Assembly: GCA_025054615.1 (NCBI GenBank)
Contig: JANWZO010000006.1
Coordinates: 7,596 to 71,595, forward strand
DNA length: 64,000 nucleotides
Direction of reading: 5' to 3'
From: Kiritimatiellia bacterium
GTDB taxonomy: Bacteria; Verrucomicrobiota; Kiritimatiellia; CAIVKH01
Shown here: piece after piece, positions 1 through 64,000 of the stretch
Layout of the letters: every line of letters starts with the position of its first letter
Numbering within the stretch: position 1 is the stretch's first letter
Position numbers and translations under genes: made by a program
The notes under the pieces: model-generated
Databases searched by the model: none
What the model saw: only the letters and a program-made list of their open reading frames with translations
Told to the model about the DNA's origin: nothing

Positions 1-230
1 TTTCGTAAACTGAGGCGCGCGATCCGGTCGATTTCGCGGGGCGATTTTTCCGGAAAGACCTGCGCGATCCGGCGCCGGGCTTCGCGTGGCCGAGCGGGGA
101 AGAGCCTGTAGGCGATCGCGGCCACAGCGGCCGCCGCGGCATATGCTGCCCACAGGGGCAGGGCGTTTAGGACGGCCTCGAATGACCGGAAAAATGCGTA
201 CTCGAGGCGGTGTCGAAATCGGACCGCCAT
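1..230 (-). CDS. Partial (N-terminal part only; runs off window start) lipid A biosynthesis lauroyl/myristoyl acyltransferase-like protein (LpxL/HtrB or lysophospholipid acyltransferase family)
   Basis: Reverse-complement translation from ATG at 230..228 gives MAVRFRHRLEYAFFRSFEAVLNALPLWAAYAAAAAVAAIAYRLFPARPREARRRIAQVFPEKSPREIDRIARLSLR, which resembles N-termini of LpxL/LpxM-type acyltransferases (FRHRLEYALFR..LP motif). No stop is reached before position 1. It is not in the ORF track because it is truncated. Confidence 0.4.
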   Translation of the reverse strand, partial: MAVRFRHRLEYAFFRSFEAVLNALPLWAAYAAAAAVAAIAYRLFPARPREARRRIAQVFPEKSPREIDRIARLSLR

Positions 231-245
231 GCCGGCCGCCCTGAA

Positions 246-455
246 TTAGGCGGATTTCGGGGCAAAACGCTTCGCCGTCTTCTTCGGATGGCGCAGCAGG
301 GTGCGCAACGCTTTTGAATCCATCTTGGCTGCTTGTTCCGGCGGCACGCCAAGCGCGACGACGCGCTTGATGTGCACTTTGCGACGGCGCCGCTTTTCGC
401 CCTCGCTCTTGCGCTTCCGTCGAAGGTGCTTGTTCCGTATGTGTTTGACCGGCAT
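246..455 (-). CDS. Hypothetical small, highly basic (Lys/Arg-rich) protein, about 69 aa
   Basis: Internal ATG (MPVKHIRNKHLRRKRKSEGEKRRRRKVHIKRVVALGVPPEQAAKMD...) of the ORF 246..587. Third-codon positions are GC-rich, consistent with real coding in this genome. No family recognised. Confidence 0.3.
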   Translation of the reverse strand: MPVKHIRNKHLRRKRKSEGEKRRRRKVHIKRVVALGVPPEQAAKMDSKALRTLLRHPKKTAKRFAPKSA

Positions 456-513
456 GGTGCGTTCCTCGAATCGCGTTGAAGAGGGCGCTAAATACACGTT
501 TCGGCCGGCCGAT

Positions 514-1791
514 TCAACCGTGAAGATGATCGCGGGGAATTTCCCGCCCCTGCGGATCACGCGAGGGATGAGATAGGTCACGGTCAAGCGATTCGCGAAG
601 CCCAGGCGGCGTCACATGTTCCAACCGTTCCGAAGCAATGTGCGCCTGGTCCGTTGGAACCTTCGCGCGGTTCACGAGGAAGGTCTCCCACAATCGGTGC
701 GAACGAATCAGCGCCCGCGCCTGAATCAACCCTTCTTCCGTCAAACGCCAACCGCGGGCATCCTGCGAAATCCACCCTCGCCGGCGCAGCCGACCCAGCC
801 AAAATGCGGAAGGTGCTTGCGCAGCATGCGCACCCCGCTCTTCTCGCCGGTACAGCGATGCCAGCGCGTCCTCCAAGCCGATCCGATATCTCAGGCGTGC
901 CGCGCGCACTGATCGGACCACCAGCCCATACTCTGGCGAAAAGAACAGAGCCAGACCAAACAGGAGGCCGGCGGCGACGGCAGCCATCCCGGCCGAGTTG
1001 GTGTCGCGAAAGCCCGCGAGTTTGGGCAGCTCCAGCGCACCCAGATGCCCCAGCCATACCGAGGCCGCCGCGAGCAACACGCTGAGGCCCATCATGGGCC
1101 CAAAACGCGAGGTGATAAGCCGGGCGGTTGCCGCGGGCACGACCAACAGGGCAACAACCAGGATGCTGCCCACCGTCTCGAAACCGGCAACCGCAACCAA
1201 GGCTCCAAGGGCCGCCACGACCTGATCCATGACACGCGGGCGGAACCCTTGAATCGCCGCGGTGGTCGGGTCAAACGCGCTGATTAGAAATTCCTTGTGC
1301 AACAGCGCACAGACGCCCGCGACCATCACCGCGGCGCCGGCGTTGACCAAAAAGGCACGAGGCACGGCAACTCCGCCGACCTTCACCGTCTCGAGCGGCG
1401 TCAATTCCAGCGCGCCATACAAAACGCAGGAGGGATCCAGATCGACGCGATCGGCCACCCGGACCATCAGAACGAGTCCGAACGCGAACAACGTCGTAAA
1501 AACGATCCCCAGCGACGCATGTTCCTCGACCCGACCGACAGCCGAAATCCATCGGGCGAGAACTGACGTCGCCAGGGCGGCGAGGACCGCGCCTAGCAAC
1601 ATCGGGAAGGTGTCCCGGCTGCCCGTTATAAGGAACGCCACCGCAAGGCCCGGGAGGGCGGCATGTGTAATAGCGTCCCCCAGCATCGCCATTCGCCGGA
1701 CGAGCAGCAGCGAACCAACCATGGCGCACGAAATCGCCGTCAGCGTGGCAGTCGACGCCATCCAAAAGTCGATGGATTGCCAGGGCGTCAT
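514..1791 (-). CDS. Metal (Mn/Zn/Fe) ABC transporter permease, ABC-3 family, fused to a C-terminal DtxR-like repressor domain (YtgC-YtgR-like)
   Basis: N-terminal ~300 aa is a multi-TM ABC-3 permease (TroC/MntB/ZnuB-like). The C-terminal ~120 aa (..WRLTEEGLIQARALIRSHRLWETFLV...ASERLEHV...DPQGREIP) matches the HTH, dimerisation and metal-site region of DtxR/MntR. Overlaps the upstream permease by 4 nt. Confidence 0.85.
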   Translation of the reverse strand: MTPWQSIDFWMASTATLTAISCAMVGSLLLVRRMAMLGDAITHAALPGLAVAFLITGSRDTFPMLLGAVLAALATSVLARWISAVGRVEEHASLGIVFTTLFAFGLVLMVRVADRVDLDPSCVLYGALELTPLETVKVGGVAVPRAFLVNAGAAVMVAGVCALLHKEFLISAFDPTTAAIQGFRPRVMDQVVAALGALVAVAGFETVGSILVVALLVVPAATARLITSRFGPMMGLSVLLAAASVWLGHLGALELPKLAGFRDTNSAGMAAVAAGLLFGLALFFSPEYGLVVRSVRAARLRYRIGLEDALASLYRREERGAHAAQAPSAFWLGRLRRRGWISQDARGWRLTEEGLIQARALIRSHRLWETFLVNRAKVPTDQAHIASERLEHVTPPGLRESLDRDLSHPSRDPQGREIPRDHLHG

Positions 1792-3242
1792 TCCTGTCTC
1801 GCGCCCGGTTTCAAGGGATGGGGGCTTGGCGGCGTTGCGCCGTGTTGCCGGTTCTCCAGAGCATGCTCGAGCTCACTTGCCATGTCGGGCGACAGGAGAT
1901 GCTCCAGTTCATCGGCTGTGCGGTCGGCATGGTCAGGGGCGACGGACGCGTGGCGCACTAAAAAATATTCCCAGAGGCGGTGCAGGCGCACGACCCGCTC
2001 TGCCGAGCGCCGGCCCGCCGGCGTCAACCCCCATCGATCTCCAATACGCTCGACCGCCCCCTCCCGGCCGAGCCGCTCCAGAACTGAACGAATCCGGCGG
2101 CTCGATCCGCCGCGAATCTCTCGAAAGTCCGAGACGGCCATGCGCACCGCGCCGCCTGCATGCTCTTCCGCCTCCCACAGCGTGCGAAGCGCGTGTTCCT
2201 GCCAAATCCGTCGCTCGAAGCGCATCTGTTGCAGGGCGCGGACCAGAAGCCCGCGCGAGGCGCCACAAACCAGACTCGCAAAAAAAATGGCGGCCGCCGC
2301 GAGAACAACAACTGCGCCCGTCGGCCAATCGGGGGCAACCGCACTCCACAGCGCCCCCGCCGCGCCGGAAACGGCGCCAAATCCCGCGGAAATCCATACC
2401 ATCGGCGCAAGAGAATCGCTCCAACATCGCGCCGCCGCGGCCGGAATGACGAGGAGCGCCACCACCAGAATCAGCCCTACCGCCTGCAATCCGACAATAG
2501 TAACCGCGGCAGCCGCCGTCATGAGCAGAGCGTCCAACAGGCGCACCGGCCACCCTTGGACGTGCGCGAAATTGGGGTCGAAGCAAAGGGCCCGCAGCTC
2601 CTTGAACACGAGGGCAACGACCCCTGCGATCGCGGCCGCCGTCGCGGCGATCCGCCAACCATCAGCCGCCCGCATCGCCGCCGCCCGTCCCAGAATGTAC
2701 GACTCCAAACCTGCTGCGGAGGCTCCGTCCATCTGCTGGATCAGTCCCAACATCGACACGCCCAACCCGAAAAACACACTGAGGACGATCGCCAGCGCCG
2801 CATCATCCGAAAGCGGCGTCAGCCGCCGTATGCTCTGAATAAGACCTGCCCCCGCCAAAGCCGCGAGCGCCGCCCCGGCAGTCAACAGCGGCGCGCTCTT
2901 TCCGCCCCAACCCATCGCCGTTCCCAACAGAAACGCCCCGGCGATTCCCGGCAAGGTGGCGTGGCTGAGCGCATCACCCAAAAGCGCCTTGCGCCGCAAG
3001 ACAAGGAAAGCGCCCACCGTCCCGCACGCGGCGCCGAGGGCCGCGACGCCCGCCGTCACCACGCGAACGTTATAAGTCAACAGGCGACCAGGTTCATTCC
3101 CGGCATCGCCCAAGATCGCAGGCGCGCCGAACGCCGCCCCGCAAACGGCAAATGCGAGGCAACCCGCTGCCGCCGCGAAGAGAACCACCACGCCCGTCGC
3201 TCGTCGGAGGCTCCACCTGAAATGGGCTGTGGCTTGATTCAT
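1788..3242 (-). CDS. Metal ABC transporter permease, ABC-3 family, fused to a C-terminal DtxR-like domain (second YtgCR-like fusion)
   Basis: Multi-TM permease followed by ...[45 protein letters not shown]...ADELEHLL..., a DtxR-like winged helix plus dimerisation domain. Overlaps the ATPase gene by 4 nt. Confidence 0.85.
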
Positions 3243-4075
3243 GGTTCACGTTCTGCCGATCTCGCGACCGCCTGTGCCGCCTCTTCCAGCAGCGTCAGCC
3301 GCCCGCCATATGTGCTGTGCAGGTTCTCGCGCGTCAGCACGTCGCTGACCGGCCCGGCCGCGACCACCCGAGTGTTCAAGAGGATCACCTCATCGAAATA
3401 CTCCTGAACCGTCTGCAGGTCATGATGCACTACGACCAACGTCCTGCCCGCATCCCGCAAATCGCGCATCAGGCGAAACACCATTTCCTCGGTGGCGGCG
3501 TCGACGCCCGCCATCGGCTCGTCCATGAAATAAATCCGGGCGTCCTGAACGAGGGCGCGAGCCAGAAACACCCGCTGTTGCTGCCCGCCAGAAAGTCGGC
3601 TGATATGCCGTTTCGCAAAGGCCTCCATCCCCACTCGCGCCAAAGCCTCCATCGCGCGGTCGCGGTGGATTTTCCGGACCCTCCGAAACCAACCGATCTC
3701 GCGATAGAGGCCCATCGCCACCACGTCGAGCGCGCTCACGGGAAAGTCCCAATCGACCGTTTCACGCTGGGGCACGTACCCAATGATCCCCCGCTGCTCA
3801 GCCAGCGGTCGGCCGAAAATCCGGATTTCACCCGAGGCGACTGGCACGAGCTCGAGGATCGCCTTCATCAGGGTGCTCTTGCCCGCGCCGTTGGGTCCGA
3901 CAATCGCAACCATTTTTTGCGGCGGAATATCGAGATCCACATCCCAGAGCACCGGTTTTCGGTGGTACGCCACGGTCAGATCATGGATGCAAACCGCCGC
4001 ATCACGAGAATGTTCCGGCCCGGCCGGAGCCGAAGCTCGTCTCCAGGGCCCGATCAAGGGCGCCCCTCCTTCCAA
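3239..4075 (-). CDS. Metal ABC transporter ATP-binding protein (ZnuC/MntA/TroB-like)
   Basis: Walker [18 protein letters not shown] signature [15 protein letters not shown], Walker B YFMDEP. Start codon uncertain; the long ORF overlaps the SBP gene by 22 nt. Confidence 0.9.
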
Positions 4076-5013
4076 CCGCGAAAACCGCTCGGCGGCGGCG
4101 CTCCGCCCAGCGCGCGCGCAATCGATGTAACATTGTGGTCGATCATGCCGATGTACGTCCCCTCGTAGGTTCCATCCGGCCCCATCGCATCGGAGTATAG
4201 GGCCGGACCGAGCGCAACCGCGTGCCCTCGGGCCGACGCCCCTTCAATGAGGGCCAGAACATTTCGATCGGAAACGCTCGTCTCTACAAACACGGCCGGA
4301 ACGCGCCGCTCGACCAACGTGTCCACCAGCTTTCCGATCCGTTCCAACCCTGCCTCGGATTCCGTCGACACGCCTTGTATGCCAACCACCTCGAATCCGT
4401 ATGCGCGCCCAAAGTAATGGAAGGCATCGTGCGCGGTAACCAGCAGACGGGCCGAGGACGGCACTGTGGAGAGCACCTCCTGTGCATATTCATCGAGTTC
4501 TCTCAACTGCTCATGATAGGCGGCTGCGCGTTCCGCGTACCTTGGCGCCCGCGCTGGATCAAACCTCGACAGACTACGCTCGACGACCCCTGCCGCCTCC
4601 ATCCATAAGGACACGTCCATCCACGCGTGAGGATCCGGAACCCCTTCGTGAACCAACATCCGCTCCGGCAGCAGCGTCTCGACCACGGCAATCACGTTCC
4701 GACCGTCGCGCGCCATTCGCTCCAGCACATCGGCGAGTCGGCCTTCCAATTTGAAGCCGCAGTAGAAGACAGCCTCCGCCGCCATCAGCGCGGCAATATC
4801 GCTCCGCGTAGGCCGATAGAGGTGCGGGTCAATGCCGCTTCCGATCAGTTGCGTTACTTCAACGTCCTCTCCCCCTATCTGCCGAACGAGATCCGCGACC
4901 ATCCCCACTGTGGCCACCACTCGCAGCCGCGGAACGTCTTCCGACGCAACCACCGTTGCCGCAAGAAAAAACAAAAGGGATCCAAACAATGACCGCAAAT
5001 TTTGCACTTTCAA
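4054..5013 (-). CDS. Metal ABC transporter substrate-binding protein (cluster A-I, TroA/ZnuA/MntC-like) with N-terminal signal peptide
   Basis: Signal peptide ([16 protein letters not shown]), TroA-like fold motifs, and position as the first gene of the permease/ATPase operon. Confidence 0.85.
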
Positions 5014-5020
5014 ATTTATG

Positions 5021-5038
5021 ATTTTGAATATTCAAAAT
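5021..5038. promoter_or_regulatory. 18-bp perfect palindrome ATTTTGAATATTCAAAAT in the divergent promoter region between the metal-ABC operon and the DtxR gene; candidate DtxR/MntR-type operator
   Basis: Seen directly: the sequence equals its own reverse complement. It lies in a locally AT-rich 95-bp intergenic region flanked by divergent metal-homeostasis genes. Confidence 0.5.
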
Positions 5039-5110
5039 ACGTGTTGCGCTGTTCATGTCAATCGGACTTTTTTATGCTACTTTCAAAGCGCGACCGGTGA
5101 AACCTGAGCG

Positions 5111-5773
5111 ATGCCGAGCAGCACCGTAGAGGATTACATAAAGCGGCTCTATACCGAGCAAAAGAAGACGCCGGGCGAGCTGGTTCCCATGGGCCGGCTC
5201 GCGGAAGTCATGGCCGTGGTGCCCGGCACAGTGACGACCATGATTAAGGCGCTCTCGGACTCTGGACTCGTCGAATACGAGCCGCGCGCCGGCGTTCGAC
5301 TCACGCCACAAGGCGAGCGGCTCGCCTTGCATGTCCTTCGCCGCCATCGGTTGGTGGAACTTTTCCTCGTGCGCACCCTCGGGTTGGATTGGTCGGAGGT
5401 TCATGCCGAGGCGGAAACGCTCGAGCATGCGATTTCAGAAAAAGTGCTCGAACGCATCGATGCCCTTCTTGGGTTTCCGGACTGCGATCCGCATGGGTCG
5501 CCCATCCCTACTGCCGATGGCGAGGTCGCGCCGGAACATACGTTTTCACTCGCGTCCGCAGTAGAGGGGCAGCGCTATCGCATCGACCGTGTATGCGATG
5601 CGGAATCGGAGTTTCTCCAATTCGCGGAGCGAGCCGGGCTTGTGCCCGGGGCCCACGTGCGAATCCTGCGCGCCGACTTGCCCGCCGATGCGGTAACCGT
5701 GGACGTCGAGGGTCGCGGTACCTCCACAATGGGGCTGGGCGCGGCGCGCCGCATCTTTCTTTCCCCGGTTTAG
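5111..5773 (+). CDS. DtxR/MntR-family metal-dependent transcriptional regulator with C-terminal FeoA/SH3-like domain
   Basis: HTH (LAEVMAVVPGTVTTMIKALSDSGLV), dimerisation/metal site (RRHRLVELFLV...HAEAETLEHAI...DCDPHGSPIP), and C-terminal SH3-like segment (GQRYRIDRV...GLVPGAHVRIL). Confidence 0.9.
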   Translation: MPSSTVEDYIKRLYTEQKKTPGELVPMGRLAEVMAVVPGTVTTMIKALSDSGLVEYEPRAGVRLTPQGERLALHVLRRHRLVELFLVRTLGLDWSEVHAEAETLEHAISEKVLERIDALLGFPDCDPHGSPIPTADGEVAPEHTFSLASAVEGQRYRIDRVCDAESEFLQFAERAGLVPGAHVRILRADLPADAVTVDVEGRGTSTMGLGAARRIFLSPV

Positions 5774-5971
5774 CGGCCAGATGTCAGCGGTTCTAACTCA
5801 GGGACCGTTCGCCAATTTCCATTCCCTGTAAAAAAAATTTTTAGGGCTTCCATGCTGTGTAAATTTCGCTTCATGGAAGTGGCGGCGCACCACGCCCAAG
5901 GACAAGGCGGCGAGACTCGAAAGCCGATCCAATCGCAGGCGGGCCGAATTTTTGAATCGGACTGCGCCGAG

Positions 5972-7174
5972 CTAATTGTCCGCCCCGCCGACGACCCCGG
6001 CAAGGGTCACATTGCCGTCCGAATTCGCGGTGAGCAGCCGCAAACCGGCTGGCGTCTGAAAAACAACGAGGTCGTTTGGAGGCGCCGACACCAGCAATCG
6101 ATCGAGAAGAGCCGGCTTTGACGGGTCAGTCACATCCAGCATGACGATACGGTCCGTCCTTGCGCAGGCGACCCAGGCCCATACGCGAGAGCCGCTGCGC
6201 AGCAAAGCCAAGGTATGCGGGTCCCGGTCTTTGCGCGGCCGATTTTCCCGAACCAGCGGCCGAATGTCCACCCTCGCGGCGCGTTCCGCCGCCGGAATGC
6301 CTCCAGCGAGGGTCACACGGTAAAAGCTGACCATCTGGGCCTTCTGTTCGGCGACGCCCAGCAAGAGCGAGTTATCTGGTAGGTTTACCAGCGCCATTCC
6401 AGTAGGCCCGCTGCCTTTCGGCAGCCGCAAGATCCCGGCCCACTGAGGTCCGCTTTTATCGAAATTCATCCATACGATAGTATCGGCCGTGGGGACGGAG
6501 ACCGCGGCGAGCCGGCCCAGCGGGTCGACTGCGACGAATTCCGGTTCGTGTCGGCTAAGCGACTGTCCCAGCATCGAGGCAAGACCGGATAATTCCCGAT
6601 ACGGGATTTCCTGGAGGCGATTTTGTTCCCAGCCCTCAAGGTTTCTAAGATCAAACACGCCGACGGAGCCCTCGGTGCGGCGATTGTCGGCTCCGCTGTT
6701 TGCGACGATGGCCCACGCCCCATCCGGCGTAATCGCAACATGGGCTGGGGCGAACCCCACAAGTTGAGACCGCAACAGGCGGCCGGGAGACCGCTCGCGT
6801 AGGTCCAAAAAAAGAGCCTCCCCGCGAGATGCGGCGTCGTTGGGGCGACTCAGGGCGATCGCCAGCGGATGAAAGGGGTGGACGGCCACAGCGACTGCCC
6901 TTCCGGGAACGGGGATGGCTGCCGTGGGATCCGTTGGGGGAAAGGCATCGATTTTTTCGAAACGGGAGGAATCCCAATCAGGACGCAGGAGGTGGATTTC
7001 GCGGGCTGACGGGGCGGCCACTAGGACATAGTTCGGTCCGGGCGCCACGGCGAGTCGGTCCATTCCCGGCCCACCCGCGCGGTAGTCGAAGAGATGGGCC
7101 ATGATCGAGTCGGCTCTCGACGAGGCGGCAAGGCCGGCCAGCACAATCATGGCGAGGAAACAAGTCCGTTTCAT
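5972..7174 (-). CDS. Secreted beta-propeller repeat protein (signal peptide; YVTN/LVIVD-like repeats); function unknown
   Basis: N-terminal signal peptide (MIVLAGLAASSRA) and repeated hydrophobic-strand segments typical of beta-propellers. Overlaps the upstream gene by 4 nt. Confidence 0.55.
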   Translation of the reverse strand: MKRTCFLAMIVLAGLAASSRADSIMAHLFDYRAGGPGMDRLAVAPGPNYVLVAAPSAREIHLLRPDWDSSRFEKIDAFPPTDPTAAIPVPGRAVAVAVHPFHPLAIALSRPNDAASRGEALFLDLRERSPGRLLRSQLVGFAPAHVAITPDGAWAIVANSGADNRRTEGSVGVFDLRNLEGWEQNRLQEIPYRELSGLASMLGQSLSRHEPEFVAVDPLGRLAAVSVPTADTIVWMNFDKSGPQWAGILRLPKGSGPTGMALVNLPDNSLLLGVAEQKAQMVSFYRVTLAGGIPAAERAARVDIRPLVRENRPRKDRDPHTLALLRSGSRVWAWVACARTDRIVMLDVTDPSKPALLDRLLVSAPPNDLVVFQTPAGLRLLTANSDGNVTLAGVVGGADN

Positions 7175-8391
7175 GGTTGGGCGGATCCCTGCGACTCAAA
7201 CATTTGGCCAGCTACTCGCTCGAGTGTTAGATCCGGGTTGCTTTCCGGCGTTCGAAAAACAGGAACGGTGAAGTGCAAATCCACGGTCGAATCCCGTTGC
7301 TTCACCGATACGCGCAAGCTCCATTCAAACGGATCGCCGGTAGGGGGAAGATCATAAGGAATGAGAAAGCGCAGAGGAATCAGCAGTCCGTCTTTGTTTG
7401 GGGTGAACGTTTTTGAATCGATATCCATCTCGAACATCCATTCCGTGACGCGCCGCGCGGCTTTCCGCCGCCGAATGAATCGACTGCATCGAAGCTCCAC
7501 GTGGACGGGACCCTCCGGCTCGATGTAGCGCTTGATGCGCACGACGCCGCTCAGGGCTCCACCGAGAATGCCGGGCCCTTTTGCGAGGACGAAATCGGCG
7601 TCGCCATACAGCCGGGCGATCCGCAAGGAGCGGAGGGCGGTTGCCAGCATCCAAACGCCGGCCACAGCGAACGCGACCAGGATGAGGATGGCCGGCCATT
7701 CGACTCGGCGACCGCCGAACAGCGCTGCAAGGACGGCCACGAAGGTGACGGCAGTCCATACAATAGCGAACAGAAGCGAGCTGGAAGCGCGCTGGCGGCT
7801 TTCACAGCGGGCGAACCCGGCCGCCCAGTCCTCCCGCCATTTCCACGGTTCATCCGGGAACTGTTGACGCAGGCGCCGCAGGGCCCCTCCTCCGAAAAGG
7901 GACCGCACGCCCCCGATCACCAGTCCAAAACCGACGGCTGCAAAAAGCCCGCCCACGCCAAACATAATCGCCTGGACCGGCAGCCGCGATTCTGCGAGCA
8001 GGACCGACTCGGACGGGTTGTCTGGATTCACGAAAGCGTTCACGGGCTCGCCGGCTTCCATCGCCGTTCGAAATCGTTCGTAGGTAGACCGGTGCCAGGA
8101 CTCGTCGCTATCCCACCCCTCTTCCCACGAGACCCGATCGCTTTCGTAATCCGAATCGTCGACGCTGTACGAATATCGGGCGGCCACACGATACATGGGC
8201 GTCCCCGATTTTGAAAAATTTGTCTGGAGCTCCACGTGGAGCAGAGTGGCTCGGACGACAGGCCAGGCAGCGGACCGCTGATATTTTTCTTCGACCTTTC
8301 CCGCCGTCTGCAGGAAGAAGTAGCCCATGACGATAAAGGGTAGCCCGACGAGCACCCACACAAATCCTCCAAATCGACCTGGCGGCTTCAT
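7171..8391 (-). CDS. Membrane protein with two DUF3592-like modules
   Basis: N-terminal TM helix followed by a DUF3592-like segment (..RATLLHVELQTN...YRVAARYSYSVDDSDYES..), then TM helices and a second similar module. Confidence 0.55.
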   Translation of the reverse strand: MKPPGRFGGFVWVLVGLPFIVMGYFFLQTAGKVEEKYQRSAAWPVVRATLLHVELQTNFSKSGTPMYRVAARYSYSVDDSDYESDRVSWEEGWDSDESWHRSTYERFRTAMEAGEPVNAFVNPDNPSESVLLAESRLPVQAIMFGVGGLFAAVGFGLVIGGVRSLFGGGALRRLRQQFPDEPWKWREDWAAGFARCESRQRASSSLLFAIVWTAVTFVAVLAALFGGRRVEWPAILILVAFAVAGVWMLATALRSLRIARLYGDADFVLAKGPGILGGALSGVVRIKRYIEPEGPVHVELRCSRFIRRRKAARRVTEWMFEMDIDSKTFTPNKDGLLIPLRFLIPYDLPPTGDPFEWSLRVSVKQRDSTVDLHFTVPVFRTPESNPDLTLERVAGQMFESQGSAQP

Positions 8392-8464
8392 GACCGGGTT
8401 TATAGCCGTCTGTCCTCAGGATGGAAAGCCGACGCGTTGCGAATCGGTTGTTGCGTGCTAGTTT

Positions 8465-9103
8465 TTGCGCGTGCAAATGAATCGAAGCCCTACCGCCTCG
8501 CCCCGCTGGTTGTGGGCCGAAGCCGTTTTCCTATTTGTGCTGTGGCCCGGCGCGGCCATTTTCATCGAAGGCGTTTCCAAGTTTCTGTTGTTTGCGATTC
8601 CTTTTTTATATGCAGGCGCCGTCTATTGGATCGTGCGGCCCGCTCTCCCACTACCCTCGTGGTCCGGCTGGAAGGGCGCGCTGGTTCGGATGGCTGCCGC
8701 GGTTCCTGTGATGGCCGCGGTCACCCTCTGGCTCGCTCCGGAGTGGTGGCTTGCATTCCCGCGGGAGCGCCCCTTGATTTGGGGGATTGTGATGGCGCTC
8801 TATCCGTTCCTGTCGGCGTGGCCGCAGGAGTTTCTGTACCGGCGCTTTTTCTTCTGGCGATACGGGCCGCTTTTCGGAAAAGCCACGCTGATGATCGCAG
8901 CGAACGCCCTGCTGTTCGCCTGGCTGCATGTGATGTACGAAAACTGGCCCGCGTTTGTGTTGAGCGCCATCGCAGGCGTCTTTTTTGCGCTGACCTACTC
9001 AAGAAGCCGGAATCTGACGCTGGTCTGGATCGAACATGCGCTCTACGGCCAGATCGCGTTCACGATGGGGCTGGGCCGATTTTTTTATGAGGGCCCCTCG
9101 TGA
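8465..9103 (+). CDS. CPBP-family intramembrane glutamic endopeptidase (CAAX protease/Abi family)
   Basis: Motif 1 EFLYRRFF, motif FxxxH (FAWLHVM), and a conserved His in the last TM (IEHALYG); multi-TM. Confidence 0.8.
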   Translation: MRVQMNRSPTASPRWLWAEAVFLFVLWPGAAIFIEGVSKFLLFAIPFLYAGAVYWIVRPALPLPSWSGWKGALVRMAAAVPVMAAVTLWLAPEWWLAFPRERPLIWGIVMALYPFLSAWPQEFLYRRFFFWRYGPLFGKATLMIAANALLFAWLHVMYENWPAFVLSAIAGVFFALTYSRSRNLTLVWIEHALYGQIAFTMGLGRFFYEGPS

Positions 9104-9160
9104 GAGCGCGCAATTCTAACCGATCGCAAACACGGCGCTTGCAAGCCTGAGGTGTAAATT

Positions 9161-11398
9161 ATGGCAATGTCAGATCTGACCCGCCGTCAGTTTCTGAAAT
9201 ACGTTGGCGCCGGCGCTGTAGCAACCGCGTTGGGTCCGGGCCTGGGGCCTTTATTCAGAGTGCGAGCTGCGCCGGCGGGCAACGGGTGGCTCACGTGGAA
9301 TCCCGTGCCCTACCCCATTCCGCTCCCCGGGGACCTGGGAAGCGCCGAAGACGATGCAGCACGGCTTGCTGCATTTGAAATCGTGGATGATGTCGTTGTT
9401 CCGCGGGGCTTTCGGTACGACGTAATCGCAAAATGGGGCGACCGGTTCGGGCCTGAAGACGAGCCCGAACGGCAAGTTGTTTTCGGTTACAACGCCGATT
9501 TTGTCGCGTTGTTTCCGACCGAAACGGATGGCGAGTACTGGCTGTTCGTCAATCACGAATACATTTCGGCGACGCCCTGGTTGGAGGGCTATGAGGCGGT
9601 GTTTGGCGTCGCGCTTCACCGCGACGGCCGGGTGGGCGACATGCACCTGGCGCGTGATGTTTTCGACCTCGCGAATGCCACGCCGGATCGGCTCGAGACG
9701 GCACGCGCCATCCGCAGGCTGTGCAAAGCGGCCATGGAGGACCTCGGGATTTCGATCCTTCGCGTGCGGCGTGATCCGGACCAAGGGTATGTCGTCGTTG
9801 CCGACGCGCGGGATCACCGGCGGATCCATGGGGCCGGCCGCGTGAACATCGATGCTTCTACGCCCCTCGAAATGACCGGGCCGGTCGCCGCGCTCGGCGT
9901 CAGTCCGGTTGGAACCTTCGCAAATTGTTCCGGGGGCGTCACTCCCTGGGGCACGGCCCTGAGTTGCGAGGAAAACTTTCAGGATCAGACCGCCGAAGCC
10001 GTGTCGCCGTCTGGACAACCGTTGATGGAAAACTGCCCTTTGTTCTGGGGCGAATGCCTCGAGGACGACTCGCCATTGCCGATCGAATTTTACGGGCTGA
10101 CGACCGGATTATCACCGGTGCCCGACCCGCGCAGCTACGGATGGGTCTGCGAGGTGGATCCGCGCAGCGGCGCCCTCTGGAAACACTCCGCGCTCGGGCG
10201 TTTCCGCCATGAGAACGTGGCGCTTCGGGTCGAGGCGGGCAGGCCGCTCGCCGCCTACATGGGCGACGACCGGCGAGGCGGGCACATATGGAAGTTCGTG
10301 AGCGCGGAACCGGTGCGAGACCCGCGGGATCCCGCCAATCGGACGCTGTTCGAGCGCGGCACGCTGTACGTGGCACAATTCAACGAGGATTTCACCGGCC
10401 GCTGGATCGCTCTCCGGCCCGAGACGCCCTTGGCGCCGGTAGACCCGCAGGATTGCGCCGACGGCGTCGTGAGCCTGCCCCGCCGCCCTGAGGGCGGGAG
10501 CATCCGCGTGGGCGCGGATCTGTCTCTCGACGATTGGCGGACGGCCATCGAACGATTCACCGGGCGGCCGCTGGCCGAATGCACGCTGGGCGATCTGGTT
10601 TCCCGCGCCGCTCCCGCCGAGGCGGTGTTACTGTTGGACGCCTTCCTGATGGCGAATGCCGCCGGAGGCACACCGTGCGCCCGGCCGGAAGACCTCGAAG
10701 TGCATCCTGTCGACCAAAGCGTTTATATCGCCTTTACAGATTCGACGGGCGACGACGACGGCTCGCCAGACGCGCGCATCTTTCCGGATTCCAAGCGGCT
10801 CAATTCCCGGCAGTATGGCGCGATCTACCGGATCGTGGAAGGCGACGGCGGTCCTGCGGCCGAAACATTTACGTGGGGCAAATTTGTGTCCTCCGGCGAA
10901 TGCGCCGATGGCGGCGGTGGTTTTGCATGCGCGGACAACCTGGCGTTTGATCCGGAAGGAAACTTATGGATGGTCACGGACATCACGACCAGCGCCCAAA
11001 ATTTTCCGGTGAATCGGTCGGGAAAAACCGCGCCGGGTTCGAAAAAATTTCCCGGCATTTTCGGAAATAACGCCATGTTCATGATTCCGACCGCGGGCCC
11101 TGAGGCCGGCGTCCCCCGCTGTTTCGCCACCGGCCCGATGGATTGCGAATTCACCGGCCCGTGTTTCACGCCGGAGGGGTTCATGCTGATCGCCGTCCAG
11201 CACCCGGGCGAGGCCAATGGAACTCGCGGTGCGCCAGGCCGCCTGCCGCCGGAGGTTGAGCGCGAGGTGCATATTGCCGGGCGCGACGGCAAAGTATTTG
11301 TTCAGAAACGCATCGTCCCGATCGGCAGCAATTTCCCGGCGAATCAGCTCGGCGCGGTGCCCAAACCGTGCGTGATCTGTATCCGGCCGGAAAGCTGA
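9161..11398 (+). CDS. Tat-secreted PhoX-family phosphatase (DUF839 beta-propeller alkaline phosphatase)
   Basis: Twin-arginine motif TRRQFLKYVGAGAV, the PhoX hallmark NCSGGVTPWGTALSCEEN, and FVNHEY. Confidence 0.75.
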   Translation: MAMSDLTRRQFLKYVGAGAVATALGPGLGPLFRVRAAPAGNGWLTWNPVPYPIPLPGDLGSAEDDAARLAAFEIVDDVVVPRGFRYDVIAKWGDRFGPEDEPERQVVFGYNADFVALFPTETDGEYWLFVNHEYISATPWLEGYEAVFGVALHRDGRVGDMHLARDVFDLANATPDRLETARAIRRLCKAAMEDLGISILRVRRDPDQGYVVVADARDHRRIHGAGRVNIDASTPLEMTGPVAALGVSPVGTFANCSGGVTPWGTALSCEENFQDQTAEAVSPSGQPLMENCPLFWGECLEDDSPLPIEFYGLTTGLSPVPDPRSYGWVCEVDPRSGALWKHSALGRFRHENVALRVEAGRPLAAYMGDDRRGGHIWKFVSAEPVRDPRDPANRTLFERGTLYVAQFNEDFTGRWIALRPETPLAPVDPQDCADGVVSLPRRPEGGSIRVGADLSLDDWRTAIERFTGRPLAECTLGDLVSRAAPAEAVLLLDAFLMANAAGGTPCARPEDLEVHPVDQSVYIAFTDSTGDDDGSPDARIFPDSKRLNSRQYGAIYRIVEGDGGPAAETFTWGKFVSSGECADGGGGFACADNLAFDPEGNLWMVTDITTSAQNFPVNRSGKTAPGSKKFPGIFGNNAMFMIPTAGPEAGVPRCFATGPMDCEFTGPCFTPEGFMLIAVQHPGEANGTRGAPGRLPPEVEREVHIAGRDGKVFVQKRIVPIGSNFPANQLGAVPKPCVICIRPES

Positions 11399-11435
11399 AC
11401 AAAGGGAGGCGCCCCGCGTTCTAATCAGTTCGAAT

Positions 11436-13622
11436 CTAGCTGAGCGGCACGCGCGCCTCGCCGCCAGCGGGAACTCGCGTGCGGGGCAAACGCCAGAGGT
11501 CCGCCCGCGCCAGAAGCTTCGATGGACGAGATTCCACGAGCACCCGGACCTCGGCATCGTGCCCGGTCGGGTTTTTGAGAATCAGCGAATCGCCGGCGAT
11601 CTCGGCTTCGACATGGTCCAGGCACCACACCCGCCCGATGTCCGGCCGCGCATAGACACCTGGCAGTTCGGCGACCGTCAGGAGCAGTGCGACCTCGCTC
11701 CACGTCGAACCGTGGAACACGCCCCCAATATTATCGTCCCAGTCACTTGTATTGACGCGCTCATTGATCCAGCCGGACGGCAGGACGCGCCCGTCTTTCG
11801 CGCGAATCTCGCAACCCGGCCGGGACACCACCTGCGGGAGGAACCGCGCGATATCGCGCAACAAGTCCATCCACCGGACGTCACCGGTGGCCCGAAACAG
11901 ATGCAGCAGACCGACGCCCGCGTGGGTGCAAATTCCCGGCGCGGAGTGCTTGTTCTGCGTGTTGGCAAACACACTGCCCCTCGAGCGGATGTTCAGGCGG
12001 GCGAATTCGGTCCCCTCGGGAAACGGGAAATCATACGGCATCACCCACGTCGAGAGCAGCGCGGCGGCACAACGGCCCGCCTCGACCCAGGCAGGATCGC
12101 CATCTGCGGCGAGAAGCTCGGCGAAGCTCTCGACGAGGGCGGCGCACGACTCGCTGTCGGGATTTTGAAGCGCATCGCCCGGCCCGCCATTGGTGTAGCC
12201 GGCACGCAGCAGATGATCCGCGAATGCCCTGCCAGACTCGCGTGCCACGCGAAGGTATTCCTCCTCACGGAATCGGCGCCAGGCAGCGGCGAGCGCGGCC
12301 GGGACCAGCGCGCCGGATGTGGAGCCGCCGACCAAGATCTCGCCGGTCTCCTGATGAAGGAATTGGCCAAATTGCCGGTTTTTCCGCCATAGGCGCACGA
12401 ATACGTCCGTCGCCGCCCGCAGCGCGCGATCCCAGTCTGGCGGCGCTCGAAAAGCGGGATCTTCCGTCTCTAACCACTCGAGGTGCTTCAGCAGATACCA
12501 CAGCGCGTCCGCCTGTCGACGGGTGAGCGTCCAGGAGTGGGTATAGGGCCGGGCTTTGTCGTGTGTAAAATCCGCGGTCCACACGCCCTCGCGGGTGCAC
12601 TTCCCCCAGAAAAGGCCGCAGGGCCGGGGCGCATTCCGAAAAAAGGTCTCAACGGTTTTTCGCGCGCGGGCCGCCGTCTCGGGCAACCCCATCATCCAGA
12701 GCGGCAGGGTCGCGATCATGCCCCCGCACCAGCCGGTCTGGAACGCGTAATGCGATCCGGGATTGCAATCCGTCGCGTAAAAACCGAAGGCCTCACGCCA
12801 ACAGTCCCGGTTGTAGTGTTCCTCAATGAGCCGGAAGGCGGCGCTAAATGGCAAAACGGCCGGGACGGTCCCATCGCCGGAAAGGCTGGCGCGGCACGCC
12901 GCGACGCGGCCGAAAAATTGCGCTAGGTCATCGCAATGCCATTCGAACACCTGGAGCCGCAGGGTGCGCGATTCCCCCTCCCGCCACGGAACTGCGCAAT
13001 CCGGTGAATCGGCGCACATCATCGGCAGCCGGTACACCGGACTCTGGCGAATGCCGGGGCTGGCGAGCCGAAAAACCGCGCGGCGGCGATCATCCGATTC
13101 CTCGATTTCCCACAGCCAATCGGCTGCCTCTGCAGGGTTGGCCGCCAACACAAACCAACCACGACGTGACCGCGATTCGAACCATCCAAAACCTGGAAAC
13201 GCGAGATCGCCGCTCTTCAGTTGGATGCGGGAAGGACCAGGCTCAAGAGACAAGCGGGGAACGTCGGTGATCAGTTCCGGTGTGTCGACTCCCCGCACAA
13301 GTTCTTCAGGGACGCGAGGCGAATAGGGAACGCGGATCGACCGGAAGCGGTTGCCCGCATAGGCTCCCGCGGGCATCAGGACATAGACTTCGCTCGACCA
13401 CCCTTCCCACTCCCACGCGACACCGGTTGCAGCAGCCGCTGCTCCGCATTCGGACCGGAACTCGACCTCCAGGCGCCCTTTCGGGTCCTCGATCCAGCGA
13501 CCGGCCCAGCCTTGATCGATCCGGAACTCCGGGCCCGAGTCGCCGGATCGAAGGGCCCGCAGGCGCTTCTGAAGCTCCGCGCCCTCATAATGCGAAACTT
13601 CAACGTACAGCTTTGAGATCAT
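11436..13622 (-). CDS. Large hypothetical protein (~729 aa), possibly a glycoside hydrolase/phosphorylase of the (alpha/alpha)-toroid type
   Basis: Long ORF with coding-like composition. Start placed at internal ATG (MISKLYVEV...) so that it abuts the upstream gene; no family motif recognised with confidence. Confidence 0.55.
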   Translation of the reverse strand: MISKLYVEVSHYEGAELQKRLRALRSGDSGPEFRIDQGWAGRWIEDPKGRLEVEFRSECGAAAAATGVAWEWEGWSSEVYVLMPAGAYAGNRFRSIRVPYSPRVPEELVRGVDTPELITDVPRLSLEPGPSRIQLKSGDLAFPGFGWFESRSRRGWFVLAANPAEAADWLWEIEESDDRRRAVFRLASPGIRQSPVYRLPMMCADSPDCAVPWREGESRTLRLQVFEWHCDDLAQFFGRVAACRASLSGDGTVPAVLPFSAAFRLIEEHYNRDCWREAFGFYATDCNPGSHYAFQTGWCGGMIATLPLWMMGLPETAARARKTVETFFRNAPRPCGLFWGKCTREGVWTADFTHDKARPYTHSWTLTRRQADALWYLLKHLEWLETEDPAFRAPPDWDRALRAATDVFVRLWRKNRQFGQFLHQETGEILVGGSTSGALVPAALAAAWRRFREEEYLRVARESGRAFADHLLRAGYTNGGPGDALQNPDSESCAALVESFAELLAADGDPAWVEAGRCAAALLSTWVMPYDFPFPEGTEFARLNIRSRGSVFANTQNKHSAPGICTHAGVGLLHLFRATGDVRWMDLLRDIARFLPQVVSRPGCEIRAKDGRVLPSGWINERVNTSDWDDNIGGVFHGSTWSEVALLLTVAELPGVYARPDIGRVWCLDHVEAEIAGDSLILKNPTGHDAEVRVLVESRPSKLLARADLWRLPRTRVPAGGEARVPLS

Positions 13623-15274
13623 GGTTTCTCGACCAGCGCACTGAGGACAGAATCCATCATGCCGGGTGAGGGCGGCTGCCCCGGCCATGCCCAGCCTTTG
13701 GGGATGTACAGCGAAGCGGACAACGGATGCTCCTTGGCCACCTCCTCATACCGGCGCCATGCGGCCTGGAATGCTGCAACGTCCTCATCGCCCACGCGAA
13801 CCGGCTTGCCGCGGGCCGCGCGCCAACGCCGGACCATGATGTCCCATCCGATTGCGATTGCCTCGAACAGCCTAGCCCCGTAAACGGCCGACGCGCGCAA
13901 GGCGTCCGTATCAAAAGCATTCGCACAGGAAATTCCGGCGCTCATTTTGGCGACCTGCTGGAACAGCGCCGCGGCCCGTCGTTTCTCGTCCACCGCGTCG
14001 TCCAGCATGCCGGCGTTCTCCAGCTCCTCGAAAGCGGTCTTGAGTCTTTCAATGCCGCCTAGCCGGTCATCGCGCATCCACAAGCGGCCGCAATCCGCCT
14101 CCGTAAATTTCCGCAGGCGGGCAAGGGCCGGGATGGAGCGCCCGAGCCAAACCGCCTCTTCCGCAAGACGACAAAGTTCGCGGAAGGCTTTTCGATCGGC
14201 TTCTTTCATGCCGAACCGCTCAGCGCACACCCGTTCAAACGCGGCGGCTTCGCCCTCCGCCGGGTTGCGATACCACTCCAGCAGCGCGCGCACATTGAGC
14301 TCGGGCCAAAATTCGTGCTTCAAATACGGCCCGAACCACCCGCCTCCGCGCGACCAGGTCCACAGCCCGCAAAACTGTGGAGATCGAACCCATTCGCGAA
14401 GCCCTTTGGGATTCGGCACCTCCGTGAACCCATCCACCACGCCGCGGATGACATAGTTGGGGAAAGCGCCTTTCCCCTCGTATTCGCGCTGGCATTGCAC
14501 CTCCACGATTTGAGGATGGCGACCGATCCCGATGCAGGCGTTCGGCACGCATCCTCGGAAAAAGTCGCCCGCCGTGTGTTTGATCGAAAACACAAGGTTC
14601 GGATGCGGCTCGATGGAATCAGTCACCGCGAGATAGAACGTCGGGTCGGCATGAAACCGGTCGCCGAAATAATCCCAGGTCCGGTAGATCAGTTGTTTTC
14701 CCCGGCGCACGCATATTTCGTCCCGCAAAAACGCAACAAGCTTCCGGAACCGCGCGATCTGCTCCTCGCGCCCAATTTGGGGATCATGCAGCGGCACCGC
14801 CGTATTCCCAGCGTGGTGCGGCGTATCGAATAGATAACACTCGCCCACACGGATCACGAGCCCGTTCACGTCGGGGAAGCGAGCGAACATCGCGTCGAAC
14901 AGCGTGCGGTGGAGTTCAAGCGTGGCCGGTTTTGTCAGGTCGATCCGGCCCTTCTCGTCGCAAATCTCGCCACGACGCGCCTCGACCACGCGCTTCGGCA
15001 GCAGAAAGAGGTCGACGTGGTAATACACCGACAGGCCCGCTCGTCGCGCCGCGGAGATTTCGGCGTCTCGGGCCGACTGCGCTTGGGCAAGCCAATCCGC
15101 CTCGGCTGCGTCGGCCGGAAAGGGGTCTAGGGCCACCGACGCGTTCAGGTGCTTGAGCACCTGCCCGTTGTAGCCCAGTGCGGCGAGATACGATGGGTCG
15201 GTAAACCGTGTCTGGAGGGGAGGCTCGCCGGGGTTATGGTGGACGAGGTCAAGGAGGTATCTGCGGTCACTCAT
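13619..15274 (-). CDS. Hypothetical protein (~551 aa), possible glycoside hydrolase
   Basis: Long ORF. Start set at MSDRRYLLD (ATG 15274), which overlaps the HAD gene stop by 8 nt; the alternative start is 15313. Family not identified. Confidence 0.55.
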   Translation of the reverse strand: MSDRRYLLDLVHHNPGEPPLQTRFTDPSYLAALGYNGQVLKHLNASVALDPFPADAAEADWLAQAQSARDAEISAARRAGLSVYYHVDLFLLPKRVVEARRGEICDEKGRIDLTKPATLELHRTLFDAMFARFPDVNGLVIRVGECYLFDTPHHAGNTAVPLHDPQIGREEQIARFRKLVAFLRDEICVRRGKQLIYRTWDYFGDRFHADPTFYLAVTDSIEPHPNLVFSIKHTAGDFFRGCVPNACIGIGRHPQIVEVQCQREYEGKGAFPNYVIRGVVDGFTEVPNPKGLREWVRSPQFCGLWTWSRGGGWFGPYLKHEFWPELNVRALLEWYRNPAEGEAAAFERVCAERFGMKEADRKAFRELCRLAEEAVWLGRSIPALARLRKFTEADCGRLWMRDDRLGGIERLKTAFEELENAGMLDDAVDEKRRAAALFQQVAKMSAGISCANAFDTDALRASAVYGARLFEAIAIGWDIMVRRWRAARGKPVRVGDEDVAAFQAAWRRYEEVAKEHPLSASLYIPKGWAWPGQPPSPGMMDSVLSALVEKP

Positions 15275-15980
15275 GGGACAATGCCTTGTACAGATCGGCT
15301 GGAAGGGTTTCAAAATCGGGCGCGGTCCAGTCCGCGCCCGCCTTTGTCAGCTCGGCGCCGGAGAAGCTAGTCGACAGGCCTAGGCAGCGCGCGCCTGCCT
15401 CTCGGGCTGCACGAACCCCCAGAACCGCGTCTTCGACAACGAGACACGAGCTTGGTTCGAGGCCCAGCGCCGCGGCCGCCGCCAAAAAGATGTCCGGAGC
15501 GGGTTTCTTGCGCTGCACGCGGTCGCCGGTAATGATCGCATCAAAATCGCCGCGGCGCAGCCCGAGTTCGCGCAAATTGCCATCGAGCTTGACTTCATCG
15601 GCGCTTGTGGCGATCGCCAATCGATGCCCCTTCGACCGCGCCTCGTTTAGGAATTCATGCAAACCTGGGACCGGTTGCAACCGGCCTCGGATCACCTCCA
15701 GGTACAACTCATACGTTCGAATCTTGTCCCGCGGCAGCATGAGCCGGATGCCGCGCTGCTCCGCCACCCCGGCCAGATAGCGGTCCTCCCCAGCTCCGAC
15801 GAAAGGCTCGAATTCTTCCGGCTGGACGCGAATACCGTAGGTTTCGAGAAACATTCGACAGGCCGCCTCCGCGATGAACGGCTCCGACAGGCAGAGGACG
15901 CCGTCCATGTCGAAAATGATTCCTGAAATCGACATCGGCAAATAATCTTCGCCCGAACGGTCCGGCTTGCGCAATCCCAC
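15267..15980 (-). CDS. HAD-IA family hydrolase (beta-phosphoglucomutase/phosphatase-like)
   Basis: HAD motif I IIFDMDGVL; motif II/III-like segments (LAIATSA, K..PAPDIF, VVEDAVLGVRAA). Confidence 0.8.
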   Translation of the reverse strand: MGLRKPDRSGEDYLPMSISGIIFDMDGVLCLSEPFIAEAACRMFLETYGIRVQPEEFEPFVGAGEDRYLAGVAEQRGIRLMLPRDKIRTYELYLEVIRGRLQPVPGLHEFLNEARSKGHRLAIATSADEVKLDGNLRELGLRRGDFDAIITGDRVQRKKPAPDIFLAAAAALGLEPSSCLVVEDAVLGVRAAREAGARCLGLSTSFSGAELTKAGADWTAPDFETLPADLYKALSHE

Positions 15981-16080
15981 ATCTGGCGGGCCACCCGCTA
16001 CTGGTAGATTCGGGATTCGGTTTTCCGCTCAGCCGTCTGTTGCAACTCGAACGGACTCCGCTATGCTGCATGAACCAAAT

Positions 16081-16154
16081 GCCCCCGTAGCTCAGTTGGA
16101 CAGAGCATCGGATTTCTAATCCGGCGGTCGCAGGTTCGAATCCTGCCGGGGGCG
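16081..16154 (+). tRNA. tRNA-Arg (anticodon TCT)
   Basis: Manually folded cloverleaf: acceptor GCCCCCG/CGGGGGC, D stem GCTC/GAGC, anticodon stem TCGGA/TCCGG with loop TT-TCT-AA, T stem GCAGG/CCTGC with loop TTCGAAT, discriminator G. No encoded CCA. Confidence 0.9.
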
Positions 16155-16217
16155 CGTCGCCGGCCTGCTTGATCCCGAAGAGCCTTTGCGTACACTGCGC
16201 GGCGTCCAAAGATTTAG

Positions 16218-16871
16218 ATGCACAAATCGAAGATGCTCAAGGCGAAGGAGTTCTGGATGATGCGATTTGGTTTGGTTGTGGTTGCCGCATGGTGTGCCCT
16301 GGTAGCGCTGTCTCACGCTGCTCAGCCAGCCAGCGTGATGGCGGCGGGCGATGTGGATCCCGCTCTGGTCGAGCGCGCGCGTCGATGGGCGGAGGAAAAC
16401 CTCGCGATCCCCGTTCCATATGCGGGATCCCTGGATATTTCCTCGCCCACGGCATCCCTCCACGAGGTCGCCGAGCTGGCCGCGAGAAAACTGCCCGAAG
16501 ACGCCGTGGGCGCCGTTGTCCTGTACCGTGGTGAACCCGATTCGACCAATCACGGTATTTATCGACCGGATTTGCGCGTGGTGGTAGTGAATGTCCGCGA
16601 GCTGTTGAAGGACAATCCCGACGAGGAGCGAATCGGCCGCCGACTGGAGCGCCAGGTGATCCGCGGGATCTGTTCGCTAATGGGCATGGAATACAGCCCC
16701 AATCCGGAAAGCGCGATGACGTATTACTCGACGCTTGAAGAGCTTGATGAGATCGGCCGGAACCTGGATCCGCCTTGGCTGTTAGAGCTGCAGGAGAAAG
16801 CTCGAGACATGGGCATCCCGCTGGATCCCGACAACCCCTACAACATGTTCCGCGAATTTTCGGAGGAGTAG
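16218..16871 (+). CDS. Secreted hypothetical protein (signal peptide), immediately upstream of and likely co-transcribed with serS
   Basis: Hydrophobic N-terminus (MMRFGLVVVAAWCALVALSHA). No catalytic motif recognised. 3-nt gap to serS. Confidence 0.5.
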   Translation: MHKSKMLKAKEFWMMRFGLVVVAAWCALVALSHAAQPASVMAAGDVDPALVERARRWAEENLAIPVPYAGSLDISSPTASLHEVAELAARKLPEDAVGAVVLYRGEPDSTNHGIYRPDLRVVVVNVRELLKDNPDEERIGRRLERQVIRGICSLMGMEYSPNPESAMTYYSTLEELDEIGRNLDPPWLLELQEKARDMGIPLDPDNPYNMFREFSEE

Positions 16872-16874
16872 CTC

Positions 16875-18149
16875 GTGCTCGACCTCAAACGCCTGCGAGA
16901 CGATGAAGCCGCTCTCCGCGCCGGTTTGGCGCGCAAGCGCGCGACAGTGGACCTGGATGCCATTCTCGAGCTCGACCGGGAACGCCGGCGACTTCTCACA
17001 GAGGTTGAGGCCCTCAAAAATCGCCGCAACACGGTGTCCAAAGAGATTGGCCTCCGCAAGCAGCGGGGCGAGGACATCGAAGCGGTCAAGACCGAGATGC
17101 GGGAGCTGGGCGACCAGATTGCCCGGCTCGACCAGCAGGTTCGAGACGTCGAGTCGCGACTCGAAGCGCTCTGGTTGACGGTGCCGAATCTGCCCCACTC
17201 GAGCGTACCCGACGGGGCCGATTCATCCGAAAACAAAGTCGTACGCACATGGGGCGAGCCACGATCATTCGATTTCCCGCCGAGAAATCACGTCGAGTTG
17301 GGTGACCGGCTGGGGATTTTCGACTTCGAGCGAGCGGCGCGCATGACCGGAGCTGGATTTCCGCTCTATCTGGGCGCCGGGGCAAGGCTGGAGCGCGCGC
17401 TCATCCAATTCATGCTCGACCTTCATACCAGAGAACACGGCTACATCGAGATGTCGCCGCCGTTTCTCGTGAACACCGCGTCGATGACGGGCACCGGCCA
17501 ACTGCCGAAGATGAAGGATGACATGTATTCGATCCCGGCCGACGGCCTCTGGCTGATTCCCACGGCCGAGGTGCCTGTCACGAATTATTTCCGCGAGGAA
17601 ATTCTCGAGCGTCCGCTGCCGATTGGGTTTTGCGCGTACACGCCATGTTTTCGCCGCGAGGCCGGCTCGGCAGGCCGCGAGACGAAGGGACTCATCCGCG
17701 TTCACCAGTTCGACAAGGTCGAGTTGGTGCGATTCTGCGAACCAGCCTCTTCGTATGATGAACTAGAGAAGCTGGTCGGCCATGCAGAGGCCGTTCTCCA
17801 GCGACTCGGCATTCCTTACCGCGTGGTCCAACTCTGCGCTGGCGATCTGAGCTTCGCCGCGGCGAAGTGTTACGACATCGAAATCTGGGCCCCGGGTCAG
17901 GGCGCCTGGCTGGAGGTGTCCTCGTGCAGCAATTTCGAGGATTTCCAGGCGCGGCGGGCGGGGATTCGTTACCGCGGCCCCGACGGGAAGCCCTTGCATG
18001 TGCACACGCTGAATGGTTCCGGGGTCGCCCTCGCACGGCTTGTCGTCGCGCTGCTGGAGAACGGGCAACAGGCCGACGGCGCGGTGGAACTGCCCCCTGC
18101 CCTCGCGCCGTACATGGGCGGCATGACGCGCCTCGAACCGTCAGCCTGA
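16875..18149 (+). CDS. serS: Seryl-tRNA synthetase
   Basis: N-terminal coiled-coil arm followed by class II aaRS core (..TGAGFPLY..., [41 protein letters not shown]). GTG start. Confidence 0.95.
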
Positions 18150-18557
18150 CGCGGTATCCGGATTGGACGGCAGACCGACTGCGCGGTTGTCCGATTCATC
18201 CTTGACGGCGTAGCCTGTCTCCTGGCGGTTCAGATTGATTCTGTTTTTGTCCTTGTAATATGCGAAGACGTCATCCGCGGTCATGCCAAGGACCTGCGCG
18301 GTTGAGATCAGGAAATGAAACAGATCGACCACCTCAACGCGCGCGTTCTGAAGGTCAAATTTCTGGTAGCGGGCCCACCATTTCCACGGGATGCTGTCCG
18401 TCAATTCAGCGATTTCCTGCGACATCGCGCGGCAGTAGTTCAGCACCCATTGCTGTTGCTCCTCCGGCGTCATTTCGCCCACGGGGCGGACGCCGATTCG
18501 CGCGTTGAGCGCCTCCTGCAGCCGGAACATCTCACGCAACATGTCGGGGTCCGCCAT
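18141..18557 (-). CDS. Dimeric (all-alpha) dUTPase-like / MazG-like nucleotide pyrophosphohydrolase
   Basis: Resembles the dimeric dUTPase/dUTPase_2 family ([16 protein letters not shown]...[16 protein letters not shown]...KWWA...[10 protein letters not shown]). Start taken at the ATG with upstream GAAGGAGAG RBS. 3' end overlaps the serS 3' end by 9 nt (convergent). Confidence 0.6.
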
Positions 18558-18673
18558 TGCACGCTCTCCTTCTTCCACCACGGGGCGCAGAATAGGGCCG
18601 CCCATGCGGGCCGTCAATTGAGGTCTGGCATCGCGCCTTGAATCTGCTACACAACAAACGTGAGGAATCAGCG

Positions 18674-19597
18674 ATGGAAAATCTGATCATTTTGGGCACT
18701 GGCGCGGCGGGCCTGACCGCGGCGATTTATGCGGCGCGGGCCAACCTGAACCCGCTGGTCATTGACGGCCTCCAACCGGGCGGGCAATTGACGACGACGA
18801 CCGAGGTCGAAAATTTTCCGGGATTCCCCGACGGCATCCTCGGCCCGGACCTGATGAACCGCATGCGCGCCCAAGCCGAGCGCTTCGGCGCGCGCTTTCG
18901 CTTCAACGTGGTGGAGCGCGCCGAGCTGACCGGCTCGCCGTTACGCGTGACACTCGATGACGGATCCACTCTGGAAACAAAAACTCTAATCATCGCCACC
19001 GGCGCGAGCGCCAAGTATCTCGGCCTGCCCAACGAACAGAAACTGATTGGGCGCGGCGTCACCTCGTGCGCCACCTGCGACGGCGCTTTCTACAAGAACG
19101 TCCCCGTCGCCGTGGTAGGCGGCGGCGACTCGGCCATGGAGGAATCGACGTTCCTGACGCGATTTGCCTCCATCGTTTACCTGATCCATCGCCGCGACCA
19201 GTTTCGCGCGTCGAAGATCATGGCCCAGCGCGCGCTGTCCAACCCGAAGATCAAGCCGATCTTCAATACCGTAATCGAGGACGTGTACGACGTCTCGCGG
19301 AATGAAGTCACCGGCCTCCGATTGAAAAATGTCGTGACGGGCGAGACCTCCGATCTGGACGTCAAAGCGCTGTTCGTCGCGATTGGCCACACGCCGAACA
19401 CGGCGCCCTTCCGCGGCCAGTTGGAGATGGATGAGCGCGGCTATCTGATCACGCGGAATACTCGGACCAACATCCCGGGCGTGTTCGCTGCGGGAGACGT
19501 GCAGGACCCCGTCTATCGGCAGGCCGTTACGGCCGCGGGCTCCGGCTGCATGGCCGCCCTGGAGGCCGAGCGCTACCTGGAGGCCCTCGGCCATTGA
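18674..19597 (+). CDS. trxB: Thioredoxin-disulfide reductase
   Basis: FAD site ILGTGAAGLTAAIYAARA, redox-active CATCDG, NADPH site VAVVGGGDSAMEE. RBS GAGGAA upstream of the ATG. Confidence 0.9.
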   Translation: MENLIILGTGAAGLTAAIYAARANLNPLVIDGLQPGGQLTTTTEVENFPGFPDGILGPDLMNRMRAQAERFGARFRFNVVERAELTGSPLRVTLDDGSTLETKTLIIATGASAKYLGLPNEQKLIGRGVTSCATCDGAFYKNVPVAVVGGGDSAMEESTFLTRFASIVYLIHRRDQFRASKIMAQRALSNPKIKPIFNTVIEDVYDVSRNEVTGLRLKNVVTGETSDLDVKALFVAIGHTPNTAPFRGQLEMDERGYLITRNTRTNIPGVFAAGDVQDPVYRQAVTAAGSGCMAALEAERYLEALGH

Positions 19598-21351
19598 AGC
19601 CGATGACGACCGGCCGCGAATGGGCGACGTATCGGCGTCTGCTGGCGTTTGCACGGCCGTACTGGTTCCGCATTGTGGCCGGCGGTTTTTTTGGCGTGGT
19701 GTTTGGCGGATCCACCACCGCGCTGCTCGTGGCGCTGAAGAACACGCTCGCCCGCGTTTTCAATCCCGATGAATACTCTCTCGCGGCGGCTTTCGCCGTA
19801 GCCGTATCGCTGCCGATGATCGGGCTTGCCCGCGGGCTGGGATTCTACGCGAGCACCTATTTGCTGGAATGGGTGGGCAATCGCGTCGTGTTCGACCTGC
19901 GGGCTGCGATGTTTGCCCGGCTTCAGGAGCTTTCGATCGCCTTCTACGGCGCAAACCGCGCGGGCGACCTGATCTCGCGAACGACCAACGACACGCAGAT
20001 GGTCGAGCGCGCCGTGTCAACCGTGCTCGCCGACCTCGCGCGACAGCCTTTCACCTTTCTCGGACTGGTCGGATTTTTGCTGTGGCTGGACTGGAAATTG
20101 GCGGTGATCAGCCTCGCGTTGTTTCCGATCTGCATCCTTCCGGTCGCGCTGTTCGGGCGCCGCGTACGCCGGGCGTCGCGGGAAGGCCAAGAGCGCATGG
20201 CGGACCTCGTTTCCATCCTCGAGGAGACGATTGCGGGCGCGCGAATCGTCAAGGCGTTCGGCATGGAGCAGCGGGAAATTGCGCGATTTGTCGAGCGTAG
20301 CCGCGGCGTCTTTTCGCGGGCCATGCGCGTGACGCGCGCGCGTGCGGCGATCGAACCGATCATTGTGCTGATCTCGCTCGTCGGGTTCGGCCTGATCCTC
20401 CTGTATGCGCGATGGCGCGAGATGCGATTCGAGGAGTTCTTCACGTTCGGCGCCGCACTGGTCGCAATGTATGAGCCGGTCAAAAAACTCAGCCGGATTC
20501 ATTTGAACATCCAGCAGAGCTCGGCGGCGGCCGACCGCATTTTCGAGCTGCTGGACCAGCCGGTCCTCGTCCGAGAAAAGCCGGGCGCCCGCCCGCTTGC
20601 GGAGCCGATCGAACGAATCGCTTTCGAGCGCGTCAGTTTTGCCTACGGCGACAAACTCGTGCTGCAGGACATCGAATTTGAGGCGCGGCGCGGCGCATGT
20701 ATCGCGCTGGTCGGCGCCTCCGGTTCCGGCAAAACGACGCTCGTGAGCCTGTTGCCTCGCTTCTACGACGTGACCGGCGGCCGCATCACCATCAACGGAA
20801 CGGACATCCGCGAGTTCACGCTCGAGTCTCTACGCCGGCACATCAGCCTCGTCACCCAGGAAACGGTTCTCTTCAACGATAGCGTGGCCAACAACATCGC
20901 CTACGGATCGCCTTCCGCCTCGCGCGCGCAGATCGAGGACGCGGCCCGGCGCGCGCACGCGCATGAATTCATTTTGGAGCTGCCGGAGGGATACGACACG
21001 GTCATCGGAGACAGGGGCAGCCGATTGTCGGGCGGCCAGCGCCAGCGCCTCGCGATCGCCCGGGCCCTGCTGCGCGACGCGCCGGTTTTGATCCTCGATG
21101 AAGCGACGAGCGCGCTGGACACGGAAAGCGAGCGACTCGTGCAAGCGGCGCTCGATCGCCTGATGTCCGGTCGCACCGTGTTCGCCATCGCCCATCGGCT
21201 CTCGACCATCCAGCATGCCGACCTGATCCTTGTGCTGGAGCAGGGCCGCATCGCGGAACGGGGAACCCATGCCGAACTGATCGCGGCCGGAGGACTATAC
21301 CGGCGGCTCTATGACATGCAGTTCAATATGGCCGCCGCCCGCGATTCGTGA
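19594..21351 (+). CDS. ABC transporter ATP-binding protein/permease (MsbA-like lipid/multidrug exporter)
   Basis: Six-TM exporter domain plus NBD (GASGSGKTTL, LSGGQRQRLAIARALL, ILDEATSALD). Overlaps the trxB stop by 4 nt. Confidence 0.9.
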   Translation: MKPMTTGREWATYRRLLAFARPYWFRIVAGGFFGVVFGGSTTALLVALKNTLARVFNPDEYSLAAAFAVAVSLPMIGLARGLGFYASTYLLEWVGNRVVFDLRAAMFARLQELSIAFYGANRAGDLISRTTNDTQMVERAVSTVLADLARQPFTFLGLVGFLLWLDWKLAVISLALFPICILPVALFGRRVRRASREGQERMADLVSILEETIAGARIVKAFGMEQREIARFVERSRGVFSRAMRVTRARAAIEPIIVLISLVGFGLILLYARWREMRFEEFFTFGAALVAMYEPVKKLSRIHLNIQQSSAAADRIFELLDQPVLVREKPGARPLAEPIERIAFERVSFAYGDKLVLQDIEFEARRGACIALVGASGSGKTTLVSLLPRFYDVTGGRITINGTDIREFTLESLRRHISLVTQETVLFNDSVANNIAYGSPSASRAQIEDAARRAHAHEFILELPEGYDTVIGDRGSRLSGGQRQRLAIARALLRDAPVLILDEATSALDTESERLVQAALDRLMSGRTVFAIAHRLSTIQHADLILVLEQGRIAERGTHAELIAAGGLYRRLYDMQFNMAAARDS

Positions 21352-21402
21352 ACAGGAGCCGGCACTCGGCGCCCTCGCGGGGTCGGACAGCGGAGCGGCA
21401 GC

Positions 21403-21888
21403 CTAATGAGGCGGCGGCTTGTCGGCGAGGGCGGCCTTGACCTCGTCGGTCAGATATTTCGCGTCGGTAAACGGCGGGGGGAACGGCGGCGCATCGGCCA
21501 TTTTGCGGCTCGCGTTCAACACGTCGCGCCGGCTGATCTGCCCCACCAGGCGACCGTTTTCCAAAACCGGGAGCCGCCGAAAGGTGTTGTTGAGAAAAAC
21601 TTGAGCGGCGTGAAAGATATCCGCATCCGGGCTGATGGTGACCACGTTGGTGTTCATATAGTCCTCAACGTCGCCCGGGTCCGAATGGTAAAACGCCGCA
21701 TTCGCGAAAACTCGCAAACAGTCTTTTTCCGAGAGCGTGCCGATCAGTTTTCCGTTGTCGTCCACTACAGGCGCGCCGGAAATGCGGTGCTTCAAAAGGA
21801 TGTCGATGGCCTCCCGGATCGGCATCCTGGGCCGCAAGGTCACCAAATTGGTGACCATAAAATCCCGAACAGTCGGCACTTTGCCCAT
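21403..21888 (-). CDS. CBS-pair domain protein
   Basis: Two CBS motifs (VRDFMVTNLVTLRPRMPIREAIDILLKHRISGAPVVD..., VEDYMNTNVVTISPDADIFHAAQVF...RLPVLENGRLVGQISRRDVL). Confidence 0.8.
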   Translation of the reverse strand: MGKVPTVRDFMVTNLVTLRPRMPIREAIDILLKHRISGAPVVDDNGKLIGTLSEKDCLRVFANAAFYHSDPGDVEDYMNTNVVTISPDADIFHAAQVFLNNTFRRLPVLENGRLVGQISRRDVLNASRKMADAPPFPPPFTDAKYLTDEVKAALADKPPPH

Positions 21889-22874
21889 GGATCAATTCTC
21901 CTGCGCAGATGATAACGCTCCGCCATATAGGTGGCAACTCACCTTTTGCGGCATCCTGCTGACGACCGACAGGACCGGCCGCTCACGGGGGCAGCGGTCC
22001 ATCGCGAGCGGACAACGCGGGTGGAAGGCACAGCCCCCCGGCGGATTCGCCGGCGAAGGCGTCTCGCCGCGAAGCGCCAAACGCTCTCGTCTCTCCCGAC
22101 CGGGCACCGGAACGGCCGAAATGAGCGAGCGCGTGTAGGGATGTGCTGGTTGCTCGAGAACCGCCTCGGCCGGCCCCTCCTCGACGATCCGGCCGAGGTA
22201 CATGACCGCGATGCGATCCGCCAGAAAACGCACAACGTTGATGTCGTGCGTGATGAACAGGTACGAAAGTCGGTAGCGCTCTCTCAGGTCAATCAGCAAG
22301 TTAAGCACTTGCGCCTGCACCGACACGTCGAGCGCACTGACCGGCTCGTCGCAGATGACCAGCTCCGGCTTCAGTGCCAGCGCCCTTGCGATGCTGATGC
22401 GTTGCCGCTGCCCGCCGGAGAACTCAAAGGGGTACCGGTGCAGCGCGCTGGCGTCCATCCCCACGTCCTCCAGCAGCTTGCGCGCGGTCTCCTCGCGCGA
22501 TGTCTCCAGAAGGCCATGATGGGCCAGCGCCTCTGTCAACAGATCGACAATCGGCAACCGGGGATTGAGCGACGCAGCGGGGTCTTGAAAAACCATCTGG
22601 ATCTTGCGCTGCAGGACCGGCTCCCGGATCCCGGCGGGCAGCGGCGTCCCGCGCCAGAACATCTCACCCGCTCTCGGAATTTCCAGCCCGGCGATCGTCC
22701 GGCCAAGCGTCGTTTTGCCGCAGCCGGACTCGCCGACCACCGCCAGCGTCTCCCCCTCCCGAATCACGAGATCGACGTCGGTCAGCGCCTGAATGAAGCC
22801 GACCGTCCTCGACCACACGCCGCGGCGGATCGGATACCACGTGGTCAACCCCCGGACCTCCAGCAAGGGCGCGC

Positions 22875-23929
<1,055 letters not shown>

Positions 23930-23933
<4 letters not shown>

Positions 23934-25525
23934 TCGAGCCTCGAATAGGGCTTGGGATCAAACGCCTGCCGCACGCCTTCCCCGATGAAAACGCCAAGAA
24001 GCATGACGACAAAGAGGGCCAAAGAGGGATAGAGCGTCAGCCACCATGCCCACGGATATTCCTGCGCCTGGGACAGCGCCTCACCCCAACTAGGCGTGGG
24101 AGGCGGCAATCCGAAGCCGAGGAAATCCAAAGCGGCCAGCGTCCCAATCGCGCTGACCAGCGAGAAGGGGAAAAAGGTGACGAGGGGAACCAGCGCGTTC
24201 GGAAGGATGTGCCGGAACATGATGCGCCACGCGGGCAGTCCCTGGGCCCTTGCCGCTTCGACGAACGGCCAGTGGCGCAAGCGCAGAAACTCCGCCCGCA
24301 TGTAGTAGGAAATCCCAATCCAATTGAAGAGCGCGTAACAGAACAGCAGTAGCTCGAAACTCCGGCCGTAGATAGACCCCATCAGGATCAAAATGTACAA
24401 AAACGGCAACGAATCCCAGATTTCGACGAGCCGCTGTCCCACCAGATCCGTGACCCCGCCCCGGTATCCCTGCAGCGCACCCACCAGAGTCCCCACGGCC
24501 ATCGAAGCGGCCACCAGCAACATGGAGAAGGTCATCGAGATCCGGAATCCATAGATCAGCCGCGCGAGGAGGTCGCGCCCCGCGCTGTCCAGCCCAAGCG
24601 GATGCCCCGCAACCGGGCGAAATGGAAATCGGATATCCTCGCGCTCCGCCCTCGCCGCATAGGGTCGCCCTTCGATCGAGATCTCCAGCGGATCCACCGG
24701 ACCCGAAAAGCGCCTCTCCGCAAGATCCAAAATCCGCGCACGATCGGACTCCCCGATCGATCGCCAGATCGGCGGCCATTCTCCAGATTCGGGCGCCAGC
24801 TCCCGGGTCAACGCCCAGCGCACCTCGCTGCGGCGCGAGGGCTCCTCGCGAAAGGTCAGGCGGACGGTCCGCGGCGGCGTCGCGCGAGGTGTGTACGCGG
24901 GCATCGAGATTTCGCACTCAAGTCCGTCCTTGCGCCGCGCGGGCGCCGAAATCGCGGCATCCGGCTGGTTCGCAAAACGCCTCTCCATCGCCTTCAGGAC
25001 CGCCTCCGGAACCACCCACCAGTCCGCAAGCCGCTGGCCTTCCTCGGCCCCATCCTCCCCGCCGAAGAAGTAGCCGGCGGACGTCCCCCGGGTCACCATG
25101 CCGTCCGGTGCGACGTTTACGCTGCCGACGCGCGCCCGCGGCGCGACCCGGAGCACAACCCGGTCCGGAAGTTGGATTCGTTCGGGCCGCACGATTTCAT
25201 ACGGGCCGTAGGGGTGCCATGCCCAGATCACGCGGTTCGACGGGTTGCCCGCGAATCGCTCGGAGCGCACAAACAATTTGTAATCCACCCGCGTGTCAGG
25301 GCCCTCGCCGAGAAGCGCCCGCTCGGTGTAGAAACGAAAAACGGGGAAAAAGTGACGTCCCTCAAACCGCAAATACAACGGGTTTGAATTGCAAAACAGC
25401 TCCGCCGCCAGGCTCAGCCCATAGGCCCCCGCGAGCAGGATCAGGGACCAGCGCGCCCGCCGCATCTCCCAAAAACGGCGGATCCGCCGCCGCGTGATCG
25501 GATGCAATCGCGCCAGCGGGCTCAT
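23930..25525 (-). CDS. Opp/Dpp-type ABC transporter permease (OppC-like) with ~230-aa N-terminal extracytoplasmic extension
   Basis: C-terminal half is a BPD-type permease (...LARLIYGFRISMTFSMLLV...). The N-terminal half begins with a TM helix followed by a long non-TM region. Confidence 0.8.
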
Positions 25526-26553
25526 GCGTGGAAATGGATCCGCGGGTCGATCAACACATAACAGAAATCCGACAGCACGCGGCCCACCAGACCCAAGACG
25601 GACGTCAGACTCAGGATCCCCATGAACAGCATGTAATCGCGGCTGATGATCGCCTCGAGACTCAGCAGCCCCATTCCGGGAATTTCAAATACGCGCTCAA
25701 TCAGGACAGACCCCGCGAACATCAGCGTCAACACACTGCCGAAGCCCGTCGCAATTGGAATCAGCGCGTTGCGCAGTGCGTGCCGCCAGACCGCGCGCCG
25801 GAAACTGCCGCCTTTGGCCAGGACCGTACGCACGTAATCCTGACTGATTTGTTCGAGCAGCGAATTCTTCATCAGTAGCGTCAACACCGCAAAATTTCCG
25901 ATCACGTAGCACAGCACCGGCAGGAACATGTGGCGCGCGATGTCCAGGACTTTCCCCCACCCATCGAGCGTGTGGAAATGCATCGAGTGGAACCCGCCCG
26001 CGGGAAACCAGTCGAACGCAAAATCCGTCGTGCCCGCAAAAAGACTTTTCAGCAACATGCCGAACGCGAACGCCGGAATCGCATAGCCGACAAACACCAC
26101 CACGCTCGACACCAGGTCAAACCCGCTGCCGTGCCGCATGGCCTTCGCGATCCCGAGCGGGATGCAAACCAGATACGTGAGAACGAACCCCGTGACGCCA
26201 AAGATCAGCGAAACCGGAAACCGCTCAAGGATCAACTGCCAAACGGTTTTGTTCGGATATTTGTACGATTCGACGGCCAGACCCATTCGGTCGGTCCAGA
26301 GCCACTTCCAGTACCGCTGCAGGATCGGCTTGTCGAAACCGAAATGCGCCTCGATCGCGCGGCGGTGTTCGGGGCTGATCGCTGCCGCGCCGCTCGCCCC
26401 CCTCGCGCCGTCCAACCCCCGCATTCGGATGATCGCCTGCTCGACCGGCCCACCCGGCACGAACTGGCAGAGGGCAAAACACACAAACGTGATCCCGACG
26501 AATGTCGGAACCACCAGGATCAGTCGCCGAATCAAATAACTCAAACGGTCCAT
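25522..26553 (-). CDS. Opp/Dpp-type ABC transporter permease (OppB-like)
   Basis: Typical OppB N-terminus (YLIRRLILVVPTFVGITFVCF) and EAA-like loop; 4-nt overlap with the downstream gene. Confidence 0.85.
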   Translation of the reverse strand: MDRLSYLIRRLILVVPTFVGITFVCFALCQFVPGGPVEQAIIRMRGLDGARGASGAAAISPEHRRAIEAHFGFDKPILQRYWKWLWTDRMGLAVESYKYPNKTVWQLILERFPVSLIFGVTGFVLTYLVCIPLGIAKAMRHGSGFDLVSSVVVFVGYAIPAFAFGMLLKSLFAGTTDFAFDWFPAGGFHSMHFHTLDGWGKVLDIARHMFLPVLCYVIGNFAVLTLLMKNSLLEQISQDYVRTVLAKGGSFRRAVWRHALRNALIPIATGFGSVLTLMFAGSVLIERVFEIPGMGLLSLEAIISRDYMLFMGILSLTSVLGLVGRVLSDFCYVLIDPRIHFHA

Positions 26554-26588
26554 GTGCCGACTCGCCGCGCAGCCCGCTGACGCACTGC

Positions 26589-27605
26589 CTAGAAAAGCTC
26601 CGGCTGCCTCGCGCGCGGAGGAAGTCCAAATTTCTTGTAGCAGAGATCGGTGGCCACCCGACCTTGCGGCGTCCGCTTCAAATAGCCCTCCTGGATCAAA
26701 TACGGCTCGTATACCTCCTCAATCGTGCCCGCCTCTTCGCCCACCGAGACGGCCAGCGAATTCACGCCCACGGGCCCTCCGCCGAACTTGTGGACGATCG
26801 TCTCCAGAATCCGTTTGTCCATCTCGTCGAGACCGTGCTCGTCGATGTCGAGCATCGACAGCGCCTGGTCCGCCACCTCGCGCGTGATCCGGTTCCCGGC
26901 GCGGACCTGAGCATAATCGCGAACCCATCGCAGCAGATTGTTCGCGATTCGCGGAGTCCCGCGCGCCCGCTGCGCGATTTCCCGCGCGCCGGCCTCATCG
27001 ATGTCCACGTTCAGGATCCGCGCCGACCGCGTCACGATCTGCATCAGCTCCTCCGGCGTGTAGTAATCGAGCCGGTTCGCCAGCCCAAATCGGGAGCGGA
27101 GCGGCGCGGAGATCAGCCCGCTGCGCGTCGTCGCGCCGACCAGCGTGAATTTCGGCAGCGTCAGGCGGACCGACCGCGCGTTCGGGCCCTGGTCAATCAC
27201 GATATCCAGCACATAATCCTCCATCGCCGAGTAGAGATATTCCTCCACCGCCTTTGGCAGCCGGTGAATCTCGTCGATGAAGAGGATGTCCCCCTTCTGC
27301 AGATTTGTTAGCAGGCCCGCCAGCTCGCCGGCCTTCGTGATCACCGGGCCGGACGTCGCCTTGACGTTCACGCCCATCGCCTCACCGATGATGAAGGCGA
27401 GCGTCGTCTTCCCCAGCCCCGGCGGCCCGAAGAGCAGAATGTGGTCCAGTACGTCGCCCCGCCCGCGCGCGGCCGCCACAAACAGCTCCAGCCGCTCCCT
27501 CACCTTCGCCTGCCCAATGAAATCCGAAAACTTCGAGGGCCGCAGCGAGACGTCAAACTCCGTGTCCGCGCGGTTCAGCGTGTTGGTGATGAAGCGATCC
27601 GCCAT
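26589..27605 (-). CDS. ruvB: Holliday junction branch migration ATPase RuvB
   Basis: [13 protein letters not shown], sensor motifs, and C-terminal winged helix; collinear with RuvB. Confidence 0.95.
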
Positions 27606-27716
27606 ACGTTCAGCCCGCGGATTCTACACGGACCGCCCCGTTTGGACACCGTTTTTGCGGCCCTTCATCGGTTTCCGCTGCTCCTCAAGCGCGCGGCGAG
27701 TCCGTCGGCCTGCCGG

Positions 27717-27896
27717 CCGGCGCCGATTTTTCCATTCCATGGAAATTCTTCCCGAAATTTTTCCATGGCATGGAAATTTCCGCGAAAATTTTTCCATCGC
27801 ATGGAAATTTTCGCGCGAGTTTTTCCATGGCATGGAAAATTTTTTCAGCGATTTTCCATGGCATGGAAATTTTCTCCGGCGATTTTCCATACGATG
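27717..27896. repeat. Tandem array of six 31-32-bp direct repeats, each with palindromic core TTTCCATG-N1-CATGGAAA followed by ATTTT and a variable G/C segment; located between ruvA and ruvB
   Basis: Seen directly: units start near 27720, 27751, 27782, 27813, 27845 and 27876. Cores are TTCCATGGAAATT, TTTCCATGGCATGGAAATTT, TTTCCATCGCATGGAAATTTT, TTTCCATGGCATGGAAAATTTT, TTTCCATGGCATGGAAATTTT, TTTCCATACGATGGAAAATTT. Non-coding: the unit length is not a multiple of 3. Confidence 0.9.
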
Positions 27897-28004
27897 GAAA
27901 ATTTCCGGGCCTCGTTTCGGAATGGAGGGGCGATCATCAACGCATCTTTTCGGAAGGCCCGGCAAATCGCCGCCGGCGACGCGCCGCGCGGCGGGCCGTT
28001 CGGG

Positions 28005-28607
28005 TCAGCTCGCGCGCGAGAGCGCCTTACGGACGAGGTCCTCGACCGTCGCGGCGGGCCCCGACTCCGACAGCGCGGCCCGAACCATGGCGAGCGCCTC
28101 GGCCTGCTTGTAGCCGAGGGATACAAGGGCGAGCACCGCGTCGCGGGCGCGCAGGTCCTCCGCAGAGGGCGTGGCCGCGCCGGACACGGCCTCGAGCATT
28201 TCCCCTTCGGTCAGCTTGTCTTTGAGTTCCACGATGATTTTTTCCGCCGTCTTGCGCCCGATCCCTTTGACGGAAGCGAGTCGGCGGACGTCCTGCTCGG
28301 CGATCGCCGCCTTGATCTCGCGCACGGACAGGCCGCCGAGCACGCCGAGCGCCGTTTTGGGGCCGACCCCTGCCACCGTGCACAGCAGCCGGAAAATCCG
28401 ACGCTCCTCCTCGGCGGCGAAGGCGTAAAGCTCGTGCGCGTCCTCGCGGATGTGCAGCACGGTGAGGACCTTGCACGAGGCGCCCTCGGGCGGTAGCCGA
28501 TCGTAGCTGGAGAGCGGAATCCACGCCTCGTAGCCGACCCCGCCGACGTTGACCACGATTCGGCCCGGCTGCTTTTCCTCGAGGACGCCTTGCAGGAATG
28601 AAATCAT
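28005..28607 (-). CDS. ruvA: Holliday junction DNA helicase RuvA
   Basis: N-terminal OB-fold (MISFLQGVLEEK...VVNVGGVGYEAWIP), HhH motifs (GVGPKTALGVL...VKGIGRKTAEKII), and C-terminal domain III. Confidence 0.9.
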   Translation of the reverse strand: MISFLQGVLEEKQPGRIVVNVGGVGYEAWIPLSSYDRLPPEGASCKVLTVLHIREDAHELYAFAAEEERRIFRLLCTVAGVGPKTALGVLGGLSVREIKAAIAEQDVRRLASVKGIGRKTAEKIIVELKDKLTEGEMLEAVSGAATPSAEDLRARDAVLALVSLGYKQAEALAMVRAALSESGPAATVEDLVRKALSRAS

Positions 28608-28693
28608 CGGGGGCGATCAAACCACGAACAGCGGGCGGTGGGAAGCCGCAACTCGCGCCGCCCGGCCGTGGAGGGCGCAGCGATTGAGCCGAG

Positions 28694-30274
28694 TCATGGC
28701 GCGTAGCGGCGAAGAAGGTCTAGCGCCTGTGCCCGTTCGCGCGCCTGCTGGGCTGCCGCCGGGCGACCCTGCAATTCGCGGACCACTGCCAGATTTGCCC
28801 AGGCTTCCGACTTGCCGGGCCGGCGGCGCACCGCCTCTTCCAGCCGCGCCGAGGCGGAGTCGAGGTCGCCTCGGCGTCCGTCGAGAATGGCAAGGTTGAT
28901 CAGTGCGGTGACGTCCTGCGGGTTGAGCAGATCCGCCCGCGCAAACCAGAGGGCGGCCGACTCCAGGTCGCCGCGCTCGAGCGCGGCCAATCCGAGCCAG
29001 GTGTGCGCGCGAGCGCTGCGCGGTTCGACGCGCAGGGTCGCGCGCCAGAGAGTTTCGTCATCTCGCCAGTCCTGCAGTCGGAGCTGGAGCAGGGCCAAGA
29101 AGGTCACAGCAAGTAGCGTCAGCCCCACGCGGACCCACGACCGGCTCAGAGGCAGAGAAGCCGCCAGCATCGCGAAACCAGGGATCATCGCGTAGGCATA
29201 CCGCTCGGCAAACGGGTTGAAGAGCGGCACGAGGTTCGAGACCGGCCCGAACTGCAGGGCGATCCAACCCATCCCAAGCGCTGCCAGCGGGACCCGTCGA
29301 CGCATCGCTACGGCTGCGCTGGCCCAAGCGACCGCGACGCCGACGGCCATAAGAAATCGCGGGGACATGATCGCGGCGACCGGCTCGATGACCCGGTCGA
29401 CGCAAAGCGGCCACGGGACTGCCATCAGGCCGAGGTAGCGAAGAAACAGATCTGGCGCCGTGAGGAGATTTTGCGGCCAACGAAGCGACAGGCCGTTCCA
29501 TTCGGTCCCCGTCGCCTGCGCGGGGCGGTAGGCGTAGGCCGTCGCGAACCACGCCGCAGCTAGCGCGAGCGCGACGGCAAACTCAGCCGCCATCCGTCCG
29601 CGACTCGGCCTTTCCGACGGAAATAGCCACCACACCAGCGCGGCGAGGAACGGCAGCGCGGCCGCGCTCTCCTTGGCGCCCAGCGCAAAGACCAGCGACG
29701 CCATCTGGAGCGCGACACGGATCCCGGCTTGGCGGATGCCGCCCGACGCTAGCGCAGCGAGCATTCCGAATAGCGCGAGGGCGTCCTCTCGGAACGCGGG
29801 CGATTGCACACCCTCGGAGGCGAGAGGATGTACGGCGAAAAGCAGCGCGGCCGCAAAGGCCCGCGCGTCCGCGCGCGCGTCGCCCTGACGATGGAGGACG
29901 CCGCGTAGCCAGGCAAAAAGCAGGGCCGCCGACGCGGCATGGACGATGAGGTTGGTCAGGCGATAGCGCCACGCTTCGCGGGCGCCGAGCGCACGGTCCA
30001 AAAGGATCGACAGAAGCAGCGTCGGCCGCTGGCCGTCGAGCACGCGCGGGTCGAACATCGTGCGCAGCGTCAGTGTTTGGCGCCAGGCATCCGGCGAATC
30101 CCAGAACCGATTTTCGACAAGGGCGCCATGATCGTCATAAACAAAGCCGTGAAAAAGGCCGGACGCGTAGGCCGCGAAGGCAACCACCGCAACGAGGCCG
30201 GCGGCGAACCGTGCCCGCGCGGGCGTCATTTGACATACCCGAATTGTTTGAGGAGCCAGTAATTCTGGTCCCAC
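28694..30274 (-). CDS. Multi-TM membrane protein with C-terminal TPR repeats (PMT_2/DUF1736-like, O-mannosyltransferase-like architecture)
   Basis: N-terminal YDDHGALVEN-type motif after the first TM, ~10 TM helices, then TPR repeats (AHTWLGLAALERGDLESAALWFARA...). Confidence 0.65.
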   Translation of the reverse strand: MGPELLAPQTIRVCQMTPARARFAAGLVAVVAFAAYASGLFHGFVYDDHGALVENRFWDSPDAWRQTLTLRTMFDPRVLDGQRPTLLLSILLDRALGAREAWRYRLTNLIVHAASAALLFAWLRGVLHRQGDARADARAFAAALLFAVHPLASEGVQSPAFREDALALFGMLAALASGGIRQAGIRVALQMASLVFALGAKESAAALPFLAALVWWLFPSERPSRGRMAAEFAVALALAAAWFATAYAYRPAQATGTEWNGLSLRWPQNLLTAPDLFLRYLGLMAVPWPLCVDRVIEPVAAIMSPRFLMAVGVAVAWASAAVAMRRRVPLAALGMGWIALQFGPVSNLVPLFNPFAERYAYAMIPGFAMLAASLPLSRSWVRVGLTLLAVTFLALLQLRLQDWRDDETLWRATLRVEPRSARAHTWLGLAALERGDLESAALWFARADLLNPQDVTALINLAILDGRRGDLDSASARLEEAVRRRPGKSEAWANLAVVRELQGRPAAAQQARERAQALDLLRRYAP

Positions 30275-31176
30275 TTCGGTTCAACCTTGACCCACAGGTC
30301 GAGGGAAACGGGGTGATCATAGATCGCCTGCAACTCGGTCTCCGCCGCGCGTCGCACTTTGCGCAGCAGACGACCTTTTTCGCCGATCACAATGCCCTTC
30401 TGGGAATTCTTTCTCACATAAATCAGCGCGCGGACACGCCAGGGGTCCGAGCTGTCGTCCAGCTCTTCAACCCAGACGGCGACGGCATGCGGCAGCTCAT
30501 CGCGCAGCTCTGCGAAGAGTTTCTCGCGGATGATGTCGGCGATGGCGAGCTTTCTCGGATAGTCGGTCAAGATGTCCTCGGGAAACAGCAAGGGCCCCTC
30601 CGGCACGGAGCGGAACAGCGTAGCGACCAGTTCATCGAGTCCCTGTCCGGTGACGGCGGAGACCTCGACCCAGATCGGCGAGGGCCTCTCCACGGCATCG
30701 AACGGTTTGGCGGCGGCCCACGACGCGCGCAGCTCACCGGCATAGCGGCCGCCGAGGTCCATTTTGTTGAGCGCCGCGACGATGGGGAGGGTTTCCTTGT
30801 GGAGCTTCTTCATCCAGCCAAGGTCCTCCTCGCGAGGCGGGGCGTGGGCGTCGAGGACAAGCAGCGCGACATCCGCTCCCTCGGCGGCGCTTCGGGCGAG
30901 CCGGTTCATCACGCGACCGAGGGGGCCGACCGCCTTATGGATGCCGGGCGTGTCATGAAAGACGAGCTGGCCGCGCGGATCGGTGAGAATACCCCGAACG
31001 ATGTTGCGGGTGGTTTGCGCGACCGGCGACACGATGCTGACTTTTTCTCCAAGAATCGCATTGAGCAACGACGATTTGCCGACGTTGGCGCGGCCGATCA
31101 GCGCGACTACGCCAGCGCGCGTGGTGGGGGTTGCCGGCGCGTTCGCAGCGTTGTCTAATGAAGTCGGTTCGTCGGT
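30226..31176 (-). CDS. era: GTPase Era
   Basis: G1 GRANVGKSSL, G2 TTR, G3 DTPG, G4 NKMD, and C-terminal KH domain (VAVWVEELD...ALIYVRKNSQKGIVIGEKG). The long ORF (to 31626) is trimmed to the internal ATG (MTDEP..) because the upstream part overlaps the divergent gene; start approximate. Confidence 0.85.
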   Translation of the reverse strand, partial: TDEPTSLDNAANAPATPTTRAGVVALIGRANVGKSSLLNAILGEKVSIVSPVAQTTRNIVRGILTDPRGQLVFHDTPGIHKAVGPLGRVMNRLARSAAEGADVALLVLDAHAPPREEDLGWMKKLHKETLPIVAALNKMDLGGRYAGELRASWAAAKPFDAVERPSPIWVEVSAVTGQGLDELVATLFRSVPEGPLLFPEDILTDYPRKLAIADIIREKLFAELRDELPHAVAVWVEELDDSSDPWRVRALIYVRKNSQKGIVIGEKGRLLRKVRRAAETELQAIYDHPVSLDLWVKVEPKWDQNYWLLKQFGYVK

Positions 31177-31207
31177 CATTGGACTGGCGGCGAGAGGATA
31201 GTGCAAC

Positions 31208-31924
31208 ATGCAACAGTCGCCAACCCCCCGGCGCGGCGCTCCCTTGATGGAGGTTTTCGATGCGTTATTGCGGCATTTCGGCCCGCAGCGCTGGTGGCCC
31301 GCCCGAACGAAATTTGAAATGATGGTCGGCGCCATTCTAACCCAGAACACTGCCTGGTCCAATGTGGAGAAGGCCATTGCTCGGCTGCGTGCGGCCGGCG
31401 CGCTGGATCCGAAACGGCTCCATGAGGCGCCGCTGGAGAGGGTGGCCGAGTGGATCCGGCCGGCGGGATATTTTAACGTGAAGGCTCGGCGGCTGCGTGC
31501 ATTCACGACATGGCTCGTAGACCGATATGACGGGTCGGTGCGCCGGATGCTCCGCGAACCTCCGGACCGCCTGCGCGCCGAGCTTCTAGGGGTGAAAGGG
31601 ATCGGCCCGGAAACGGCGGACAGCATCCTGCTCTATGCTGCCGGACATCCGATTTTTGTGGTGGACGCATACACGCGCCGTTTTCTGTCTCGGCATGGGT
31701 GGCTCCCGCAGAAGGCCTCGTATGAGCAAACGGCTGCGCTTTTTGAGGCCAATCTCCCGAAAGATCCTGCGCTATACAATGAGTACCACGCACTAATTGT
31801 CGCCCTTGGAAAAACCTTCTGCCGCGCGAGGCCACGGTGCGCCGACTGTCCGCTACGCAGATGGCTGCCGGGGCCTTCGTTCGAGGAAACGGCAGAGCGA
31901 TCCATCCATCGACTGGCGCGATAG
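31208..31924 (+). CDS. Endonuclease III-family HhH-GPD DNA glycosylase-like protein
   Basis: ILTQNTAWSNV, HhH-GPD GVKGIGPETADSIL. C-terminal Cys cluster has only 3 Cys (C-x5-C-x2-C), i.e. an incomplete 4Fe-4S motif. Confidence 0.75.
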   Translation: MQQSPTPRRGAPLMEVFDALLRHFGPQRWWPARTKFEMMVGAILTQNTAWSNVEKAIARLRAAGALDPKRLHEAPLERVAEWIRPAGYFNVKARRLRAFTTWLVDRYDGSVRRMLREPPDRLRAELLGVKGIGPETADSILLYAAGHPIFVVDAYTRRFLSRHGWLPQKASYEQTAALFEANLPKDPALYNEYHALIVALGKTFCRARPRCADCPLRRWLPGPSFEETAERSIHRLAR

Positions 31925-32015
31925 GCAACCGCCGCGACCCCGCCGAGGTCCGCTTCGAAATGCGTTTGGGGCTTGCGTTGGGCGGCGAAAAGACGGATTG
32001 TGGCCTTTGACGAGC

Positions 32016-32261
32016 ATGAATGTGGGAGAGCTGAAGATGATGCTGCCGCTCGCGCAATTCGTTCAGAACATCGGCATGACCCAATTGCTGTTGATTCTGA
32101 TCGTGCTGATTCTGCTGTTCGGGTCTAAGAAGATCCCGGACCTTGCCCGGGCGCTCGGCAAAAGCATCGGTGAATTCAAAAAGGGCCGCGAGGAAGGGGC
32201 GAAACCGGAGGAAGCGCAAAAATCCCGTTCGTCCTCTGACGACGCGTCGCGCAGCGCCTGA
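32016..32261 (+). CDS. tatA: Twin-arginine translocase subunit TatA/E
   Basis: TM helix plus amphipathic helix (LLLILIVLILLFGSKKIPDLARALGKSIGEFKKG). Start ambiguous: ATG 32016 or the internal ATG at 32076 (MTQLLL...). Confidence 0.7.
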   Translation: MNVGELKMMLPLAQFVQNIGMTQLLLILIVLILLFGSKKIPDLARALGKSIGEFKKGREEGAKPEEAQKSRSSSDDASRSA

Positions 32262-32348
32262 AGTTCGGCGACGACGCATGATCGCGGCCGCACGCACGGC
32301 CGTCACGGAACGGGCAATTTTCCCCATCGCGCACCAGTGCTCGCGCCG

Positions 32349-33452
32349 TCACGGGGTGGTCGTGGCGGAGGACGGATTGGATTCCGGCTCTTGTGCCGGA
32401 GCGTTGGCAAAGGCCTCAAATGCAGGGTCGTTCCGAATGGGGTCGAAATCTGCGCTTCGCGTCCATGCGAGAACAAACGGCGAACCGTGGCGCTGCGCAG
32501 CCTCTCTGAGGAGGTCCACCGCCCCAGCGGCGTCACCTCTGCGCGCGCAGATTACGGCCAGGTTGTAGGCGGCAACAGAATTCGCCGGGTCGGACCTCAG
32601 CACATCGTAGAACGAGGCCTCGGCATTCTTCAGGTCGCCGAGGGCGGCAAACGAAAGCCCCATGCGAATTTTTACCGCCGCATTTTCGCGGTCAATCGCG
32701 GCGAGGCGGCGGAGATAATCCAGCGCCTCTCGGTGGCGGCGCAGGCCAGCTAGCGCCGAGGCGGCGACATCGAGGGCTTCCTGCGCATAGGGATCGGCTT
32801 CCAGGGCCCACTGGGCCGTAGCGAGGGCGGCTTCATACCGGCCCGCAGCCAGAAAGACCACGGCGAGCCGGATGCGGGCGGTTAGATTTTCAGGGTCGCG
32901 CGCTAGCACGGCACGCCACTCGCGCTCCGCCTCTGCGAAATTGCGCTCCCGCTCGTGCAGGCGCGCGAGCTCGGCGCGGCTGCGGGTGAGGTCGGGCGCG
33001 ACATCGACGGACTCCCGTAGTTTGGCAAGGGCTTGTTCGGTTTTACCCATCTCGGCCAGGACAGCGCCCTCTTGCGCCAGGTTCAGACCACGCTTCCAGG
33101 CATGAATGCTCGATTCGATTGGTTCAGAAGCTTCTTCGGAAGGGGGGGCTTCTTCTTTTTGCGCAGCGACAGGCTTTTTGTCCGCAGTCGGCGGCTGGAC
33201 GGCAAAAGGCTTGGCGTAGCGAGTATAACCTAGAAAAGCGGCGTAGGCGCAGGCCAAGGCAAACATGATCAGCCAGAACAGACGGTTGAAAGCGAAACTT
33301 CGAGCGTTGTGCTCGCCCCGCCGACGTTGCCGTAAGGGCGAACGGGGCGATCCGATCGTTATGCCTTCGTCACCATGGACAGAATTCGCCGCGCGGCGAG
33401 AAGGCGAGATCGAATCCGCCGACCACGGCGCCCATTTGCCGCCCGCATCCAT
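32349..33452 (-). CDS. Membrane-anchored tetratricopeptide-repeat protein
   Basis: TM helix (LFWLIMFALACAYAAFLGY), Pro/Glu/Ala-rich linker, then multiple TPR units. Confidence 0.65.
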   Translation of the reverse strand: MDAGGKWAPWSADSISPSRRAANSVHGDEGITIGSPRSPLRQRRRGEHNARSFAFNRLFWLIMFALACAYAAFLGYTRYAKPFAVQPPTADKKPVAAQKEEAPPSEEASEPIESSIHAWKRGLNLAQEGAVLAEMGKTEQALAKLRESVDVAPDLTRSRAELARLHERERNFAEAEREWRAVLARDPENLTARIRLAVVFLAAGRYEAALATAQWALEADPYAQEALDVAASALAGLRRHREALDYLRRLAAIDRENAAVKIRMGLSFAALGDLKNAEASFYDVLRSDPANSVAAYNLAVICARRGDAAGAVDLLREAAQRHGSPFVLAWTRSADFDPIRNDPAFEAFANAPAQEPESNPSSATTTP

Positions 33453-33461
33453 GGGGAAGAA

Positions 33462-34655
33462 CTAATGGCAGTTTGAGGGTAGGTCAAGCTGGCGCTGCAA
33501 TTCGGGCGGCCACCCGATATTGGGGTCCGCCGTACAGAGCGAGGCGGCGATGGTGCGGGCTTCATCGGTACGATCCAATTGGAGGTAGGCCCTCATCAGG
33601 CATAACCCGACTTCCTTTCGAGCCTCCAAGGGGAGCAGCCCGGAGCGTTGCCACGCCTGTTCGAGCGCGCGGACCGCGTTGGGCCAGTCTTCTCGTCGGG
33701 CGTAGACAAAACCAAGGGTGTGCAAAAATCTGGGGTTGGACGGTTCCGATTCGAGGGCCCGTTTGGCGAGTTTGAGCGCATCATCCAGATTTCGGCGCTC
33801 ATGCGCGAGGAGGAATGCGAGGTTGTTGGCAGCGCGGGGTTGTTGAGCGTCGAGCTCGAGCGATCGCCGGAGGAGTTGTTCCGCCTCCTGGGCATTTCCC
33901 CGCGCGATGCTTCGACTGCCGAGCACAGACAGCACATCCGGGTTTTTCAGACCTTCTGCGAGCCATTCGCGGACGAGATCGTCCGCCACCTGCTCACGGC
34001 CGATCGCGTCATGGTACCGGATCCAGCTAAGTCGTTCCGAAGCGCTCAAAGGCCAGGCAACCTTCTCCGGCGGACAGGCGACTAGCATCCAGTTTCGGTA
34101 TAAGTGCCAACGCCGTCGAAACTCAGCTCCGCCCAACCTGAACGGCTTTCTGCCGGCGACTTCGCCGACAACGAAATCCTTTTCTTTGCTCAGAGAGCGG
34201 ATCACTGCAAAGCTCCGAATACGGCGCCGACCCGATGCCGATGCGAGTTGAACGACAACCGGTACCCTCGCATCCACGCGACGCGCGAGGTCTTCCCATG
34301 TTCCGTACATCGCGAAGGTCCACAAACCGGCGCTCGGCAGAGAGGCCAACAGAGCCTCCTCGATCGATCGGTCCGATCCCGTCTCCTTATCCAACTCTCG
34401 CAGCAACTCACTCGGCAGCACTGGTGAACGCCACTCGCGCAAAAGCACGTCGACGAGCCAGCGGCCGTCATCGGATCGACGGCTGTGGAAGTCGGCCTGC
34501 GGCGGTAAATCCGCATCCGCATTCGGCGACGGCTTTTTGGAGGCTCCGGGGCCCGTGCACCCCAGCAACGCCAGGGCGCACAGAGCCGCTGCAAATCGCG
34601 TCGAACCGAAGGCGTTACCGCACGACGCGGAGCTGGTCGTGAACCACTGCGACAC
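33462..34655 (-). CDS. TPR-repeat lipoprotein
   Basis: Lipoprotein signal (ALCALALLGCTG) and C-terminal TPR repeats (AANNLAFLLAHERRNLDDALKLAKRALESEPSNPRFLHTLGFVYARRED...). Confidence 0.65.
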   Translation of the reverse strand: MSQWFTTSSASCGNAFGSTRFAAALCALALLGCTGPGASKKPSPNADADLPPQADFHSRRSDDGRWLVDVLLREWRSPVLPSELLRELDKETGSDRSIEEALLASLPSAGLWTFAMYGTWEDLARRVDARVPVVVQLASASGRRRIRSFAVIRSLSKEKDFVVGEVAGRKPFRLGGAEFRRRWHLYRNWMLVACPPEKVAWPLSASERLSWIRYHDAIGREQVADDLVREWLAEGLKNPDVLSVLGSRSIARGNAQEAEQLLRRSLELDAQQPRAANNLAFLLAHERRNLDDALKLAKRALESEPSNPRFLHTLGFVYARREDWPNAVRALEQAWQRSGLLPLEARKEVGLCLMRAYLQLDRTDEARTIAASLCTADPNIGWPPELQRQLDLPSNCH

Positions 34656-34941
34656 CGGGGGTCCCGCGTATGATCCCGAGCAGCCTCAACCGCTCGGCTT
34701 CATTGCGCACATTCCCGCGGACGGTGACCTCCCCGCCCGCCACATCGATTCCGATCATTTGACCGCGAAGCCCGGAATCCATCTCGATCCTATGGCGAAT
34801 CATCGCCGACAGATCTCTGTCCGCTGCTGCCGGGCCGTCAACGGCTCGACCGGCTTCCTCTACCGTGGCGCAACCCGCTGCGCCCACCAGCCAGGCGACG
34901 GCAATGAGCGCGGCAAGGAAAGAAACCGTCCCCTTCGCCAC
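34615..34941 (-). CDS. BON-domain (OsmY-like) lipoprotein
   Basis: Lipobox AWLVGAAGC and a BON domain (MIGIDVAGGEVTVRGNVRNEAERLRLLGIIRGTPGVAVVHDQLRV). Start uncertain: a GTG at 34941 is used because the ATG at 35037 would overlap the divergent sodA start. Confidence 0.55.
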   Translation of the reverse strand: MAKGTVSFLAALIAVAWLVGAAGCATVEEAGRAVDGPAAADRDLSAMIRHRIEMDSGLRGQMIGIDVAGGEVTVRGNVRNEAERLRLLGIIRGTPGVAVVHDQLRVVR

Positions 34942-35028
34942 GCGGCGAATCCCAGTCTGTTGAAGCCTCACTGGACAGCGGCTGGTTCGCAAGTATAGTT
35001 TATGCCAAATACCAAGGAGTAAATCACC

Positions 35029-35658
35029 ATGCCTCATGCGTTACCTCCACTTCCATACCCTGCGAATAGTCTAGAACCTTATATTGATGAGCAAACCATG
35101 ATGATTCATCATGGTAAGCACCATGCGGCCTATGTGAACAACCTAAATGCCGCATTGGAAAAGTACCCGCATTTACAGTCCAAAACAATCGAGGAGCTGC
35201 TTTCCGACCTCAACAGCGTGCCCGCGGACATACGCGCTGCGGTTCGAAATAACGGGGGCGGCCATTGGAACCACACCTTTTTCTGGAACCTGCTGAAGAA
35301 GAACGAAGGGGCCGGCCCCGCCGGAAAACTCGCAGATGCGATCAACCGGCAGTTCGGTTCATTCGACGGCTTCAAGGATCAATTCACGAAGGCGGCGCTG
35401 GGCCGCTTTGGATCCGGTTGGGCATGGCTTTGCGTCAGATCTGACCACTCCCTCTGTGTCTGCTCCACCCCGAACCAGGATAATCCTTTGATGCTGGGCG
35501 TCACGGAGTGTCCGGGGACGCCAATCTTGGGGTTGGACGTGTGGGAGCATGCGTACTACTTGAAGTATCAAAATCGGCGGCCCGACTACGTGGCGGCGTT
35601 TTGGAATGTCATCGACTGGAACGCCGTCGCGGCCGCGTATGAGCGTTTGGTCGGCTGA
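35029..35658 (+). CDS. sodA: Fe/Mn-type superoxide dismutase
   Basis: [47 protein letters not shown], and DVWEHAYYL metal-ligand motifs. Mn-versus-Fe specificity is not resolvable by eye. Confidence 0.95.
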
Positions 35659-35686
35659 TACTTGCAAATAGCCGGATGACATTCGG

Positions 35687-35716
35687 ACGCGGCCGCTTTT
35701 GCGGCCGCGTTTTTTT
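35687..35716 (+). terminator. Rho-independent terminator downstream of sodA
   Basis: Perfect 10-bp GC-rich stem ACGCGGCCGC / GCGGCCGCGT with loop TTTT, followed by a T7 tract. Confidence 0.8.
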
Positions 35717-35750
35717 GTCTAAATTGGCCGAAATTGTGTAAACTCTTTGT

Positions 35751-38363
35751 TTGGAGTCCGCCATGGGCCCGACTGCATCGACGCCCAACGACCGAGTGCC
35801 GGCCGAATTTCATTTCGATCTGGCCAACCGGATCAGCGAGCTCGCGATGCGATGCGCATCAACCTCTTCTCTGGGTCGTGCGATCCATCAGTTGCTGACC
35901 GAATTTATACCCGCGGTCAATGTGTATATCGCGGTCTACGACGCCAGTGAATCGCTGATTCGATTCCCCTACTGGATGGACCGCTTTGACCCACCGCCCG
36001 GAATCAAAACGCCAAACGTCGGCCTAACCGAGTATGTGCTGCGGAAGGGGGTGGCTCTGTTTGCAGATGCCGAGCGTCTTGAAGAACTTGAACGGCTGGG
36101 GGATTGTCGCGTGCTGGGTACGCGCCCCCGTTATTGGGTCGGCATTCCTCTGATTCGTCGGGGCGAGACCTTTGGCGTGTTTGCCGTTCAAGCCTACGAC
36201 GGTGATCCAGCGCTCGAACCGCGTCATGCAGACCTTCTCGTGCATCTGGCGCCAACACTGTCGATGGCGATATTCGCCCAACAAATCGGTTATCGTCGAG
36301 ACCGTCGTGACGCGCTGCTCCGGGCGGCGGCGGACATCAGCCTCTATTTTCTGCGCGACATAGCTTGGGCAAGCCATGCGAAAGAGGCGCTGAGCCTCGT
36401 GGGTCGTGCGGCCGACGTCAGCCGGTCCTACCTCTTTCGGGTTGAGAAAATGGCGGATGGCCGGTTCCTTGCAGATCAGCTCTTCGAATGGACTGCCGAG
36501 GGAATTCATCCCGAGATCGACAACCCCCTCTTGCAACGACTTGATCTGGCGGCTGCGGGATTTCAGAGATGGATCGATTACCTCGTGAAGGGCGACCCGA
36601 TCAGCGGGCCCGTGGCGCAGATGCCCTTGACGGAGCAGCCGCTGCTTCGATCCCAGGGCATTTTGTCGCTGCATATCGCACCCATCCATGTCGATGGGGA
36701 ATGGTGGGGGTTTCTCGGTTTTGATGATTGCGTCATGCCGCGCGCGTGGTCGATTGCCGAGCGGGAGTCGCTCCGGCTCGTTGCGACGGTTTTTGCTCAG
36801 GCCATACTTCGGGAGCGGGTCTATGAACAATTCGAATTACAACGAGCCGCGCTGGGGGCGGTGGCCAACGGTGTTCTCATCACGGACCCGACCGGGGGCA
36901 TTTTGTGGGTGAACGACGCGCTATGTCGCCTGACCGGATATACGGCCGACGAGATGGTCGGTAGGACGCCCGCGCTCTTCAACTCGGGCAGGCACCCTCC
37001 CGAATTCTTTCGCAAGATGTGGGAGACTATCGGTCGCGGAATGGTCTGGGAGGGCGAGATCACGAACCGCAAAAAGGATGGGTCCCTGTGCACGGAGGAA
37101 ATGACCATCACTCCGATGCGCGACGCGACCGGCAAAATTCGGAACTACATCGCGATCAAACAGGACATTACCGAGCGCAAAATCTTCCAGCAGCATCTCG
37201 CGCAAATCCAAAAAATGGAGAGCCTTGGCCGTCTCGCCGGCGGTATTGCTCATGATTTCAACAATCTTCTTCAGGCCATCACGGGCTTCAGCTCCATGTT
37301 GCTGACGAACCTCAGTCACGATGATCCAAGGCGTGAGGACGTGCTCGAGATTCTGCAGGCCGCCCACCTGGCGACGGACCTGACCCGTCAGCTGCTGATG
37401 TTTGGACGGAGGAGCCCTCCCTCTTGGGACCGGATTCAGTTGAACGAAACCATCCAATCGGGCCTGAAAATGTTGCGCCGCCTGATCCGGGAGAACATCT
37501 CCATCGAAACCGACCTGGATCCCGATCTTCCGCTGATTTTGGGAGACTCCGGCCAGATCGCGCAAATTCTGGTGAATCTTTGCGTGAATGCCGGCGACGC
37601 AATGCCCGAAGGCGGCCGTTTGCGGTTGTCGACGCGAAAGACGGTTTTCCCGATGGATGCGGCGGCCGCCGGAAGCGTGGAGGAAGGGCAACCGGCGGCA
37701 CTTCTCGAAGTTTCGGACACGGGGGTGGGCATCGCGCCCGAAGTCATGGAAAAAATTTTCGAGCCCTTCTTCACAACGAAGGAGCCCGGACATGGGATCG
37801 GGCTTGGCCTGTCCGTCGTTTACGGAATCGTCCGCCAGCACCATGGACATATCGAGGTCAAAAGTCGGCTTCACGAGGGGTCGGTCTTTCGCATTTATTT
37901 CCCCGCGGCGCCGGCTGATCCTCAGGGGCAGCAAGAGGACGGAACGGCAAAACGCAACGAGTCGGTTGAGCCGGCGGGCGGACGCGGCGAGCACATCCTT
38001 GTTGTGGAGGACGAGCCGGGTGTCGGGCAATTTTGTCTTCGCATTCTGAGTTCAAACCGTTATCGCGTCACCCTCGCGAGGACCGCCGCAGAGGCGCGCG
38101 CCTGTTTTTACCGATCGAATTCCACGTTTGATTTGTTCTTCAGCGATGTCGTCCTGCCCGATGGTAGCGGCGTGGATCTGGCGAGGGAGTTTCGGCAAGT
38201 GCGCCCCGCCCTCAAAGTGCTGCTTTCCAGCGGCTATGCGAACCAGCAGGAGACATGGATGCGTCAACGCGAACGTTTTGATGGGTTTTTGCCCAAGCCC
38301 TATCACCCGTTTGCGCTTCTCCGCGAAATTCGCGCAGCGCTTGACGCCGCACCGCAATCATGA
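35751..38363 (+). CDS. Hybrid sensor histidine kinase (GAF/PAS sensor - HisKA - HATPase_c - REC), cytoplasmic
   Basis: PAS with PAC region, H-box [20 protein letters not shown]1/G2 boxes (NLCVNAGDAM...DTGVGI...GHGIGLGLS), C-terminal receiver (ILVVEDEP...FSDVVLPDGSG...KPY). Confidence 0.9.
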   Translation: MESAMGPTASTPNDRVPAEFHFDLANRISELAMRCASTSSLGRAIHQLLTEFIPAVNVYIAVYDASESLIRFPYWMDRFDPPPGIKTPNVGLTEYVLRKGVALFADAERLEELERLGDCRVLGTRPRYWVGIPLIRRGETFGVFAVQAYDGDPALEPRHADLLVHLAPTLSMAIFAQQIGYRRDRRDALLRAAADISLYFLRDIAWASHAKEALSLVGRAADVSRSYLFRVEKMADGRFLADQLFEWTAEGIHPEIDNPLLQRLDLAAAGFQRWIDYLVKGDPISGPVAQMPLTEQPLLRSQGILSLHIAPIHVDGEWWGFLGFDDCVMPRAWSIAERESLRLVATVFAQAILRERVYEQFELQRAALGAVANGVLITDPTGGILWVNDALCRLTGYTADEMVGRTPALFNSGRHPPEFFRKMWETIGRGMVWEGEITNRKKDGSLCTEEMTITPMRDATGKIRNYIAIKQDITERKIFQQHLAQIQKMESLGRLAGGIAHDFNNLLQAITGFSSMLLTNLSHDDPRREDVLEILQAAHLATDLTRQLLMFGRRSPPSWDRIQLNETIQSGLKMLRRLIRENISIETDLDPDLPLILGDSGQIAQILVNLCVNAGDAMPEGGRLRLSTRKTVFPMDAAAAGSVEEGQPAALLEVSDTGVGIAPEVMEKIFEPFFTTKEPGHGIGLGLSVVYGIVRQHHGHIEVKSRLHEGSVFRIYFPAAPADPQGQQEDGTAKRNESVEPAGGRGEHILVVEDEPGVGQFCLRILSSNRYRVTLARTAAEARACFYRSNSTFDLFFSDVVLPDGSGVDLAREFRQVRPALKVLLSSGYANQQETWMRQRERFDGFLPKPYHPFALLREIRAALDAAPQS

Positions 38364-41300
38364 CATGGATCACCAGCCACCTTGACCTGATTTACTTTCT
38401 ATATGGGGCCTCGTTCGCTCTGCTTGCGGCCCTTTCAGGAGCGGCGCAGGAGGCCAATCGACCGTCATCGGTTCGTTTGCCCTGGTTTTGGTTGAGTTTT
38501 TTTGCCTCTGTGCACGCGGTGCACGAGTGGCTCGTGATGGTCAACTTTTCGCTCGATTCCAGAGCGCTAAGGTTTTTGGGGCTCTTTTTCCTGGGTTCAT
38601 CGTACGCCCTGCTGTTTGAATTTGGCCGCCGCGGGGCGGGGAAAGCGGGGTTTGCATGGCGAGTCTACGCGCCCGCTGCTTCCGTAGTGACTTGTGGAAT
38701 CGCACCGACTTTCGTGGCTCTCGAAACGGCGGATGGCGCCGCCCGATTCTTCATCGGCTTTCCCGCGTCGCTGCTTTCCGCCTACGCGATGATCCGAATG
38801 GCCAGCGAGGGGTCGCCAGCCTCCGGTACCCGCTCGCTCCGGATGGCCGCTTGTGCGTTTGCCGTGTATGCCATTGCCGCTGGCGCGACCCCCCCGCCTT
38901 CGGCATTTCTTCCCGCGCGGGTCTGGAACACCGCGGCTTGGGCGTCGCTTCTGGGATTTCCGGTCGAACTGCTGAGAGCCGCCTGTGCTCTGACCCTTGC
39001 CGCGGCCATCTGGAAATTGTCACTGAACCCCGCCTCGCAAGGAATCATCGCCTCTGAACGCCGGTTCAATTTGTCATTACACGCAACTCTGGCCAGCGTC
39101 GCAGCTCTTTCTGTTCTGACAGTTTTGTCGGCATTCATGGTCGACCGCTTGTCGGCGTCGCAGATTCGGGACGAGATGATTCAAAAAATTCGCGCTGTGG
39201 CCGCGCTTTTGGATCAATCCATGCTCGAAGCGGTTGTGCGAGAATCTCCAGCCGAAACCAACCCCCTCATTCGGTCGCTGGAGAGGGAATTGACGCTGGC
39301 CAAACAGGCCTTTCCCGACATCGAACAAATTTACCTCTACACTCTTCAGGACGGTAAATTTGTTTTCTATGCCTCGTCCGAATCGAATCGGCCCGAGACG
39401 CGAGTCCGGCCCGGCGAAATTTTCGAAGGGGATGTTTTTCCCGAGGATTATGAAATCTTCGAAAACGGGGTGCCCTATACGATAGGACCGTTTCAGGACC
39501 GATGGGGCCGCTGGGTCAGCGCGCTTGCCCCTGCGCTGATCGACCCGAAAGCCGATCCGCCCGTGCGCATGGTTGCCGGACTCGACATGCCGGCTAATGT
39601 CTTCGAACGTGAAATTGGCCGCTGGCGGCTGGTGGCGCTGGGCATCGGCGCCTTGGTCATCTCGCTGTTGCTGGATCTCTTCTTGAGGCATCAGCGTCTT
39701 TGGTGGTTTGCGCAAAAGATGGCCGAAGCTGAGCGCTCACAGCGGGCGCTCAGCGAAGAGCTGGAGCGCCGGGTCGCTGAGCGCACCGGCCAGCTTGCGG
39801 ACGCCAACCAGGCCCTCATGCTCGAAATGGCGCGCTATCGCGAACTGGAGAACAAATATCGCTCCCTGACCGAACGACTGCCGGCTATTACATTTCGTGT
39901 CGATCTCATTCCGCGTCCGGTTACGACGTATGTTAGCCCCAGGCTTCAGGATATTTTGGGATACAGCCCCGCAGAATGGCTCGCCGATCCGGACATGTGG
40001 AAAAGGGTCTTACATCCGGAGGACCGCGATCGCGTCCTGGCCGCTCTAAAGGAAGCCGACCAACGCGGCACTTCCTTCAGCATTGATTTCCGCATGGCAG
40101 CCGCTTCGGGCAATTACCGCCATCTCCGCGCCATCATGACCTATGAACACCACGTGGATGGAAAGCCGGCCGTGGTTAATGGCGCGATGATCGATCTTAC
40201 CGAGGAAGTAGAGCGCGAAGCGCGACTGCGGGAAGCCGGCGAGCGGTATCGCCAGTTGTTCGAACGTTCGCCCATCGGCATTTTTCATTATGATCTGAAT
40301 TTGCGGATCACGGATGCGAATCAACGGTTCGCTTCATTGGTGGGTTTGACACGGGAGAGTCTGGCGGGAGCCGACCTTCACTCCCTCATCGGTTCAGAGG
40401 AACTCAACCAAGCCCTGGCGACCGCGCTTCGAGGCGGAGAAAGCTATATGGAGATTGCCGGCGGATTTGTGGGGGCGCCGGCGGACATCTGGCTGGGCAT
40501 ACGAACTCTGCCTCTGGTCGGCGCCAAGCACGCCGTTACAGGGGGCGTCGCGATTGTGGAGGATTTGAGCGATCGGCGACGAGCGGAGGAGGAACGAATG
40601 CGCACGCAAAAACTCGAATCTCTGGCCGTCATGGCTGGCGGTATCGCGCATGATTTCAACAACATTCTCACTTCGATCTTGGGCAATCTTTCCCTAATTC
40701 GAGCCATTCTGCCCTCGCAAACGCCCTTCGAGGAAATGCTCCATGACGCTGAGCGCGCCGCCCTCCGCGCACGCGACCTGACCCGGCAGCTTTTAGCCTT
40801 CACGAAGGGCGGCGCGCCGCAGAAAGCGCTTCACAATGTGCCGGGGCTGATCCGAGAAGCTGCCGACTTCTCACTGCGCGGCTCAGCAAGCCGGTGTGTC
40901 TTTGAGTTTGCAGCCGACACATGGAACGCCGAACTGGATGCCGGCCAGTTCAGCCAGGTCATCCAAAACCTCGTCATCAACGCCGATCAAGCGATGCCCC
41001 ACGGGGGGACGATTACGGTGCGCACCTCTAATCGAATGCTGCAGGCCGGCGAGGTGGCGGACCTGCCGGGTGGCGCGTACGTCCAGATTGAGGTATCGGA
41101 TACGGGAGTGGGGATCCCAGAACGAATCCGGAACCGCATTTTTGATCCATACTTTACAACCAAAGCTCAGGGAACCGGCCTGGGTCTCACGATCTGTTAT
41201 TCGATCGTGCGCAAACACGGCGGACACATTTCGGTCTCCTCCGTGGAAGGAAAAGGATCCACTTTCACGGTCCTTCTTCCCGCGGCTCCGGATCGCCGTC

Positions 41301-41791
41301 CTGACAAGTCCGAGGAATTGGATTCGCTGCCCGATTCCGTCATCCGCGGCCGCGTGCTGGTCATGGATGATGAGAAGTCAATCCTGGCGTTCGCGCGAAG
41401 AACCCTGGAAATGCAGGGATTCGAGGTCATTACAGCCGAAAACGGGGATGAAGCCATTCGGCTGGTTGATTCTGAACGGCGAGCCGGCCGCGTAATCGAC
41501 ATTGCGATTCTCGATATGACGATTCCCGGCGGCATGGGCGGCAAAGAGACCATCGGACCTCTGCGGGATGCGAATCCGGACCTCCCCGTGGTGGCGTCCA
41601 GTGGTTACACCGCCGAACTCCATCACGAAGAATTTGAGCGGTACGGATTCTCCGCCTCACTGTCCAAGCCGTACCGTGCCCAGGAACTAGTCCAGACCGT
41701 TCATCGCCTGCTTCTCCAGCGCCGCATGAAGCAGACGATTTCGCCGCGGGGGGAACCGGCTAATTCTCCTCTCTTGGGAAGCTCCTCATGA
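38360..41791 (+). CDS. Hybrid sensor histidine kinase with N-terminal polytopic membrane sensor plus extracytoplasmic domain, PAS domains, HisKA, HATPase_c and REC
   Basis: About 7 N-terminal TM helices, an extracytoplasmic Cache/PDC-like segment and a second TM, coiled coil, PAS repeats, H-box [18 protein letters not shown], ATPase boxes, receiver (VLVMDDEKS...ILDMTIPGGMGG). Overlaps HK1 by 4 nt. Confidence 0.9.
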   Translation: MTWITSHLDLIYFLYGASFALLAALSGAAQEANRPSSVRLPWFWLSFFASVHAVHEWLVMVNFSLDSRALRFLGLFFLGSSYALLFEFGRRGAGKAGFAWRVYAPAASVVTCGIAPTFVALETADGAARFFIGFPASLLSAYAMIRMASEGSPASGTRSLRMAACAFAVYAIAAGATPPPSAFLPARVWNTAAWASLLGFPVELLRAACALTLAAAIWKLSLNPASQGIIASERRFNLSLHATLASVAALSVLTVLSAFMVDRLSASQIRDEMIQKIRAVAALLDQSMLEAVVRESPAETNPLIRSLERELTLAKQAFPDIEQIYLYTLQDGKFVFYASSESNRPETRVRPGEIFEGDVFPEDYEIFENGVPYTIGPFQDRWGRWVSALAPALIDPKADPPVRMVAGLDMPANVFEREIGRWRLVALGIGALVISLLLDLFLRHQRLWWFAQKMAEAERSQRALSEELERRVAERTGQLADANQALMLEMARYRELENKYRSLTERLPAITFRVDLIPRPVTTYVSPRLQDILGYSPAEWLADPDMWKRVLHPEDRDRVLAALKEADQRGTSFSIDFRMAAASGNYRHLRAIMTYEHHVDGKPAVVNGAMIDLTEEVEREARLREAGERYRQLFERSPIGIFHYDLNLRITDANQRFASLVGLTRESLAGADLHSLIGSEELNQALATALRGGESYMEIAGGFVGAPADIWLGIRTLPLVGAKHAVTGGVAIVEDLSDRRRAEEERMRTQKLESLAVMAGGIAHDFNNILTSILGNLSLIRAILPSQTPFEEMLHDAERAALRARDLTRQLLAFTKGGAPQKALHNVPGLIREAADFSLRGSASRCVFEFAADTWNAELDAGQFSQVIQNLVINADQAMPHGGTITVRTSNRMLQAGEVADLPGGAYVQIEVSDTGVGIPERIRNRIFDPYFTTKAQGTGLGLTICYSIVRKHGGHISVSSVEGKGSTFTVLLPAAPDRRPDKSEELDSLPDSVIRGRVLVMDDEKSILAFARRTLEMQGFEVITAENGDEAIRLVDSERRAGRVIDIAILDMTIPGGMGGKETIGPLRDANPDLPVVASSGYTAELHHEEFERYGFSASLSKPYRAQELVQTVHRLLLQRRMKQTISPRGEPANSPLLGSSS

Positions 41792-44526
41792 CGCGATTTC
41801 GCCTTTCCCAGTTGGCCCTCGCCGGTTCTGTAGTCGGCCTCATCTTCGGCAGCACCCTCGTTTGCGCCCTCGCTCTCGGTCTGCTGCCCGCATCGAAAAC
41901 GACCCTTGCGGCAACGGTCGTCGCCGTTGCACTGACGCTCGCCAGTTTTCTCGGGTATGTCCACGGTCTTCGTAAACGCATCCAGAGGTTGAGGGACCGT
42001 GCTCAACAGGTGTCCTACCTCGGCGAACCTCCCCGGGCGGAGACCGCACCCAGTCGATCCTCCGGCGAACCCTGGGAGGTCGAAATCTCAAACGCGTTTG
42101 ATCAGTTAACCGAGGAAATCATTCGGTTACGGCGCGAAAATGCCGAGCTTGAGGAAGGTCTTCAGCAGCGGACGTCGGAGCGAGATGAGGCCCGCAAATC
42201 GCTCGCCGAACTATCCCTCAAACGGATCCAGGACGACCGCGAGCATGCGGAAAAGGAACGGCTGTATCGCGCCCTACTCGACACCTTGCCGATTGGGGTC
42301 ATCCTACAGGATGCGGCGGGCAACATCCTCGATGCCAACCGAGCGTTCAGCGAACTGACCGGCTTTTCTCGCGATGAACTCGCGGGTCGGCTGGCCGCGG
42401 AGGTGTTCGAGCCGCCCGTCCGCTCGGAGGCTGGATCAAAAATCCGCGACACATCCCCCGATGATTCCGTCGTCCGCGAGGTGTCTCTGCGAAATCGGGA
42501 CGGCAGAACGCGTTTCGTTGAAATCCGTGAACGCGGCATCACTCTACCGGAGGGACGACGCCGCATCATCGTCACGGCGATGGACATCAGCGCCAGGAAA
42601 CAACACGAAGAACTTCTCCGGGAAAGCGAGTTGCGGTATCACACCCTTTTCAACACGATGATCACCGGCTTCGCCCTGCATGAAATCATCTGCGATGAGC
42701 AGGGCCGGCCCGTTGATTACCGCTTCATCGATGTCAATCCGGCCTTCACCGCGATGACGGGCCTCCGCCGCGACGAGGTGCTGGGCAGGCGTGTTCGGGA
42801 AATTTTTCCGGACATCGAACCGGTTTGGATCGAACGATATGGCAAGGTGGCGCTTACGGGGCGCCCGATTGCGTTCGAGGAGTATTCGGCTGACCTCCAG
42901 AAATATTTCTCAGTGATTGCGTTCAGTCCCCGCCGGGGGCAATTCGCTGTGAATTTCATCGACGTCACCGAGCAGCGACGCGCGATGGACATCGTCCGTC
43001 TACAGGGAGCCGCGCTTGAGTCCTCGGCAAACGCGATCATGATTGTCGACCGGGAGGGTGTTATCACGTGGGTGAATTCCGCGTTCACGACCCTGACCGG
43101 TTACAGCCGAGAGGAAGTCCTTGGAAAGAGCCCCAACATCCTGAAGTCGGGCCGGCATCCTCCGAACTTCTACAAGCAATTGTGGGATACGATCCTCTCC
43201 GGTCAGCTTTGGCGCGGTGAAGTCATCAATCGCCGAAAAGACGGATCACTCTATCTCGAGGAGCTGATCATCACGCCCGTGTTGGACGCTCAGGGTCGAC
43301 CCTCGCACTTTGTCGCCATCAAGCAGGACATTACGGAGCGCCGCTCTCTCCAGCAGCGCCTGATGGAGGCTCAAAAGATGGAGACCATCGGACGACTGGC
43401 CGGGGGCATCGCACACGACTTTAATAACATTTTGCAGGCTATCACCGGTTTCAGCCATCTGTTGCTGGAGAGCATGGACCCGCGAGATCCGCTCCGCGCC
43501 GATGTCATCGAAATCGATAAGGCCGCACGACGAGCCGCCGAGCTGACCCGCCAGTTGCTGGCCTTTGGGCGCAGGCAGATGCTGGAACCGCGGGCGGTCG
43601 ACATCAATGCGCTTGTCGAGGGCACCCGGAAGATGCTTCAGCGGCTGATCGGGGAAGATATCGAGTTGGAGGTGCGACTCGAACCCAATCTCGACCCTGT
43701 CCGCGTCGATCCGGGCCAGATCGAGCAGGTGCTCGTCAATTTGACGCTCAATGCGCGCGACGCCATGCCGTCCGGTGGCCGCCTCACGATTTCAACCGTC
43801 GGCATCGTGCTGCTCAAAGAGGACGCCCTGATGATGCCGGAAAAACGACATGGCCGGTTCGTTGTGCTTGACGTGACGGATACTGGGGTCGGTATGACGC
43901 CCGAGGTTCGCGAGCGGATTTTCGAACCGTTCTTTACGACAAAAGGACCGGGACGCGGGACGGGATTGGGCCTCTCGGTCGTGTATGGCATCATTCAGCA
44001 ACATGAGGGGATGATTCACGTCTACAGCGAGCCGGGCCAGGGGACGACCTTTCGAATCTATCTGCCCGTCTGCGGCGATGGGTCCGCCGTGGAAACGAGC
44101 GCCCTCGAGGACAGGCAGCGGTTGACCGCGCTGCCGCGGGGTCGAAATGAAAAGATCCTGGTCGTCGAAGACGAGGCGGGCATCCGGGAATTCGTATCAA
44201 ACGCTTTGCGGCAATACGGCTACCAACCCATTCTTGCGGGCCGGGCCGATGAAGCAGAAAAGTTGTTTGACGAAAACGACGGCTCGCTTTCTCTGCTGTT
44301 TACGGATGTGGTGCTACCCGACCGCACGGGTCTGGAACTGGCCGAAGCATTGCGACGAAAAAAGTCCGAACTGCGCGTTCTCCTCACCAGTGGTTACACC
44401 GACGACAAGTCGCGCTGGCCGCTCATTCGCGAGCGCGGATACCCCTTCCTTCAAAAACCGTATCCCCTCCAGACCCTACTGCACACCATACGTCAGACGC
44501 TGGACCTTCCGCCTCCACCCGCTTGA
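41788..44526 (+). CDS. Hybrid sensor histidine kinase (2 TM - coiled coil - multiple PAS - HisKA - HATPase_c - REC)
   Basis: Two TM helices, PAS repeats, H-box [18 protein letters not shown], ATPase boxes, receiver (ILVVEDEAG...[12 protein letters not shown]). Overlaps HK2 by 4 nt. Confidence 0.9.
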
Positions 44527-45070
44527 CCGTCCGACGAAAGCCGTATTGACTTCTGCAGCGACGAACGATGGATGTCGTCCGTGAAAAACAGCACTGGGGC
44601 GTGTGCATATTGCCGGCGGCTCTTTGTGTTGCCGGAAATATTGTCCACTTCAGGAGTGCAAACACTTTCGCGGAGGAACTTGGGTCTCACCTTCTCTGAG
44701 TGATTCTCCCATCCCGATCAGGATGGAAACTTGAAATGAAAGCCGGCGCCACTGCCTATCTATCTCACTCATGACCTGTTGTATGGAGATTGCGACGTAG
44801 CCGACGCATCGTGTGAATTTTCACGGGACGAAACTCAGCTTGCCTGCTCGCTTGGCACGAATGCGTCTCACCCCTTACGCTTCGCCATCATGAAACCTTT
44901 GCCTCGATTCCTTCGACGGTCACCGGGGACTTTCAATCGATCGGCAACATCGCTCTCCCAATTGCTTCTGACTGGACCGAATGGCGCGCGGTTGGCATCG
45001 ATTGCGTTTCCTCCTCCGCGAACGCAACGGTCGTGGTCTTGCCTCCTTTATGGCGGCTGACCCGTTCGCC

Positions 45071-45727
45071 ATGAATCGCTGGACGGCAAAAGTTTTCCGA
45101 CACAGGCAGGTCTCATCAACGGCCTATGAGTTGACCCTGAGCCGAGATGGCCTGCAATTTCGCGCTGGCCAGTTGATAACGATTCACGGCCGGGACATCA
45201 CCGAAGACCGGAATTACTCGATCGCGTCTGGCGAAAACGATGACGCCTTGACCGTTCTCTATCGTTTGATTCCGGACGGCGTGCTGACGCCCCGCCTCGT
45301 CAGGCTTGCCGAAGGCGACTCGATTGACGTGTCGGGTCCTTATGGCGAATTTGTCATTCGTGACCTCGGCAGGCCTCTCGTTTTTGTCGCGACAGGTACG
45401 GGCATCGCCCCCTGCCGCGCCTATGCGAGGACCCACCCCGGGTTGGACCTGACTATCCTCCACGGCGTCCGCAGGGTCGAAGATCTTTTTTTCCGCAGTG
45501 AACTCGAGGCATACCATTATTTCCCTTGTGTCAGCGGAGAATCGTCCCCTTGGTTTCGCGGGCGCGTCACCGAATTCGCTAGATCGTTCAATTTTCCCCC
45601 CGATGCCGATTTTTACCTGTGTGGCGCCAATGAAATGTTCTATGAGATGCGCGAGATTTTGACGGAACGGGGAATCTCCCCCCATGCGATTTTTACCGAG
45701 GCGTATTACTACACGCATGATGCCTAG
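45071..45727 (+). CDS. Ferredoxin-NADP+ reductase-like FAD/NAD(P)-binding oxidoreductase (Fpr family)
   Basis: Fpr-like N-terminus (WTAKVFRHRQVSSTAYELTL), FAD motif RNYSIAS, NAD(P) motif LVFVATGTGIAPCRAY. Start at the internal ATG (MNRW). Confidence 0.8.
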   Translation: MNRWTAKVFRHRQVSSTAYELTLSRDGLQFRAGQLITIHGRDITEDRNYSIASGENDDALTVLYRLIPDGVLTPRLVRLAEGDSIDVSGPYGEFVIRDLGRPLVFVATGTGIAPCRAYARTHPGLDLTILHGVRRVEDLFFRSELEAYHYFPCVSGESSPWFRGRVTEFARSFNFPPDADFYLCGANEMFYEMREILTERGISPHAIFTEAYYYTHDA

Positions 45728-46829
45728 CGCCCGGGCCGTAAGCCTCGCTCTGGGTTGTGCGATCGCTGCAGGCTGCGCAGAAACTCCACCGGTCCGCCGA
45801 GCATTCCACATCGCCGGCCGGGATGGCGCGGTCACGGTCCCGAAGGCGGATGCGGACCGGCTGGCTGCGCTATCCGGCCTCGCGGAGATTCAGTACGGCG
45901 CCGCAGCAGCGGAATTCGACCTTTCAGACCGCCAGAGCGACCTGTCAAAAATCAATCGCGTCGCCGGTTCATTTCGCATGCAGGTCTCCTTCAACACGTT
46001 TCGCGCACTGGACCTCGTCCACTACTATTCCCAACTGACCCAGGGCGGATATGACCTCGCGTTACTCGGCGCGCTCGAAGCTTGGGGGATCGGCTCGGCA
46101 ACGCCCCCGCCCGAACCGCCCACAGATGAAGAGCTCGCCGTCCTCCGGGAACACATCGGGCCTCACCTGATTCAATTTTTTGATCCCGGCGGCGTCGCGC
46201 TCCTATCCCCGGCGGCGCGGCTTGCGCCGATGGGATTGCAATATGCCTACGGTGTTGATCTGGCTCTTGTGGAAGCCCGCCGATCCGGTTTCAACGCCGT
46301 GTTGTTCGAATGGGATCGCTACGCGCGCGCCCTAGGCCGCCAAGATCCAAACAACTACTGGTCTCTTCCCATCCGAAATCCCTTCGACGGACCTCCGCTT
46401 GGAACCCTCCGACTGCCCCCTAACCACGGGTTGGCGGTCATCGGATTGCGGGACCAGACTGTGACGATTGCCGGTGAAACCTATGGAGGCATCATCGACC
46501 CGAGATCCCTGCGTCCGGCCCAGGGAACCTGCCTGGCGGCTGTCCGGGCTCCAACCTGCCTGATGGCGCATGTGCTCGCGCACGCTCTGATCGTCCTCGG
46601 TATGGAGGAGGGCGCCCGGATTCTTCCGTCTTTCCCCGAGGCAGACGTTCTCATCATGCCGGACCGCCAGCCGGTCGAGCTTTGGGCAACCGAGGGTTGG
46701 ATTCGCGATTATACCCCGGCAGCCGATGCTCCCATCCCCCGCAGGTGGGGACAACACCCCACTCCCGAGAAGACCGGCGCGGACGGCTCTGAATCTATGC
46801 TACCCGGGGTCGAATCCGGCTCAACATGA
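45717..46829 (+). CDS. ApbE-like FAD:protein FMN transferase lipoprotein (flavin-trafficking protein)
   Basis: Lipobox LALGCAIAAGC; ApbE-like segments (SDLSKINRVAG, ...ETYGGIIDPRSLRP..., ...LAAVRAPTCLMAHVLAHALIV). Assignment by motif resemblance only. Confidence 0.6.
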   Translation: MMPSARAVSLALGCAIAAGCAETPPVRRAFHIAGRDGAVTVPKADADRLAALSGLAEIQYGAAAAEFDLSDRQSDLSKINRVAGSFRMQVSFNTFRALDLVHYYSQLTQGGYDLALLGALEAWGIGSATPPPEPPTDEELAVLREHIGPHLIQFFDPGGVALLSPAARLAPMGLQYAYGVDLALVEARRSGFNAVLFEWDRYARALGRQDPNNYWSLPIRNPFDGPPLGTLRLPPNHGLAVIGLRDQTVTIAGETYGGIIDPRSLRPAQGTCLAAVRAPTCLMAHVLAHALIVLGMEEGARILPSFPEADVLIMPDRQPVELWATEGWIRDYTPAADAPIPRRWGQHPTPEKTGADGSESMLPGVESGST

Positions 46830-48161
46830 TCGGCCGCGCTGTCGGGATGATCGGAGGTGCGCGAGTACGGCCCCCGCCAGATGAAGTGAGCCAGTTATGA
46901 CCAGTAGAGCGCCCTGTTCGCGACACCAAGCCCGAGCAAGGTCCCACGCCTCATCGAGCGGACGAGGCGGTTCAGAATTTACGATGCCGGCGAGAACGGC
47001 GGCTCGCTCCAACTCCCCGGACTCCATGGCCCTGGCGTCTTCCAACCGGACGAGCCAGACCTTTTGCGCCGCGCCACGCCAGGCGGCCAGGCATTGAACC
47101 GCATCTTTGTCCTCGAGAAAGCCGGCCACCAAGCCGATGGGCCTGTCCCCACGCACCTCATCTATCGTGCGGCGAAGCGCTTCCATCGCCTGGGGATTGT
47201 GCGCTCCATCGAGAATCGTTGTCGGGTCTCGCTCAATCAATTGCGCCCGAGCCGGCCACACCACCTCTTGTAAGCCTGCCCGAAGCACGGCGCCGCTCAA
47301 GGGTCGGCCAAGTTGCTCCAGAGCAATCTCGGACATCGCGACGGCGATGGAAATATTTGCCAGTTGATGGCGTCCGATCAGCGGGCAACGGGCGCGAACG
47401 CTCAGGCCTCCAGCGGTTTCGACACGGACGTCCTGCCACTCTACGCTTTGGCTGATACGTTCCACGCTGCATACGTCAGACGCGCGCACAAGGTGGGCCC
47501 GCCGCTCGCGAGCGACCCTTTCAATCACCTCATCCGCCGCGGGCAGTAAATGGCCAACAACAACTGGCCGGCTCGACTTGATGATTCCGGCTTTTTCCGC
47601 AGCAATTTTCTCCAGCGTGTCTCCCAACCACTTTTGGTGGTCAAAGCCGATCGTCGTGATCGCACAGGCCAGAGGTTCAACTATGTTTGTGGCGTCCAGC
47701 CGACCTCCCATGCCCGTTTCGATCACGGCAAGCTGTACGCCGGCCCGCTGAAAATGGCGGAACGCCAATCCCGTGGTGAATTCGAAAAACGTCACATCCC
47801 GCTCGCCGTCTTCGCGTACACGCGCCGCGGCCGCCTCAACGGCGTCAATCCCATCGGAGAGTTCGGCATCACCAATCGGAGCGCCATCCACTTGGATCCG
47901 CTCATGAAATCGCTCCAAGTGGGGAGAGGTATACAGGCCCGTTCGCAAACCGGCCGCCCGAAAAATGGAAGCCGCGATGGCACAAACCGAACCCTTGCCA
48001 TTCGTGCCCGCCACATGGACGTTGGGAAAGGCAAGATGCGGGTCGCCAAGCTCTCGCGCGAGCCGCCGCATCGGCTCCAGGCCAAGTTTGATGACGTGGA
48101 GGTTGCGCCGGTAAAGCCGCTCAAGGACGTCGCTGAGCGGTAGCTTCTCGGGGTGCGCCAC
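46821..48161 (-). CDS. folC: Bifunctional folylpolyglutamate synthase / dihydrofolate synthase
   Basis: P-loop HVAGTNGKGSV, Mur-ligase-family core, and C-terminal domain; collinear with FolC. Confidence 0.9.
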   Translation of the reverse strand: MAHPEKLPLSDVLERLYRRNLHVIKLGLEPMRRLARELGDPHLAFPNVHVAGTNGKGSVCAIAASIFRAAGLRTGLYTSPHLERFHERIQVDGAPIGDAELSDGIDAVEAAAARVREDGERDVTFFEFTTGLAFRHFQRAGVQLAVIETGMGGRLDATNIVEPLACAITTIGFDHQKWLGDTLEKIAAEKAGIIKSSRPVVVGHLLPAADEVIERVARERRAHLVRASDVCSVERISQSVEWQDVRVETAGGLSVRARCPLIGRHQLANISIAVAMSEIALEQLGRPLSGAVLRAGLQEVVWPARAQLIERDPTTILDGAHNPQAMEALRRTIDEVRGDRPIGLVAGFLEDKDAVQCLAAWRGAAQKVWLVRLEDARAMESGELERAAVLAGIVNSEPPRPLDEAWDLARAWCREQGALLVITGSLHLAGAVLAHLRSSRQRGRSC

Positions 48162-48175
48162 TTAAGGCCCCGCAG

Positions 48176-49063
48176 CTACGGTTGGGCGGGCGCCGGCCTC
48201 GCAGGTCGGCCTGTCAGGTAGTCGAGCGCCGTGACGAGCGTCTGCTTGAGCGCTTTCCGATTGACAACCTTGTCGAGGAGTCCTTTTTTCAGAAGGAATT
48301 CCGACCGCTGAAAACCTTCAGGAAGGTCTTGCTGCGTCGTTTCCTTGATGACGCGAGGCCCGGCAAAGCCGATCAGCGCGCCGGGTTCGGCAATGATCAG
48401 ATCCCCCAGCGTCGCAAAGCTGGCCATCACCCCGGCTGTCGTGGGGTGCGTAAGCACGGGAATGTAGGGAAGCCCCGCCTGAGCATGCTTTGCGAGTGCG
48501 GCGCTGGTCTTCGCCATCTGCATCAGGCTGAACATCCCCTCGTACATGCGCGCTCCCCCAGACGCGCAAACGATGATCACGGGCAAACGGAGCGCGGTCG
48601 ATTTCTCAATCAGCCGCGTCACCTTTTCGCCGACAACCGATCCCATGCTGGCCCCCAGAAATGAGAAGTCCATGACGCCCAGTCCGATCTCATGGTGCGC
48701 CATGCGTCCACGCCCGATGGTGATCGCGTCATTATAGCCGGTCTTGCGAATGTTTTCCTCCAGCTTGCTGGTGTAAGAGGCCGTCCCGGTGAAGCCCAGT
48801 GTGTCAACACTGTAAAGATTGGCATCCCATTCTTCGAAGGTCCCTTCTTCTATCAGCAATTTTATCCGGTCCGCACGGCTCATCTGAAAATGATGGCCGC
48901 ACTTCGGGCAGACGGACGCGTTCTCTTCGAGCTCCTGCTTGAAGACGATTTCCTGGCACCCCGGACATTTCAGCCAGAGGCCGTCCGGGATATCCCGTTT
49001 CCTAACCTTGACCGTTGAGTAATTTTTCTTGCTAAACAAAGCCATGGCAGAATGTTTCTCCAC
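48176..49063 (-). CDS. accD: Acetyl-CoA carboxylase carboxyltransferase subunit beta
   Basis: Zn-ribbon CPGCQ...CPKCGHH and the carboxyltransferase domain (GGARMYEGMFSLMQMAK). Confidence 0.95.
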   Translation of the reverse strand: MEKHSAMALFSKKNYSTVKVRKRDIPDGLWLKCPGCQEIVFKQELEENASVCPKCGHHFQMSRADRIKLLIEEGTFEEWDANLYSVDTLGFTGTASYTSKLEENIRKTGYNDAITIGRGRMAHHEIGLGVMDFSFLGASMGSVVGEKVTRLIEKSTALRLPVIIVCASGGARMYEGMFSLMQMAKTSAALAKHAQAGLPYIPVLTHPTTAGVMASFATLGDLIIAEPGALIGFAGPRVIKETTQQDLPEGFQRSEFLLKKGLLDKVVNRKALKQTLVTALDYLTGRPARPAPAQP

Positions 49064-49064
49064 C

Positions 49065-49799
49065 TCACTGGCCGCGCGCCAGTGTCAGCACCGAAACAGA
49101 AATGCACCCAGCCGCCTTGAGAGCGCGCGCACAGGCGCTGACCGTTGCCCCCGTTGTCATCACGTCATCCACCAGGAGCGCCCGCTGGCCGCGAATCCGA
49201 GCCGGTGAGGGCGCCTTGAATGCTTCCTGAACGTTAGAAAGGCGTTGTTTCGCTGTCAAATGCGTTTGCGTTTCCGTCGGGCGAACCCGGACCAGCGCCC
49301 CTGGCAGGTGCGGACACCCGATACGACGGGCCAGCCCCGCGGAAAGCAGCGTCGCCTGATTGAACCCACGGGCCCGCTCACGAGCGGGATGAAGAGGCAC
49401 CGGGCAAACAAAATCCGGCCGGGGTCCGTCGCAAAACCATACCGTCCAGCACGCTTCAAGCCATTGAATCAGCTCCTCCTGAAGCCAGATTCCGCCCCGA
49501 TATTTGAACGTGTACACGGCCCCGACTGCCGCGCCCTCGAACCGAACAGCCGACCGCGCCAGGTCAAAATAGGGTTTCATTTCGTCGCAATGCGCGCAGA
49601 CGAATTCGTGGTCGGCGCGACCCTCGATCGGATTCCCGCATCGGGAACAGCAGGGTTCTCCGATGGGCCGCAGCGATTCCCGGCAGGGCCAGCAGAGAAA
49701 TCCCGGACCTTCGGCGATGGGCGCTCCGCATGCTCCACAACACCGCGGGTACATCAGATCCAGCGTCGCCCAAATCCATTCGGTAGCGGTCGCCATCAC
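49065..49799 (-). CDS. ComF-family protein (phosphoribosyltransferase domain, ComFC/GntX-like)
   Basis: N-terminal Cys pairs (CCGAC...CWPC, CSRCG...CAHC) and a PRTase motif LLVDDVMTTGATVSA. Confidence 0.75.
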   Translation of the reverse strand: MMATATEWIWATLDLMYPRCCGACGAPIAEGPGFLCWPCRESLRPIGEPCCSRCGNPIEGRADHEFVCAHCDEMKPYFDLARSAVRFEGAAVGAVYTFKYRGGIWLQEELIQWLEACWTVWFCDGPRPDFVCPVPLHPARERARGFNQATLLSAGLARRIGCPHLPGALVRVRPTETQTHLTAKQRLSNVQEAFKAPSPARIRGQRALLVDDVMTTGATVSACARALKAAGCISVSVLTLARGQ

Positions 49800-49921
49800 C
49801 TCGCCAACCTATCCACAAGTCCGACAAGTCGGCAACCCTCCTTGCGACCCCCTGCCAACTTCATTGACAAGCTCAATCAGCCGGCCCTACTCTGCCCAGT
49901 GATACGGATTGATCGCTCCGG

Positions 49922-50737
49922 ATGCTGGCCGTTGGTCAAGAGTTCGCGGGTTTTGCAATTACCCGTCGCCTCGCGGCAGGAGGAATGACCTACCTCTATG
50001 TGGCGGTCGATTCGCAACAGAACCGTGTTGTAATCCGTCGGCTGAAACCGGATTACCTTCGGGACAAGAGGATCCGAAATTCCTTTTTACACGGCGCCGA
50101 AATTCTCGGGCATCTGCACCATCCGAACGTGATCCGGCTCATCAAGGCCGGTATTTACCAGGACGAGCCGTTTATGGCGCTGGAATACATCGAGTCCCGA
50201 AATCTCCGCGATCTCATTCTGCGAAAAGACCCGCTGATTTACCAAAACACACTCACCATTTTGAGGCAAATGGCGTCCGCCATCGCCTATGTACATTTGT
50301 CCGGCTTCCTCCACCTCGACATAAAACCCGAAAATTTCATCGTGCGGAATGATGCGCTCGTCGTGCTGATCGACTTCGACCTCGCGACCGAACGCAAACC
50401 TAAACCCGTCAAAATATCCCCGCTGCCAGGCACGTTCGCGTACCTGCCGCCCGAGACCCTGCTCAAAAACCTTGTCGATGAACAAACCGATATTTACGCG
50501 TTCGGCGTTACAGCCTACGAAATGTTCACGGGCCACAAACCGTTTGAGGGCGTGACCTTGGAAGACGCCAAAAAAAATCAACTTGACCCCAACGGAAAGC
50601 CGACCCGGTTCCGCTTCCACAACGTCAACCTCCCGGCCCCCATGGAAAACCTTATTTACAAGTGCCTTGCATACCGGCAAAGCGACCGATACCCTTCCAT
50701 GTCTCTGGTCCTTCGAGACCTTGAGACCATGGTATGA
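49922..50737 (+). CDS. Eukaryotic-like Ser/Thr protein kinase domain protein (short, 271 aa; atypical catalytic motifs)
   Basis: Catalytic loop LHLDIKPEN (HxD instead of HRD), DFDLA (DFG G->D), PPE (APE-like), alphaC AEIL; the beta3 VAIK position reads VVIRRLK. No TM, PASTA or other sensor domain. Confidence 0.75.
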   Translation: MLAVGQEFAGFAITRRLAAGGMTYLYVAVDSQQNRVVIRRLKPDYLRDKRIRNSFLHGAEILGHLHHPNVIRLIKAGIYQDEPFMALEYIESRNLRDLILRKDPLIYQNTLTILRQMASAIAYVHLSGFLHLDIKPENFIVRNDALVVLIDFDLATERKPKPVKISPLPGTFAYLPPETLLKNLVDEQTDIYAFGVTAYEMFTGHKPFEGVTLEDAKKNQLDPNGKPTRFRFHNVNLPAPMENLIYKCLAYRQSDRYPSMSLVLRDLETMV

Positions 50738-51771
50738 CGCAATTCGTTGTCGAAAAGGCAGATACAAAAGGAGGCCGCTCCGCCCGCCTCCTCGCAGTCG
50801 GACTTTTGGTCGCCGTATGCGCGGCTGCCTTCCTCATAAGTCTCTATGCCCGGCACTCGGGCGTCCGGGTGGACGAACTCACAGCCGATCACAGTGACGT
50901 CGGAATTGAGGGACCATCACTCCTCCCTGGCGCAATCGCAAACGAACCGCCTTCGGATCCCGCGCCGCCGGCCAGCCCTTCTGTTCCCGGCCCCGTGAAT
51001 GAATCGGCCAGCTTGACGCCGACGGAAACGAATGTAGTGGCGGAATCTCCGATCAAGACGGGAGAGCACCCTGCGATAGTCCTTCTTCGGGAAGCGAAAC
51101 AGCTCAAGGGCGAGGACCGGTTGCAGGACGCACGAGAAACGGCGCTCAGGGCGCTTGATCAGAACCCGGACGCGTCCACGCTCCAAGCCTTGGAGTCGCT
51201 CTTGGGCGAGGTCGGGATCGCCCTGGTCACGACACCCCGGCCCATGCCCGAGAAAATTGACTACGTAGTCCAGCCGGGCGATTCGCTGGGCCGAATCGCG
51301 CGAACCTACGGGACCACTATCGAACTTCTTGAGAAAAGCAACCGGCTAAAATCCAGAGTGATTCGACCCGGGGACCGGCTTCGTGTCCTGACCGGCACCT
51401 GGTCCATCCGCGTGAACAAAACACGCAATGATTTGGTCCTCTCATTGAATGACCGTTTTTTCAAACGATATCGCGTGGGAACGGGCGAATATGCCACAAC
51501 GCCCACGGGCGAATTCAGGATCACCGACCGAATCCCCCAACCGACGTGGTGGCACCCCGACGGGCGCACCATCCCCTACGGACACCCGGAGAATTTGTTG
51601 GGCACGCACTGGCTCGCGCTGGATATCAAAGGGTACGGGCTGCACGGCACATGGGAGCCGGAAACCATTGGCCGGCAGTCCAGCATGGGGTGCGTTCGAC
51701 TCGTCAACGAAGACATTGAGGAACTCTTCACGTTGGTGCCGGTCGGCACGCGCGTGATCATTGAAGACTAG
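50734..51771 (+). CDS. L,D-transpeptidase (YkuD) with LysM domain and N-terminal membrane anchor
   Basis: TM helix (LLAVGLLVAVCAAAFLISL), Pro/Ser-rich linker, LysM (YVVQPGDSLGRIARTYGTTIELLEKSN), YkuD catalytic HGT...SMGCVRL. ATGA overlap with the kinase gene. Confidence 0.85.
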   Translation: MTQFVVEKADTKGGRSARLLAVGLLVAVCAAAFLISLYARHSGVRVDELTADHSDVGIEGPSLLPGAIANEPPSDPAPPASPSVPGPVNESASLTPTETNVVAESPIKTGEHPAIVLLREAKQLKGEDRLQDARETALRALDQNPDASTLQALESLLGEVGIALVTTPRPMPEKIDYVVQPGDSLGRIARTYGTTIELLEKSNRLKSRVIRPGDRLRVLTGTWSIRVNKTRNDLVLSLNDRFFKRYRVGTGEYATTPTGEFRITDRIPQPTWWHPDGRTIPYGHPENLLGTHWLALDIKGYGLHGTWEPETIGRQSSMGCVRLVNEDIEELFTLVPVGTRVIIED

Positions 51772-51779
51772 CGCGGAGG

Positions 51780-52838
51780 ATGGCCATGCCCGCTTTCTCG
51801 CTTCCATTTGAGAAACCGATCCTCGAGCTCGAAAACAAACTTCGCGACCTCGCGCAATTCAGCGAAAACCAGAAAATCGACGTCTCCGCCGAAATCGAGC
51901 GGATGAAGCGCCGAATCCACGAAACCCGGAAGAAAATTTACAGCGAACTCACCCCCTGGCAAAAAGTCCAGGTCGCGCGCCATCCCCTCCGCCCGTACAC
52001 GCTGGATTACGTGCAACACATGGCGTCGGATTGGATGGAGCTGCATGGCGATCGGAATTACCGCGATGATCGGGCGATCATCGGCGGCTTCGCGACCATT
52101 GAAGACGAGCGGGTCATGCTTATCGGGACCCAGAAAGGCAGGGACACAAAAAGCAACCTCGAATGCAACTTCGGTTGCGCCTACCCCGAGGGATATCGCA
52201 AGGCGCTGCGGCTCATGAAATTGGCGTCGAAGTTTCGGCTGCCGATCGTTGTGTTGATCGACACCCCCGGAGCCTACCCCGGCATCGAATCGGAAGAGCG
52301 CCACATCGCCGAGGCCATCGCCGTCAATTTGCGGGAAATGTTTATGATGCCGGTTCCCATCGTGGTCACCATCATCGGCGAGGGTGGCAGCGGAGGCGCC
52401 CTCGGAATCGGCGTAGGGGACCGCGTGCTGGTGTTGGAGCACGCCTACTACTCGGTGATATCCCCAGAGGGCTGCGCCGCCATCCTTTGGAAGGATCGAA
52501 AATACGCCGACCGCGCCGCCGAGGCTCTGAAGCTGACGTCGTCGGATCTGATTGCGATGGGATTCGCGGACGAGGTCGTACCGGAACCAGTAGGGGGGGC
52601 CCACAGCGACCACAAGGCCATGGCCGATACGCTCAAAATCGCAATCCTGCGCAATCTCAAAGAGATCAAAATGATGTCGGACGAGCAACGCCTCGCCGCC
52701 CGATACGCCAAATTCCGAGCCATGGGCCGATTCTCCGAAGGAGCGCCGCCCGGTGGTTACGTTGTGTCGCCGCCCGCCAAACCGGCCGGCAAGGCGGGCG
52801 ATACGCTGGCGGACCAGGTCCCGCCCGCAAATAAGTAG
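51780..52838 (+). CDS. accA: Acetyl-CoA carboxylase carboxyltransferase subunit alpha
   Basis: FEKPILELENKL..., VARHPLRPYTLDY, and the carboxyltransferase core (IDTPGAYPG, GEGGSGGAL). Confidence 0.95.
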   Translation: MAMPAFSLPFEKPILELENKLRDLAQFSENQKIDVSAEIERMKRRIHETRKKIYSELTPWQKVQVARHPLRPYTLDYVQHMASDWMELHGDRNYRDDRAIIGGFATIEDERVMLIGTQKGRDTKSNLECNFGCAYPEGYRKALRLMKLASKFRLPIVVLIDTPGAYPGIESEERHIAEAIAVNLREMFMMPVPIVVTIIGEGGSGGALGIGVGDRVLVLEHAYYSVISPEGCAAILWKDRKYADRAAEALKLTSSDLIAMGFADEVVPEPVGGAHSDHKAMADTLKIAILRNLKEIKMMSDEQRLAARYAKFRAMGRFSEGAPPGGYVVSPPAKPAGKAGDTLADQVPPANK

Positions 52839-52868
52839 GCCTCTCAGACGGCTCTCCGGAGATCTCTC

Positions 52869-53822
52869 ATGTCCAGCTCACCTGTTCCCGACCGCACGCT
52901 GAAGGACTACCTCGGAATCGCCGGGATCGGCGCTGCTATGGGCGCGGCGGATGTCGTGCCTGGCGTTTCGGGCGGAACCATGGCGTTCATTCTGGGCATC
53001 TACGATGAGCTGCTGGCGACGGTCAAATCCTTCAACCTCGAGTTCCTCAAGTTGCTGGTGCGCTTTCGGCTGAAGGCGGCGCTTGAGCATGTCAACTGGA
53101 AGTTCCTTCTCTCCCTCGTCCTCGGCCTGGGGACGACCCTCGTGACGCTCGCGCACGCCATCACCTATTTGCTGGATCACCACCCCGTGCCGCTCTTCGC
53201 GTTCTTCTTCGGGTTGATTCTCGCCTCAATCGTCTCTGTCGCCACCCACGTAAAATGGAACTTTGCGATGGCGGCGGCTTGCGCCCTCGGCGCGTTTGCT
53301 GCCTACAAAATCGTTCGGCTCGTCCCCGTGACCATGCCGAATGATCCGTTCACGCTATTCTGGTGCGCGGCCGTCGCGATCATGGCGATGATTCTGCCGG
53401 GTATCTCTGGATCCTTTATCCTCTTCATCCTTGGTCAGTACCGATTCGTGATGGAGGCGGTGAAATCCCTCGACGTCCTCACGCTCCTGCCATTCGCCCT
53501 CGGCGCCGCGTCGGGCCTAATGGCCTTCTCCCGTGTTCTGACGTGGCTGCTCAACCACTACCGCCGGCTGACCATCACGCTGCTGGTCGGGTTCATGATC
53601 GGTTCGCTCTGGAAAATCTGGCCGTTTCGCAAGGTGATCGAAACCGTCGAAAAAAAACCCGGCGAATGGATCCCGATCCGCGAGACGGTGGTCTGGCCCG
53701 ATCAGTTCACCGCCGAGGTGGCGCTTTCGATCCTCCTATGCATCGCTGGCTTTGTCCTCATCCTCTGGATCGATCGACTGCAGTCGGAAGCCAATCCGCT
53801 AAAAAAAATTGTGCGCGAATGA
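52869..53822 (+). CDS. DUF368-domain membrane protein
   Basis: DUF368 signature GAAMGAADVVPGVSGGTMAFILGIY and multiple TM helices. Confidence 0.75.
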   Translation: MSSSPVPDRTLKDYLGIAGIGAAMGAADVVPGVSGGTMAFILGIYDELLATVKSFNLEFLKLLVRFRLKAALEHVNWKFLLSLVLGLGTTLVTLAHAITYLLDHHPVPLFAFFFGLILASIVSVATHVKWNFAMAAACALGAFAAYKIVRLVPVTMPNDPFTLFWCAAVAIMAMILPGISGSFILFILGQYRFVMEAVKSLDVLTLLPFALGAASGLMAFSRVLTWLLNHYRRLTITLLVGFMIGSLWKIWPFRKVIETVEKKPGEWIPIRETVVWPDQFTAEVALSILLCIAGFVLILWIDRLQSEANPLKKIVRE

Positions 53823-53916
53823 GCGGCGTCCACTTGGATCCCATGGGACGGAATTTACATTCTATGGAAACCACTCCGCGCCATTTTTACATACGATGGA
53901 AATCAGGAGGGCGGCC

Positions 53917-54891
53917 ATGACCCACCGCTACCTGGCTCGGGCGCGGGAAGTGATCGACACTGAAATCGAGGGGCTCCGCCGCGTTCGAGACGCCCTCGAC
54001 GAAGCCTTCGTGAAAGCGGTGGAGCGAATTCTTACTGCTCTGGGCGCCGGCGGGAAGATCGTGGTCTGCGGCGTTGGCAAAAACATCCCGATCGGCCAAA
54101 AAATTGCCGCAACCCTCACCAGCACGGGAAGCCCCGCTGTCTTCCTCCATCCGTCCGACGCCATGCACGGCGAGCTCGGAATCCTCTCCGACGGCGACGT
54201 CGTCGTCGCCTTAAGCTATAGCGGTGAATCCGAGGAGCTTCTGAATCTTCTCCCGGCCATCAAACGCCGCAAGCTTCCGATCGTCGCGATCACCGGCTCG
54301 CGAGAGAATGCGCTGGCGCGCGTCAGTGATGAAGTGATTGTCGCCGCAGTGGATGCCGAGGCCTGCCCCTTCAACATGGCGCCCACCGCCAGTACCACTG
54401 CCGCGCTAGCTGTTGGCGACGCACTGGCCATGGTGCTTCTCGAAGCGCGGGGATTTCGCAAAGAGGATTATGCCGAGTTACATCCCGGCGGGGCCATCGG
54501 CCGGACACTTCTGCTGAAGGTCGAAGACATCATGCGCACGGGGCCGAGGCTGGCAACTGTGCCGCGCGGCGCGCGCGTCAAGGACGCCGTGGTTGCGATG
54601 TCCAGCGCGCGAGCCGGGTCCGTGGTGATCATCGACGGCGACCGAAAAGTCGCCGGGATTTTCACTGACGGAGATTTGCGACGGCACCTGGACCTGGCCG
54701 ACCTGCCGAACCGAGTTATTGACGAGCTGATGACTCGGAACCCGATCCGCATCCGCATAGGACGGCTCGCGGTCGAAGCCCTCGCAATATTTGAGAAGCA
54801 TAACATCGACGACCTCATCGTGGTCGACGACAGCGACCGGCTGGCCGGCTGCATCGACATTCAGGACCTTCCAAAATTCAAAATCTTGTAG
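53917..54891 (+). CDS. kpsF: Arabinose-5-phosphate isomerase (KpsF/GutQ family; SIS plus tandem CBS)
   Basis: SIS domain (KIVVCGVGKNIPIGQKIAATLTSTGSPAVFLHPSDAMHGELG), tandem CBS (VEDIMRT...). GGAGGG RBS 7 nt upstream of the ATG at 53917. The ORF-track entry starts upstream at 53809. Confidence 0.9.
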   Translation: MTHRYLARAREVIDTEIEGLRRVRDALDEAFVKAVERILTALGAGGKIVVCGVGKNIPIGQKIAATLTSTGSPAVFLHPSDAMHGELGILSDGDVVVALSYSGESEELLNLLPAIKRRKLPIVAITGSRENALARVSDEVIVAAVDAEACPFNMAPTASTTAALAVGDALAMVLLEARGFRKEDYAELHPGGAIGRTLLLKVEDIMRTGPRLATVPRGARVKDAVVAMSSARAGSVVIIDGDRKVAGIFTDGDLRRHLDLADLPNRVIDELMTRNPIRIRIGRLAVEALAIFEKHNIDDLIVVDDSDRLAGCIDIQDLPKFKIL

Positions 54892-54959
54892 GGACGCCCC
54901 CATCTCAACCGATGGGCGTTGGACTTGGTGCGAGGACCTCGTGCAGGGACGGGCCCGAT

Positions 54960-56024
54960 CTAGCCGATCAGCCGCTCGGCGGCCTCCTCGATTGGACCGG
55001 CCCCGTTTCGGATCCCCATCCGGCGCAACAATTGGCGAACCAGCGCAATTCGCCGCTCTTCGAGTTCCAGTCCGGCTGCGCCGCCCGTCTCGAGATAGCC
55101 GGCAGCCATCTTGTCATGGCCGCCCGCCGCGCCGTTTCGGCCGATGGCGGCGCGGATGATCCGATTGCATGACGCGGCCCGCCGGCTGCTGCGAAGGGAT
55201 ACGAACAGCCGCCCGGGCAGTTCAGCCGTGCAGAACGACCATCGGATACCCTCCATTCGCAGTAGCAAATCAGCGACCTCGGCGGCCATTTCCGGCTGTT
55301 CAATGGCGCTCAAATGGGTCCAGGCGACGTCGCGCAGCACCCGCGCTCGAGAGAGCGCCTCCTGAAGCCGGACGAAGTACACACGGGACAGCGGAGCATG
55401 CCGAATCCGCCCGATGATCCGCAGATCCGCTTTGGCAACCAGGGAAAGGTAGGCCTTCAAATCCGGCGCCGACACCTCCCGCGTCAGGTCAAGGGTTTCC
55501 GAAACGATGGCGTAGGCCATCACCGCCGCCAGCCAGCGCGGGATATCGACGCCCGCCGCTTCCAGATATTCCAGCGCAAGCGTTGCAGTGGCGCCGGCCT
55601 CGCCTCGGATGTCAATGTGGGCGCCGCTGAGATCCGGGATGGACTTGTGTTCATGGTGGTCGATCACCACTCGGGCGACGGCACCCGGCGGCAATGTGAC
55701 ATTCCGCGACCACGGCGCAGTGTCCACCAGGATGCAATCGTGTTCCGAGACGCCGCGGAGATTGAGGTCCTCAAGGCGGTGCCAGCGGCATTTGAGTCGA
55801 CGCAACAATTCCTTGTTCTCCGCGCGCGACACATCACCGCTGAATGCGATTTGGCTCTGAATTCCAAAATGCTTGTCGAGCAGCCAATGGATGGCCGCGG
55901 CTGAAGCGATGGCATCCGGATCGGGGAAATCGTGGGGGACGATCAGTATGCGCCGATTCGATGGCAGCGCCCGACGGAGCGAATCCAGTCTCGACGAGCT
56001 CGGTTCCGACGGCGGCGTTTCCAT
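54960..56024 (-). CDS. DHH-family phosphoesterase (NrnA-like oligoribonuclease/pAp phosphatase)
   Basis: DHH motifs ILIVPHDFPDPDAIASAAA, DTAPW, VIDHH, plus the DHHA1 region. Confidence 0.8.
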   Translation of the reverse strand: METPPSEPSSSRLDSLRRALPSNRRILIVPHDFPDPDAIASAAAIHWLLDKHFGIQSQIAFSGDVSRAENKELLRRLKCRWHRLEDLNLRGVSEHDCILVDTAPWSRNVTLPPGAVARVVIDHHEHKSIPDLSGAHIDIRGEAGATATLALEYLEAAGVDIPRWLAAVMAYAIVSETLDLTREVSAPDLKAYLSLVAKADLRIIGRIRHAPLSRVYFVRLQEALSRARVLRDVAWTHLSAIEQPEMAAEVADLLLRMEGIRWSFCTAELPGRLFVSLRSSRRAASCNRIIRAAIGRNGAAGGHDKMAAGYLETGGAAGLELEERRIALVRQLLRRMGIRNGAGPIEEAAERLIG

Positions 56025-56070
56025 GGCTGCTCAGGGGTTCTGCGGGACATGCCGACCCGCAGGCGAGGGA

Positions 56071-57312
56071 TCAGGGCGCGGCAGTAAAACAGAGCGTCGC
56101 GTTATGGCCGCCGAAACCGAATGAATTTTTGAGAGCCGCCGTGATCCGATGTTCGCGCGCTGTATGCGGCACAAAATCCAGATCACACCCATCGTCGGGG
56201 TCGTCGAGGTTGATTGTCGGGTGGACCGCGCCGCGATGGATCATCAGCGCCACAGCGACCGATTCAAGTCCGCCGGCCGCGCCGAGCCCGTGTCCGATCA
56301 TAGACTTTGTGGCGCTCACCGGGATTGATTTGGCGTGCTCACCCAAGGCGATCTTGATGGCCTTGACCTCACAGAGATCGCCGAGTTGCGTGCTCGTGGC
56401 GTGCGGGTTGATGTAGTTGATCTGCTCCGGCGACAAGCCGGCGTCCTGGATGGCCAGGGACATGGCCCGCGAGGCGCCGGCGCCCTCCTCGTGCGGAGCG
56501 GTGATGTGGAAGGCATCGCAGGTTCGGCCGTATCCCGCCAGTTCGCAATAGATCCTCGCGCCGCGGGCCTTCGCGTGTTCATAGTCCTCGAGCACCATGA
56601 TGCCGGCGCCTTCGGCGATGACGAAGCCATCGCGCGCGCGGTCGAACGGACGCGAGGCCTTTTCAGGTTCGTCATTCCGGGTGCTGAGGGCGCGCATGGC
56701 ACAGAAGCCACCAACGCCCAGTTCGCAAATGCTCCCCTCGGCCCCGCCGGCAATCATGACGTCGGCCTCTCCATTGCGAATCATCCGCATTGCCTCGCCC
56801 AGGCAGTGCGTTGCGGTGGCGCAGGCGGAGGTGATGCAGAAATTCGGTCCCTGCAGACCGTATTCGATCGCCAGATATCCCGGGAGAATATTCGTGATCA
56901 TCTGCGGGATCATGAAGGGAGAGAAACGGGAGGGTCCTTTTTCGATCAGAACGCGCATTTGATCCTGCAGGATGAGCAAGCCGCCGATGCCAGAGCCGAC
57001 GAGCGCCCCGCACCGGGAAGGATCCTCTTTGGAAAAATCCAGCCCGGCGTCGGCGACCGCCATTTTGGAGGCAACCATGCCATACAAGCAAAAGGGATCC
57101 ATCCGTCGCTGCTCTTTTTTGGGAATGTAGGGGTCCGGGTTGAATTCCACGACCTCCCCGGCGATCTGTGAGGCGTAGCCGGAGACGTCAAACGACTGAA
57201 TTCTCCGGATGCCGGATTTCCCCGCGAGGAGGCGGTCCAAAAACAATTTCAGGTCGGACCCCAGCGGGGACACAACCCCCAAACCCGTCACTACGACACG
57301 ACGGCGGCTCAT
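56071..57312 (-). CDS. fabF: Beta-ketoacyl-ACP synthase II
   Basis: RRVVVTGLG, active-site Cys (ITSACATA), His-His (NPHATST...HGLGAAG). Start at the internal ATG (MSRRRVVV); the long ORF extends to 57345. Confidence 0.95.
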   Translation of the reverse strand: MSRRRVVVTGLGVVSPLGSDLKLFLDRLLAGKSGIRRIQSFDVSGYASQIAGEVVEFNPDPYIPKKEQRRMDPFCLYGMVASKMAVADAGLDFSKEDPSRCGALVGSGIGGLLILQDQMRVLIEKGPSRFSPFMIPQMITNILPGYLAIEYGLQGPNFCITSACATATHCLGEAMRMIRNGEADVMIAGGAEGSICELGVGGFCAMRALSTRNDEPEKASRPFDRARDGFVIAEGAGIMVLEDYEHAKARGARIYCELAGYGRTCDAFHITAPHEEGAGASRAMSLAIQDAGLSPEQINYINPHATSTQLGDLCEVKAIKIALGEHAKSIPVSATKSMIGHGLGAAGGLESVAVALMIHRGAVHPTINLDDPDDGCDLDFVPHTAREHRITAALKNSFGFGGHNATLCFTAAP

Positions 57313-57375
57313 AAAGGTTTCTCTAAGGTTGGGACCGAATTTCAACGCCGCCCGAGTGCGGCTAGGCGCCGAGCG

Positions 57376-57618
57376 CTATTTATCCCCGTAGCCTTTCTCC
57401 TTGAGATAGTTGATCACGGCGCCGACGGTGGTCAACTTTTCAGCGTCTTCGTCCGGAATCTCGGCGCCGAATTCCTCTTCAAACGCCATCACCAGTTCGA
57501 CCGTGTCGAGCGAATCCGCTCCGAGGTCTTCAATAAACGAGGCCTCGGGGGTGACCTGGTCGGCATTGACACCGAGTTGCTCCACGATGATTTCCTTCAC
57601 TTTGTCTTCCAGTGCCAT
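57376..57618 (-). CDS. acpP: Acyl carrier protein
   Basis: [20 protein letters not shown] phosphopantetheine-attachment site. Confidence 0.95.
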
Positions 57619-57639
57619 GGTTGCTCTCCTTCCAAAAAG

Positions 57640-58386
57640 TTACATGACCATGCCGCCGCAGACCTGAATGACCTGCCCGGTGATATAGGATGCATCGTCG
57701 CTTGCGAGGAAGGCCGCCGTCGCCGCGACGTCGTCAGGGCTACCGTACCGTCCTAAAGGGATCATTTCCAGCATCTTCTTCTGCAGTTCGCCATTGAGCT
57801 GTTCGGTCATCCGCGTGGTGATGAAGCCGGGCGCGATCGCGTTGGCGCGGATACCGCGAGAGGCAAGCTCTTTGGCGACGCTTTTGGTAAAGGCAATAAT
57901 GCCAGCCTTGGAGGCGGCATAGTTTGCCTGCCCAGGATTTCCAATCAGTCCGATGATTGAGGAAATATTCACGATCGATCCCGCCCGTTGTTTCATCATT
58001 AGGCGGGCGACAGATTTTGTGAACAAAAAGACGGCGCGCAGGTTGACGGCCATCACTTCATCCCAGTCGGCCGCAGACATCCGGATCAAAAGCCCGTCTC
58101 GAGTAATTCCCGCATTATTGACAAGAATATCGACGCGCCCCCAGGCTTGCTCAACTTGGGCAACCGAGGCCACGATGGCATCCGCATCCTTGACGTCAAC
58201 CTGATGGATCAAGGCACGGCGGCCGACGGCAGCCACGGCCTGGGCGGTTTCCTGGAGCCTTTCCAAATTTTGGCCAAAACACGCGACATCCGCCCCCTCG
58301 GTGGCGAGGCGTACGGCAACCGAGCGGCCAATGCCGCCGCTGGCGCCCGTCACGATGGCTGTTTTGCCTGCCAATCTCGCCATGGC
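57640..58386 (-). CDS. fabG: 3-oxoacyl-ACP reductase
   Basis: SDR motifs TGASGGIG, NNAG, YAASKAG. Start at the internal ATG (MARLAGKTAIV). Confidence 0.95.
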   Translation of the reverse strand, partial: AMARLAGKTAIVTGASGGIGRSVAVRLATEGADVACFGQNLERLQETAQAVAAVGRRALIHQVDVKDADAIVASVAQVEQAWGRVDILVNNAGITRDGLLIRMSAADWDEVMAVNLRAVFLFTKSVARLMMKQRAGSIVNISSIIGLIGNPGQANYAASKAGIIAFTKSVAKELASRGIRANAIAPGFITTRMTEQLNGELQKKMLEMIPLGRYGSPDDVAATAAFLASDDASYITGQVIQVCGGMVM

Positions 58387-58420
58387 TACCGTACCCAATC
58401 TCGAGGCACAGCGCGGATCA

Positions 58421-59335
58421 TCATGAGGCACCATTTAATCCTGAGAGATCCTGTATGCTATGGAGGATAGCTCCCTTGTCAATTCGTTTGACCAGACCGC
58501 TGAGGACCTTGCCCGGACCGCACTCGAGATAATGGGTCACGCCGTCGGCCTTCATGGCCTCAATCGAGTCGAGCCACCGCACGGGGGAGTACACTTGGGC
58601 CACCATCAGCCGCCGAATTTCCTCGGGCGTGGTGTGGGGCCGTGCGGTGACATTGGAGTAGACGGGAAATGCCGGCTCGCGAAATTCGATGCTGTTGAGC
58701 GTCTCGGCAAGGCGATCTGCCGCTTCGCGCATGAGCGTGGAATGGAAGGCGCCGGCTACATTCAGGCGGATCGCCTTGCGGATCCCCATGTCACGGGCGA
58801 GGGTCTCGGCGCGTTGGACGCCTTCAATGGGCCCGCTTAACACAATCTGCTCCTGCGAATTGAGATTGGCTTTTTCCAACCCGCTTTCCGCACACAGACG
58901 GTCTATCTGTTCCGGGGTTGCGCCGATGATGCTGATCATGCCGCCAGGCCGCCGGTTGCAGGCTTCCGTCATGAAGCGGCCCCGAGCTTCGAGGATGCGA
59001 AGAGCATCCTCAAACGAAACCACGCCGGCAAGGTAAAGGGCAGTCCATTCGCCAGAACTTAGGCCGGCGGCGCAATCGCAAGCCCATTCGGGATGCCGCT
59101 GGGTCCACGCCGTCCAGGCCGCCACGCTGTGCACAAAAATTGCCGGTTGGGCGTTTGCGGAAACGGTTAATTTTTCGATCGGTCCGTGAAAACTGACGTC
59201 GGCCAGGTCAAAGCCGAGCACTTCCGATGCGCGGCGATACAGCTCCCCGCAGGCCGGAATCGACTCCGCCAGCTCTTTGCCCATGCCGACGAACTGAGCC
59301 CCCTGCCCCGGACACAGCAACGCGTTTTTTGCCAT
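58421..59335 (-). CDS. fabD: Malonyl-CoA:ACP transacylase
   Basis: CPGQGAQ and the GLSSGE active site. Confidence 0.95.
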   Translation of the reverse strand: MAKNALLCPGQGAQFVGMGKELAESIPACGELYRRASEVLGFDLADVSFHGPIEKLTVSANAQPAIFVHSVAAWTAWTQRHPEWACDCAAGLSSGEWTALYLAGVVSFEDALRILEARGRFMTEACNRRPGGMISIIGATPEQIDRLCAESGLEKANLNSQEQIVLSGPIEGVQRAETLARDMGIRKAIRLNVAGAFHSTLMREAADRLAETLNSIEFREPAFPVYSNVTARPHTTPEEIRRLMVAQVYSPVRWLDSIEAMKADGVTHYLECGPGKVLSGLVKRIDKGAILHSIQDLSGLNGAS

Positions 59336-59377
59336 CGATCGTTTCCTCCATCGGCCCGCCCGGCAGCGGGCGAAACA

Positions 59378-60394
59378 TCACCATTCCAGGACGGTGGCGC
59401 CCCATGTAAAGCCGCCGCCGAACGCCACAAGCAACACAAGATCGCCCCGCCGAATCCGGCCAGCCCTCTGCGCCTCGTCGAGGGCGAGAATCACCGACGC
59501 GGCAGAGGTATTCCCGTATCGATCGAGATTCACGTAGTATTTTTCCGGCGTTCCGCCCAACCGTTCGCCGATCGCCGTGATGATCCGATGGTTGGCCTGG
59601 TGGGGAATAATCAGCGCGATGTCATCCACGGTCAGGCCAGCGCGATCAAGGGCGCGTTTGGCGACGTCCGTCATGCATGTCACCGCGTGTTTAAAAACTT
59701 CGCGTCCTTCCATTTTCATATAATGAAGGCCTTGGGCGATCGTTTCGGGGCTGGTGGGATGCCGTGATCCGCCGCCCGGCAATTTGAGAAGGTCGGACAG
59801 GGTGCCGTCGGACCGCATGACCGAGGCAAGAATCCCCTTTCGGCCGGGAACAGACTGCACCACGGCCGCGCCAGCGCCGTCGCCAAACAGGACGCAGAGA
59901 GACCGGTCGCTCCAATCGGTGATACAGGAGATTTTTTCAGCCCCGATCACCAGCACGGTCCTGGCCGAACCGGTGCCGATATACTGGCGCGCAATGTCGA
60001 GCGCATAAACAAATCCGGAACACGCGGCTTCAATGTCGAAGCAGAAGGCATTGACCGCCCCGATCTTGGCCTGCACAAAACAGGCCGTGTTCGGGAATCC
60101 CATGTCCGGCGTGATCGTGGCGACGATGATCAGGTCGACTTCCTCGGGCGACACTCCCGCATCGCTCAACGCGCGCCGGGCAGCGGCCGCGGCCATGTCG
60201 GAGGTTGCCTCTTCCGGAGCGGCGATTCGCCGCTCTCGAATGCCCGTTCGCGTGACAATCCATTCGTCCGTCGTGTCGACCATTTTCTCCAGGTCGGCGT
60301 TCGTCAAAACGCGGGCGGGCACGTAGGCGCCGGTGGCGACTATCGAGGCCCGGGGGATCCCGGCCCACGTCGCATGCGCGTCGGTCGATCTCAT
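59378..60394 (-). CDS. fabH: Beta-ketoacyl-ACP synthase III
   Basis: Active-site AACSGF, His/Asn region (PHQANHRI), C-terminal FGGGFTWGA. Confidence 0.9.
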   Translation of the reverse strand: MRSTDAHATWAGIPRASIVATGAYVPARVLTNADLEKMVDTTDEWIVTRTGIRERRIAAPEEATSDMAAAAARRALSDAGVSPEEVDLIIVATITPDMGFPNTACFVQAKIGAVNAFCFDIEAACSGFVYALDIARQYIGTGSARTVLVIGAEKISCITDWSDRSLCVLFGDGAGAAVVQSVPGRKGILASVMRSDGTLSDLLKLPGGGSRHPTSPETIAQGLHYMKMEGREVFKHAVTCMTDVAKRALDRAGLTVDDIALIIPHQANHRIITAIGERLGGTPEKYYVNLDRYGNTSAASVILALDEAQRAGRIRRGDLVLLVAFGGGFTWGATVLEW

Positions 60395-61419
60395 CCGTTT
60401 TTTACTCCGGGGGATACTCTCTGCTTAACGCGAGAAATCTCCTCGGTGATCAGGTGGTTGATATCCTGCTTGACCGCCTCGCCTGAAACGCGGATGCCGT
60501 TAAACACGGCCGTCGCGTTGGAAGAACCGTGGCCGATGATGCTAACGCCGCGCACACCCAGGAGTGGGGCCCCGCCGTACTGGGCGGGATCGGTTTTTTG
60601 CTTGAGACCGATCAGGGCGCCTCGCAGACATAAGGCGCCGAACATTCGGATCGGGTTTGCTTTGAACGCTTGTTTGAGCCAGACGCTCATGGCGTGAGCC
60701 ACGCTCTCGCTGGTTTTGAGGATGACATTTCCAACAAATCCGTCGCAGACCACGACATCAATTTCGCCTTCGAACAGGTCGTGGCCCTCGATGTTCCCCG
60801 CGAAGTTCAGACCCGAACTTTCCAGCAGGCGAAAGGCCTCCTTTGTTGTCGCATTGCCCTTGGCGTCCTCCTCGCCGATGCTCATCAATCCAATGCGGGG
60901 GTTGCGAGCCTTCAAAATCTCCCGCGAATACACCATTCCCATGACCGCAAACTCAAGCAACATGTCCGGCGTGCAATCGGTGTTTGCCCCGGCGTCCAAA
61001 AGAACGAACGGCTTGGTTGGCGATGGAAAGACGGTCGCGATGGCAGGACGCTGGACACCCTCGAGGGTGCGCAGCTTCAGCATGCTTGCGGCAACCTGCG
61101 CCCCGGTGCTCCCCGCGGAAAAAATGGCATCCGCCTCCCCTTCCTTGACGAGGTCCACCGCGCGATTAATAGAGGAATCTTTTTTCTTGCGGACCGCGAC
61201 GGCGGGGGTTTCCCCCATTTCAACAACTTCGGTGCAGTGACGGATTCGTATGGTATGCGGAGTTTCGCCGTGCCGCCGGAGTTCTTCACGTATCCGGGAT
61301 TCGTCACCGACTAGAATAAGTTCGCTGATCGACTTTAGCTCCCGGGCGGCGCGGACAGCCCCCTCGACGATGGCCGCCGGGGCGTAATCGCCGCCCATCG
61401 CGTCAACGGCAATTCTCAT
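60391..61419 (-). CDS. plsX: Phosphate acyltransferase PlsX
   Basis: MRIAVDAMGGDYAP...; collinear with PlsX and upstream of fabH as in the canonical cluster. Confidence 0.95.
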   Translation of the reverse strand: MRIAVDAMGGDYAPAAIVEGAVRAARELKSISELILVGDESRIREELRRHGETPHTIRIRHCTEVVEMGETPAVAVRKKKDSSINRAVDLVKEGEADAIFSAGSTGAQVAASMLKLRTLEGVQRPAIATVFPSPTKPFVLLDAGANTDCTPDMLLEFAVMGMVYSREILKARNPRIGLMSIGEEDAKGNATTKEAFRLLESSGLNFAGNIEGHDLFEGEIDVVVCDGFVGNVILKTSESVAHAMSVWLKQAFKANPIRMFGALCLRGALIGLKQKTDPAQYGGAPLLGVRGVSIIGHGSSNATAVFNGIRVSGEAVKQDINHLITEEISRVKQRVSPGVKNG

Positions 61420-61447
61420 ACGAGGACAGGCATTCCTCGAAACCAGC

Positions 61448-61633
61448 TTATTCGTCCGCCGAAACTGACAGGACCTTTCGGCCCTTGTACATTCCCGTCA
61501 CGGGGTCCACCCGGTGCGGTTGATGCCAAGAGCCGGTTTTCGGATCGCGCGACATACCGGCCATCGGCTTTCGGTGCGACGCCTGGCGTTGCCGGCGCTT
61601 CATCTTGGACGTTTTTCTCTTCGGAACACCCAT
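61448..61633 (-). CDS. rpmF: 50S ribosomal protein L32
   Basis: MGVPKRKTSKMKRRQR... bL32 N-terminus; canonical position between yceD and plsX. Confidence 0.85.
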   Translation of the reverse strand: MGVPKRKTSKMKRRQRQASHRKPMAGMSRDPKTGSWHQPHRVDPVTGMYKGRKVLSVSADE

Positions 61634-61673
61634 GGTCTCTCCTTGATCGGACGCCGCAACCGACCTCGCTCCT

Positions 61674-62132
61674 TCATCCCAGCTTGACGTTGTCCAATGC
61701 CGACCACCGATGATCGCCCGGCGGCTTACAGGAACAGGGCCCCAGGTTCAGGTTCGCCCCGCAATACGGACACAGTCCTTTGCAGGCGGACGAACACACC
61801 GGGTGGTGCGGCAACCGGAGCAGGATATCCTCCCGCAGATCGGGCGTGACATCCACGGCCTCGGACGCGTCCGAAAGTTGATAAGTGCGTAAAAATGACA
61901 TTTCCTCTATGGTTGTCGAGTAAAATTCGGTGCACCTCACGCACTGAAGTTCGAAGAAAGCCCGCACGGAGCCGCGAACGATCAACTGGCCGGAGACCGC
62001 CTGAGCGAACAGCCGGTAGCGCACCGGCCCGCATGGGCGAAACCCGGACTCGTGAATGCTCAAAATCTCCTGAGATTCTTGGCCTTCGAACCACTCGCCC
62101 TCCGGGCGCAATTTGGGAATGTCGATGATCAT
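61674..62132 (-). CDS. yceD: YceD/DUF177 family protein (large-subunit rRNA accumulation protein)
   Basis: C-terminal CxxC...CxxC (CSSACKGLCPYCGANLNLGPCSC) and position upstream of rpmF. Confidence 0.8.
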   Translation of the reverse strand: MIIDIPKLRPEGEWFEGQESQEILSIHESGFRPCGPVRYRLFAQAVSGQLIVRGSVRAFFELQCVRCTEFYSTTIEEMSFLRTYQLSDASEAVDVTPDLREDILLRLPHHPVCSSACKGLCPYCGANLNLGPCSCKPPGDHRWSALDNVKLG

Positions 62133-62181
62133 GTCGAGATCCGTCTCATCCGGCTGCCCTACATTGAAAACGTACCGTCCT

Positions 62182-62682
62182 TCACGTCGGCACGCCCCTC
62201 GTCGCGCCCAATCGTTTTTTCAGCGCCCGGTTCACAGCCGCCGGAACCAGCGGAGCTGTTTCGCCGCCAAGCTCGGCCACCTCCCGCACCATTGTGGAAC
62301 TAATATAGCTGTGCGACTCCGAGGTCATCAAGAAAACGGTCTCGATGTCCGGAGCTAGTTTGCGGTTTGTCAAGGCCATCTGGAACTCGTATTCGAAATC
62401 CGTAAAGGCCCGCAGGCCTCGAACGACAATCCGACTGCCTCGCCGGCGAACGTAGTCGATCAGCAGCCCCGAAAAGGGTTCCACATCAACATTTCGAAGG
62501 CTCCGGACGGCAGACCGGACCAACGCGACCCGGTCCTCGACCGAAAACCATGTTTTCTTCCGCGTGGATTCAGCGACGGCGACAACCAGCTCATCGAACA
62601 GCGTCGCGGCCCGGCGGATCACGTCGAGGTGGCCGAGTGTGATGGGATCAAAGGTTCCGGGATATATGGCACGATGTTTCAT
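62182..62682 (-). CDS. coaD: Phosphopantetheine adenylyltransferase
   Basis: AIYPGTFDPITLGHLDVIRRA; start at the internal ATG (MKHRAIYPG), 4-nt overlap with rsmD. The long ORF extends to 62937. Confidence 0.9.
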   Translation of the reverse strand: MKHRAIYPGTFDPITLGHLDVIRRAATLFDELVVAVAESTRKKTWFSVEDRVALVRSAVRSLRNVDVEPFSGLLIDYVRRRGSRIVVRGLRAFTDFEYEFQMALTNRKLAPDIETVFLMTSESHSYISSTMVREVAELGGETAPLVPAAVNRALKKRLGATRGVPT

Positions 62683-63233
62683 TCGATTTGTTGTCGGCGG
62701 AACATGCTGACCCGAGTTCCTCCATATCGGCGATCCCAGATGAGGTCCCAACCCGGCCGTCCTTCCGCCTTTTCCGAGGCGCTCATCTCGAAAATCAGCA
62801 AGCCGCCATTTCTGACGATAGACCGCTCCTCCAGCAGGGGCAAGGTCTTTTCCAGCCAGCGATAGGATCGGTGCGGATCGTACGGGGGATCTGCAAACAC
62901 CAAATCGAACGGTTCCAGATGGGCGCGCCTGAGCCAAAGGAAGACATCCGCACAGACTACGGAGCCCGCCCCCGTACAGAGCCCGGCCACGTTTCTGCGG
63001 ATGATCGATGCTGCGGCCGGGTCGACCTCTACCCAGATCACACGGGCCGCGCCCCGGCTAATCGCCTCCAGCCCCAACGAGCCGCTACCCGCAAACAAAT
63101 CCAGCACTCGAGCGCCGACCACAGATTCGCCAAGAGCGGAGAAGATGGCCTGCCGGACCCTATCCTGGGTCGGCCGTATGCCCCGAGGGACCTGAATTTG
63201 GCGACCCCGTAACAGCCCGGATGTGATTCGCAT
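62679..63233 (-). CDS. rsmD: 16S rRNA (guanine966-N2)-methyltransferase RsmD
   Basis: MRITSGLLRGRQI..., SAM site VLDLFAGSGSLGLEAISRGA, and DPPY motif. Confidence 0.85.
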   Translation of the reverse strand: MRITSGLLRGRQIQVPRGIRPTQDRVRQAIFSALGESVVGARVLDLFAGSGSLGLEAISRGAARVIWVEVDPAAASIIRRNVAGLCTGAGSVVCADVFLWLRRAHLEPFDLVFADPPYDPHRSYRWLEKTLPLLEERSIVRNGGLLIFEMSASEKAEGRPGWDLIWDRRYGGTRVSMFRRQQIE

Positions 63234-63412
63234 GAGACAGTTTGGGATCTAAAAGCGGTTCCGAACAATTTCCATTCAGTGCCACCATCTTCGGGCCGAT
63301 TGAATAAAAGGAAAGACCGAATCGTCAGAGGTGACAGCAGGCCGCCATTTGCCGGCGACTTGCGAACGGATGAAAGAGCAGGTATGAATTGTTGGTTGTC
63401 AGGAGGTCTAAC

Positions 63413-64000
63413 ATGCGTCGAGTTATGCTGGCAGCGGGATTGGTAAGCTTGGCGATCACCGGGGGCGGTTGTGCCGCCTTCCGGGCCAAGGTCTCTGATG
63501 TCGACCTGGACCGCAGCCCGCACATGCGCTCGGAGTTCGATTTCAGGGATCTTCGGACTATTTCCGCCGAGGTTGTCGACCGTTTCCTTACCTCCGATTT
63601 CCTCGCCAAACATGACGAGCCGCCCACCATCGCCATCCGCGGCCTAGAGAACCGCACCACGGACTATCTAGACACAAAAGCCATCACAGACACCATGCGG
63701 ACGCGCCTGATCCAGTCCGGCCGCGTTCAATTCGTAAACGTCGAGCGGCGAGAGGATCTGGCAAAGGAGCAGGGTTATCAGGCGGCTAACGCGGCGCCGG
63801 GCACGGCCGTCGCAATCGGTCAGCAGGCGGCTGCACGCTATATGATGACGGGATCGATCATAGAAATGACCCAGCGGTCTCCTCGTCAGGTGCGCCTGAG
63901 CCAGCGGCGCGAGCGATTCTATCAACTGACTGTCGAAGTCACCGACCTGCAAACGGGCCTGATCGCTTGGACTACTCAATACGAATTTGCACGAGCCGAG
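63413..64000 (+). CDS. Partial (runs off window end) LpoB-like lipoprotein (penicillin-binding-protein activator LpoB / COG3417-like)
   Basis: AGGAGG RBS 7 nt upstream of the ATG at 63413; lipobox LAITGGGCAAF. The C-terminal region resembles LpoB (IAIRGLENRTTDYLDTKAITDTMRTRLIQSGRVQFVN; YMMTGSIIEM; LTVEVTDLQTGLIAWTT). No stop within the window. Confidence 0.55.
   Translation, partial: MRRVMLAAGLVSLAITGGGCAAFRAKVSDVDLDRSPHMRSEFDFRDLRTISAEVVDRFLTSDFLAKHDEPPTIAIRGLENRTTDYLDTKAITDTMRTRLIQSGRVQFVNVERREDLAKEQGYQAANAAPGTAVAIGQQAAARYMMTGSIIEMTQRSPRQVRLSQRRERFYQLTVEVTDLQTGLIAWTTQYEFARAE

Follow-up and report, generated by a model that had tools for sequence, protein, structure and literature searches.

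The window analysed here, 64,000 nucleotides of DNA from a Kiritimatiellae bacterium, harbours a cluster A-I (TroA/Psa/Ytg-type) Mn/Fe/Zn ABC importer. Five open reading frames were confirmed at the positions given beforehand (ORF check), four of which form an operon on the minus strand (514-5013) in the order SBP-ATPase-permease-permease. The SBP is a periplasmic metal-binding protein of the cluster A-I TroA/ZnuA type (4054-5013, minus strand; 319 aa), with a TTG start codon and an N-terminus that resembles a signal peptide. It belongs to the ZnuA family (Pfam, E 5.9e-73), and its best NCBIfam matches, AztC and MntC, were each under the cut-off. The motifs DPH (H64), DPH (H129), HDAF (H195) and SDA (D275) make up an H/H/H/D ligand set, like that of TroA. 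The ATPase (3239-4075, minus strand; 278 aa; Pfam ABC_tran, E 7e-31) was best matched in NCBIfam by the MntA and the manganese/iron ABC ATPase models. Two paralogous ABC-3 permeases complete the importer: P484 (1788-3242, minus strand; 484 aa), 100% identical to the NCBI entry 'MAG: Kiritimatiellae bacterium metal ABC transporter permease', and P425 (514-1791, minus strand; 425 aa), whose start overlaps the P484 stop (ATGA) and whose NCBI annotation starts at Met11 (415 aa). An earlier sequence-only reading, which had described the operon as a standard ABC-3 metal importer, is supported.

P484, which occupies the YtgC position of the chlamydial operon, consists of an extra N-terminal helix, a nine-helix ABC-3 membrane domain (residues 62-326; 2265-3059, minus strand; Pfam ABC-3, E 3.9e-59) and a DtxR-like tail. 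P425, at the YtgD position, has an ABC-3 membrane domain (residues 6-284; 940-1776, minus strand; Pfam ABC-3 at 13-252, E 1.9e-38) and a DtxR-like tail. The Asp/His coordination site of the channel is kept in both, as D90/H94 in GDALSHA (P484; cf. PsaC D46/H50) and D39/H43 in GDAITHA (P425). Foldseek matched the membrane domains to PsaC with E 4e-14 and TM-scores of 0.81-0.85 (P484, against 7kyp) and E 1.6e-13 and TM-scores of 0.82-0.85 (P425). The locus thus shares with Streptococcus pneumoniae PsaBCA (PsaBC, 7KYO/7KYP) the nine-helix ABC-3 fold (Foldseek E 1e-13, TM-score 0.81-0.85) and the Asp/His site on TM2; PsaC, however, is a homodimer without a cytoplasmic tail, and regulation there falls to a separate protein, PsaR. 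Two permease genes also occur in Treponema pallidum TroABCD-TroR and other cluster A-I Mn/Fe/Zn importers in which a metalloregulator of the DtxR family acts on a palindromic operator at the promoter of the operon, but there the regulator is always a separate protein and the permeases are tail-less.

Both permeases run via a short conserved basic linker into a DtxR-family module, as had been proposed from the sequence (PF02742 with E 4e-16 and 4e-20, PDB-sequence matches, and AlphaFold models matched by fold to DtxR, IdeR and DR2539). The linker and complete module of P484 span residues 332-484 (1791-2249, minus strand; Pfam, phmmer, AlphaFold, Foldseek), with Fe_dep_repr_C (PF02742) at 407-467 (E 3.9e-16, 59 bits; Pfam cut-off 27). 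A long helix (332-362) comprises the linker and alpha1 and is followed by HTH helices 370-377 and 381-393, a wing (397-406) and metal/dimerisation helices (408-463); AlphaFold predicts a complete three-helix winged HTH (wHTH) with its wing (pLDDT 92-98 for residues 330-420). The tail aligns to DtxR/IdeR residues 9-122 (phmmer against PDB sequences, E about 1e-6) and superposes on DNA-bound DtxR (1ddn_A) with an rmsd of 2.0 A over 116 columns (Foldseek). The ligand positions H350, H421, E425, D440, D444, E447 and H448, followed by an SPH motif at 473-475, form columns that are invariant across 55 homologues.

The linker and module of P425 (residues 290-419; 535-924, minus strand) were defined by the same four methods. 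Fe_dep_repr_C was found at 351-420 (E 4.4e-20, 72 bits), phmmer matched the tail to 5zr4 (E 1e-11) and Foldseek to DR2539 (8pvt_B, rmsd 2.8 A), and the AlphaFold model has a pLDDT of 90. The ligands are a D at the DtxR M10 position, the H and E of SHRLWE, and the H, E, E and H of HIASERLEH; DPQGREIP, correctly picked out beforehand in one permease tail, closes the module (residues 412-419; window 535-558). The long helix (290-319) is followed by one short helix (329-337), the wing (341-350) and the metal/dimerisation helices (352-405), so the wHTH is incomplete: HTH helix 2, some 13-15 residues, is absent. The corresponding 13-residue gap relative to P484 is confined, among the homologues, to the Kiritimatiellia clade, where P425 has lost HTH helix 2 and kept its ligands. 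The claim of a winged HTH in both tails therefore holds for P484 but not for P425 in this clade. The Pfam scan of the C-terminal extensions that had been suggested called Fe_dep_repr_C in both and the N-terminal wHTH model Fe_dep_repress (PF01325) in neither.

The two tails are 34% identical (E 7e-16, linker included), share a derived HRLWE motif and are closer to each other than either is to the soluble regulator encoded next door. As judged from their sequences, every metal-ligand position is retained in both, and in both the linker is predicted to form a single helix with DtxR helix alpha1. A frameshift or misassembly that had merged small DtxR genes with those of the permeases, which the sequence-only reading had raised against itself, is refuted by continuous fused ORFs in dozens of species and hundreds of independent assemblies; the linker is moreover conserved and homologous between both permeases, no point in support of an artefact was found, and its probability is negligible.

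The gene order was constant across 80 species-level loci. The second permease was cut by a contig end in six of these, and among the 74 assessable loci it was fused in 49 and unfused in 25, so both single and double fusions exist among the relatives, a comparison the sequence-only reading had called for. ABC-3 plus PF02742 was present in all of the best 120 homologues of each permease. Double fusion is the rule in the Planctomycetota, Kiritimatiellia, Lentisphaeria and Desulfobacterota loci compared, while most Verrucomicrobiota loci have a single fusion; Chlamydia has a single fusion according to the literature, and fusion orthologues were previously reported in 11 phyla, according to PMC5599777 (citing Thompson 2012). 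Far from being a peculiarity of this locus, the arrangement with two tails is ancient and conserved and, by sequence comparison, the majority state among relatives.

A close parallel is Chlamydia trachomatis, like the present organism a member of the PVC superphylum. Its YtgABCD has the order SBP-ATPase-permease-permease, and its YtgC-YtgR is an ABC-3 permease that runs on into a DtxR-like module whose ligands are conserved. By contrast, here the second permease is also fused, its tail lacks one HTH helix, and a soluble DtxR+SH3 regulator lies next door, with the operator class following that regulator.

This regulator (5111-5773, plus strand; 220 aa) is a DtxR/MntR-family protein transcribed divergently from the operon. 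It contains PF01325 (Fe_dep_repress, 3e-12), PF02742 (Fe_dep_repr_C, 7e-31) and a C-terminal SH3/FeoA domain (FeoA, 9e-12), and its best NCBIfam match was the Thermus-type MntR (1e-50, 172 bits, under the equivalog cut-off of 350). It has all three domains of regulators such as DtxR, IdeR, Thermus-type MntR and Deinococcus DR2539, including the SH3-like third, and shares with this group the DPHG motif (here DPHGSPIP), the ligands D/H/E/H/E/E/H and an AT-rich palindromic operator (predicted here). Its description from the sequence as a canonical soluble regulator beside a real palindromic operator was accurate. The recognition helix VVPGTVTTMIKAL is common to all 20 'type 1' regulators adjoining class A operators (defined below).

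Operator site 1 (5021-5038, no strand assigned), which had been noted beforehand, is the perfect 18-bp palindrome ATTTTGAATATTCAAAAT, with the half-sites ATTTTGAAT and ATTCAAAAT and the class A core TTTGA-N4-TCAAA. The window has no second copy of it (chance expectation 0.01 matches). It is separated from the SBP start, which lies downstream, by 8 nt, and shares positions with the -10 of a promoter-like site. Site 2 (4999-5016, no strand assigned; ATTTTGCACTTTCAAATT) is weaker, with one mismatch in the core; it lies over the SBP start codon, at a centre-to-centre distance from site 1 of exactly 22 bp. In 14 related loci, too, a strong site is paired with a weak one at this 22-bp spacing. The operator consensus and the second site 22 bp away were derived here by sequence comparison, not taken from the literature, and are putative. 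The sigma-70-like promoter candidate of the operon (5034-5061, minus strand; TTGACA, 16-nt spacer, TATTTT) is a consensus match alone (1 found vs. 1.1 expected in the region), made plausible by its placement relative to the operator.

Upstream of the SBP gene, the related loci carry two operator classes, A (TTTGA-N4-TCAAA) and B (TGTAGC-N4-GCTACA). Of the 22 perfect class A cores in 926 kb of related loci, 21 fell within the 330 bp that precede the SBP gene. Loci with a neighbouring DtxR+SH3 regulator of about 220 aa had class A sites in 20/20 cases and class B sites in 0/20, while at the 10 loci where a class B operator occurred together with a neighbouring regulator, the latter was always of the MntR type of about 125 aa. 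The association had zero exceptions (Fisher p 3e-8) and also holds inside Verrucomicrobiota and inside Phycisphaerae. Helix 3 of the fused modules (RSWS...), by contrast, is identical in both operator classes and follows phylogeny. Because the operator class switches with the regulator type and the fused recognition helix does not, the palindrome is most probably the site of the soluble regulator. This also weakens the layered circuit proposed earlier, with three repressors on one operator.

That circuit is nevertheless a serious, if rather unlikely, rival: one or both tails would be proteolytically released, as in YtgC-YtgR, and act as soluble metal-dependent repressors beside the classical regulator, either as homodimers or with P484 and P425 paired in a heterodimer. 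Its precedent is the only experimentally studied member of the family, chlamydial YtgC-YtgR, which is cleaved, its tail being a DNA-binding, iron-dependent, autoregulating repressor (PMC5599777, PMC6504234, PMC7755916); gene order and the fusion in the third gene are shared with Chlamydia. The complete wHTH of P484, superposable on DNA-bound DtxR, indicates that selection has maintained the fold of its DNA-binding half. A stand-alone regulator was not seen within 6 kb at about half of the double-fusion loci, and class A operators are present too at loci without a neighbouring regulator. Against release, besides the tracking of operator class, is the conservation of the domains. Over the same 20 genomes, identities for ligand helix, HTH and wing were 0.79, 0.53 and 0.58 in the soluble regulator, 0.78, 0.32 and 0.26 in the P484-type tail, and 0.57, 0.16 and 0.29 in the P425-type tail; the DNA-binding halves of the fused modules are thus far less conserved than those of the true repressors, while all metal ligands are kept. 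Since P425 lacks HTH helix 2, a symmetric P425 dimer on the palindrome is unlikely. The short, conserved linker, predicted to be helical at high confidence and not a floppy tether, offers no obvious exposed cleavage region in the models, and although a single fusion would suffice to make a repressor, both tails, divergent as they are, have been retained across phyla. Repression by intact, membrane-tethered permease tails binding the operator without cleavage would accommodate the full wHTH of P484 and the repression by full-length YtgC in a reporter assay described in a review of the chlamydial work, but it faces the same operator tracking, weak HTH/wing conservation and truncated P425 HTH, and is very improbable.

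We tentatively favour, at somewhat under an even chance, an explanation that assigns transcriptional control to the soluble regulator and makes the fused modules metal sensors attached to the transporter, which might act by feedback inhibition. The first part, control of the operon by the divergent DtxR/MntR+SH3 regulator, is a well-supported inference from the sequence comparisons; that the fused modules are not operator readers and stay in the transporter as cytoplasmic metal sensors is moderately supported. The regulator would bind the tandem operator (site 1 and the weaker site 2), which would overlap the promoter and the SBP start codon. Alpha1 of each tail would be coupled rigidly to the final membrane helix of the permease (full-length AlphaFold models, pTM 0.82 for P425 and 0.78 for P484); in the PsaBC structure this last helix, TM9, sits at the interface of the permease dimer. 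Metal bound between alpha1 and the ligand helix could then alter the permease pair, so that in a replete cytoplasm the tails would throttle import, complementing the slower transcriptional repression. The working analogy is with trans-inhibited importers (MetNI C2 domain, ModBC regulatory domain), in which a cytoplasmic ligand-sensing domain on the transporter shuts import when substrate is plentiful; there, however, the sensor is on the ATPase, not the permease, and is not a whole transcription-factor fold. Neither direct evidence nor a documented mechanism for trans-inhibition of ABC-3 importers was found in the literature. The intact P484 wHTH, the chlamydial repressor and the loci without a nearby regulator count against the sensor explanation. 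Pairing of the tails within one transporter is impossible in single-fusion species, and under two-fold symmetry the two linker helices may diverge.

The tails might instead accept or buffer metal at the exit of the channel, binding the imported ion and handing it on, or be mainly structural or assembly elements that stabilise the permease heterodimer, with no regulatory output. All ligand positions are conserved, the DNA-binding half is weakly constrained and the tails follow TM9, which in PsaBC lines the dimer interface beside the translocation pathway. This option is improbable: the entire two-domain DtxR fold, including alpha1 and wing, is kept and would be needless for a simple site, and a single tail is enough in verrucomicrobial systems, while most ABC-3 importers function without any.

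Whatever the role of the tails, the distribution of single and double fusions, double in Planctomycetota, Kiritimatiellia and Lentisphaeria and single in most Verrucomicrobiota, is informative for PVC evolution, as the sequence-only reading had anticipated.

On its minus strand, the window encodes an operon of four genes that adjoin or overlap, as in the ATGA junction between the two permease genes. The operon consists of a ZnuA/TroA-family periplasmic metal-binding protein (SBP, 4054-5013; Pfam ZnuA, E 5.9e-73), an ABC ATPase (3239-4075; Pfam ABC_tran, E 7e-31), for which the MntA and Mn/Fe ATPase models were the best NCBIfam matches, and two ABC-3 permeases recognised by ORF listing and profile searches: P484 (484 aa, 1788-3242, minus strand) and P425 (425 aa, 514-1791, minus strand). 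Motif inspection located the SBP ligand set (H64/H129/H195/D275) in the expected motifs. The membrane domains of both permeases resembled PsaC (Foldseek, E about 1e-13, TM-score 0.81-0.85). The Asp/His pair that forms a coordination site inside the PsaBC channel (PMC8346216) was kept in both (D90/H94 in P484, D39/H43 in P425) and was invariant in homologues. All features of a cluster A-I/ABC-3 importer were present (TroA/ZnuA-fold SBP, ABC-3 fold with the Asp/His site, cognate ATPase), and the operon almost certainly encodes a functional Mn/Fe/Zn importer. Together with the divergent DtxR/FeoA regulator detected by Pfam, this bears out the annotation of the locus in the sequence-only reading.

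P484 is 100% identical to a Kiritimatiellae MAG protein annotated merely as 'metal ABC transporter permease'. Its residues 1-50 (3095-3242) form a weakly conserved N-terminal extension that lacks a counterpart in PsaC and is also found in many homologues; an extra long helix was predicted there at low confidence (pLDDT 43-68). The extension could serve as a signal anchor or form a tenth membrane helix. The NCBI annotation of P425 begins at Met11 (415 aa), while the longer ORF used here starts at the ATG overlapping the P484 stop codon (ATGA; 1762-1791).

Both permeases end in a DtxR-like module (hereafter, tail). The Pfam DtxR dimerisation/metal-binding domain was found far over the cut-off in P484 (residues 407-467, E 3.9e-16) and in P425 (residues 351-420, E 4.4e-20); the N-terminal winged helix-turn-helix (wHTH) domain, PF01325, was not called in either permease in the Pfam search. 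In phmmer searches against PDB sequences, the P484 tail aligned with residues 9-122 of DtxR/IdeR and the P425 tail with Mn-dependent regulators (5zr4, E 1e-11). AlphaFold models of the two permeases, built from 52 and 55 homologues, were confident (pLDDT 90 and pTM 0.82 for P425; pLDDT 85 and pTM 0.78 for P484), and Foldseek matched the tail fold to DtxR (1ddn_A, rmsd 2.0 A over 116 columns) and DR2539 (8pvt_B, rmsd 2.8 A over 128 columns). These results confirm the two modules noticed from the sequence. The winged HTH attributed to both tails stands in full for P484, where the model has three helices, including both HTH helices, and the wing, but it needs correction for P425: models and alignments showed a single short helix ahead of the wing, helix 2 being deleted. 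In the alignments this gap (about 13-15 residues) was confined to the Kiritimatiellia clade, and planctomycete P425-type tails were full length. In both models, the last membrane helix is followed by a five-residue loop and then by a single unbroken, confidently predicted helix of about 30 residues that comprises a short, conserved basic linker and DtxR helix alpha1.

The metal ligands of the tails were compared with the DtxR columns M10, H79, E83, H98, C102, E105 and H106 in alignments of 20-55 homologues. P484-type tails have H, H, E, D, D, E, H at these positions (H350, H421, E425, D440, D444, E447 and H448), P425-type tails have D, H, E, H, E, E, H, and the columns are invariant or nearly so in both types. 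P484 ends in an SPH motif found family-wide. P425 ends in DPQGREIP, its family having DPHG. Two motif departures are specific to the window: RGGS in place of RSWS in P484 (residues 376-379, 2106-2117), at the start of the recognition helix and with loss of the Trp, and DPQG in place of DPHG in P425 (Q414, 550-552). RSWS and DPHG are otherwise near-invariant in their families, and the core ligand set is intact in both window tails. Aligned over 134 residues, linker included, the two tails are 34% identical (E 7e-16); their similarity to the soluble regulator is lower (46 and 37 bits). Because they are closer to each other than to the regulator and have the derived motif HRLWE in common, they are paralogues within one fused lineage.

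Next, we analysed how widespread the double fusion is. For each permease, every one of the top 120 database homologues had both the ABC-3 and the DtxR-like domain, and many first/second permease homologue pairs lay on the same contigs. The P425 tail alone, used as query, retrieved 529 clusters (50% identity) at E <= 1e-10. Among the best 150 of these, full-length proteins carried the match at their C-terminal end, and in most of the shorter proteins the alignment began where the last membrane helix ends, so these were taken to be pieces of fused permeases. Scanning one genome per species gave at least 495 species with relatives; the ORFs of the best 80 loci were searched with the five proteins of the window. 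Gene order was constant across the 80 loci. The first permease was fused in 80/80, a selection effect that was excluded as evidence since one scan pattern lay in its tail. Among the second permeases, 49 were fused and 25 were unfused proteins of about 300-320 aa, with the remaining 6 truncated at a contig end, so the rarity that the earlier reading implied for the duplicated fusion does not hold. Both forms exist among relatives: in assessable loci, the second permease was fused in 29/30 from Planctomycetota, 4/4 from Kiritimatiellia, 2/2 from Lentisphaeria, 4/4 from Desulfobacterota, 2/2 from Sumerlaeota and 2/26 from Verrucomicrobiota. Continuous fused ORFs are conserved in relatives, which excludes the frameshift artefact considered at the outset. 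In one Pirellulaceae MAG (L053, 7329-8661) the second permease was split into two overlapping ORFs (311 aa and a 193-aa piece with the tail), probably because a frameshift or sequencing error interrupts a gene that is otherwise fused.

The window locus is therefore typical of a large and conserved family in which both permeases are tailed. The published chlamydial Ytg system, like most of the Verrucomicrobiota loci, has a single fusion; the likeness of YtgC/YtgD to the window is one of gene order and domain order alone. Fusion orthologues have been seen in 11 phyla according to a review (PMC5599777). No description of the double-fusion form was found in the literature searched, and its recognition as the common form appears to be new relative to that literature.

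The stand-alone regulator (220 aa, 5111-5773, plus strand) is transcribed divergently from the operon and has Fe_dep_repress (PF01325), Fe_dep_repr_C (PF02742) and FeoA/SH3 domains, all over the cut-off. Its ligand positions (D8, H, E, H, E, E, H, plus DPHG) and its domains are those of the DtxR/MntR family. An 18-bp palindrome at 5021-5038 is perfect, unique in the window and overlaps a candidate -10. A weaker copy at 4999-5016 (core 5001-5014, ATTTTGCACTTTCAAATT) overlies the SBP start codon, a TTG, its centre exactly 22 bp from that of the palindrome. The same pairing of a strong and a weak site at 22 bp was repeated in 14 related loci, which suggests that two regulator dimers could bind on one face of the DNA. 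The only possible start of the SBP ORF is this TTG at 5013, with an in-frame stop upstream at 5032-5034. Only 8 nt separate the TTG from the palindrome, and the candidate -10 lies at a distance of about 20 nt (region 5013-5061), so the leader would be very short and a Shine-Dalgarno sequence would not fit. A third similar site (35559-35572, CTTGAAGTATCAAA), one mismatch away from the class A core described below, falls within a 209-aa ORF, with an 870-aa ORF following about 190 nt downstream; it was rejected because such matches are no more frequent in the window than expected by chance.

Two motif classes were found 5' of the SBP gene in relatives: class A, TTTGA-N4-TCAAA, as in the window, and class B, TGTAGC-N4-GCTACA, often as two copies 28-34 bp apart (L002, L004, L012, L015, L017, L025, L027, L028, L048, L051, L053, L061, L069 and L080). 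In 926 kb of locus sequence, 21/22 perfect class A cores and 16/16 perfect class B cores lay within 330 bp upstream of the SBP gene. Operator class followed the type of regulator nearby. All 20 neighbours of about 220 aa with DtxR and SH3 domains (recognition helix V-x-PGT-x-T-x-M-x-K-x-L) accompanied class A (perfect sites in 11 of these loci, one-mismatch sites in 4), and all 10 MntR-type neighbours of about 125 aa beside a recognisable operator (helix GVSHVTV-x-RTV-x-RL) accompanied class B (perfect sites in 8 of these loci). There were no exceptions where a regulator was nearby (Fisher p 3e-8, the loci being phylogenetically related), and both combinations occurred within Verrucomicrobiota and also within Phycisphaerae. 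Helix 3 of the fused P484-type tails (RSWS-x3-L...) did not differ between classes A and B and followed phylogeny; candidate class-specific residues in the fused recognition helix were rejected, as the best-discriminating columns fell outside helix 3 and looked phylogenetic. On this comparative evidence, the operator appears to belong to the stand-alone regulator, a finding that appears new relative to the literature searched, and in free-living relatives the conventional regulator next door appears to own it. We consider it well supported that repression of the operon is exerted by the soluble regulator through the putative tandem operator.

These data bear on the layered circuit initially proposed, in which one or both tails are released as YtgR-like repressors that act beside the classical regulator. 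The precedent is direct: YtgR is cleaved, also in E. coli, to a product of about 30 kDa and binds DNA with Fe (PMC5599777, PMC6504234, PMC7755916), and the wHTH of P484 is intact. However, for binding to the operon's own operator the comparative data point the other way, since it is the stand-alone regulator, rather than helix 3 of the tails, that operator class tracks. We regard release as rather unlikely, though the main rival, and DNA binding by tails still tethered to the membrane as very improbable. To compare constraint, soluble regulators and tails were taken from the same 20 genomes. Pairwise identity of the ligand helix was 0.79 in soluble regulators and 0.78 in P484-type tails, that of the HTH 0.53, 0.32 and 0.16 in soluble regulators, P484-type and P425-type tails, and that of the wing 0.58, 0.26 and 0.29, respectively. 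Thus, the metal-sensing half of the tails is under repressor-grade constraint and the DNA-reading half is not.

Two possible sources of a free tail were rejected. An internal start at P484 Met340, ten residues before the His equivalent to M10, is not conserved in homologues and was discarded as a general mechanism. An Rce1-like CPBP membrane protease (212 aa, 8465-9103) was discarded as the releasing protease, as none of the 80 related loci encodes a homologue. Homologues of the other two neighbours within 5972-9103, a beta-propeller-like protein (400 aa, weak Pfam hits only) and a DUF3592 membrane protein (406 aa), were also absent from these loci, which places all three outside the system. 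In the closest Kiritimatiellia (L001, L005, L006, L021 and L058), regulator and SBP gene are about 2.5 kb apart, unlike in the window, where they directly adjoin. In L001 the gap (1660-3996) holds, on the strand of the regulator, a gene for a 778-aa P-type ATPase (E1-E2_ATPase and HAD domains), possibly a metal pump of the same regulon.

The reading we favour, at a little short of even confidence, is that the tails are cytoplasmic metal sensors attached to the transporter. The ligand set of each tail would bridge alpha1 and the ligand helix, and alpha1 is predicted to form one rigid helix with the linker that leads to the last membrane helix. Through this connection, metal binding could reach the permease pair and throttle import, by analogy with trans-inhibition in MetNI and ModBC. 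The last helix of PsaBC, TM9, lies at the permease dimer interface (PMC8346216), which would place both tails near the channel exit. No report of trans-inhibition in ABC-3 systems was found in the literature searched. That the near-invariant ligands instead mark a metal acceptor, or that the tails are structural, seems improbable. Beyond the sensor reading, we propose only speculatively the joint scheme in which the paired tails form a permease-borne sensor, a whole metalloregulator fold gating an ABC importer from inside (trans-inhibition, undescribed for ABC-3), the double tail is ancestral in the PVC group, and the released chlamydial repressor YtgR is a secondary exaptation that arose once the second tail and the soluble regulator had been lost.

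To our knowledge, studies of the permease-repressor fusion have been confined to Chlamydia, where it is regarded as a peculiarity of a reduced genome. The family of such fusions is large and its usual form has a tail on both permeases; this prevalence and an operator apparently owned by the regulator change the view of what the tails are for, and suggest fast post-translational control of metal import. For PVC evolution, the polarity would run from double tail to single tail. ABC-3 systems are the main class of bacterial Mn/Zn/Fe importers and several are virulence factors; if the tails do gate the transporter, this would be a new regulatory principle for that class.

Follow-up and report, generated by a model that had tools for sequence, protein, structure and literature searches.

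In most bacteria ruvA and ruvB are adjacent, co-transcribed genes of a tightly coupled operon. In the Kiritimatiellia DNA described here (a stretch of 64,000 nucleotides, referred to below as the window) the two genes stand 399 bp apart, which confirms the spacer of about 400 bp noticed when the sequence was first read by itself, and the spacer holds a tandem array of short palindromes. This raises the question of what the array is for, and why ruvA and ruvB should be separated by a putatively regulated spacer throughout the lineage. Kiritimatiellia abound in anoxic sediments and guts, where they degrade polysaccharides, and have, to our knowledge, few cultured representatives; our literature search turned up no regulatory motif from this group. 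A near-perfect, helically phased and apparently clade-restricted box beside defined genes would offer an entry to their regulatory biology, both as bait for its binding protein and as a search pattern from which a regulon could be defined from MAGs alone.

Six palindromic boxes between ruvA and ruvB

The RuvA protein of the window (domains RuvA_N, HHH_5 and RuvA_C) has a 100% identical counterpart, named RuvA, in a Kiritimatiellae MAG, and the Pfam domains on record for a protein identical to the window RuvB are RuvB_N, AAA and WHD_RuvB. The 399 bp between the two genes compare with spacers of 46–192 bp in relatives. Tandem Repeats Finder places an array of period 31 at 27726–27905/27907 (5.7 copies, scores 156–195), and the G+C content of the array is 38%, compared to 70% for the rest of the spacer and 62% for the window. 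Searching the window with the pattern TTTCCATNNNATGGAAA gave six exact matches (Table 1), with starts separated by five intervals of exactly 31 bp each. Shuffled sequences give an expectation of 0.12 matches per whole window with up to two mismatches allowed, and the six-box array is far beyond chance.

The sequence-only reading had described six units with a period of 31–32 bp, each built on an 8+1+8 core and together ending at position 27896. The number of units stands, while the period is 31 bp throughout. The 8+1+8 core is found in three units only, the element common to all six being 7+3+7 (TTTCCAT-N3-ATGGAAA), and an end at 27896 cuts the last box, as the six boxes span 27729–27900. We agree with that reading that the array is neither CRISPR nor coding and that it matches no known operator or element family, judged against Rfam, the literature and the NrdR consensus; searching the literature for the box motif and for Kiritimatiellia repeats returned nothing relevant.

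The array is bracketed by a GC-rich inverted repeat. A 13-nt insert in its left arm forms a small hairpin of its own, which is the terminator-like prediction, and the right arm has no other copy anywhere in the window. Promoter prediction found no sigma-70-like promoter in the spacer and terminator prediction no terminator-like site inside the array, and a promoter or intrinsic terminator within the array was rejected on these grounds.

The array is not the only copy in the window. A second site consists of two boxes and ends 14 nt before the start codon of kdsD, and a third, degenerate pair is flanked by the 3′ ends of a DtxR-like gene (5111–5773, + strand) and an unannotated gene (5972–7174, − strand). 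A Pfam search of the window proteins gave no obvious candidate binder for the boxes.

Table 1. Features of the window that bear on the box arrays. PWM scores are given where available.
Feature	Position	Strand	Basis
ruvA (200 aa), upstream gene of the pair	28005–28607	−	ORF call
ruvB (338 aa), downstream gene	26589–27605	−	ORF call
ruvA-ruvB intergenic spacer, 399 bp	27606–28004		gene coordinates
Six-unit array, period 31 bp, 38% G+C	27726–27905		Tandem Repeats Finder, repeat-family search, composition
Box 1, TTTCCATTCCATGGAAA	27729–27745		exact pattern match; PWM 33.4 bits
Box 2, TTTCCATGGCATGGAAA	27760–27776		exact pattern match; PWM 34.4 bits
Box 3, TTTCCATCGCATGGAAA	27791–27807		exact pattern match; PWM 32.4 bits
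Box 4, TTTCCATGGCATGGAAA	27822–27838		exact pattern match; PWM 34.0 bits
Box 5, TTTCCATGGCATGGAAA	27853–27869		exact pattern match; PWM 31.8 bits
Box 6, TTTCCATACGATGGAAA	27884–27900		exact pattern match; PWM 32.0 bits
GC-rich inverted repeat bracketing the array, left arm	27690–27729		inverted-repeat search; arms pair in RNA fold
Bracketing inverted repeat, right arm	27964–27990		inverted-repeat search, RNA fold, sequence comparison
Second site, boxes TTTACATTCTATGGAAA and TTTACATACGATGGAAA, 32 bp apart	53854–53902		pattern match, PWM
kdsD/kpsF-type arabinose-5-phosphate isomerase gene	53917–54891	+	ORF, ribosome-binding site, SIS and CBS domains, source names
Third site, degenerate, boxes TTTCCATTCCCTGTAAA and CTTCCATGCTGTGTAAA, 31 bp apart	5816–5863		pattern match, PWM

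Architecture and distribution of the box family

The family box is a 17-bp palindrome, TTTCCAW-N-S-N-WTGGAAA, in which one half-site may read TTTACA. The gaps among 125 exact boxes are 31 bp (36 times), 32 bp (29 times), 22 bp (13 times) and 42 bp (once), with three other values only; the spacings of 22, 31–32 and 42 bp are whole helical turns. Each array holds 2–6 boxes. By PWM the central base is G or C in every box, with mixed positions on either side of it, and 84% of boxes have complementary bases at positions 7 and 11, compared to 51% expected. The six ruvA-ruvB boxes of the window have the capacity to form stem-loops, which is absent from the TTTACAG-type boxes at kdsD. A non-hairpin variant, TTCCAT-N3-CTGTAAA, is also conserved, and the TTCCATGCTCTGTAAA arrays of three loci (L033–L035) are unable to form a hairpin yet are kept at the same 31-bp period, which indicates that a hairpin is not required.

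A scan for two adjacent boxes across 185,579 species, each represented by one genome, found 28 loci in 7 MAGs, one of which has at least 11 array loci. Four of the MAGs are labelled Kiritimatiellae or Kiritimatiellia and one Verrucomicrobiota, while two carry only the label "uncultured bacterium". The relaxed pattern TT[CA]CA-N5-TG[GT]AA matches 37 times in 247 kb of Kiritimatiellia loci, always within arrays, and not once in 281 kb of control metagenome DNA. No box was found in the viral contigs scanned, and the plasmid and phage collections held nothing similar to the array. The box family therefore appears to be clade-restricted, having been found so far only in Kiritimatiellia-type MAGs.

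Both flanking genes were called for 31 arrays, of which 22 lie in co-directional, 5 in convergent and 4 in divergent intergenic regions; gene calls at the 28 genome loci were made with a custom ORF caller based on GC3 and may contain some errors. The arrays sit in mid-spacer, the median distance to the stop codon on the upstream side being 35 bp and that to the start codon on the downstream side 48 bp; several end 8–25 nt before a start codon. No orthologous flanking genes were found across the seven MAGs, from which only loci with two exact boxes were sampled. By eye the flanking genes are functionally diverse and include leuA, thrC, ilvB, hisF, carB, icd, pheS, murF and restriction-modification genes. 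A 70-bp three-box module occurs in 11 copies in the MAG CAZGMQ, near-identical save for 4–5 nt and in both orientations relative to transcription, and the linkers of the JAFTAH arrays are uniform.

Conservation beside ruvAB and kdsD

At each of the nine ruvAB loci examined in relatives, either boxes are present or the contig stops at the point where they would lie. Five have boxes inside the ruvA-ruvB spacer (L032, L033, L035, L038 and L122, degenerate in the last) and two have them immediately 5′ of ruvA (L036 and L037); one contig ends inside an array just past ruvA (L034) and another ends 5 bp past ruvA (L031). A box pair is likewise present upstream of kdsD in three of three relatives examined. 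About 200 kb of DNA flanking these conserved sites holds only two other arrays, and the background density of arrays is approximately 1 per 25–60 kb. Far from being absent elsewhere, a possibility that the sequence-only reading had raised against its own interpretation, the units are both dispersed and positionally conserved.

This conservation spans considerable divergence of the adjoining genes. RuvA of the window is 61–85% identical to that of the relatives, and KdsD 67–84%. Identity at four-fold degenerate sites is 0.36–0.49 in kdsD, compared to 0.31–0.42 expected at saturation, and 0.47–0.53 in ruvA between the window and its relatives. Next to both ruvAB and kdsD the boxes and their 31/32-bp spacing are retained while the linkers are unrelated, a pattern that reads as a phylogenetic footprint. 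Orthologous sites are more alike than different sites within one genome, and they share quirks such as the TTTACA half-site common to the kdsD sites of the window and two relatives (L119 and L120), which argues for vertical inheritance rather than within-genome homogenisation.

Arrays as proposed operators for a dimeric protein

Since the boxes stay beside the same genes across distant species, the arrays are most likely a docking platform for a putative DNA-binding regulator. We give a probability of about 0.55 to the reading that they are operators bound cooperatively by a putative oligomerising dimeric protein, in the manner of Lrp-family or NrdR sites. An operator array for a dimeric protein, phased on one face of the DNA, was what the sequence-only reading had proposed, and the comparative evidence (conserved boxes and spacing, diverged linkers and helical-turn spacings) favours it. 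The constrained central G:C also speaks for a protein-binding box, because a hairpin loop would not need one. Each box would be bound by a dimer of a putative sequence-specific DNA-binding protein, and the bound dimers would touch one another to form a higher-order complex that probably wraps DNA, as Lrp/feast-famine regulators and NrdR do on clusters of sites. At the ruvA-ruvB locus the six dimers would occupy about 170 bp, and the complex could either stop transcription that reads through from ruvA or act on an internal promoter of ruvB, by occlusion or activation, with the outcome that ruvB expression could be controlled separately from ruvA.

Several observations count against operators. 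Five of the 31 arrays have convergent genes on either side, a setting in which a promoter would not be expected, and the complementarity of positions 7 and 11 would be demanded by the pairing of a hairpin but not by a dimer. The flanking genes are diverse and non-orthologous, the spacer has no predicted promoter and the module occurs in both orientations. The near-identical CAZGMQ modules and uniform JAFTAH linkers also resemble a repeat that propagates more than operators that evolve independently. As the 11 CAZGMQ modules suggest spread, we put forward, tentatively and as a doubtful extension of the operator reading, that the boxes are recognition sites of a putative Kiritimatiellia-specific global DNA-binding system. 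Its protein might polymerise on boxes two to three turns apart, and cassettes of approximately 70 bp might be copied to new intergenic regions ("mobile operators or insulators"), while core sites at ruvAB and kdsD are held across the class and the ruvA-ruvB array acts as a conserved operon-internal switch. If modules do also propagate as cassettes, this would be a case of operator arrays grading into dispersed repeats.

Alternative explanations

The main rival is a REP/BIME- or MIRU-like repeat, that is, a selfish or structural palindromic unit that spreads between genes, amplifies in tandem and acts through DNA or RNA hairpins (mRNA stabilisation, weak termination, gyrase binding) with no dedicated regulator. 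Such a repeat would account for the near-identical CAZGMQ modules and their two orientations, the uniform JAFTAH linkers, the variation from 2 to 6 boxes and the mid-spacer placement in co-directional, convergent and divergent regions, roughly as such regions occur. The co-variation of arm positions 7 and 11, the breaking of short-read contigs at arrays and the very stable predicted RNA fold of the window spacer (z-score −7.4) fit as well. Insertion regardless of gene identity, for which at least 11 loci in one MAG, all contexts and non-orthologous flanks speak, has to be set against the strict retention beside ruvAB and kdsD, where arrays persist despite saturated synonymous sites and against a low background, and against the greater likeness of orthologous sites. 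Nor would a repeat of this kind explain the conserved non-hairpin units, the central base that is invariably G or C or the restriction to whole helical turns, in which the 22-bp class does not follow from simple duplication of a unit. The boxes also lack a GTAG motif. We judge this alternative unlikely: positional conservation weakens it, while the near-identical modules within genomes and the convergent arrays still fit it.

A Y1_Tnp gene sits at the edge of one locus (L035), and for this reason metagenomes were scanned for relatives of this transposase. None of the 80 loci encoding RAYT-like relatives (281 kb) carries a box, and the REP-RAYT link was rejected; only the best four are close relatives (63–73% identity to the L035 protein), and the taxonomy of the loci was not checked. 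Such a gene is absent from the window and from all other Kiritimatiellia loci fetched.

The arrays might instead be a platform for an architectural or chromosome-organising protein (nucleoid-associated, ParB/Noc-like, gyrase or insulator) that marks the boundaries of transcription units or domains and exerts no promoter-specific control. This shares the evidence for protein binding with the operator reading and accounts for the convergent arrays, the absence of orientation bias, the mid-spacer placement and the AT-rich composition of the arrays, which stand out as islands in a genome of 62% G+C. We consider it improbable given the low density of three sites in 64 kb, the tight association with ruvAB and kdsD, the arrays that end 8–25 nt from a start codon and the lack of a partition or Noc-like gene nearby.

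An RNA element, in which tandem hairpins in the ruvA-ruvB intercistronic transcript and the kdsD leader control processing, stability, termination or translation, is very improbable. The palindromes would give stems of 7–11 bp, the spacer folds far more stably than its shuffles and many arrays must be transcribed, given that their ends lie only a few nt before a start codon. Against this, the conserved TTCCAT-N3-CTGTAAA and TTTACAG-N3-ATGGAAA units are unable to form a stem on either strand, both orientations are found and some arrays lie between convergent genes, the array has no predicted terminator-like site, and spacing by helical turns, like a conserved central G:C, is characteristic of double-stranded DNA. 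No Rfam family fits at threshold either: only a tRNA in the window reaches its gathering score, and the matches in the spacer are to generic hairpin families, the best with 30 bits compared to a cut-off of 100 bits. Strand-specific G-U wobble in the SLBD units, tried as a test for RNA hairpins, had no consistent relation to the direction of transcription by eye.

Iterons of a replication origin or a plasmid-type centromere, suggested by the resemblance of the array to the fixed-period tandem palindromes of sopC-type centromeres and iteron arrays and raised as a variant by the sequence-only reading, are effectively refuted by the dispersed, gene-proximal distribution, with three sites in the window, at least 11 loci in one MAG, no match in plasmid or phage collections, no dnaA, rep or par gene nearby in the window and, when the proposed check was run, no GC-skew switch of an origin or terminus at the array. 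The sequence TTTTCCACA, found within box P1 of CAZGMQ and JAXGNL, fits a relaxed DnaA-box consensus; DnaA boxes were rejected, as most boxes read TTTTCCAT/A and are dispersed and there is no skew switch.

Comparison with known systems

REP/BIME elements (Enterobacteria, Pseudomonas; RAYT) resemble the arrays in being short, dispersed intergenic palindromes that are often clustered, lie inside operons, are species-specific and break assemblies. The arrays differ in being direct tandems at a strict helical-turn period rather than units of alternating orientation, in having no GTAG head, in conserving non-palindromic variants, in lacking boxes at RAYT-like loci and in keeping their positions over much deeper divergence. 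Mycobacterial MIRU-VNTRs likewise repeat in tandem, with varying copy number, between the genes of operons, while the units here are palindromic, have a period of 31 bp that is not a multiple of 3, contain no small ORFs and conserve box and phase rather than the entire unit. In F sopC and plasmid iterons every head-to-tail unit includes an inverted repeat to which a dimer binds, as is putative here; unlike plasmid centromeres the arrays are chromosomal, occur at many loci beside housekeeping genes, have no partition or replication genes nearby and match no plasmid. Because the array lies at ruvAB a LexA/SOS operator was considered and rejected: none of the fetched loci contains recA, lexA or ruvC, and by eye the flanks other than ruvAB are housekeeping or biosynthetic genes and not SOS genes.

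NrdR binds two palindromic boxes, each about 16 bp long, with a non-conserved linker of 15–16 bp between them and a distance of 31–32 or 41–42 bp centre to centre, as a tetramer or dimer of dimers on one face of the DNA (PMC12051234, PMC13584703). The geometry of the arrays is alike, with 17-bp boxes, 14–15-bp linkers, 31/32 bp from centre to centre and one extra helical turn tolerated. The NrdR consensus has an even length, an AT centre and conserved C4, A6, A8, T9, T11 and G13, whereas TTTCCAWNSNWTGGAAA is odd in length, has G/C at its centre and spaces its C/G pairs by 8 or 10 bp, not 9. The arrays further differ in reaching six boxes, in a 22-bp class that lies outside the spacer windows of tight NrdR binding (14–17 and 24–27 bp) and in flanking genes that are not RNR genes, none of which occurs in the window or any fetched locus. 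One array (L022) lies 51 bp downstream, not upstream, of an nrdR gene, the product of which appears to keep D-S-R at positions 15–17, residues published as tied to recognition of C4/G13. Canonical NrdR box pairs gave only scattered, chance-like matches in all fetched loci. NrdR boxes were rejected, for although the geometry fits and nrdR adjoins the L022 array, the published conserved positions do not.

For the Lrp/FFRP family it is again the sequence that differs and the architecture that is shared. The half-site TTTCCA matches none of the listed published FFRP optima, and the FFRP form abcde-WWW-edcba, whose A/T-rich centre is contacted through the minor groove, is at odds with the G or C that the PWM has at the centre of all boxes. 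Natural Lrp sites are usually degenerate, while the boxes of the arrays are near-perfect. By Pfam the window has no Lrp/AsnC gene, and in one relative (L120) the family is represented only by a stand-alone AsnC_trans_reg domain protein, unlinked to the arrays. Several array-flanking genes belong to amino-acid biosynthesis by eye, which is a likeness to Lrp. Lrp/FFRP sites (E. coli Lrp, Sulfolobus Ss-LrpB) are, like the boxes, short palindromes (about 15 bp, in a 6-3-6 layout) grouped in multi-site clusters. In archaeal Lrp-family clusters the sites are two or three helical turns apart on one face of the helix, with the DNA wrapped round interacting dimers (PMC2995911), and the same geometry is found here, where 2–6 boxes per array lie on one face, two to three turns (22 or 31–32 bp) apart.

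Phased boxes between ruvA and ruvB

The ruvA and ruvB genes are separated in the window by 399 bp, within which Tandem Repeats Finder places a period-31 array at 27726-27905. There are six exact matches to TTTCCATNNNATGGAAA, starting at 27729, 27760, 27791, 27822, 27853 and 27884 with every interval being 31 bp; the chance level in shuffled sequence is 0.12 matches per whole window with two mismatches permitted. The G+C content is 38% for the array, 70% for the remaining spacer and 62% for the window, and the 64 kb contain no other substantial repeat. Gene coordinates, repeat detection and exact matches therefore confirm the tandem palindromic array that the sequence-only reading had described between these genes, but three details required correction. 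The 8+1+8 core proposed for each unit is found in only three units, the core invariant in all being 7+3+7; the period is 31 bp throughout rather than 31-32 bp; and the last box runs to 27900, not 27896.

A GC-rich inverted repeat of ~27 nt, with arms at 27690-27729 and 27964-27990 that match at 24 of 27 bases by our count, flanks the array and ~60 bp beside it, and the left arm carries an additional 13-nt mini-hairpin. No further copy occurs in the window, and the repeat is missing from the ruvA-ruvB spacers of relatives, which are shorter. Possible readings are a stem formed at long range in RNA and the two ends of an insertion.

A position-weight matrix derived from 120 boxes identified no site in the window beyond this array and two box pairs. 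The first lies immediately 5′ of the AGGAGG ribosome-binding site of kdsD, while the second, a degenerate pair, falls in the gap where a DtxR-like repressor gene and an unannotated 400-aa gene face each other with their 3′ ends, a context in which a promoter is not expected.

Genes and box sites in the window, and boxes at the ruvA region of relatives (L031-L038 and L122 are loci fetched from relatives)
Feature	Position	Strand	Description
ruvB	26589-27605	minus	
ruvA	28005-28607	minus	
Box pair	53854-53902		32 bp apart; ends 14 nt 5′ of KpsF/KdsD-type isomerase start codon; box pattern search
Degenerate box pair	5816-5863		TTTCCATTCCCTGTAAA and CTTCCATGCTGTGTAAA, 31 bp apart; position-weight matrix
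L033, L035	ruvA-ruvB spacers, 111 and 113 bp		Three 31-bp units, TTCCATGCTCTGTAAAAACTTTTTTT
L034, L032	Directly 3′ of ruvA		Contig terminates within an array
L031	5 bp past ruvA		Contig terminates at expected array start
L038	192-bp spacer		Three TTTTCCAAYNTTTGGAAAA boxes, 31-bp spacing
L122	ruvA-ruvB spacer		Two degenerate boxes, 32 bp apart
L036, L037	Immediately upstream of ruvA rather than in spacer		Two boxes, 32 bp apart

Conservation beside ruvAB and kdsD

We compared the ruvA region in nine relatives, whose RuvA proteins are 61-85% identical to that of the window. Four independent short-read contigs (L001, L031, L032 and L034) stop inside the array or a few bases past ruvA, which fits an assembly break at repeated sequence, so the copy number in those relatives is unreadable. 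Upstream of kdsD two boxes 31-32 bp apart are present in all three relatives examined (L119, L120 and L121; 67-84% identical), ending 8-25 nt 5′ of the start codon, and only two further arrays occur in these loci's ~200 kb of flanking DNA.

Synonymous divergence between the compared genomes is essentially saturated: identity at four-fold degenerate sites is 0.47-0.53 for ruvA between the window and its relatives, and 0.36-0.49 for kdsD against 0.31-0.42 expected at saturation. The linkers are unrelated between genomes, while the boxes and their spacing are retained, and a TTTACA half-site at kdsD is common to the window, L119 and L120. Such quirks shared by orthologous sites argue for vertical inheritance under selection and not homogenisation within a genome. 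The units of L033-L035 are incapable of forming a hairpin on either strand and retain the 31-bp phase, so a nucleic-acid stem is probably not the property that is conserved.

The ruvA-ruvB gap seems to draw structured inserts in this class. The spacers of L036 and L122 are without strong boxes and have long GC-rich hairpins instead, with GGTTTCAGGTGTCAGG... repeats in L036 (10598-10675) and, at about 10700-10760 in L122, GCTGTAGCGGCG...CGCCGCTACAGC, which includes a REP-like GTAG.

Box anatomy and distribution

The half-site TTTCCA is essentially invariant, with TTTACA permitted in one half-site, and position 7 varies by lineage among T, A and C. In the position-weight matrix the central base pair is G:C without exception. 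Complementarity between positions 7 and 11 is seen in 84% of boxes, where 51% would be expected, the exceptions being mostly T/C hybrids. Arrays hold 2-6 boxes, and in a set of 125 exact boxes the next box follows at 31 bp (36 times), 32 bp (29), 22 bp (13) or 42 bp (once), with only three other values. Spacings of 22, 31/32 and 42 bp amount to whole helical turns: two, three and four, respectively.

A Kiritimatiellae MAG encodes, on a 151.7-kb contig, a protein identical to the window RuvA. A scan for neighbouring pairs of exact boxes in the genomes of 185,579 species, one genome per species, gave 28 loci in seven MAGs. Four of these MAGs carry the label Kiritimatiellae/Kiritimatiellia and one the label Verrucomicrobiota, while the other two are designated simply "uncultured bacterium"; a single MAG accounts for at least 11 loci and a second for 8. 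No match was present among viral contigs, plasmids or phages. The relaxed pattern TT[CA]CA-N5-TG[GT]AA matched 37 times in 247 kb of Kiritimatiellia loci, always inside arrays, and 0 times in control DNA from unrelated metagenome loci (281 kb). The boxes thus appear confined to one clade, and literature searches found the motif described nowhere. The boxes form a genuine family of cis-elements that had not been described before and that the scan found only in Kiritimatiellia-type MAGs.

Operator arrays or dispersed repeats

Half-sites of 6 bp that hardly vary and lie one helical turn from each other, a constrained central base pair and whole-turn spacing are the features of double-stranded DNA read by a protein, and together they point to one dimer per box, with phased dimers interacting. 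We consider phased operator arrays for a putative oligomerising regulator to be the best explanation, with a probability of roughly 55%. A dimer of this putative DNA-binding protein would occupy each box and contact its neighbours to give a higher-order complex, which at the ruv locus would comprise six dimers over ~170 bp of spacer. Lrp/FFRP regulators and NrdR are two well-documented precedents for such assembly. In the predicted scheme, the ruv array would act on transcription by regulating how far it runs on from ruvA, or through a promoter internal to the operon and serving ruvB; at kdsD the pair abuts the ribosome-binding site.

The main rival, that the arrays are a REP-like dispersed repeat, was also raised from sequence alone and draws on their context in the MAGs, where genes in the 28 loci were called with our own GC3-based ORF caller. 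In the box-bearing MAG CAZGMQ a 70-bp three-box module (P1, 5 bp, P2, 14 bp, P3) is near-identical at 11 loci in both orientations, the copies differing by 4-5 nt in one linker, and the modules of a second MAG, JAFTAH, are likewise uniform. Flanking genes are diverse, and none that are orthologous between MAGs were found; by eye, those downstream include leuA, thrC, ilvB, hisF, hisI, carB, icd, pheS, murF and hypD, as well as secretion and restriction-modification genes. Placement is mid-spacer (median 35 bp from the upstream stop and 48 bp to the downstream start), convergent contexts included (22 co-directional, 5 convergent and 4 divergent intergenic arrays with both flanks called). However, a REP-like element would not readily account for boxes and spacing kept at ruvAB and kdsD across saturated divergence with unrelated linkers, or for stem-incapable units in phase, and we regard it as unlikely. 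The operator interpretation proposed at the outset for a dimeric protein is therefore favoured by phasing and comparative data, but its iteron or origin variant is excluded by the dispersed distribution and by a GC-skew profile that speaks against an origin at the array.

Other features of the window

Two ABC-3 (TroC/TroD-type) metal-transporter permeases (514-1791 and 1788-3242, both minus strand) each have at the C-terminus an Fe_dep_repr_C domain, which in DtxR serves metal binding and dimerisation. This permease-sensor fusion looks unusual; the operon also encodes a ZnuA-type binding protein and an ATPase, and is divergent from a DtxR-like repressor bearing a FeoA domain. Three consecutive large hybrid histidine kinases of 870, 1143 and 912 aa (35751-44526) contain GAF/PAS, HisKA, HATPase and receiver domains and have a paralogous H-box region in common (repeat family D2). 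The longest ORF for an Era-type GTPase (30226-31626, minus strand) is 466 aa and its 3′ end overlaps the gene at 28694-30274 by 49 bp; since Era genes of relatives encode 307-317 aa, translation probably begins ~150 codons further in than the start of the longest ORF, which is at the 31626 end. The fatty-acid synthesis cluster at 56071-61419 (minus strand; plsX, fabH, fabD, fabG, an 81-codon ORF and fabF) is ordinary, its assignment resting on Pfam except for the 81-codon ORF (57376-57618).

Comparison with known systems

Rfam gave no match for the array as an RNA element. The L035 locus encodes, ~9 kb from ruvA, a 319-aa Y1_Tnp-domain protein resembling REP-associated tyrosine transposases (1-667, minus strand). 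A REP/RAYT link was rejected, as 0 of 80 loci encoding relatives of this transposase have a box.

The NrdR tetramer binds two 16-bp boxes with a 15-16-bp linker, one extra turn being tolerated, and its box is of even length with an AT centre and requires C4, A6, A8, T9, T11 and G13 (PMC12051234, PMC13584703). The geometry matches that of our boxes but the consensus does not. In the CAZGMQ locus L022 (3543-4900) a three-box module lies 51 bp 3′ of nrdR and 19 bp 5′ of a gene for a 240-aa protein without a Pfam match, a proximity that is suggestive in view of the 31-32-bp geometry common to both kinds of box. This NrdR has the Pfam domains Zn_ribbon_NrdR and ATP-cone, and D-S-R at positions 15-17, which in our alignment are probably the residues tied to C4/G13 recognition.

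According to a review, sites of archaeal Lrp/FFRP proteins cluster on the same face of the helix at distances of two or three turns, and the DNA wraps round interacting dimers (PMC2995911). No link between an Lrp gene and the arrays was seen. The centre of the boxes described here differs in not being A/T-rich, but their clustering and spacing fit an Lrp-type arrangement.

Follow-up and report, generated by a model that had tools for sequence, protein, structure and literature searches.

The ATGGAAA and TTTCCAT words scattered through the intergenic DNA of this Kiritimatiellia contig are the two arms of one 17-bp palindrome, TTT(C/A)CA(T)-N3-(A)TG(G/T)AAA, with the core TT(C/A)CA-N5-TG(G/T)AA. 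In the window, by which we mean the whole analysed stretch of 64,000 nucleotides, full copies occur only in intergenic regions and only in phased sets (6 + 2 + 2, ten copies). The palindromic form, the phasing by two or three helical turns, the restriction to one class and the retention at kpsF make a regulator docking site the most likely identity. We consider it probable that each palindrome is the site of a putative dimeric DNA-binding regulator whose cooperative binding, on a single face of the helix, controls the neighbouring gene. An earlier sequence-only reading had treated 7- and 8-mers as the motif; the words are real but they are the wrong unit, which is the palindrome in helically phased sets.

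The over-representation noticed at that stage was borne out. ATGGAAA occurs 28 times on the two strands of the window, versus 8.0 +/- 2.8 expected, with 12 of the 28 copies in the six-unit array described below, and GATGGAAA occurs 11 times. The latter had been assumed to occur less than once by chance in 64 kb of 65% GC, but the expectation is 2.8 +/- 1.5 and the GC content of the window is 61.6%. When the array is excluded, 6 copies of ATGGAAA remain within 2.7-3.6 kb of intergenic sequence, where base composition leads to an estimate of about 0.2. Among intergenic 7-mers it ties for third place in frequency, and no other word in the top 25 is AT-rich. Coding DNA contains 10 copies, about chance level, and those at 18674 and 56018 (minus strand) are a start codon followed by Glu. 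Exactly two 12-mers recur from one intergenic segment to another, each with the motif inside, a count which is not significant alone (shuffle mean 0.51; P(>=2) = 0.115). Full palindromes, by comparison, number ten in the window and none in the shuffles. A PWM made only from 98 units of foreign genomes, with the consensus ATTTTTCCATTCAATGGAAAAAT, recovers exactly these ten sites at 14-35 bits, while the shuffle maximum is 9.3 bits.

Table 1. Palindromes, half sites and flanking genes in the window. Scores are those of the foreign-genome PWM.
Feature	Position	Strand	Remarks
Pair unit TTTCCATtccCTGTAAA	5816..5832		18.9 bits; first of pair, convergent spacer
Pair unit CTTCCATgctGTGTAAA	5847..5863		14.2 bits; 31 bp from 5816 unit
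DtxR/MntR-like gene	5111-5773	plus	precedes 5816 pair in convergent spacer
Orphan half site TCAGGATGGAAA	8416..8427	+	DUF3592/CPBP divergent spacer; 0.1 bits; no phased partner
ruvB	26589-27605	minus	flanks six-unit array
Six-unit array, 31-bp period	27729..27900		unit starts 27729, 27760, 27791, 27822, 27853, 27884; 32-35 bits
ruvA	28005-28607	minus	flanks six-unit array
Orphan half site TCAGGATGGAAA	44718..44729	+	454-bp spacer after hybrid histidine kinase; no left arm or phased partner
kpsF unit 1, TTTACATtctATGGAAA	53854..53870		1 mismatch to TTTCCAT-N3-ATGGAAA; 22.2 bits
kpsF unit 2, TTTACATacgATGGAAA	53886..53902		22.6 bits; 32 bp from unit 1
Possible decayed solitary unit TTTCCATtcaGTGCCAC	63269..63285		rsmD/lpoB divergent spacer; 8.3 bits

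All units of the six-unit array between ruvA and ruvB are perfect palindromes, and the independent Logan assembly L057 has the array in identical form. The ruvA-ruvB spacer of four relatives has no array. In L062 and L063 a pair spaced by 32 bp, with unrelated linkers, immediately precedes ruvA, whereas the array of the window precedes ruvB instead. The two units behind the plus-strand DtxR/MntR-like gene have the arm variant TGTAAA in common. Most of the positions reported earlier proved to be right, namely TCAGGATGGAAA at 8416 and 44718, CAATTTCCATTC at 5813 and 63266, TCCCATGGGA at 53839 and ATGGAAA at 53864. For CATACGATGGAAA the copy at 53890-53902 was correctly placed, but the array copy lies at 27888-27900 and not at 27878-27890, so that this coordinate was wrong by 10.

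Not all of these words are supported as members of the family. The half sites at 8421 and 44723, which had been included, have no partner arm, no phased neighbour and PWM scores of about 0 bits, and the 11-mer CAGGATGGAAA from the 8416 half site is absent from 69 of 69 foreign loci. The unit at 63269, which has CAATTTCCATTC in common with 5813, has an intact left arm and has lost the right one. Its score is borderline, as one of 20 whole-window shuffle maxima is higher; it is possibly a decayed family member, its membership being uncertain. The 10-bp palindrome TCCCATGGGA near kpsF is not conserved in the relatives and is not supported as a member; about 70 perfect 10-bp palindromes are estimated to occur by chance in DNA of this size. 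It had also been argued that several copies lie 15-40 nt upstream of start codons in the sense orientation. Sense has no meaning for a palindrome, and the argument leaned partly on the orphan half sites.

A transcription-factor site, one of the functions proposed earlier, finds support at kpsF. Unit 2 ends 14 nt before the kpsF ATG (53917) and abuts an AGGAGG Shine-Dalgarno sequence. Orthologous units precede kpsF in L069 (TTTCCATgccATGGAAA, twice), L066 (TTTACAGacgATGGAAA, twice), L067 (three units) and L068 (GTTACAGacgTTGGAAG and TTTCCAAgcgTTGGAAA), so that with the window five species have the phased pair, at KpsF identities of 77-85%. Only arms and spacing have been kept. All 21 invariant columns of the alignment belong either to the arms or to the run of T that immediately precedes the left arm of the second unit, and there are none in the upstream sequence, the centres or the remaining linker. 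The pair is retained in L068 even though a different gene lies upstream. Across the species it ends 9-17 nt before the start codon, next to the ribosome-binding site, a position from which a protein on the DNA would cover the promoter or the early transcribed region. Control of kpsF by such a protein would most simply be repression.

Outside the window, a scan of 185,579 species genomes for the perfect-pair pattern returned 28 loci in 7 assemblies, with an estimated chance expectation of <1e-4 hits. All taxonomically labelled loci are from Kiritimatiellae/-ia or Verrucomicrobiota MAGs, and no copies were found in the viral contigs searched. The spacing within 49 distinct arrays (151 units) is discrete: 31 bp in 43 cases, 32 bp in 38, 22 bp in 17, and 30 and 33 bp in two each, with nothing between. 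Spacings of 31/32 bp (81 cases) correspond to three helical turns and those of 22 bp (17 cases) to two. Where loci had been retrieved through their proteins instead of the motif, 18 of the 21 matches to the core belonged to a phased pair. A locus has 2-7 units (2-6 in the de-duplicated set), and arrays occur roughly once per 20-30 kb, in about 5% of the spacers. In many assemblies they are found at contig ends, and the other genomes have many loci each. Besides the window, L061-L069, CAZGMQ01, JAFTAH01 and SLBD01 are among the motif-positive sequences, GCA_012103575.1 and Ga0081527 are counted as motif-negative, and the lineages divide into a T-type (CCAT/ATGG) and an A-type (CCAA/TTGG). The arm sequence is constant across genomes of 51-71% GC while the linkers drift. 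None of the first 28 loci has flanks orthologous to those of the window.

Array ends are at a median distance of 55 bp from the start codon, many at 5-55 bp and 13 of 41 within 27 bp. Of the 27 genes downstream of the perfect-pair loci, 8 belong to amino-acid biosynthesis (leuA, thrC, leuB, leuD-like, ilvB, hisI, hisF, carB). A conserved amino-acid regulon was rejected, as no array was found upstream of leuA in three other Kiritimatiellae, two of which are motif-free across 21 kb; in two of the three a leader-peptide-like attenuator takes the place of the array at leuA. The targets in the clade of the window (kpsF, ruvA/B, aspS/glgB, ldh/E1) are not amino-acid genes. No regulator gene recurs beside the arrays. 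A wHTH protein adjoining an array in L015 was dropped as a candidate regulator because it is confined to that species. The sole Lrp/AsnC-type item encoded in L068 is a stand-alone AsnC_trans_reg domain protein. A tblastn search with E. coli Lrp had no match in 687 kb of sequence, which has little bearing on whole genomes.

Several observations weigh against the reading as an operator site. The inner base beside the centre varies symmetrically (T-A 90, A-T 17, C-G 12; asymmetric 32), which is not predicted by a plain homodimer model. Arrays lie in tandem, divergent and convergent spacers in a ratio of 29/6/5, matching the 41/8/7 of the gene pairs in the window, so that there is no depletion where promoters are unexpected, including the pair at 5816. 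Near-identical linkers and whole modules of three to four palindromes recur at unlinked loci within a genome (CAZGMQ01, 11 times; JAFTAH01; CAIVKH01), which looks like copying and not like independent evolution of sites. Finally, the units of one array have private substitutions and centres in common, and comparisons within arrays find the same inner five bases in 31% of cases, those between arrays in 6%.

The comparisons of arms and pairing suggest that the site acts as double-stranded DNA and not as a hairpin. The calculated folding energy is -5.1 kcal/mol for a perfect unit and near 0 for the kpsF and 5816 units; kpsF unit 2, at about -0.9 kcal/mol, is no better than its shuffles. The central C-G pair is broken in 7 of the 10 orthologous kpsF units, and covariation among these is no better than in shuffles (180/500). 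G-U pairs and mismatches are equally frequent on both strands (sense 10/29, antisense 11/28). An RNA hairpin or leader was rejected, since there is no Rfam family, no strand asymmetry of wobble pairs, and pairing is lost in the conserved kpsF sites. Position 7 at first seemed to have strand-specific U-G pairs, but position 1 spoke against it and the effect disappeared once the units were oriented by gene direction. At the Rfam gathering score the window has a single match, a tRNA, and the array region reaches at best 30 bits versus a cut-off of 100. An intrinsic terminator, with its GC-rich hairpin and U run, was rejected: the scan predicted a single one, on the opposite strand at the array edge, which is within shuffle expectation, and stems have 2/7 G-C pairs.

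Other identities were also considered. Sigma-70 -35/-10 pairs (16-18 bp apart) gave 0 promoter-like sites in 27550-28050, 53780-53960 and 5740-6000, and the candidate promoter TTTCCA-N17-GAAAAT fitted only the linkers of CAZGMQ01. The GTAG/CGTC tag was found within 8 nt of 6 of the 151 units, versus 15% at random positions. A MITE, with terminal inverted repeats and a target-site duplication, was rejected, as the direct repeats on either side do not exceed in length those of mismatched flank pairs. With regard to a REP-associated tyrosine transposase (RAYT), the arrays of the window have no transposase beside them. A CRISPR array was rejected on the basis of a 17-bp repeat (versus at least about 23 bp) and linkers of 14-15 bp which are alike and recur at other loci. 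Further candidates were dropped by eye: sigma-54 (TGGCAT-N5-TTTTC), as the centre is not conserved and the contexts do not fit; DnaA boxes, with two mismatches in the common type and unfitting contexts; CsrA GGA sites, as the GGA is paired and the motif palindromic; and LexA as well as MntR, the latter suggested by the neighbouring gene, whose contexts do not fit.

We propose that Kiritimatiellae have a sequence-specific, dimeric protein which binds the palindrome as double-stranded DNA. With centres 31-32 bp or 22 bp apart, all dimers would be on the same helix face, so that cooperative binding as a tetramer or higher oligomer is possible. Sets of two to seven sites, almost never solitary, would fit a cooperative assembly of dimers with a geometry like that of NrdR or Lrp. 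The six-unit array, which is located 124-295 bp upstream of the ruvB start, would act there in the same way as the pair at kpsF. Arrays may expand and contract through tandem duplication of the 31/32-bp unit. The sequences themselves show the anatomy, the phasing, the confinement to one lineage and to intergenic DNA, the conservation at kpsF and the lack of conserved hairpin pairing; the binding of a protein, its oligomerisation and the direction of its effect are inferred. This docking-site reading is preferred over a promoter hexamer or a chance word because the sites are phased, lineage-restricted and kept at kpsF.

Its main rival is a dispersed repeat of the REP/BIME, BOX or MIRU kind, a 31/32-bp palindrome-plus-linker which is copied to spacers and tandemly amplified, and which has a selfish or generic structural role (mRNA or ssDNA hairpin, supercoiling, gyrase/IHF-type binding) without gene-specific regulation. 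We regard this as rather unlikely. It would account for linkers and composite modules that are homogeneous across unlinked loci of a genome, for copy numbers varying from 2 to 7 per locus, for the private substitutions within arrays, for a context distribution at the spacer-type baseline, for the arrays at contig ends, which are typical of multi-copy repeats, for the variable presence at leuA and in the ruvA-ruvB spacer, and for the density of the arrays. It does not account for a kpsF pair that persists in five species by its arms and spacing only, with a changed upstream neighbour, or for the ruvA pair in two. The tag that defines REP elements is missing (PMC3733652), target-site duplication does not exceed the null, hairpins are weak and lost in conserved copies, wobble pairs have no strand bias, the arms stay the same across the GC range while linkers drift, and a model of copying only gives no reason for a discrete spacing of two or three turns. 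The small repeat element suggested earlier thus holds as far as the motif is dispersed, multi-copy and lineage-specific with private substitutions in arrays, but not with respect to REP tags, target-site duplications or stable hairpins. A further reading, which we consider doubtful, is a self-propagating operator cassette, where modules of 2-4 palindromes are copied into new spacers and each recruits a resident oligomerising DNA-binding protein. The copying mechanism of such a cassette would be one without terminal tags, target-site duplication or a nearby transposase. If it exists, about 5% of the intergenic regions of a lineage could be brought into a single regulon or chromatin-like system, and useful insertions, e.g. 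at kpsF and ruvA, would be kept.

The palindromes might also be bound by an architectural, nucleoid-associated or insulator protein, likewise sequence-specific and oligomerising, that organises DNA or blocks read-through and does not regulate particular genes. The presence of arrays in roughly 5% of the spacers at one per 20-30 kb, the lack of preference for a spacer type, convergent ones included, the very diverse neighbouring genes and the potential of arrays with 6-7 units to wrap DNA are in line with this. A gene-linked function is indicated instead by positions conserved at the same gene across species (five for kpsF, two for ruvA) and by the downstream enrichment of amino-acid biosynthesis in some lineages, and we judge architectural sites to be improbable. 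Very improbable is a promoter element read by the RNA polymerase holoenzyme, as had been suggested earlier, with TTTCCA/TTTACA as a -35-like box or as a phylum-specific promoter motif. The TTTACA of the kpsF units matches TTGACA in 5 of 6 positions, many arrays lie close before a start codon, and linker orientation relative to the downstream gene is uniform in 6-7 of 7 JAFTAH01 arrays. But orientation is mixed in CAZGMQ01 (5:2) and CAIVKH01, none of the three loci in the window has a -35/-10 pair, the would-be -10 position falls in a linker that varies, convergent spacers carry arrays too, and the motif is palindromic and needs a second phased copy. A compositional artefact, by which lower intergenic GC enriches an AT-rich word, has a negligible probability. 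The coding copies at chance level, two of them start codons, and the shared 12-mers agree with it; intergenic GC is hardly below that of the window (0.59 versus 0.62) and yet the word is in large excess there, full palindromes are absent from shuffles, and the same phased palindrome recurs in other genomes and at orthologous places. For the full sites chance is refuted; only the half sites without a partner, at 8421 and 44723, may still be due to it.

To our knowledge, almost no regulators or cis-elements of Kiritimatiellota are known experimentally. The motif is a sharply defined genome-wide cis-element with a simple grammar (two or more copies of a 17-bp palindrome, spaced by two or three turns). 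It can serve as a bait for the binding protein, for the prediction of a large regulon and for the intergenic annotation of MAGs in Kiritimatiellae; the motif arrays are also the reason why assemblies break at these points. The data suggest that ruvB shares a lineage-specific control with kpsF, a gene for the supply of KDO/LPS precursors. If the sites regulate and also spread as cassettes, the family would offer a clear example, in bacteria, of a regulon that grows because modules of binding sites are copied. Full-text literature searches for the motif words and for Kiritimatiellae repeats returned no description of the motif. Its geometry has precedents in NrdR and Lrp.

NrdR boxes, the operator of the ribonucleotide-reductase repressor NrdR, have the consensus acaCwAtATaTwGtgt, to which the present sequence, TTTCCAT-N3-ATGGAAA, is unrelated; ATTTTTCCATTCAATGGAAAAAT has no CAC...GTG arms 8 nt apart. 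The geometry is the same. NrdR requires a pair of 16-bp boxes whose centres are separated by a whole number of turns, usually three (PMC12051234). As described in PMC12051234 and PMC13584703, the boxes are partially palindromic with 16-17 bp, a linker of 14-16 bp and centres 31-32 bp apart, and both are needed for a tetramer on one DNA face. The pairs in the window, 32 and 31 bp apart, have this three-turn arrangement of two partially palindromic boxes. Unlike NrdR boxes, which are found in the promoters of ribonucleotide-reductase operons, they have no ribonucleotide-reductase gene among the approximately 90 flanking and window genes scanned, they occur as one array per 20-30 kb and not one to three times per genome, and they extend to arrays of up to 6-7 units and to a 22-bp spacing class.

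Sites of the Lrp type are semi-palindromic clusters on one helix face, two or three turns from centre to centre; DNA can wrap around the interacting dimers, and a link to amino-acid metabolism is frequent in the family (PMC2995911). Spacings of 22 and 31/32 bp with 2-7 sites resemble those of Lrp/AsnC proteins (Ss-LrpB, Ptr2, E. coli Lrp at ilvIH and pap), and the genes downstream include leuA, leuB, ilvB, thrC, his and carB. The differences are that Lrp sites are degenerate with AT-rich centres, whereas the sites described here are near-perfect with free and often GC-rich centres, that linkers are homogenised within a genome, and that the targets in the clade of the window are not amino-acid genes. 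With REP/BIME elements (and BOX, MIRU or Correia-type repeats) the motif has in common that it is a short, strictly extragenic, multi-copy and lineage-specific palindrome in variable clusters that are homogeneous per genome. It differs by the missing GTAG/CGTC tag, which is a REP feature (PMC3733652), by weak, AT-rich stems that are not maintained, and by the lack of a target-site duplication. It is arranged in direct tandem at the helical period in place of alternating orientation, its arms are conserved class-wide, and its position at kpsF has been kept in five species.

The heptamer ATGGAAA, counted on both strands, occurs 28 times in the whole window, where 8.0 ± 2.8 copies are expected. 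The array between ruvA and ruvB accounts for 12 of these. Among the 16 non-array copies, ten are within coding DNA, roughly as many as chance would give, and two of these ten merely represent a start codon followed by a Glu codon. The other six are found in intergenic DNA, which amounts to only 2.7-3.6 kb and for which about 0.2 copies are estimated from base composition. Among intergenic 7-mers, ATGGAAA shares third place in frequency, and no other member of the top 25 is AT-rich. All sequences quoted in the sequence-only reading are present in the window, although for CATACGATGGAAA the copy in the array lies at 27888-27900 instead of 27878-27890. The GC content is 61.6% rather than 65%, and GATGGAAA, thought to be expected less than once by chance, has an expectation of 2.8 ± 1.5 (11 observed). 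With respect to shared 12-mers, exactly two are common to different intergenic segments. Both had been named in the sequence-only reading and both bear the motif, but their count alone is not significant (P = 0.115).

The ATGGAAA/TTTCCAT words turn out to form the two arms of a palindrome of 17 bp, TTTCCAT-N3-ATGGAAA, which had been overlooked. When the window was searched for this palindrome with mismatches allowed, one array of six units and two pairs were found (see table). The second kpsF unit ends 14 nt ahead of the kpsF ATG and abuts AGGAGG. A weight matrix built solely from sites of other genomes scores the ten window units at 14-35 bits, while the best score in 20 shuffled windows is 9.3 bits. 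The site at 63269 is borderline (8.3 bits) and may be a decayed solitary unit. The identical six-unit array is present in an independent Logan assembly, and thus is not an assembly artefact.

Positions of words, palindrome units and neighbouring genes. Coordinates refer to the window, L-numbers are foreign loci (genome or metagenome contig stretches), and percentages are KpsF identities.
Feature	Position or locus	Strand	Spacing	Context
Six perfect palindromes	27729-27900		31 bp	between ruvA (28005-28607, -) and ruvB (26589-27605, -); genes by Pfam
Pair TTTACATtctATGGAAA + TTTACATacgATGGAAA	53854-53870, 53886-53902		32 bp	upstream of kpsF
Pair TTTCCATtccCTGTAAA + CTTCCATgctGTGTAAA	5816-5832, 5847-5863		31 bp	convergent spacer after DtxR/MntR-like gene
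Two copies of TTTCCATgccATGGAAA	L069		31 bp	before kpsF (85%), 15 nt to ATG
Two copies of TTTACAGacgATGGAAA	L066		31 bp	before kpsF (84%), 9 nt to ATG
Three units	L067		31 bp	before kpsF (81%), last unit overlaps called start
Pair GTTACAGacgTTGGAAG + TTTCCAAgcgTTGGAAA	L068		32 bp	before kpsF (77%), 17 nt to ATG
Three-palindrome module	L002, L004, L006, L014, L017, L020-L022, L024, L026, L028			lineage CAZGMQ01
ATGGAAA as start codon + Glu	18674-18680	+		trxB-like gene; true start 18674, after GAGGA Shine-Dalgarno
ATGGAAA as start codon + Glu	56018-56024	-		DHH-family gene
Two ABC-3 permeases	514-1791, 1788-3242	-, -		each with C-terminal Fe_dep_repr_C domain
Genes beside these permeases	4054-5013, 5111-5773	-, +
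Three hybrid histidine kinases	35751-44526	+		870, 1143 and 912 aa

The 12-mer TCAGGATGGAAA is identical in two unrelated intergenic regions (8416-8427 and 44718-44729). Neither site has a partner arm or a phased neighbour, 8411-8427 scores 0.1 bits, 44713-44729 is not among the weight-matrix matches in the window, and the 11-mer of this sequence has no copy in all 69 foreign loci. Both sites were not counted as family members, and the palindrome family leaves them unexplained. The 10-bp palindrome TCCCATGGGA at 53839 was also dropped: it is not kept in the relatives, and about 70 perfect 10-bp palindromes are estimated by chance per such window.

Two further regions of the window deserve mention. 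DtxR-type repressors use the Fe_dep_repr_C domain for metal binding and dimerisation, and its fusion to Mn/Zn-type permeases is unusual. Next to these permeases are a binding protein similar to ZnuA and a regulator of DtxR/MntR type that carries a FeoA domain. The three consecutive large PAS/GAF kinases carry receiver domains; in the 454-bp spacer behind them no feature was recognised.

One genome per species (185,579 species) was scanned for two perfect palindromes 12-16 nt apart. This gave 28 loci in seven assemblies, with fewer than 1e-4 matches estimated by chance, and all taxonomically labelled loci are from Kiritimatiellae/-ia or Verrucomicrobiota. Metagenomes contributed a further 28 loci, mostly from the same species, while the viral collection contained no perfect pair. 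The de-duplicated set comprises 49 arrays with 151 units, each array having 2 to 6 units (up to 7 in some raw loci). Centre-to-centre spacings are 31 bp (43 cases), 32 bp (38), 22 bp (17), 30 bp (2) and 33 bp (2) with no intermediate values, which is three and two helical turns. In a motif-independent sample of eleven loci fetched via their proteins (216 kb), the relaxed core TT(C/A)CA-N5-TG(G/T)AA occurs 21 times against about 0.3 estimated by chance, and 18 of these matches are in phased pairs. Two of the genomes sampled in this way (GC 0.45 and 0.53) have no core copy in 21 kb, so the family is confined to part of the class. In carrier genomes an array is met roughly every 20-30 kb; the 64 kb of the window contain three. 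Many arrays lie within about 100 bp of metagenome contig ends (L029, L031, L044, L048, L052, L053, L055), a hint that assemblies break where this multi-copy element lies.

For the kpsF locus, homologues with 77-85% identity were traced to their own contigs, and phased units were found before each of the four genes. The gene upstream of the pair in L068 is another one, in divergent orientation. The alignment of all five sequences has 21 invariant columns, every one of which falls into the arms or into the T run immediately before the left arm of unit 2; there are none in the upstream sequence, the centres or the remaining linker. The kpsF pair is best described as a classical phylogenetic footprint, and this conservation of arms and phase favours the transcription-factor site which had been proposed for this locus. 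Two foreign loci (L062 and L063, RuvA 92% identical to each other) have a 32-bp pair of the variant TTCCAA...TTGGAA with unrelated linkers. It immediately precedes ruvA, whereas the array in the window precedes ruvB. Two results speak against conservation: the six-unit array was not found in the ruvA-ruvB spacer of four relatives, nor was the array upstream of leuA in lineage SLBD01 found before leuA in three other Kiritimatiellae.

Some observations concern the surroundings of these sites. The array-free region upstream of leuA in L060 (~9790-9990) and L061 (~9760-9960) has a short Leu-rich ORF, then a GC-rich terminator-like hairpin with a T run, and looks like a leader-peptide attenuator. 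In the stretch from the array to ruvB (27606-27728), TGTAGAAT, about 19 nt ahead of the ruvB ATG, resembles an extended -10 box by eye, with no call from the consensus scan; if it is one, ruvB may possess a separate promoter on the downstream side of the array. In L064 (17905-17975) and L011 (~2000-2060), the final one or two units fall within the 5′ end of the called CDS, directly ahead of a signal-peptide-like stretch, and in L013 and L067 the ATG of the last right arm serves as the called start codon. These starts may be mis-called; otherwise the sites overlap with starts of translation.

Unlinked loci of one genome have nearly the same linkers and even nearly the same composite modules. 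One CAZGMQ01 MAG has the module P1-CTATTTTCnnnnTT-P2-AAATG-P3 at no fewer than 11 unlinked loci, with only four variable linker positions. P1 and P2 (CCAT type) are separated by 14 nt, and P3 (CCAC...GTGG type) follows after 5 nt, resulting in spacings of 31 and 22 bp. An almost identical three-palindrome module exists in a second species group (L029, L030, L036). In lineage JAFTAH01 (L008, L019, L023, L025), the 32-bp unit has a 15-nt linker in which a second palindrome, GAAACATGTTTC, is embedded; this one overlaps the main palindrome in its right arm, so that the array is a chain of alternating TTTCC/GGAAA half sites. In lineage CAIVKH01, two CCAT-type units followed by two CCAA-type units form a recurring order. 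Private substitutions are common to units of one array: both window kpsF units have TTTACAT and both L064 units have the same asymmetric arm. In addition, the same inner five bases are found in 31% of comparisons within arrays and in 6% of those between arrays. Arrays thus grow by tandem duplication. It seems that modules are homogenised or copied by something. The hallmarks of known mobile repeats are missing: a GTAG/CGTC tag accompanies 6 of 151 units (15% at random), and target-site duplication does not exceed the null.

A hairpin was rejected. A perfect unit folds with only -5.1 kcal/mol, and the kpsF and 5816 units form no hairpin. Seven of the 10 orthologous kpsF units have a broken central C-G pair, and covariation is not above shuffles (180/500). 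G-U/mismatch counts are equal in units oriented by flanking gene direction (sense 10/29, antisense 11/28), and no Rfam family matched. What is conserved is thus the sequence of both arms and the helical phase, not pairing, and a dimeric protein reading double-stranded DNA needs just this. One feature does not fit in: the base beside the centre varies mostly symmetrically (T-A 90, A-T 17, C-G 12; asymmetric 32), for which either paralogous binders or template-switch correction of quasi-palindromes may be tentatively suggested.

We consider it probable that the palindrome is the recognition site of a putative dimeric protein whose binding would be cooperative, with two or more sites occupied on the same helix face. 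The promoter element that had also been proposed is very unlikely. While 13 of 41 arrays end no more than 27 bp from a start codon, the three window loci have no sigma-70-type hexamer pair and no terminator above chance, and a -10 box would fall into the non-conserved linker of the kpsF alignment. Arrays in tandem, divergent and convergent spacers (29/6/5) have the same proportion as the window gene pairs (41/8/7), and are not confined to promoter-bearing spacers. At start-proximal arrays, a bound protein would cover the promoter or the early transcribed region.

The repeat postulated in the sequence-only reading captures real traits of the evolution of the family; a REP/BOX-like dispersed repeat without gene-specific function is an unlikely explanation. 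A site for an architectural or insulator protein is still less probable, and chance can practically be dismissed and would apply only to the orphan half sites. The original observation is partly confirmed and substantially sharpened, and we would class the element as operator clusters in helical phase which at the same time have the behaviour of a dispersed repeat.

Downstream of perfect pairs, amino-acid biosynthesis genes are frequent (leuA, thrC, ilvB, leuB, leuD-like, hisI, hisF, carB; 8 of 27), with leuA and thrC flanking a six-unit array on either side. Other downstream genes include pheS, Mur ligase, hsdS and hrpB. Amino-acid biosynthesis genes are estimated to make up about 4% of a genome, and against this estimate the excess is strong (P of order 1e-5). 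It is not seen in the clade of the window, where targets are kpsF, ruvA/B, aspS/glgB and ldh/E1, and the window itself has no amino-acid biosynthesis gene.

Full-text searches of the accessible literature for the words and for Kiritimatiellae repeats found no description of this element. It has a sharp definition, is limited to a phylum of which little is known, and can be tested directly. Two known systems can be compared. NrdR boxes are two 16-bp boxes with a 15-16-bp linker, requiring an integer number of turns between box centres, usually three (PMC12051234; PMC13584703). The element shares this box geometry and phasing, but tests for the NrdR consensus and for an RNR context were both negative. 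Lrp-family sites are "always clusters" on the same face, two or three turns apart, and often serve amino-acid metabolism (PMC2995911). We make no claim that the element would belong to either family; with Lrp-family sites, to which a link would be hypothetical, it shares the clustered same-face geometry at two or three turns.
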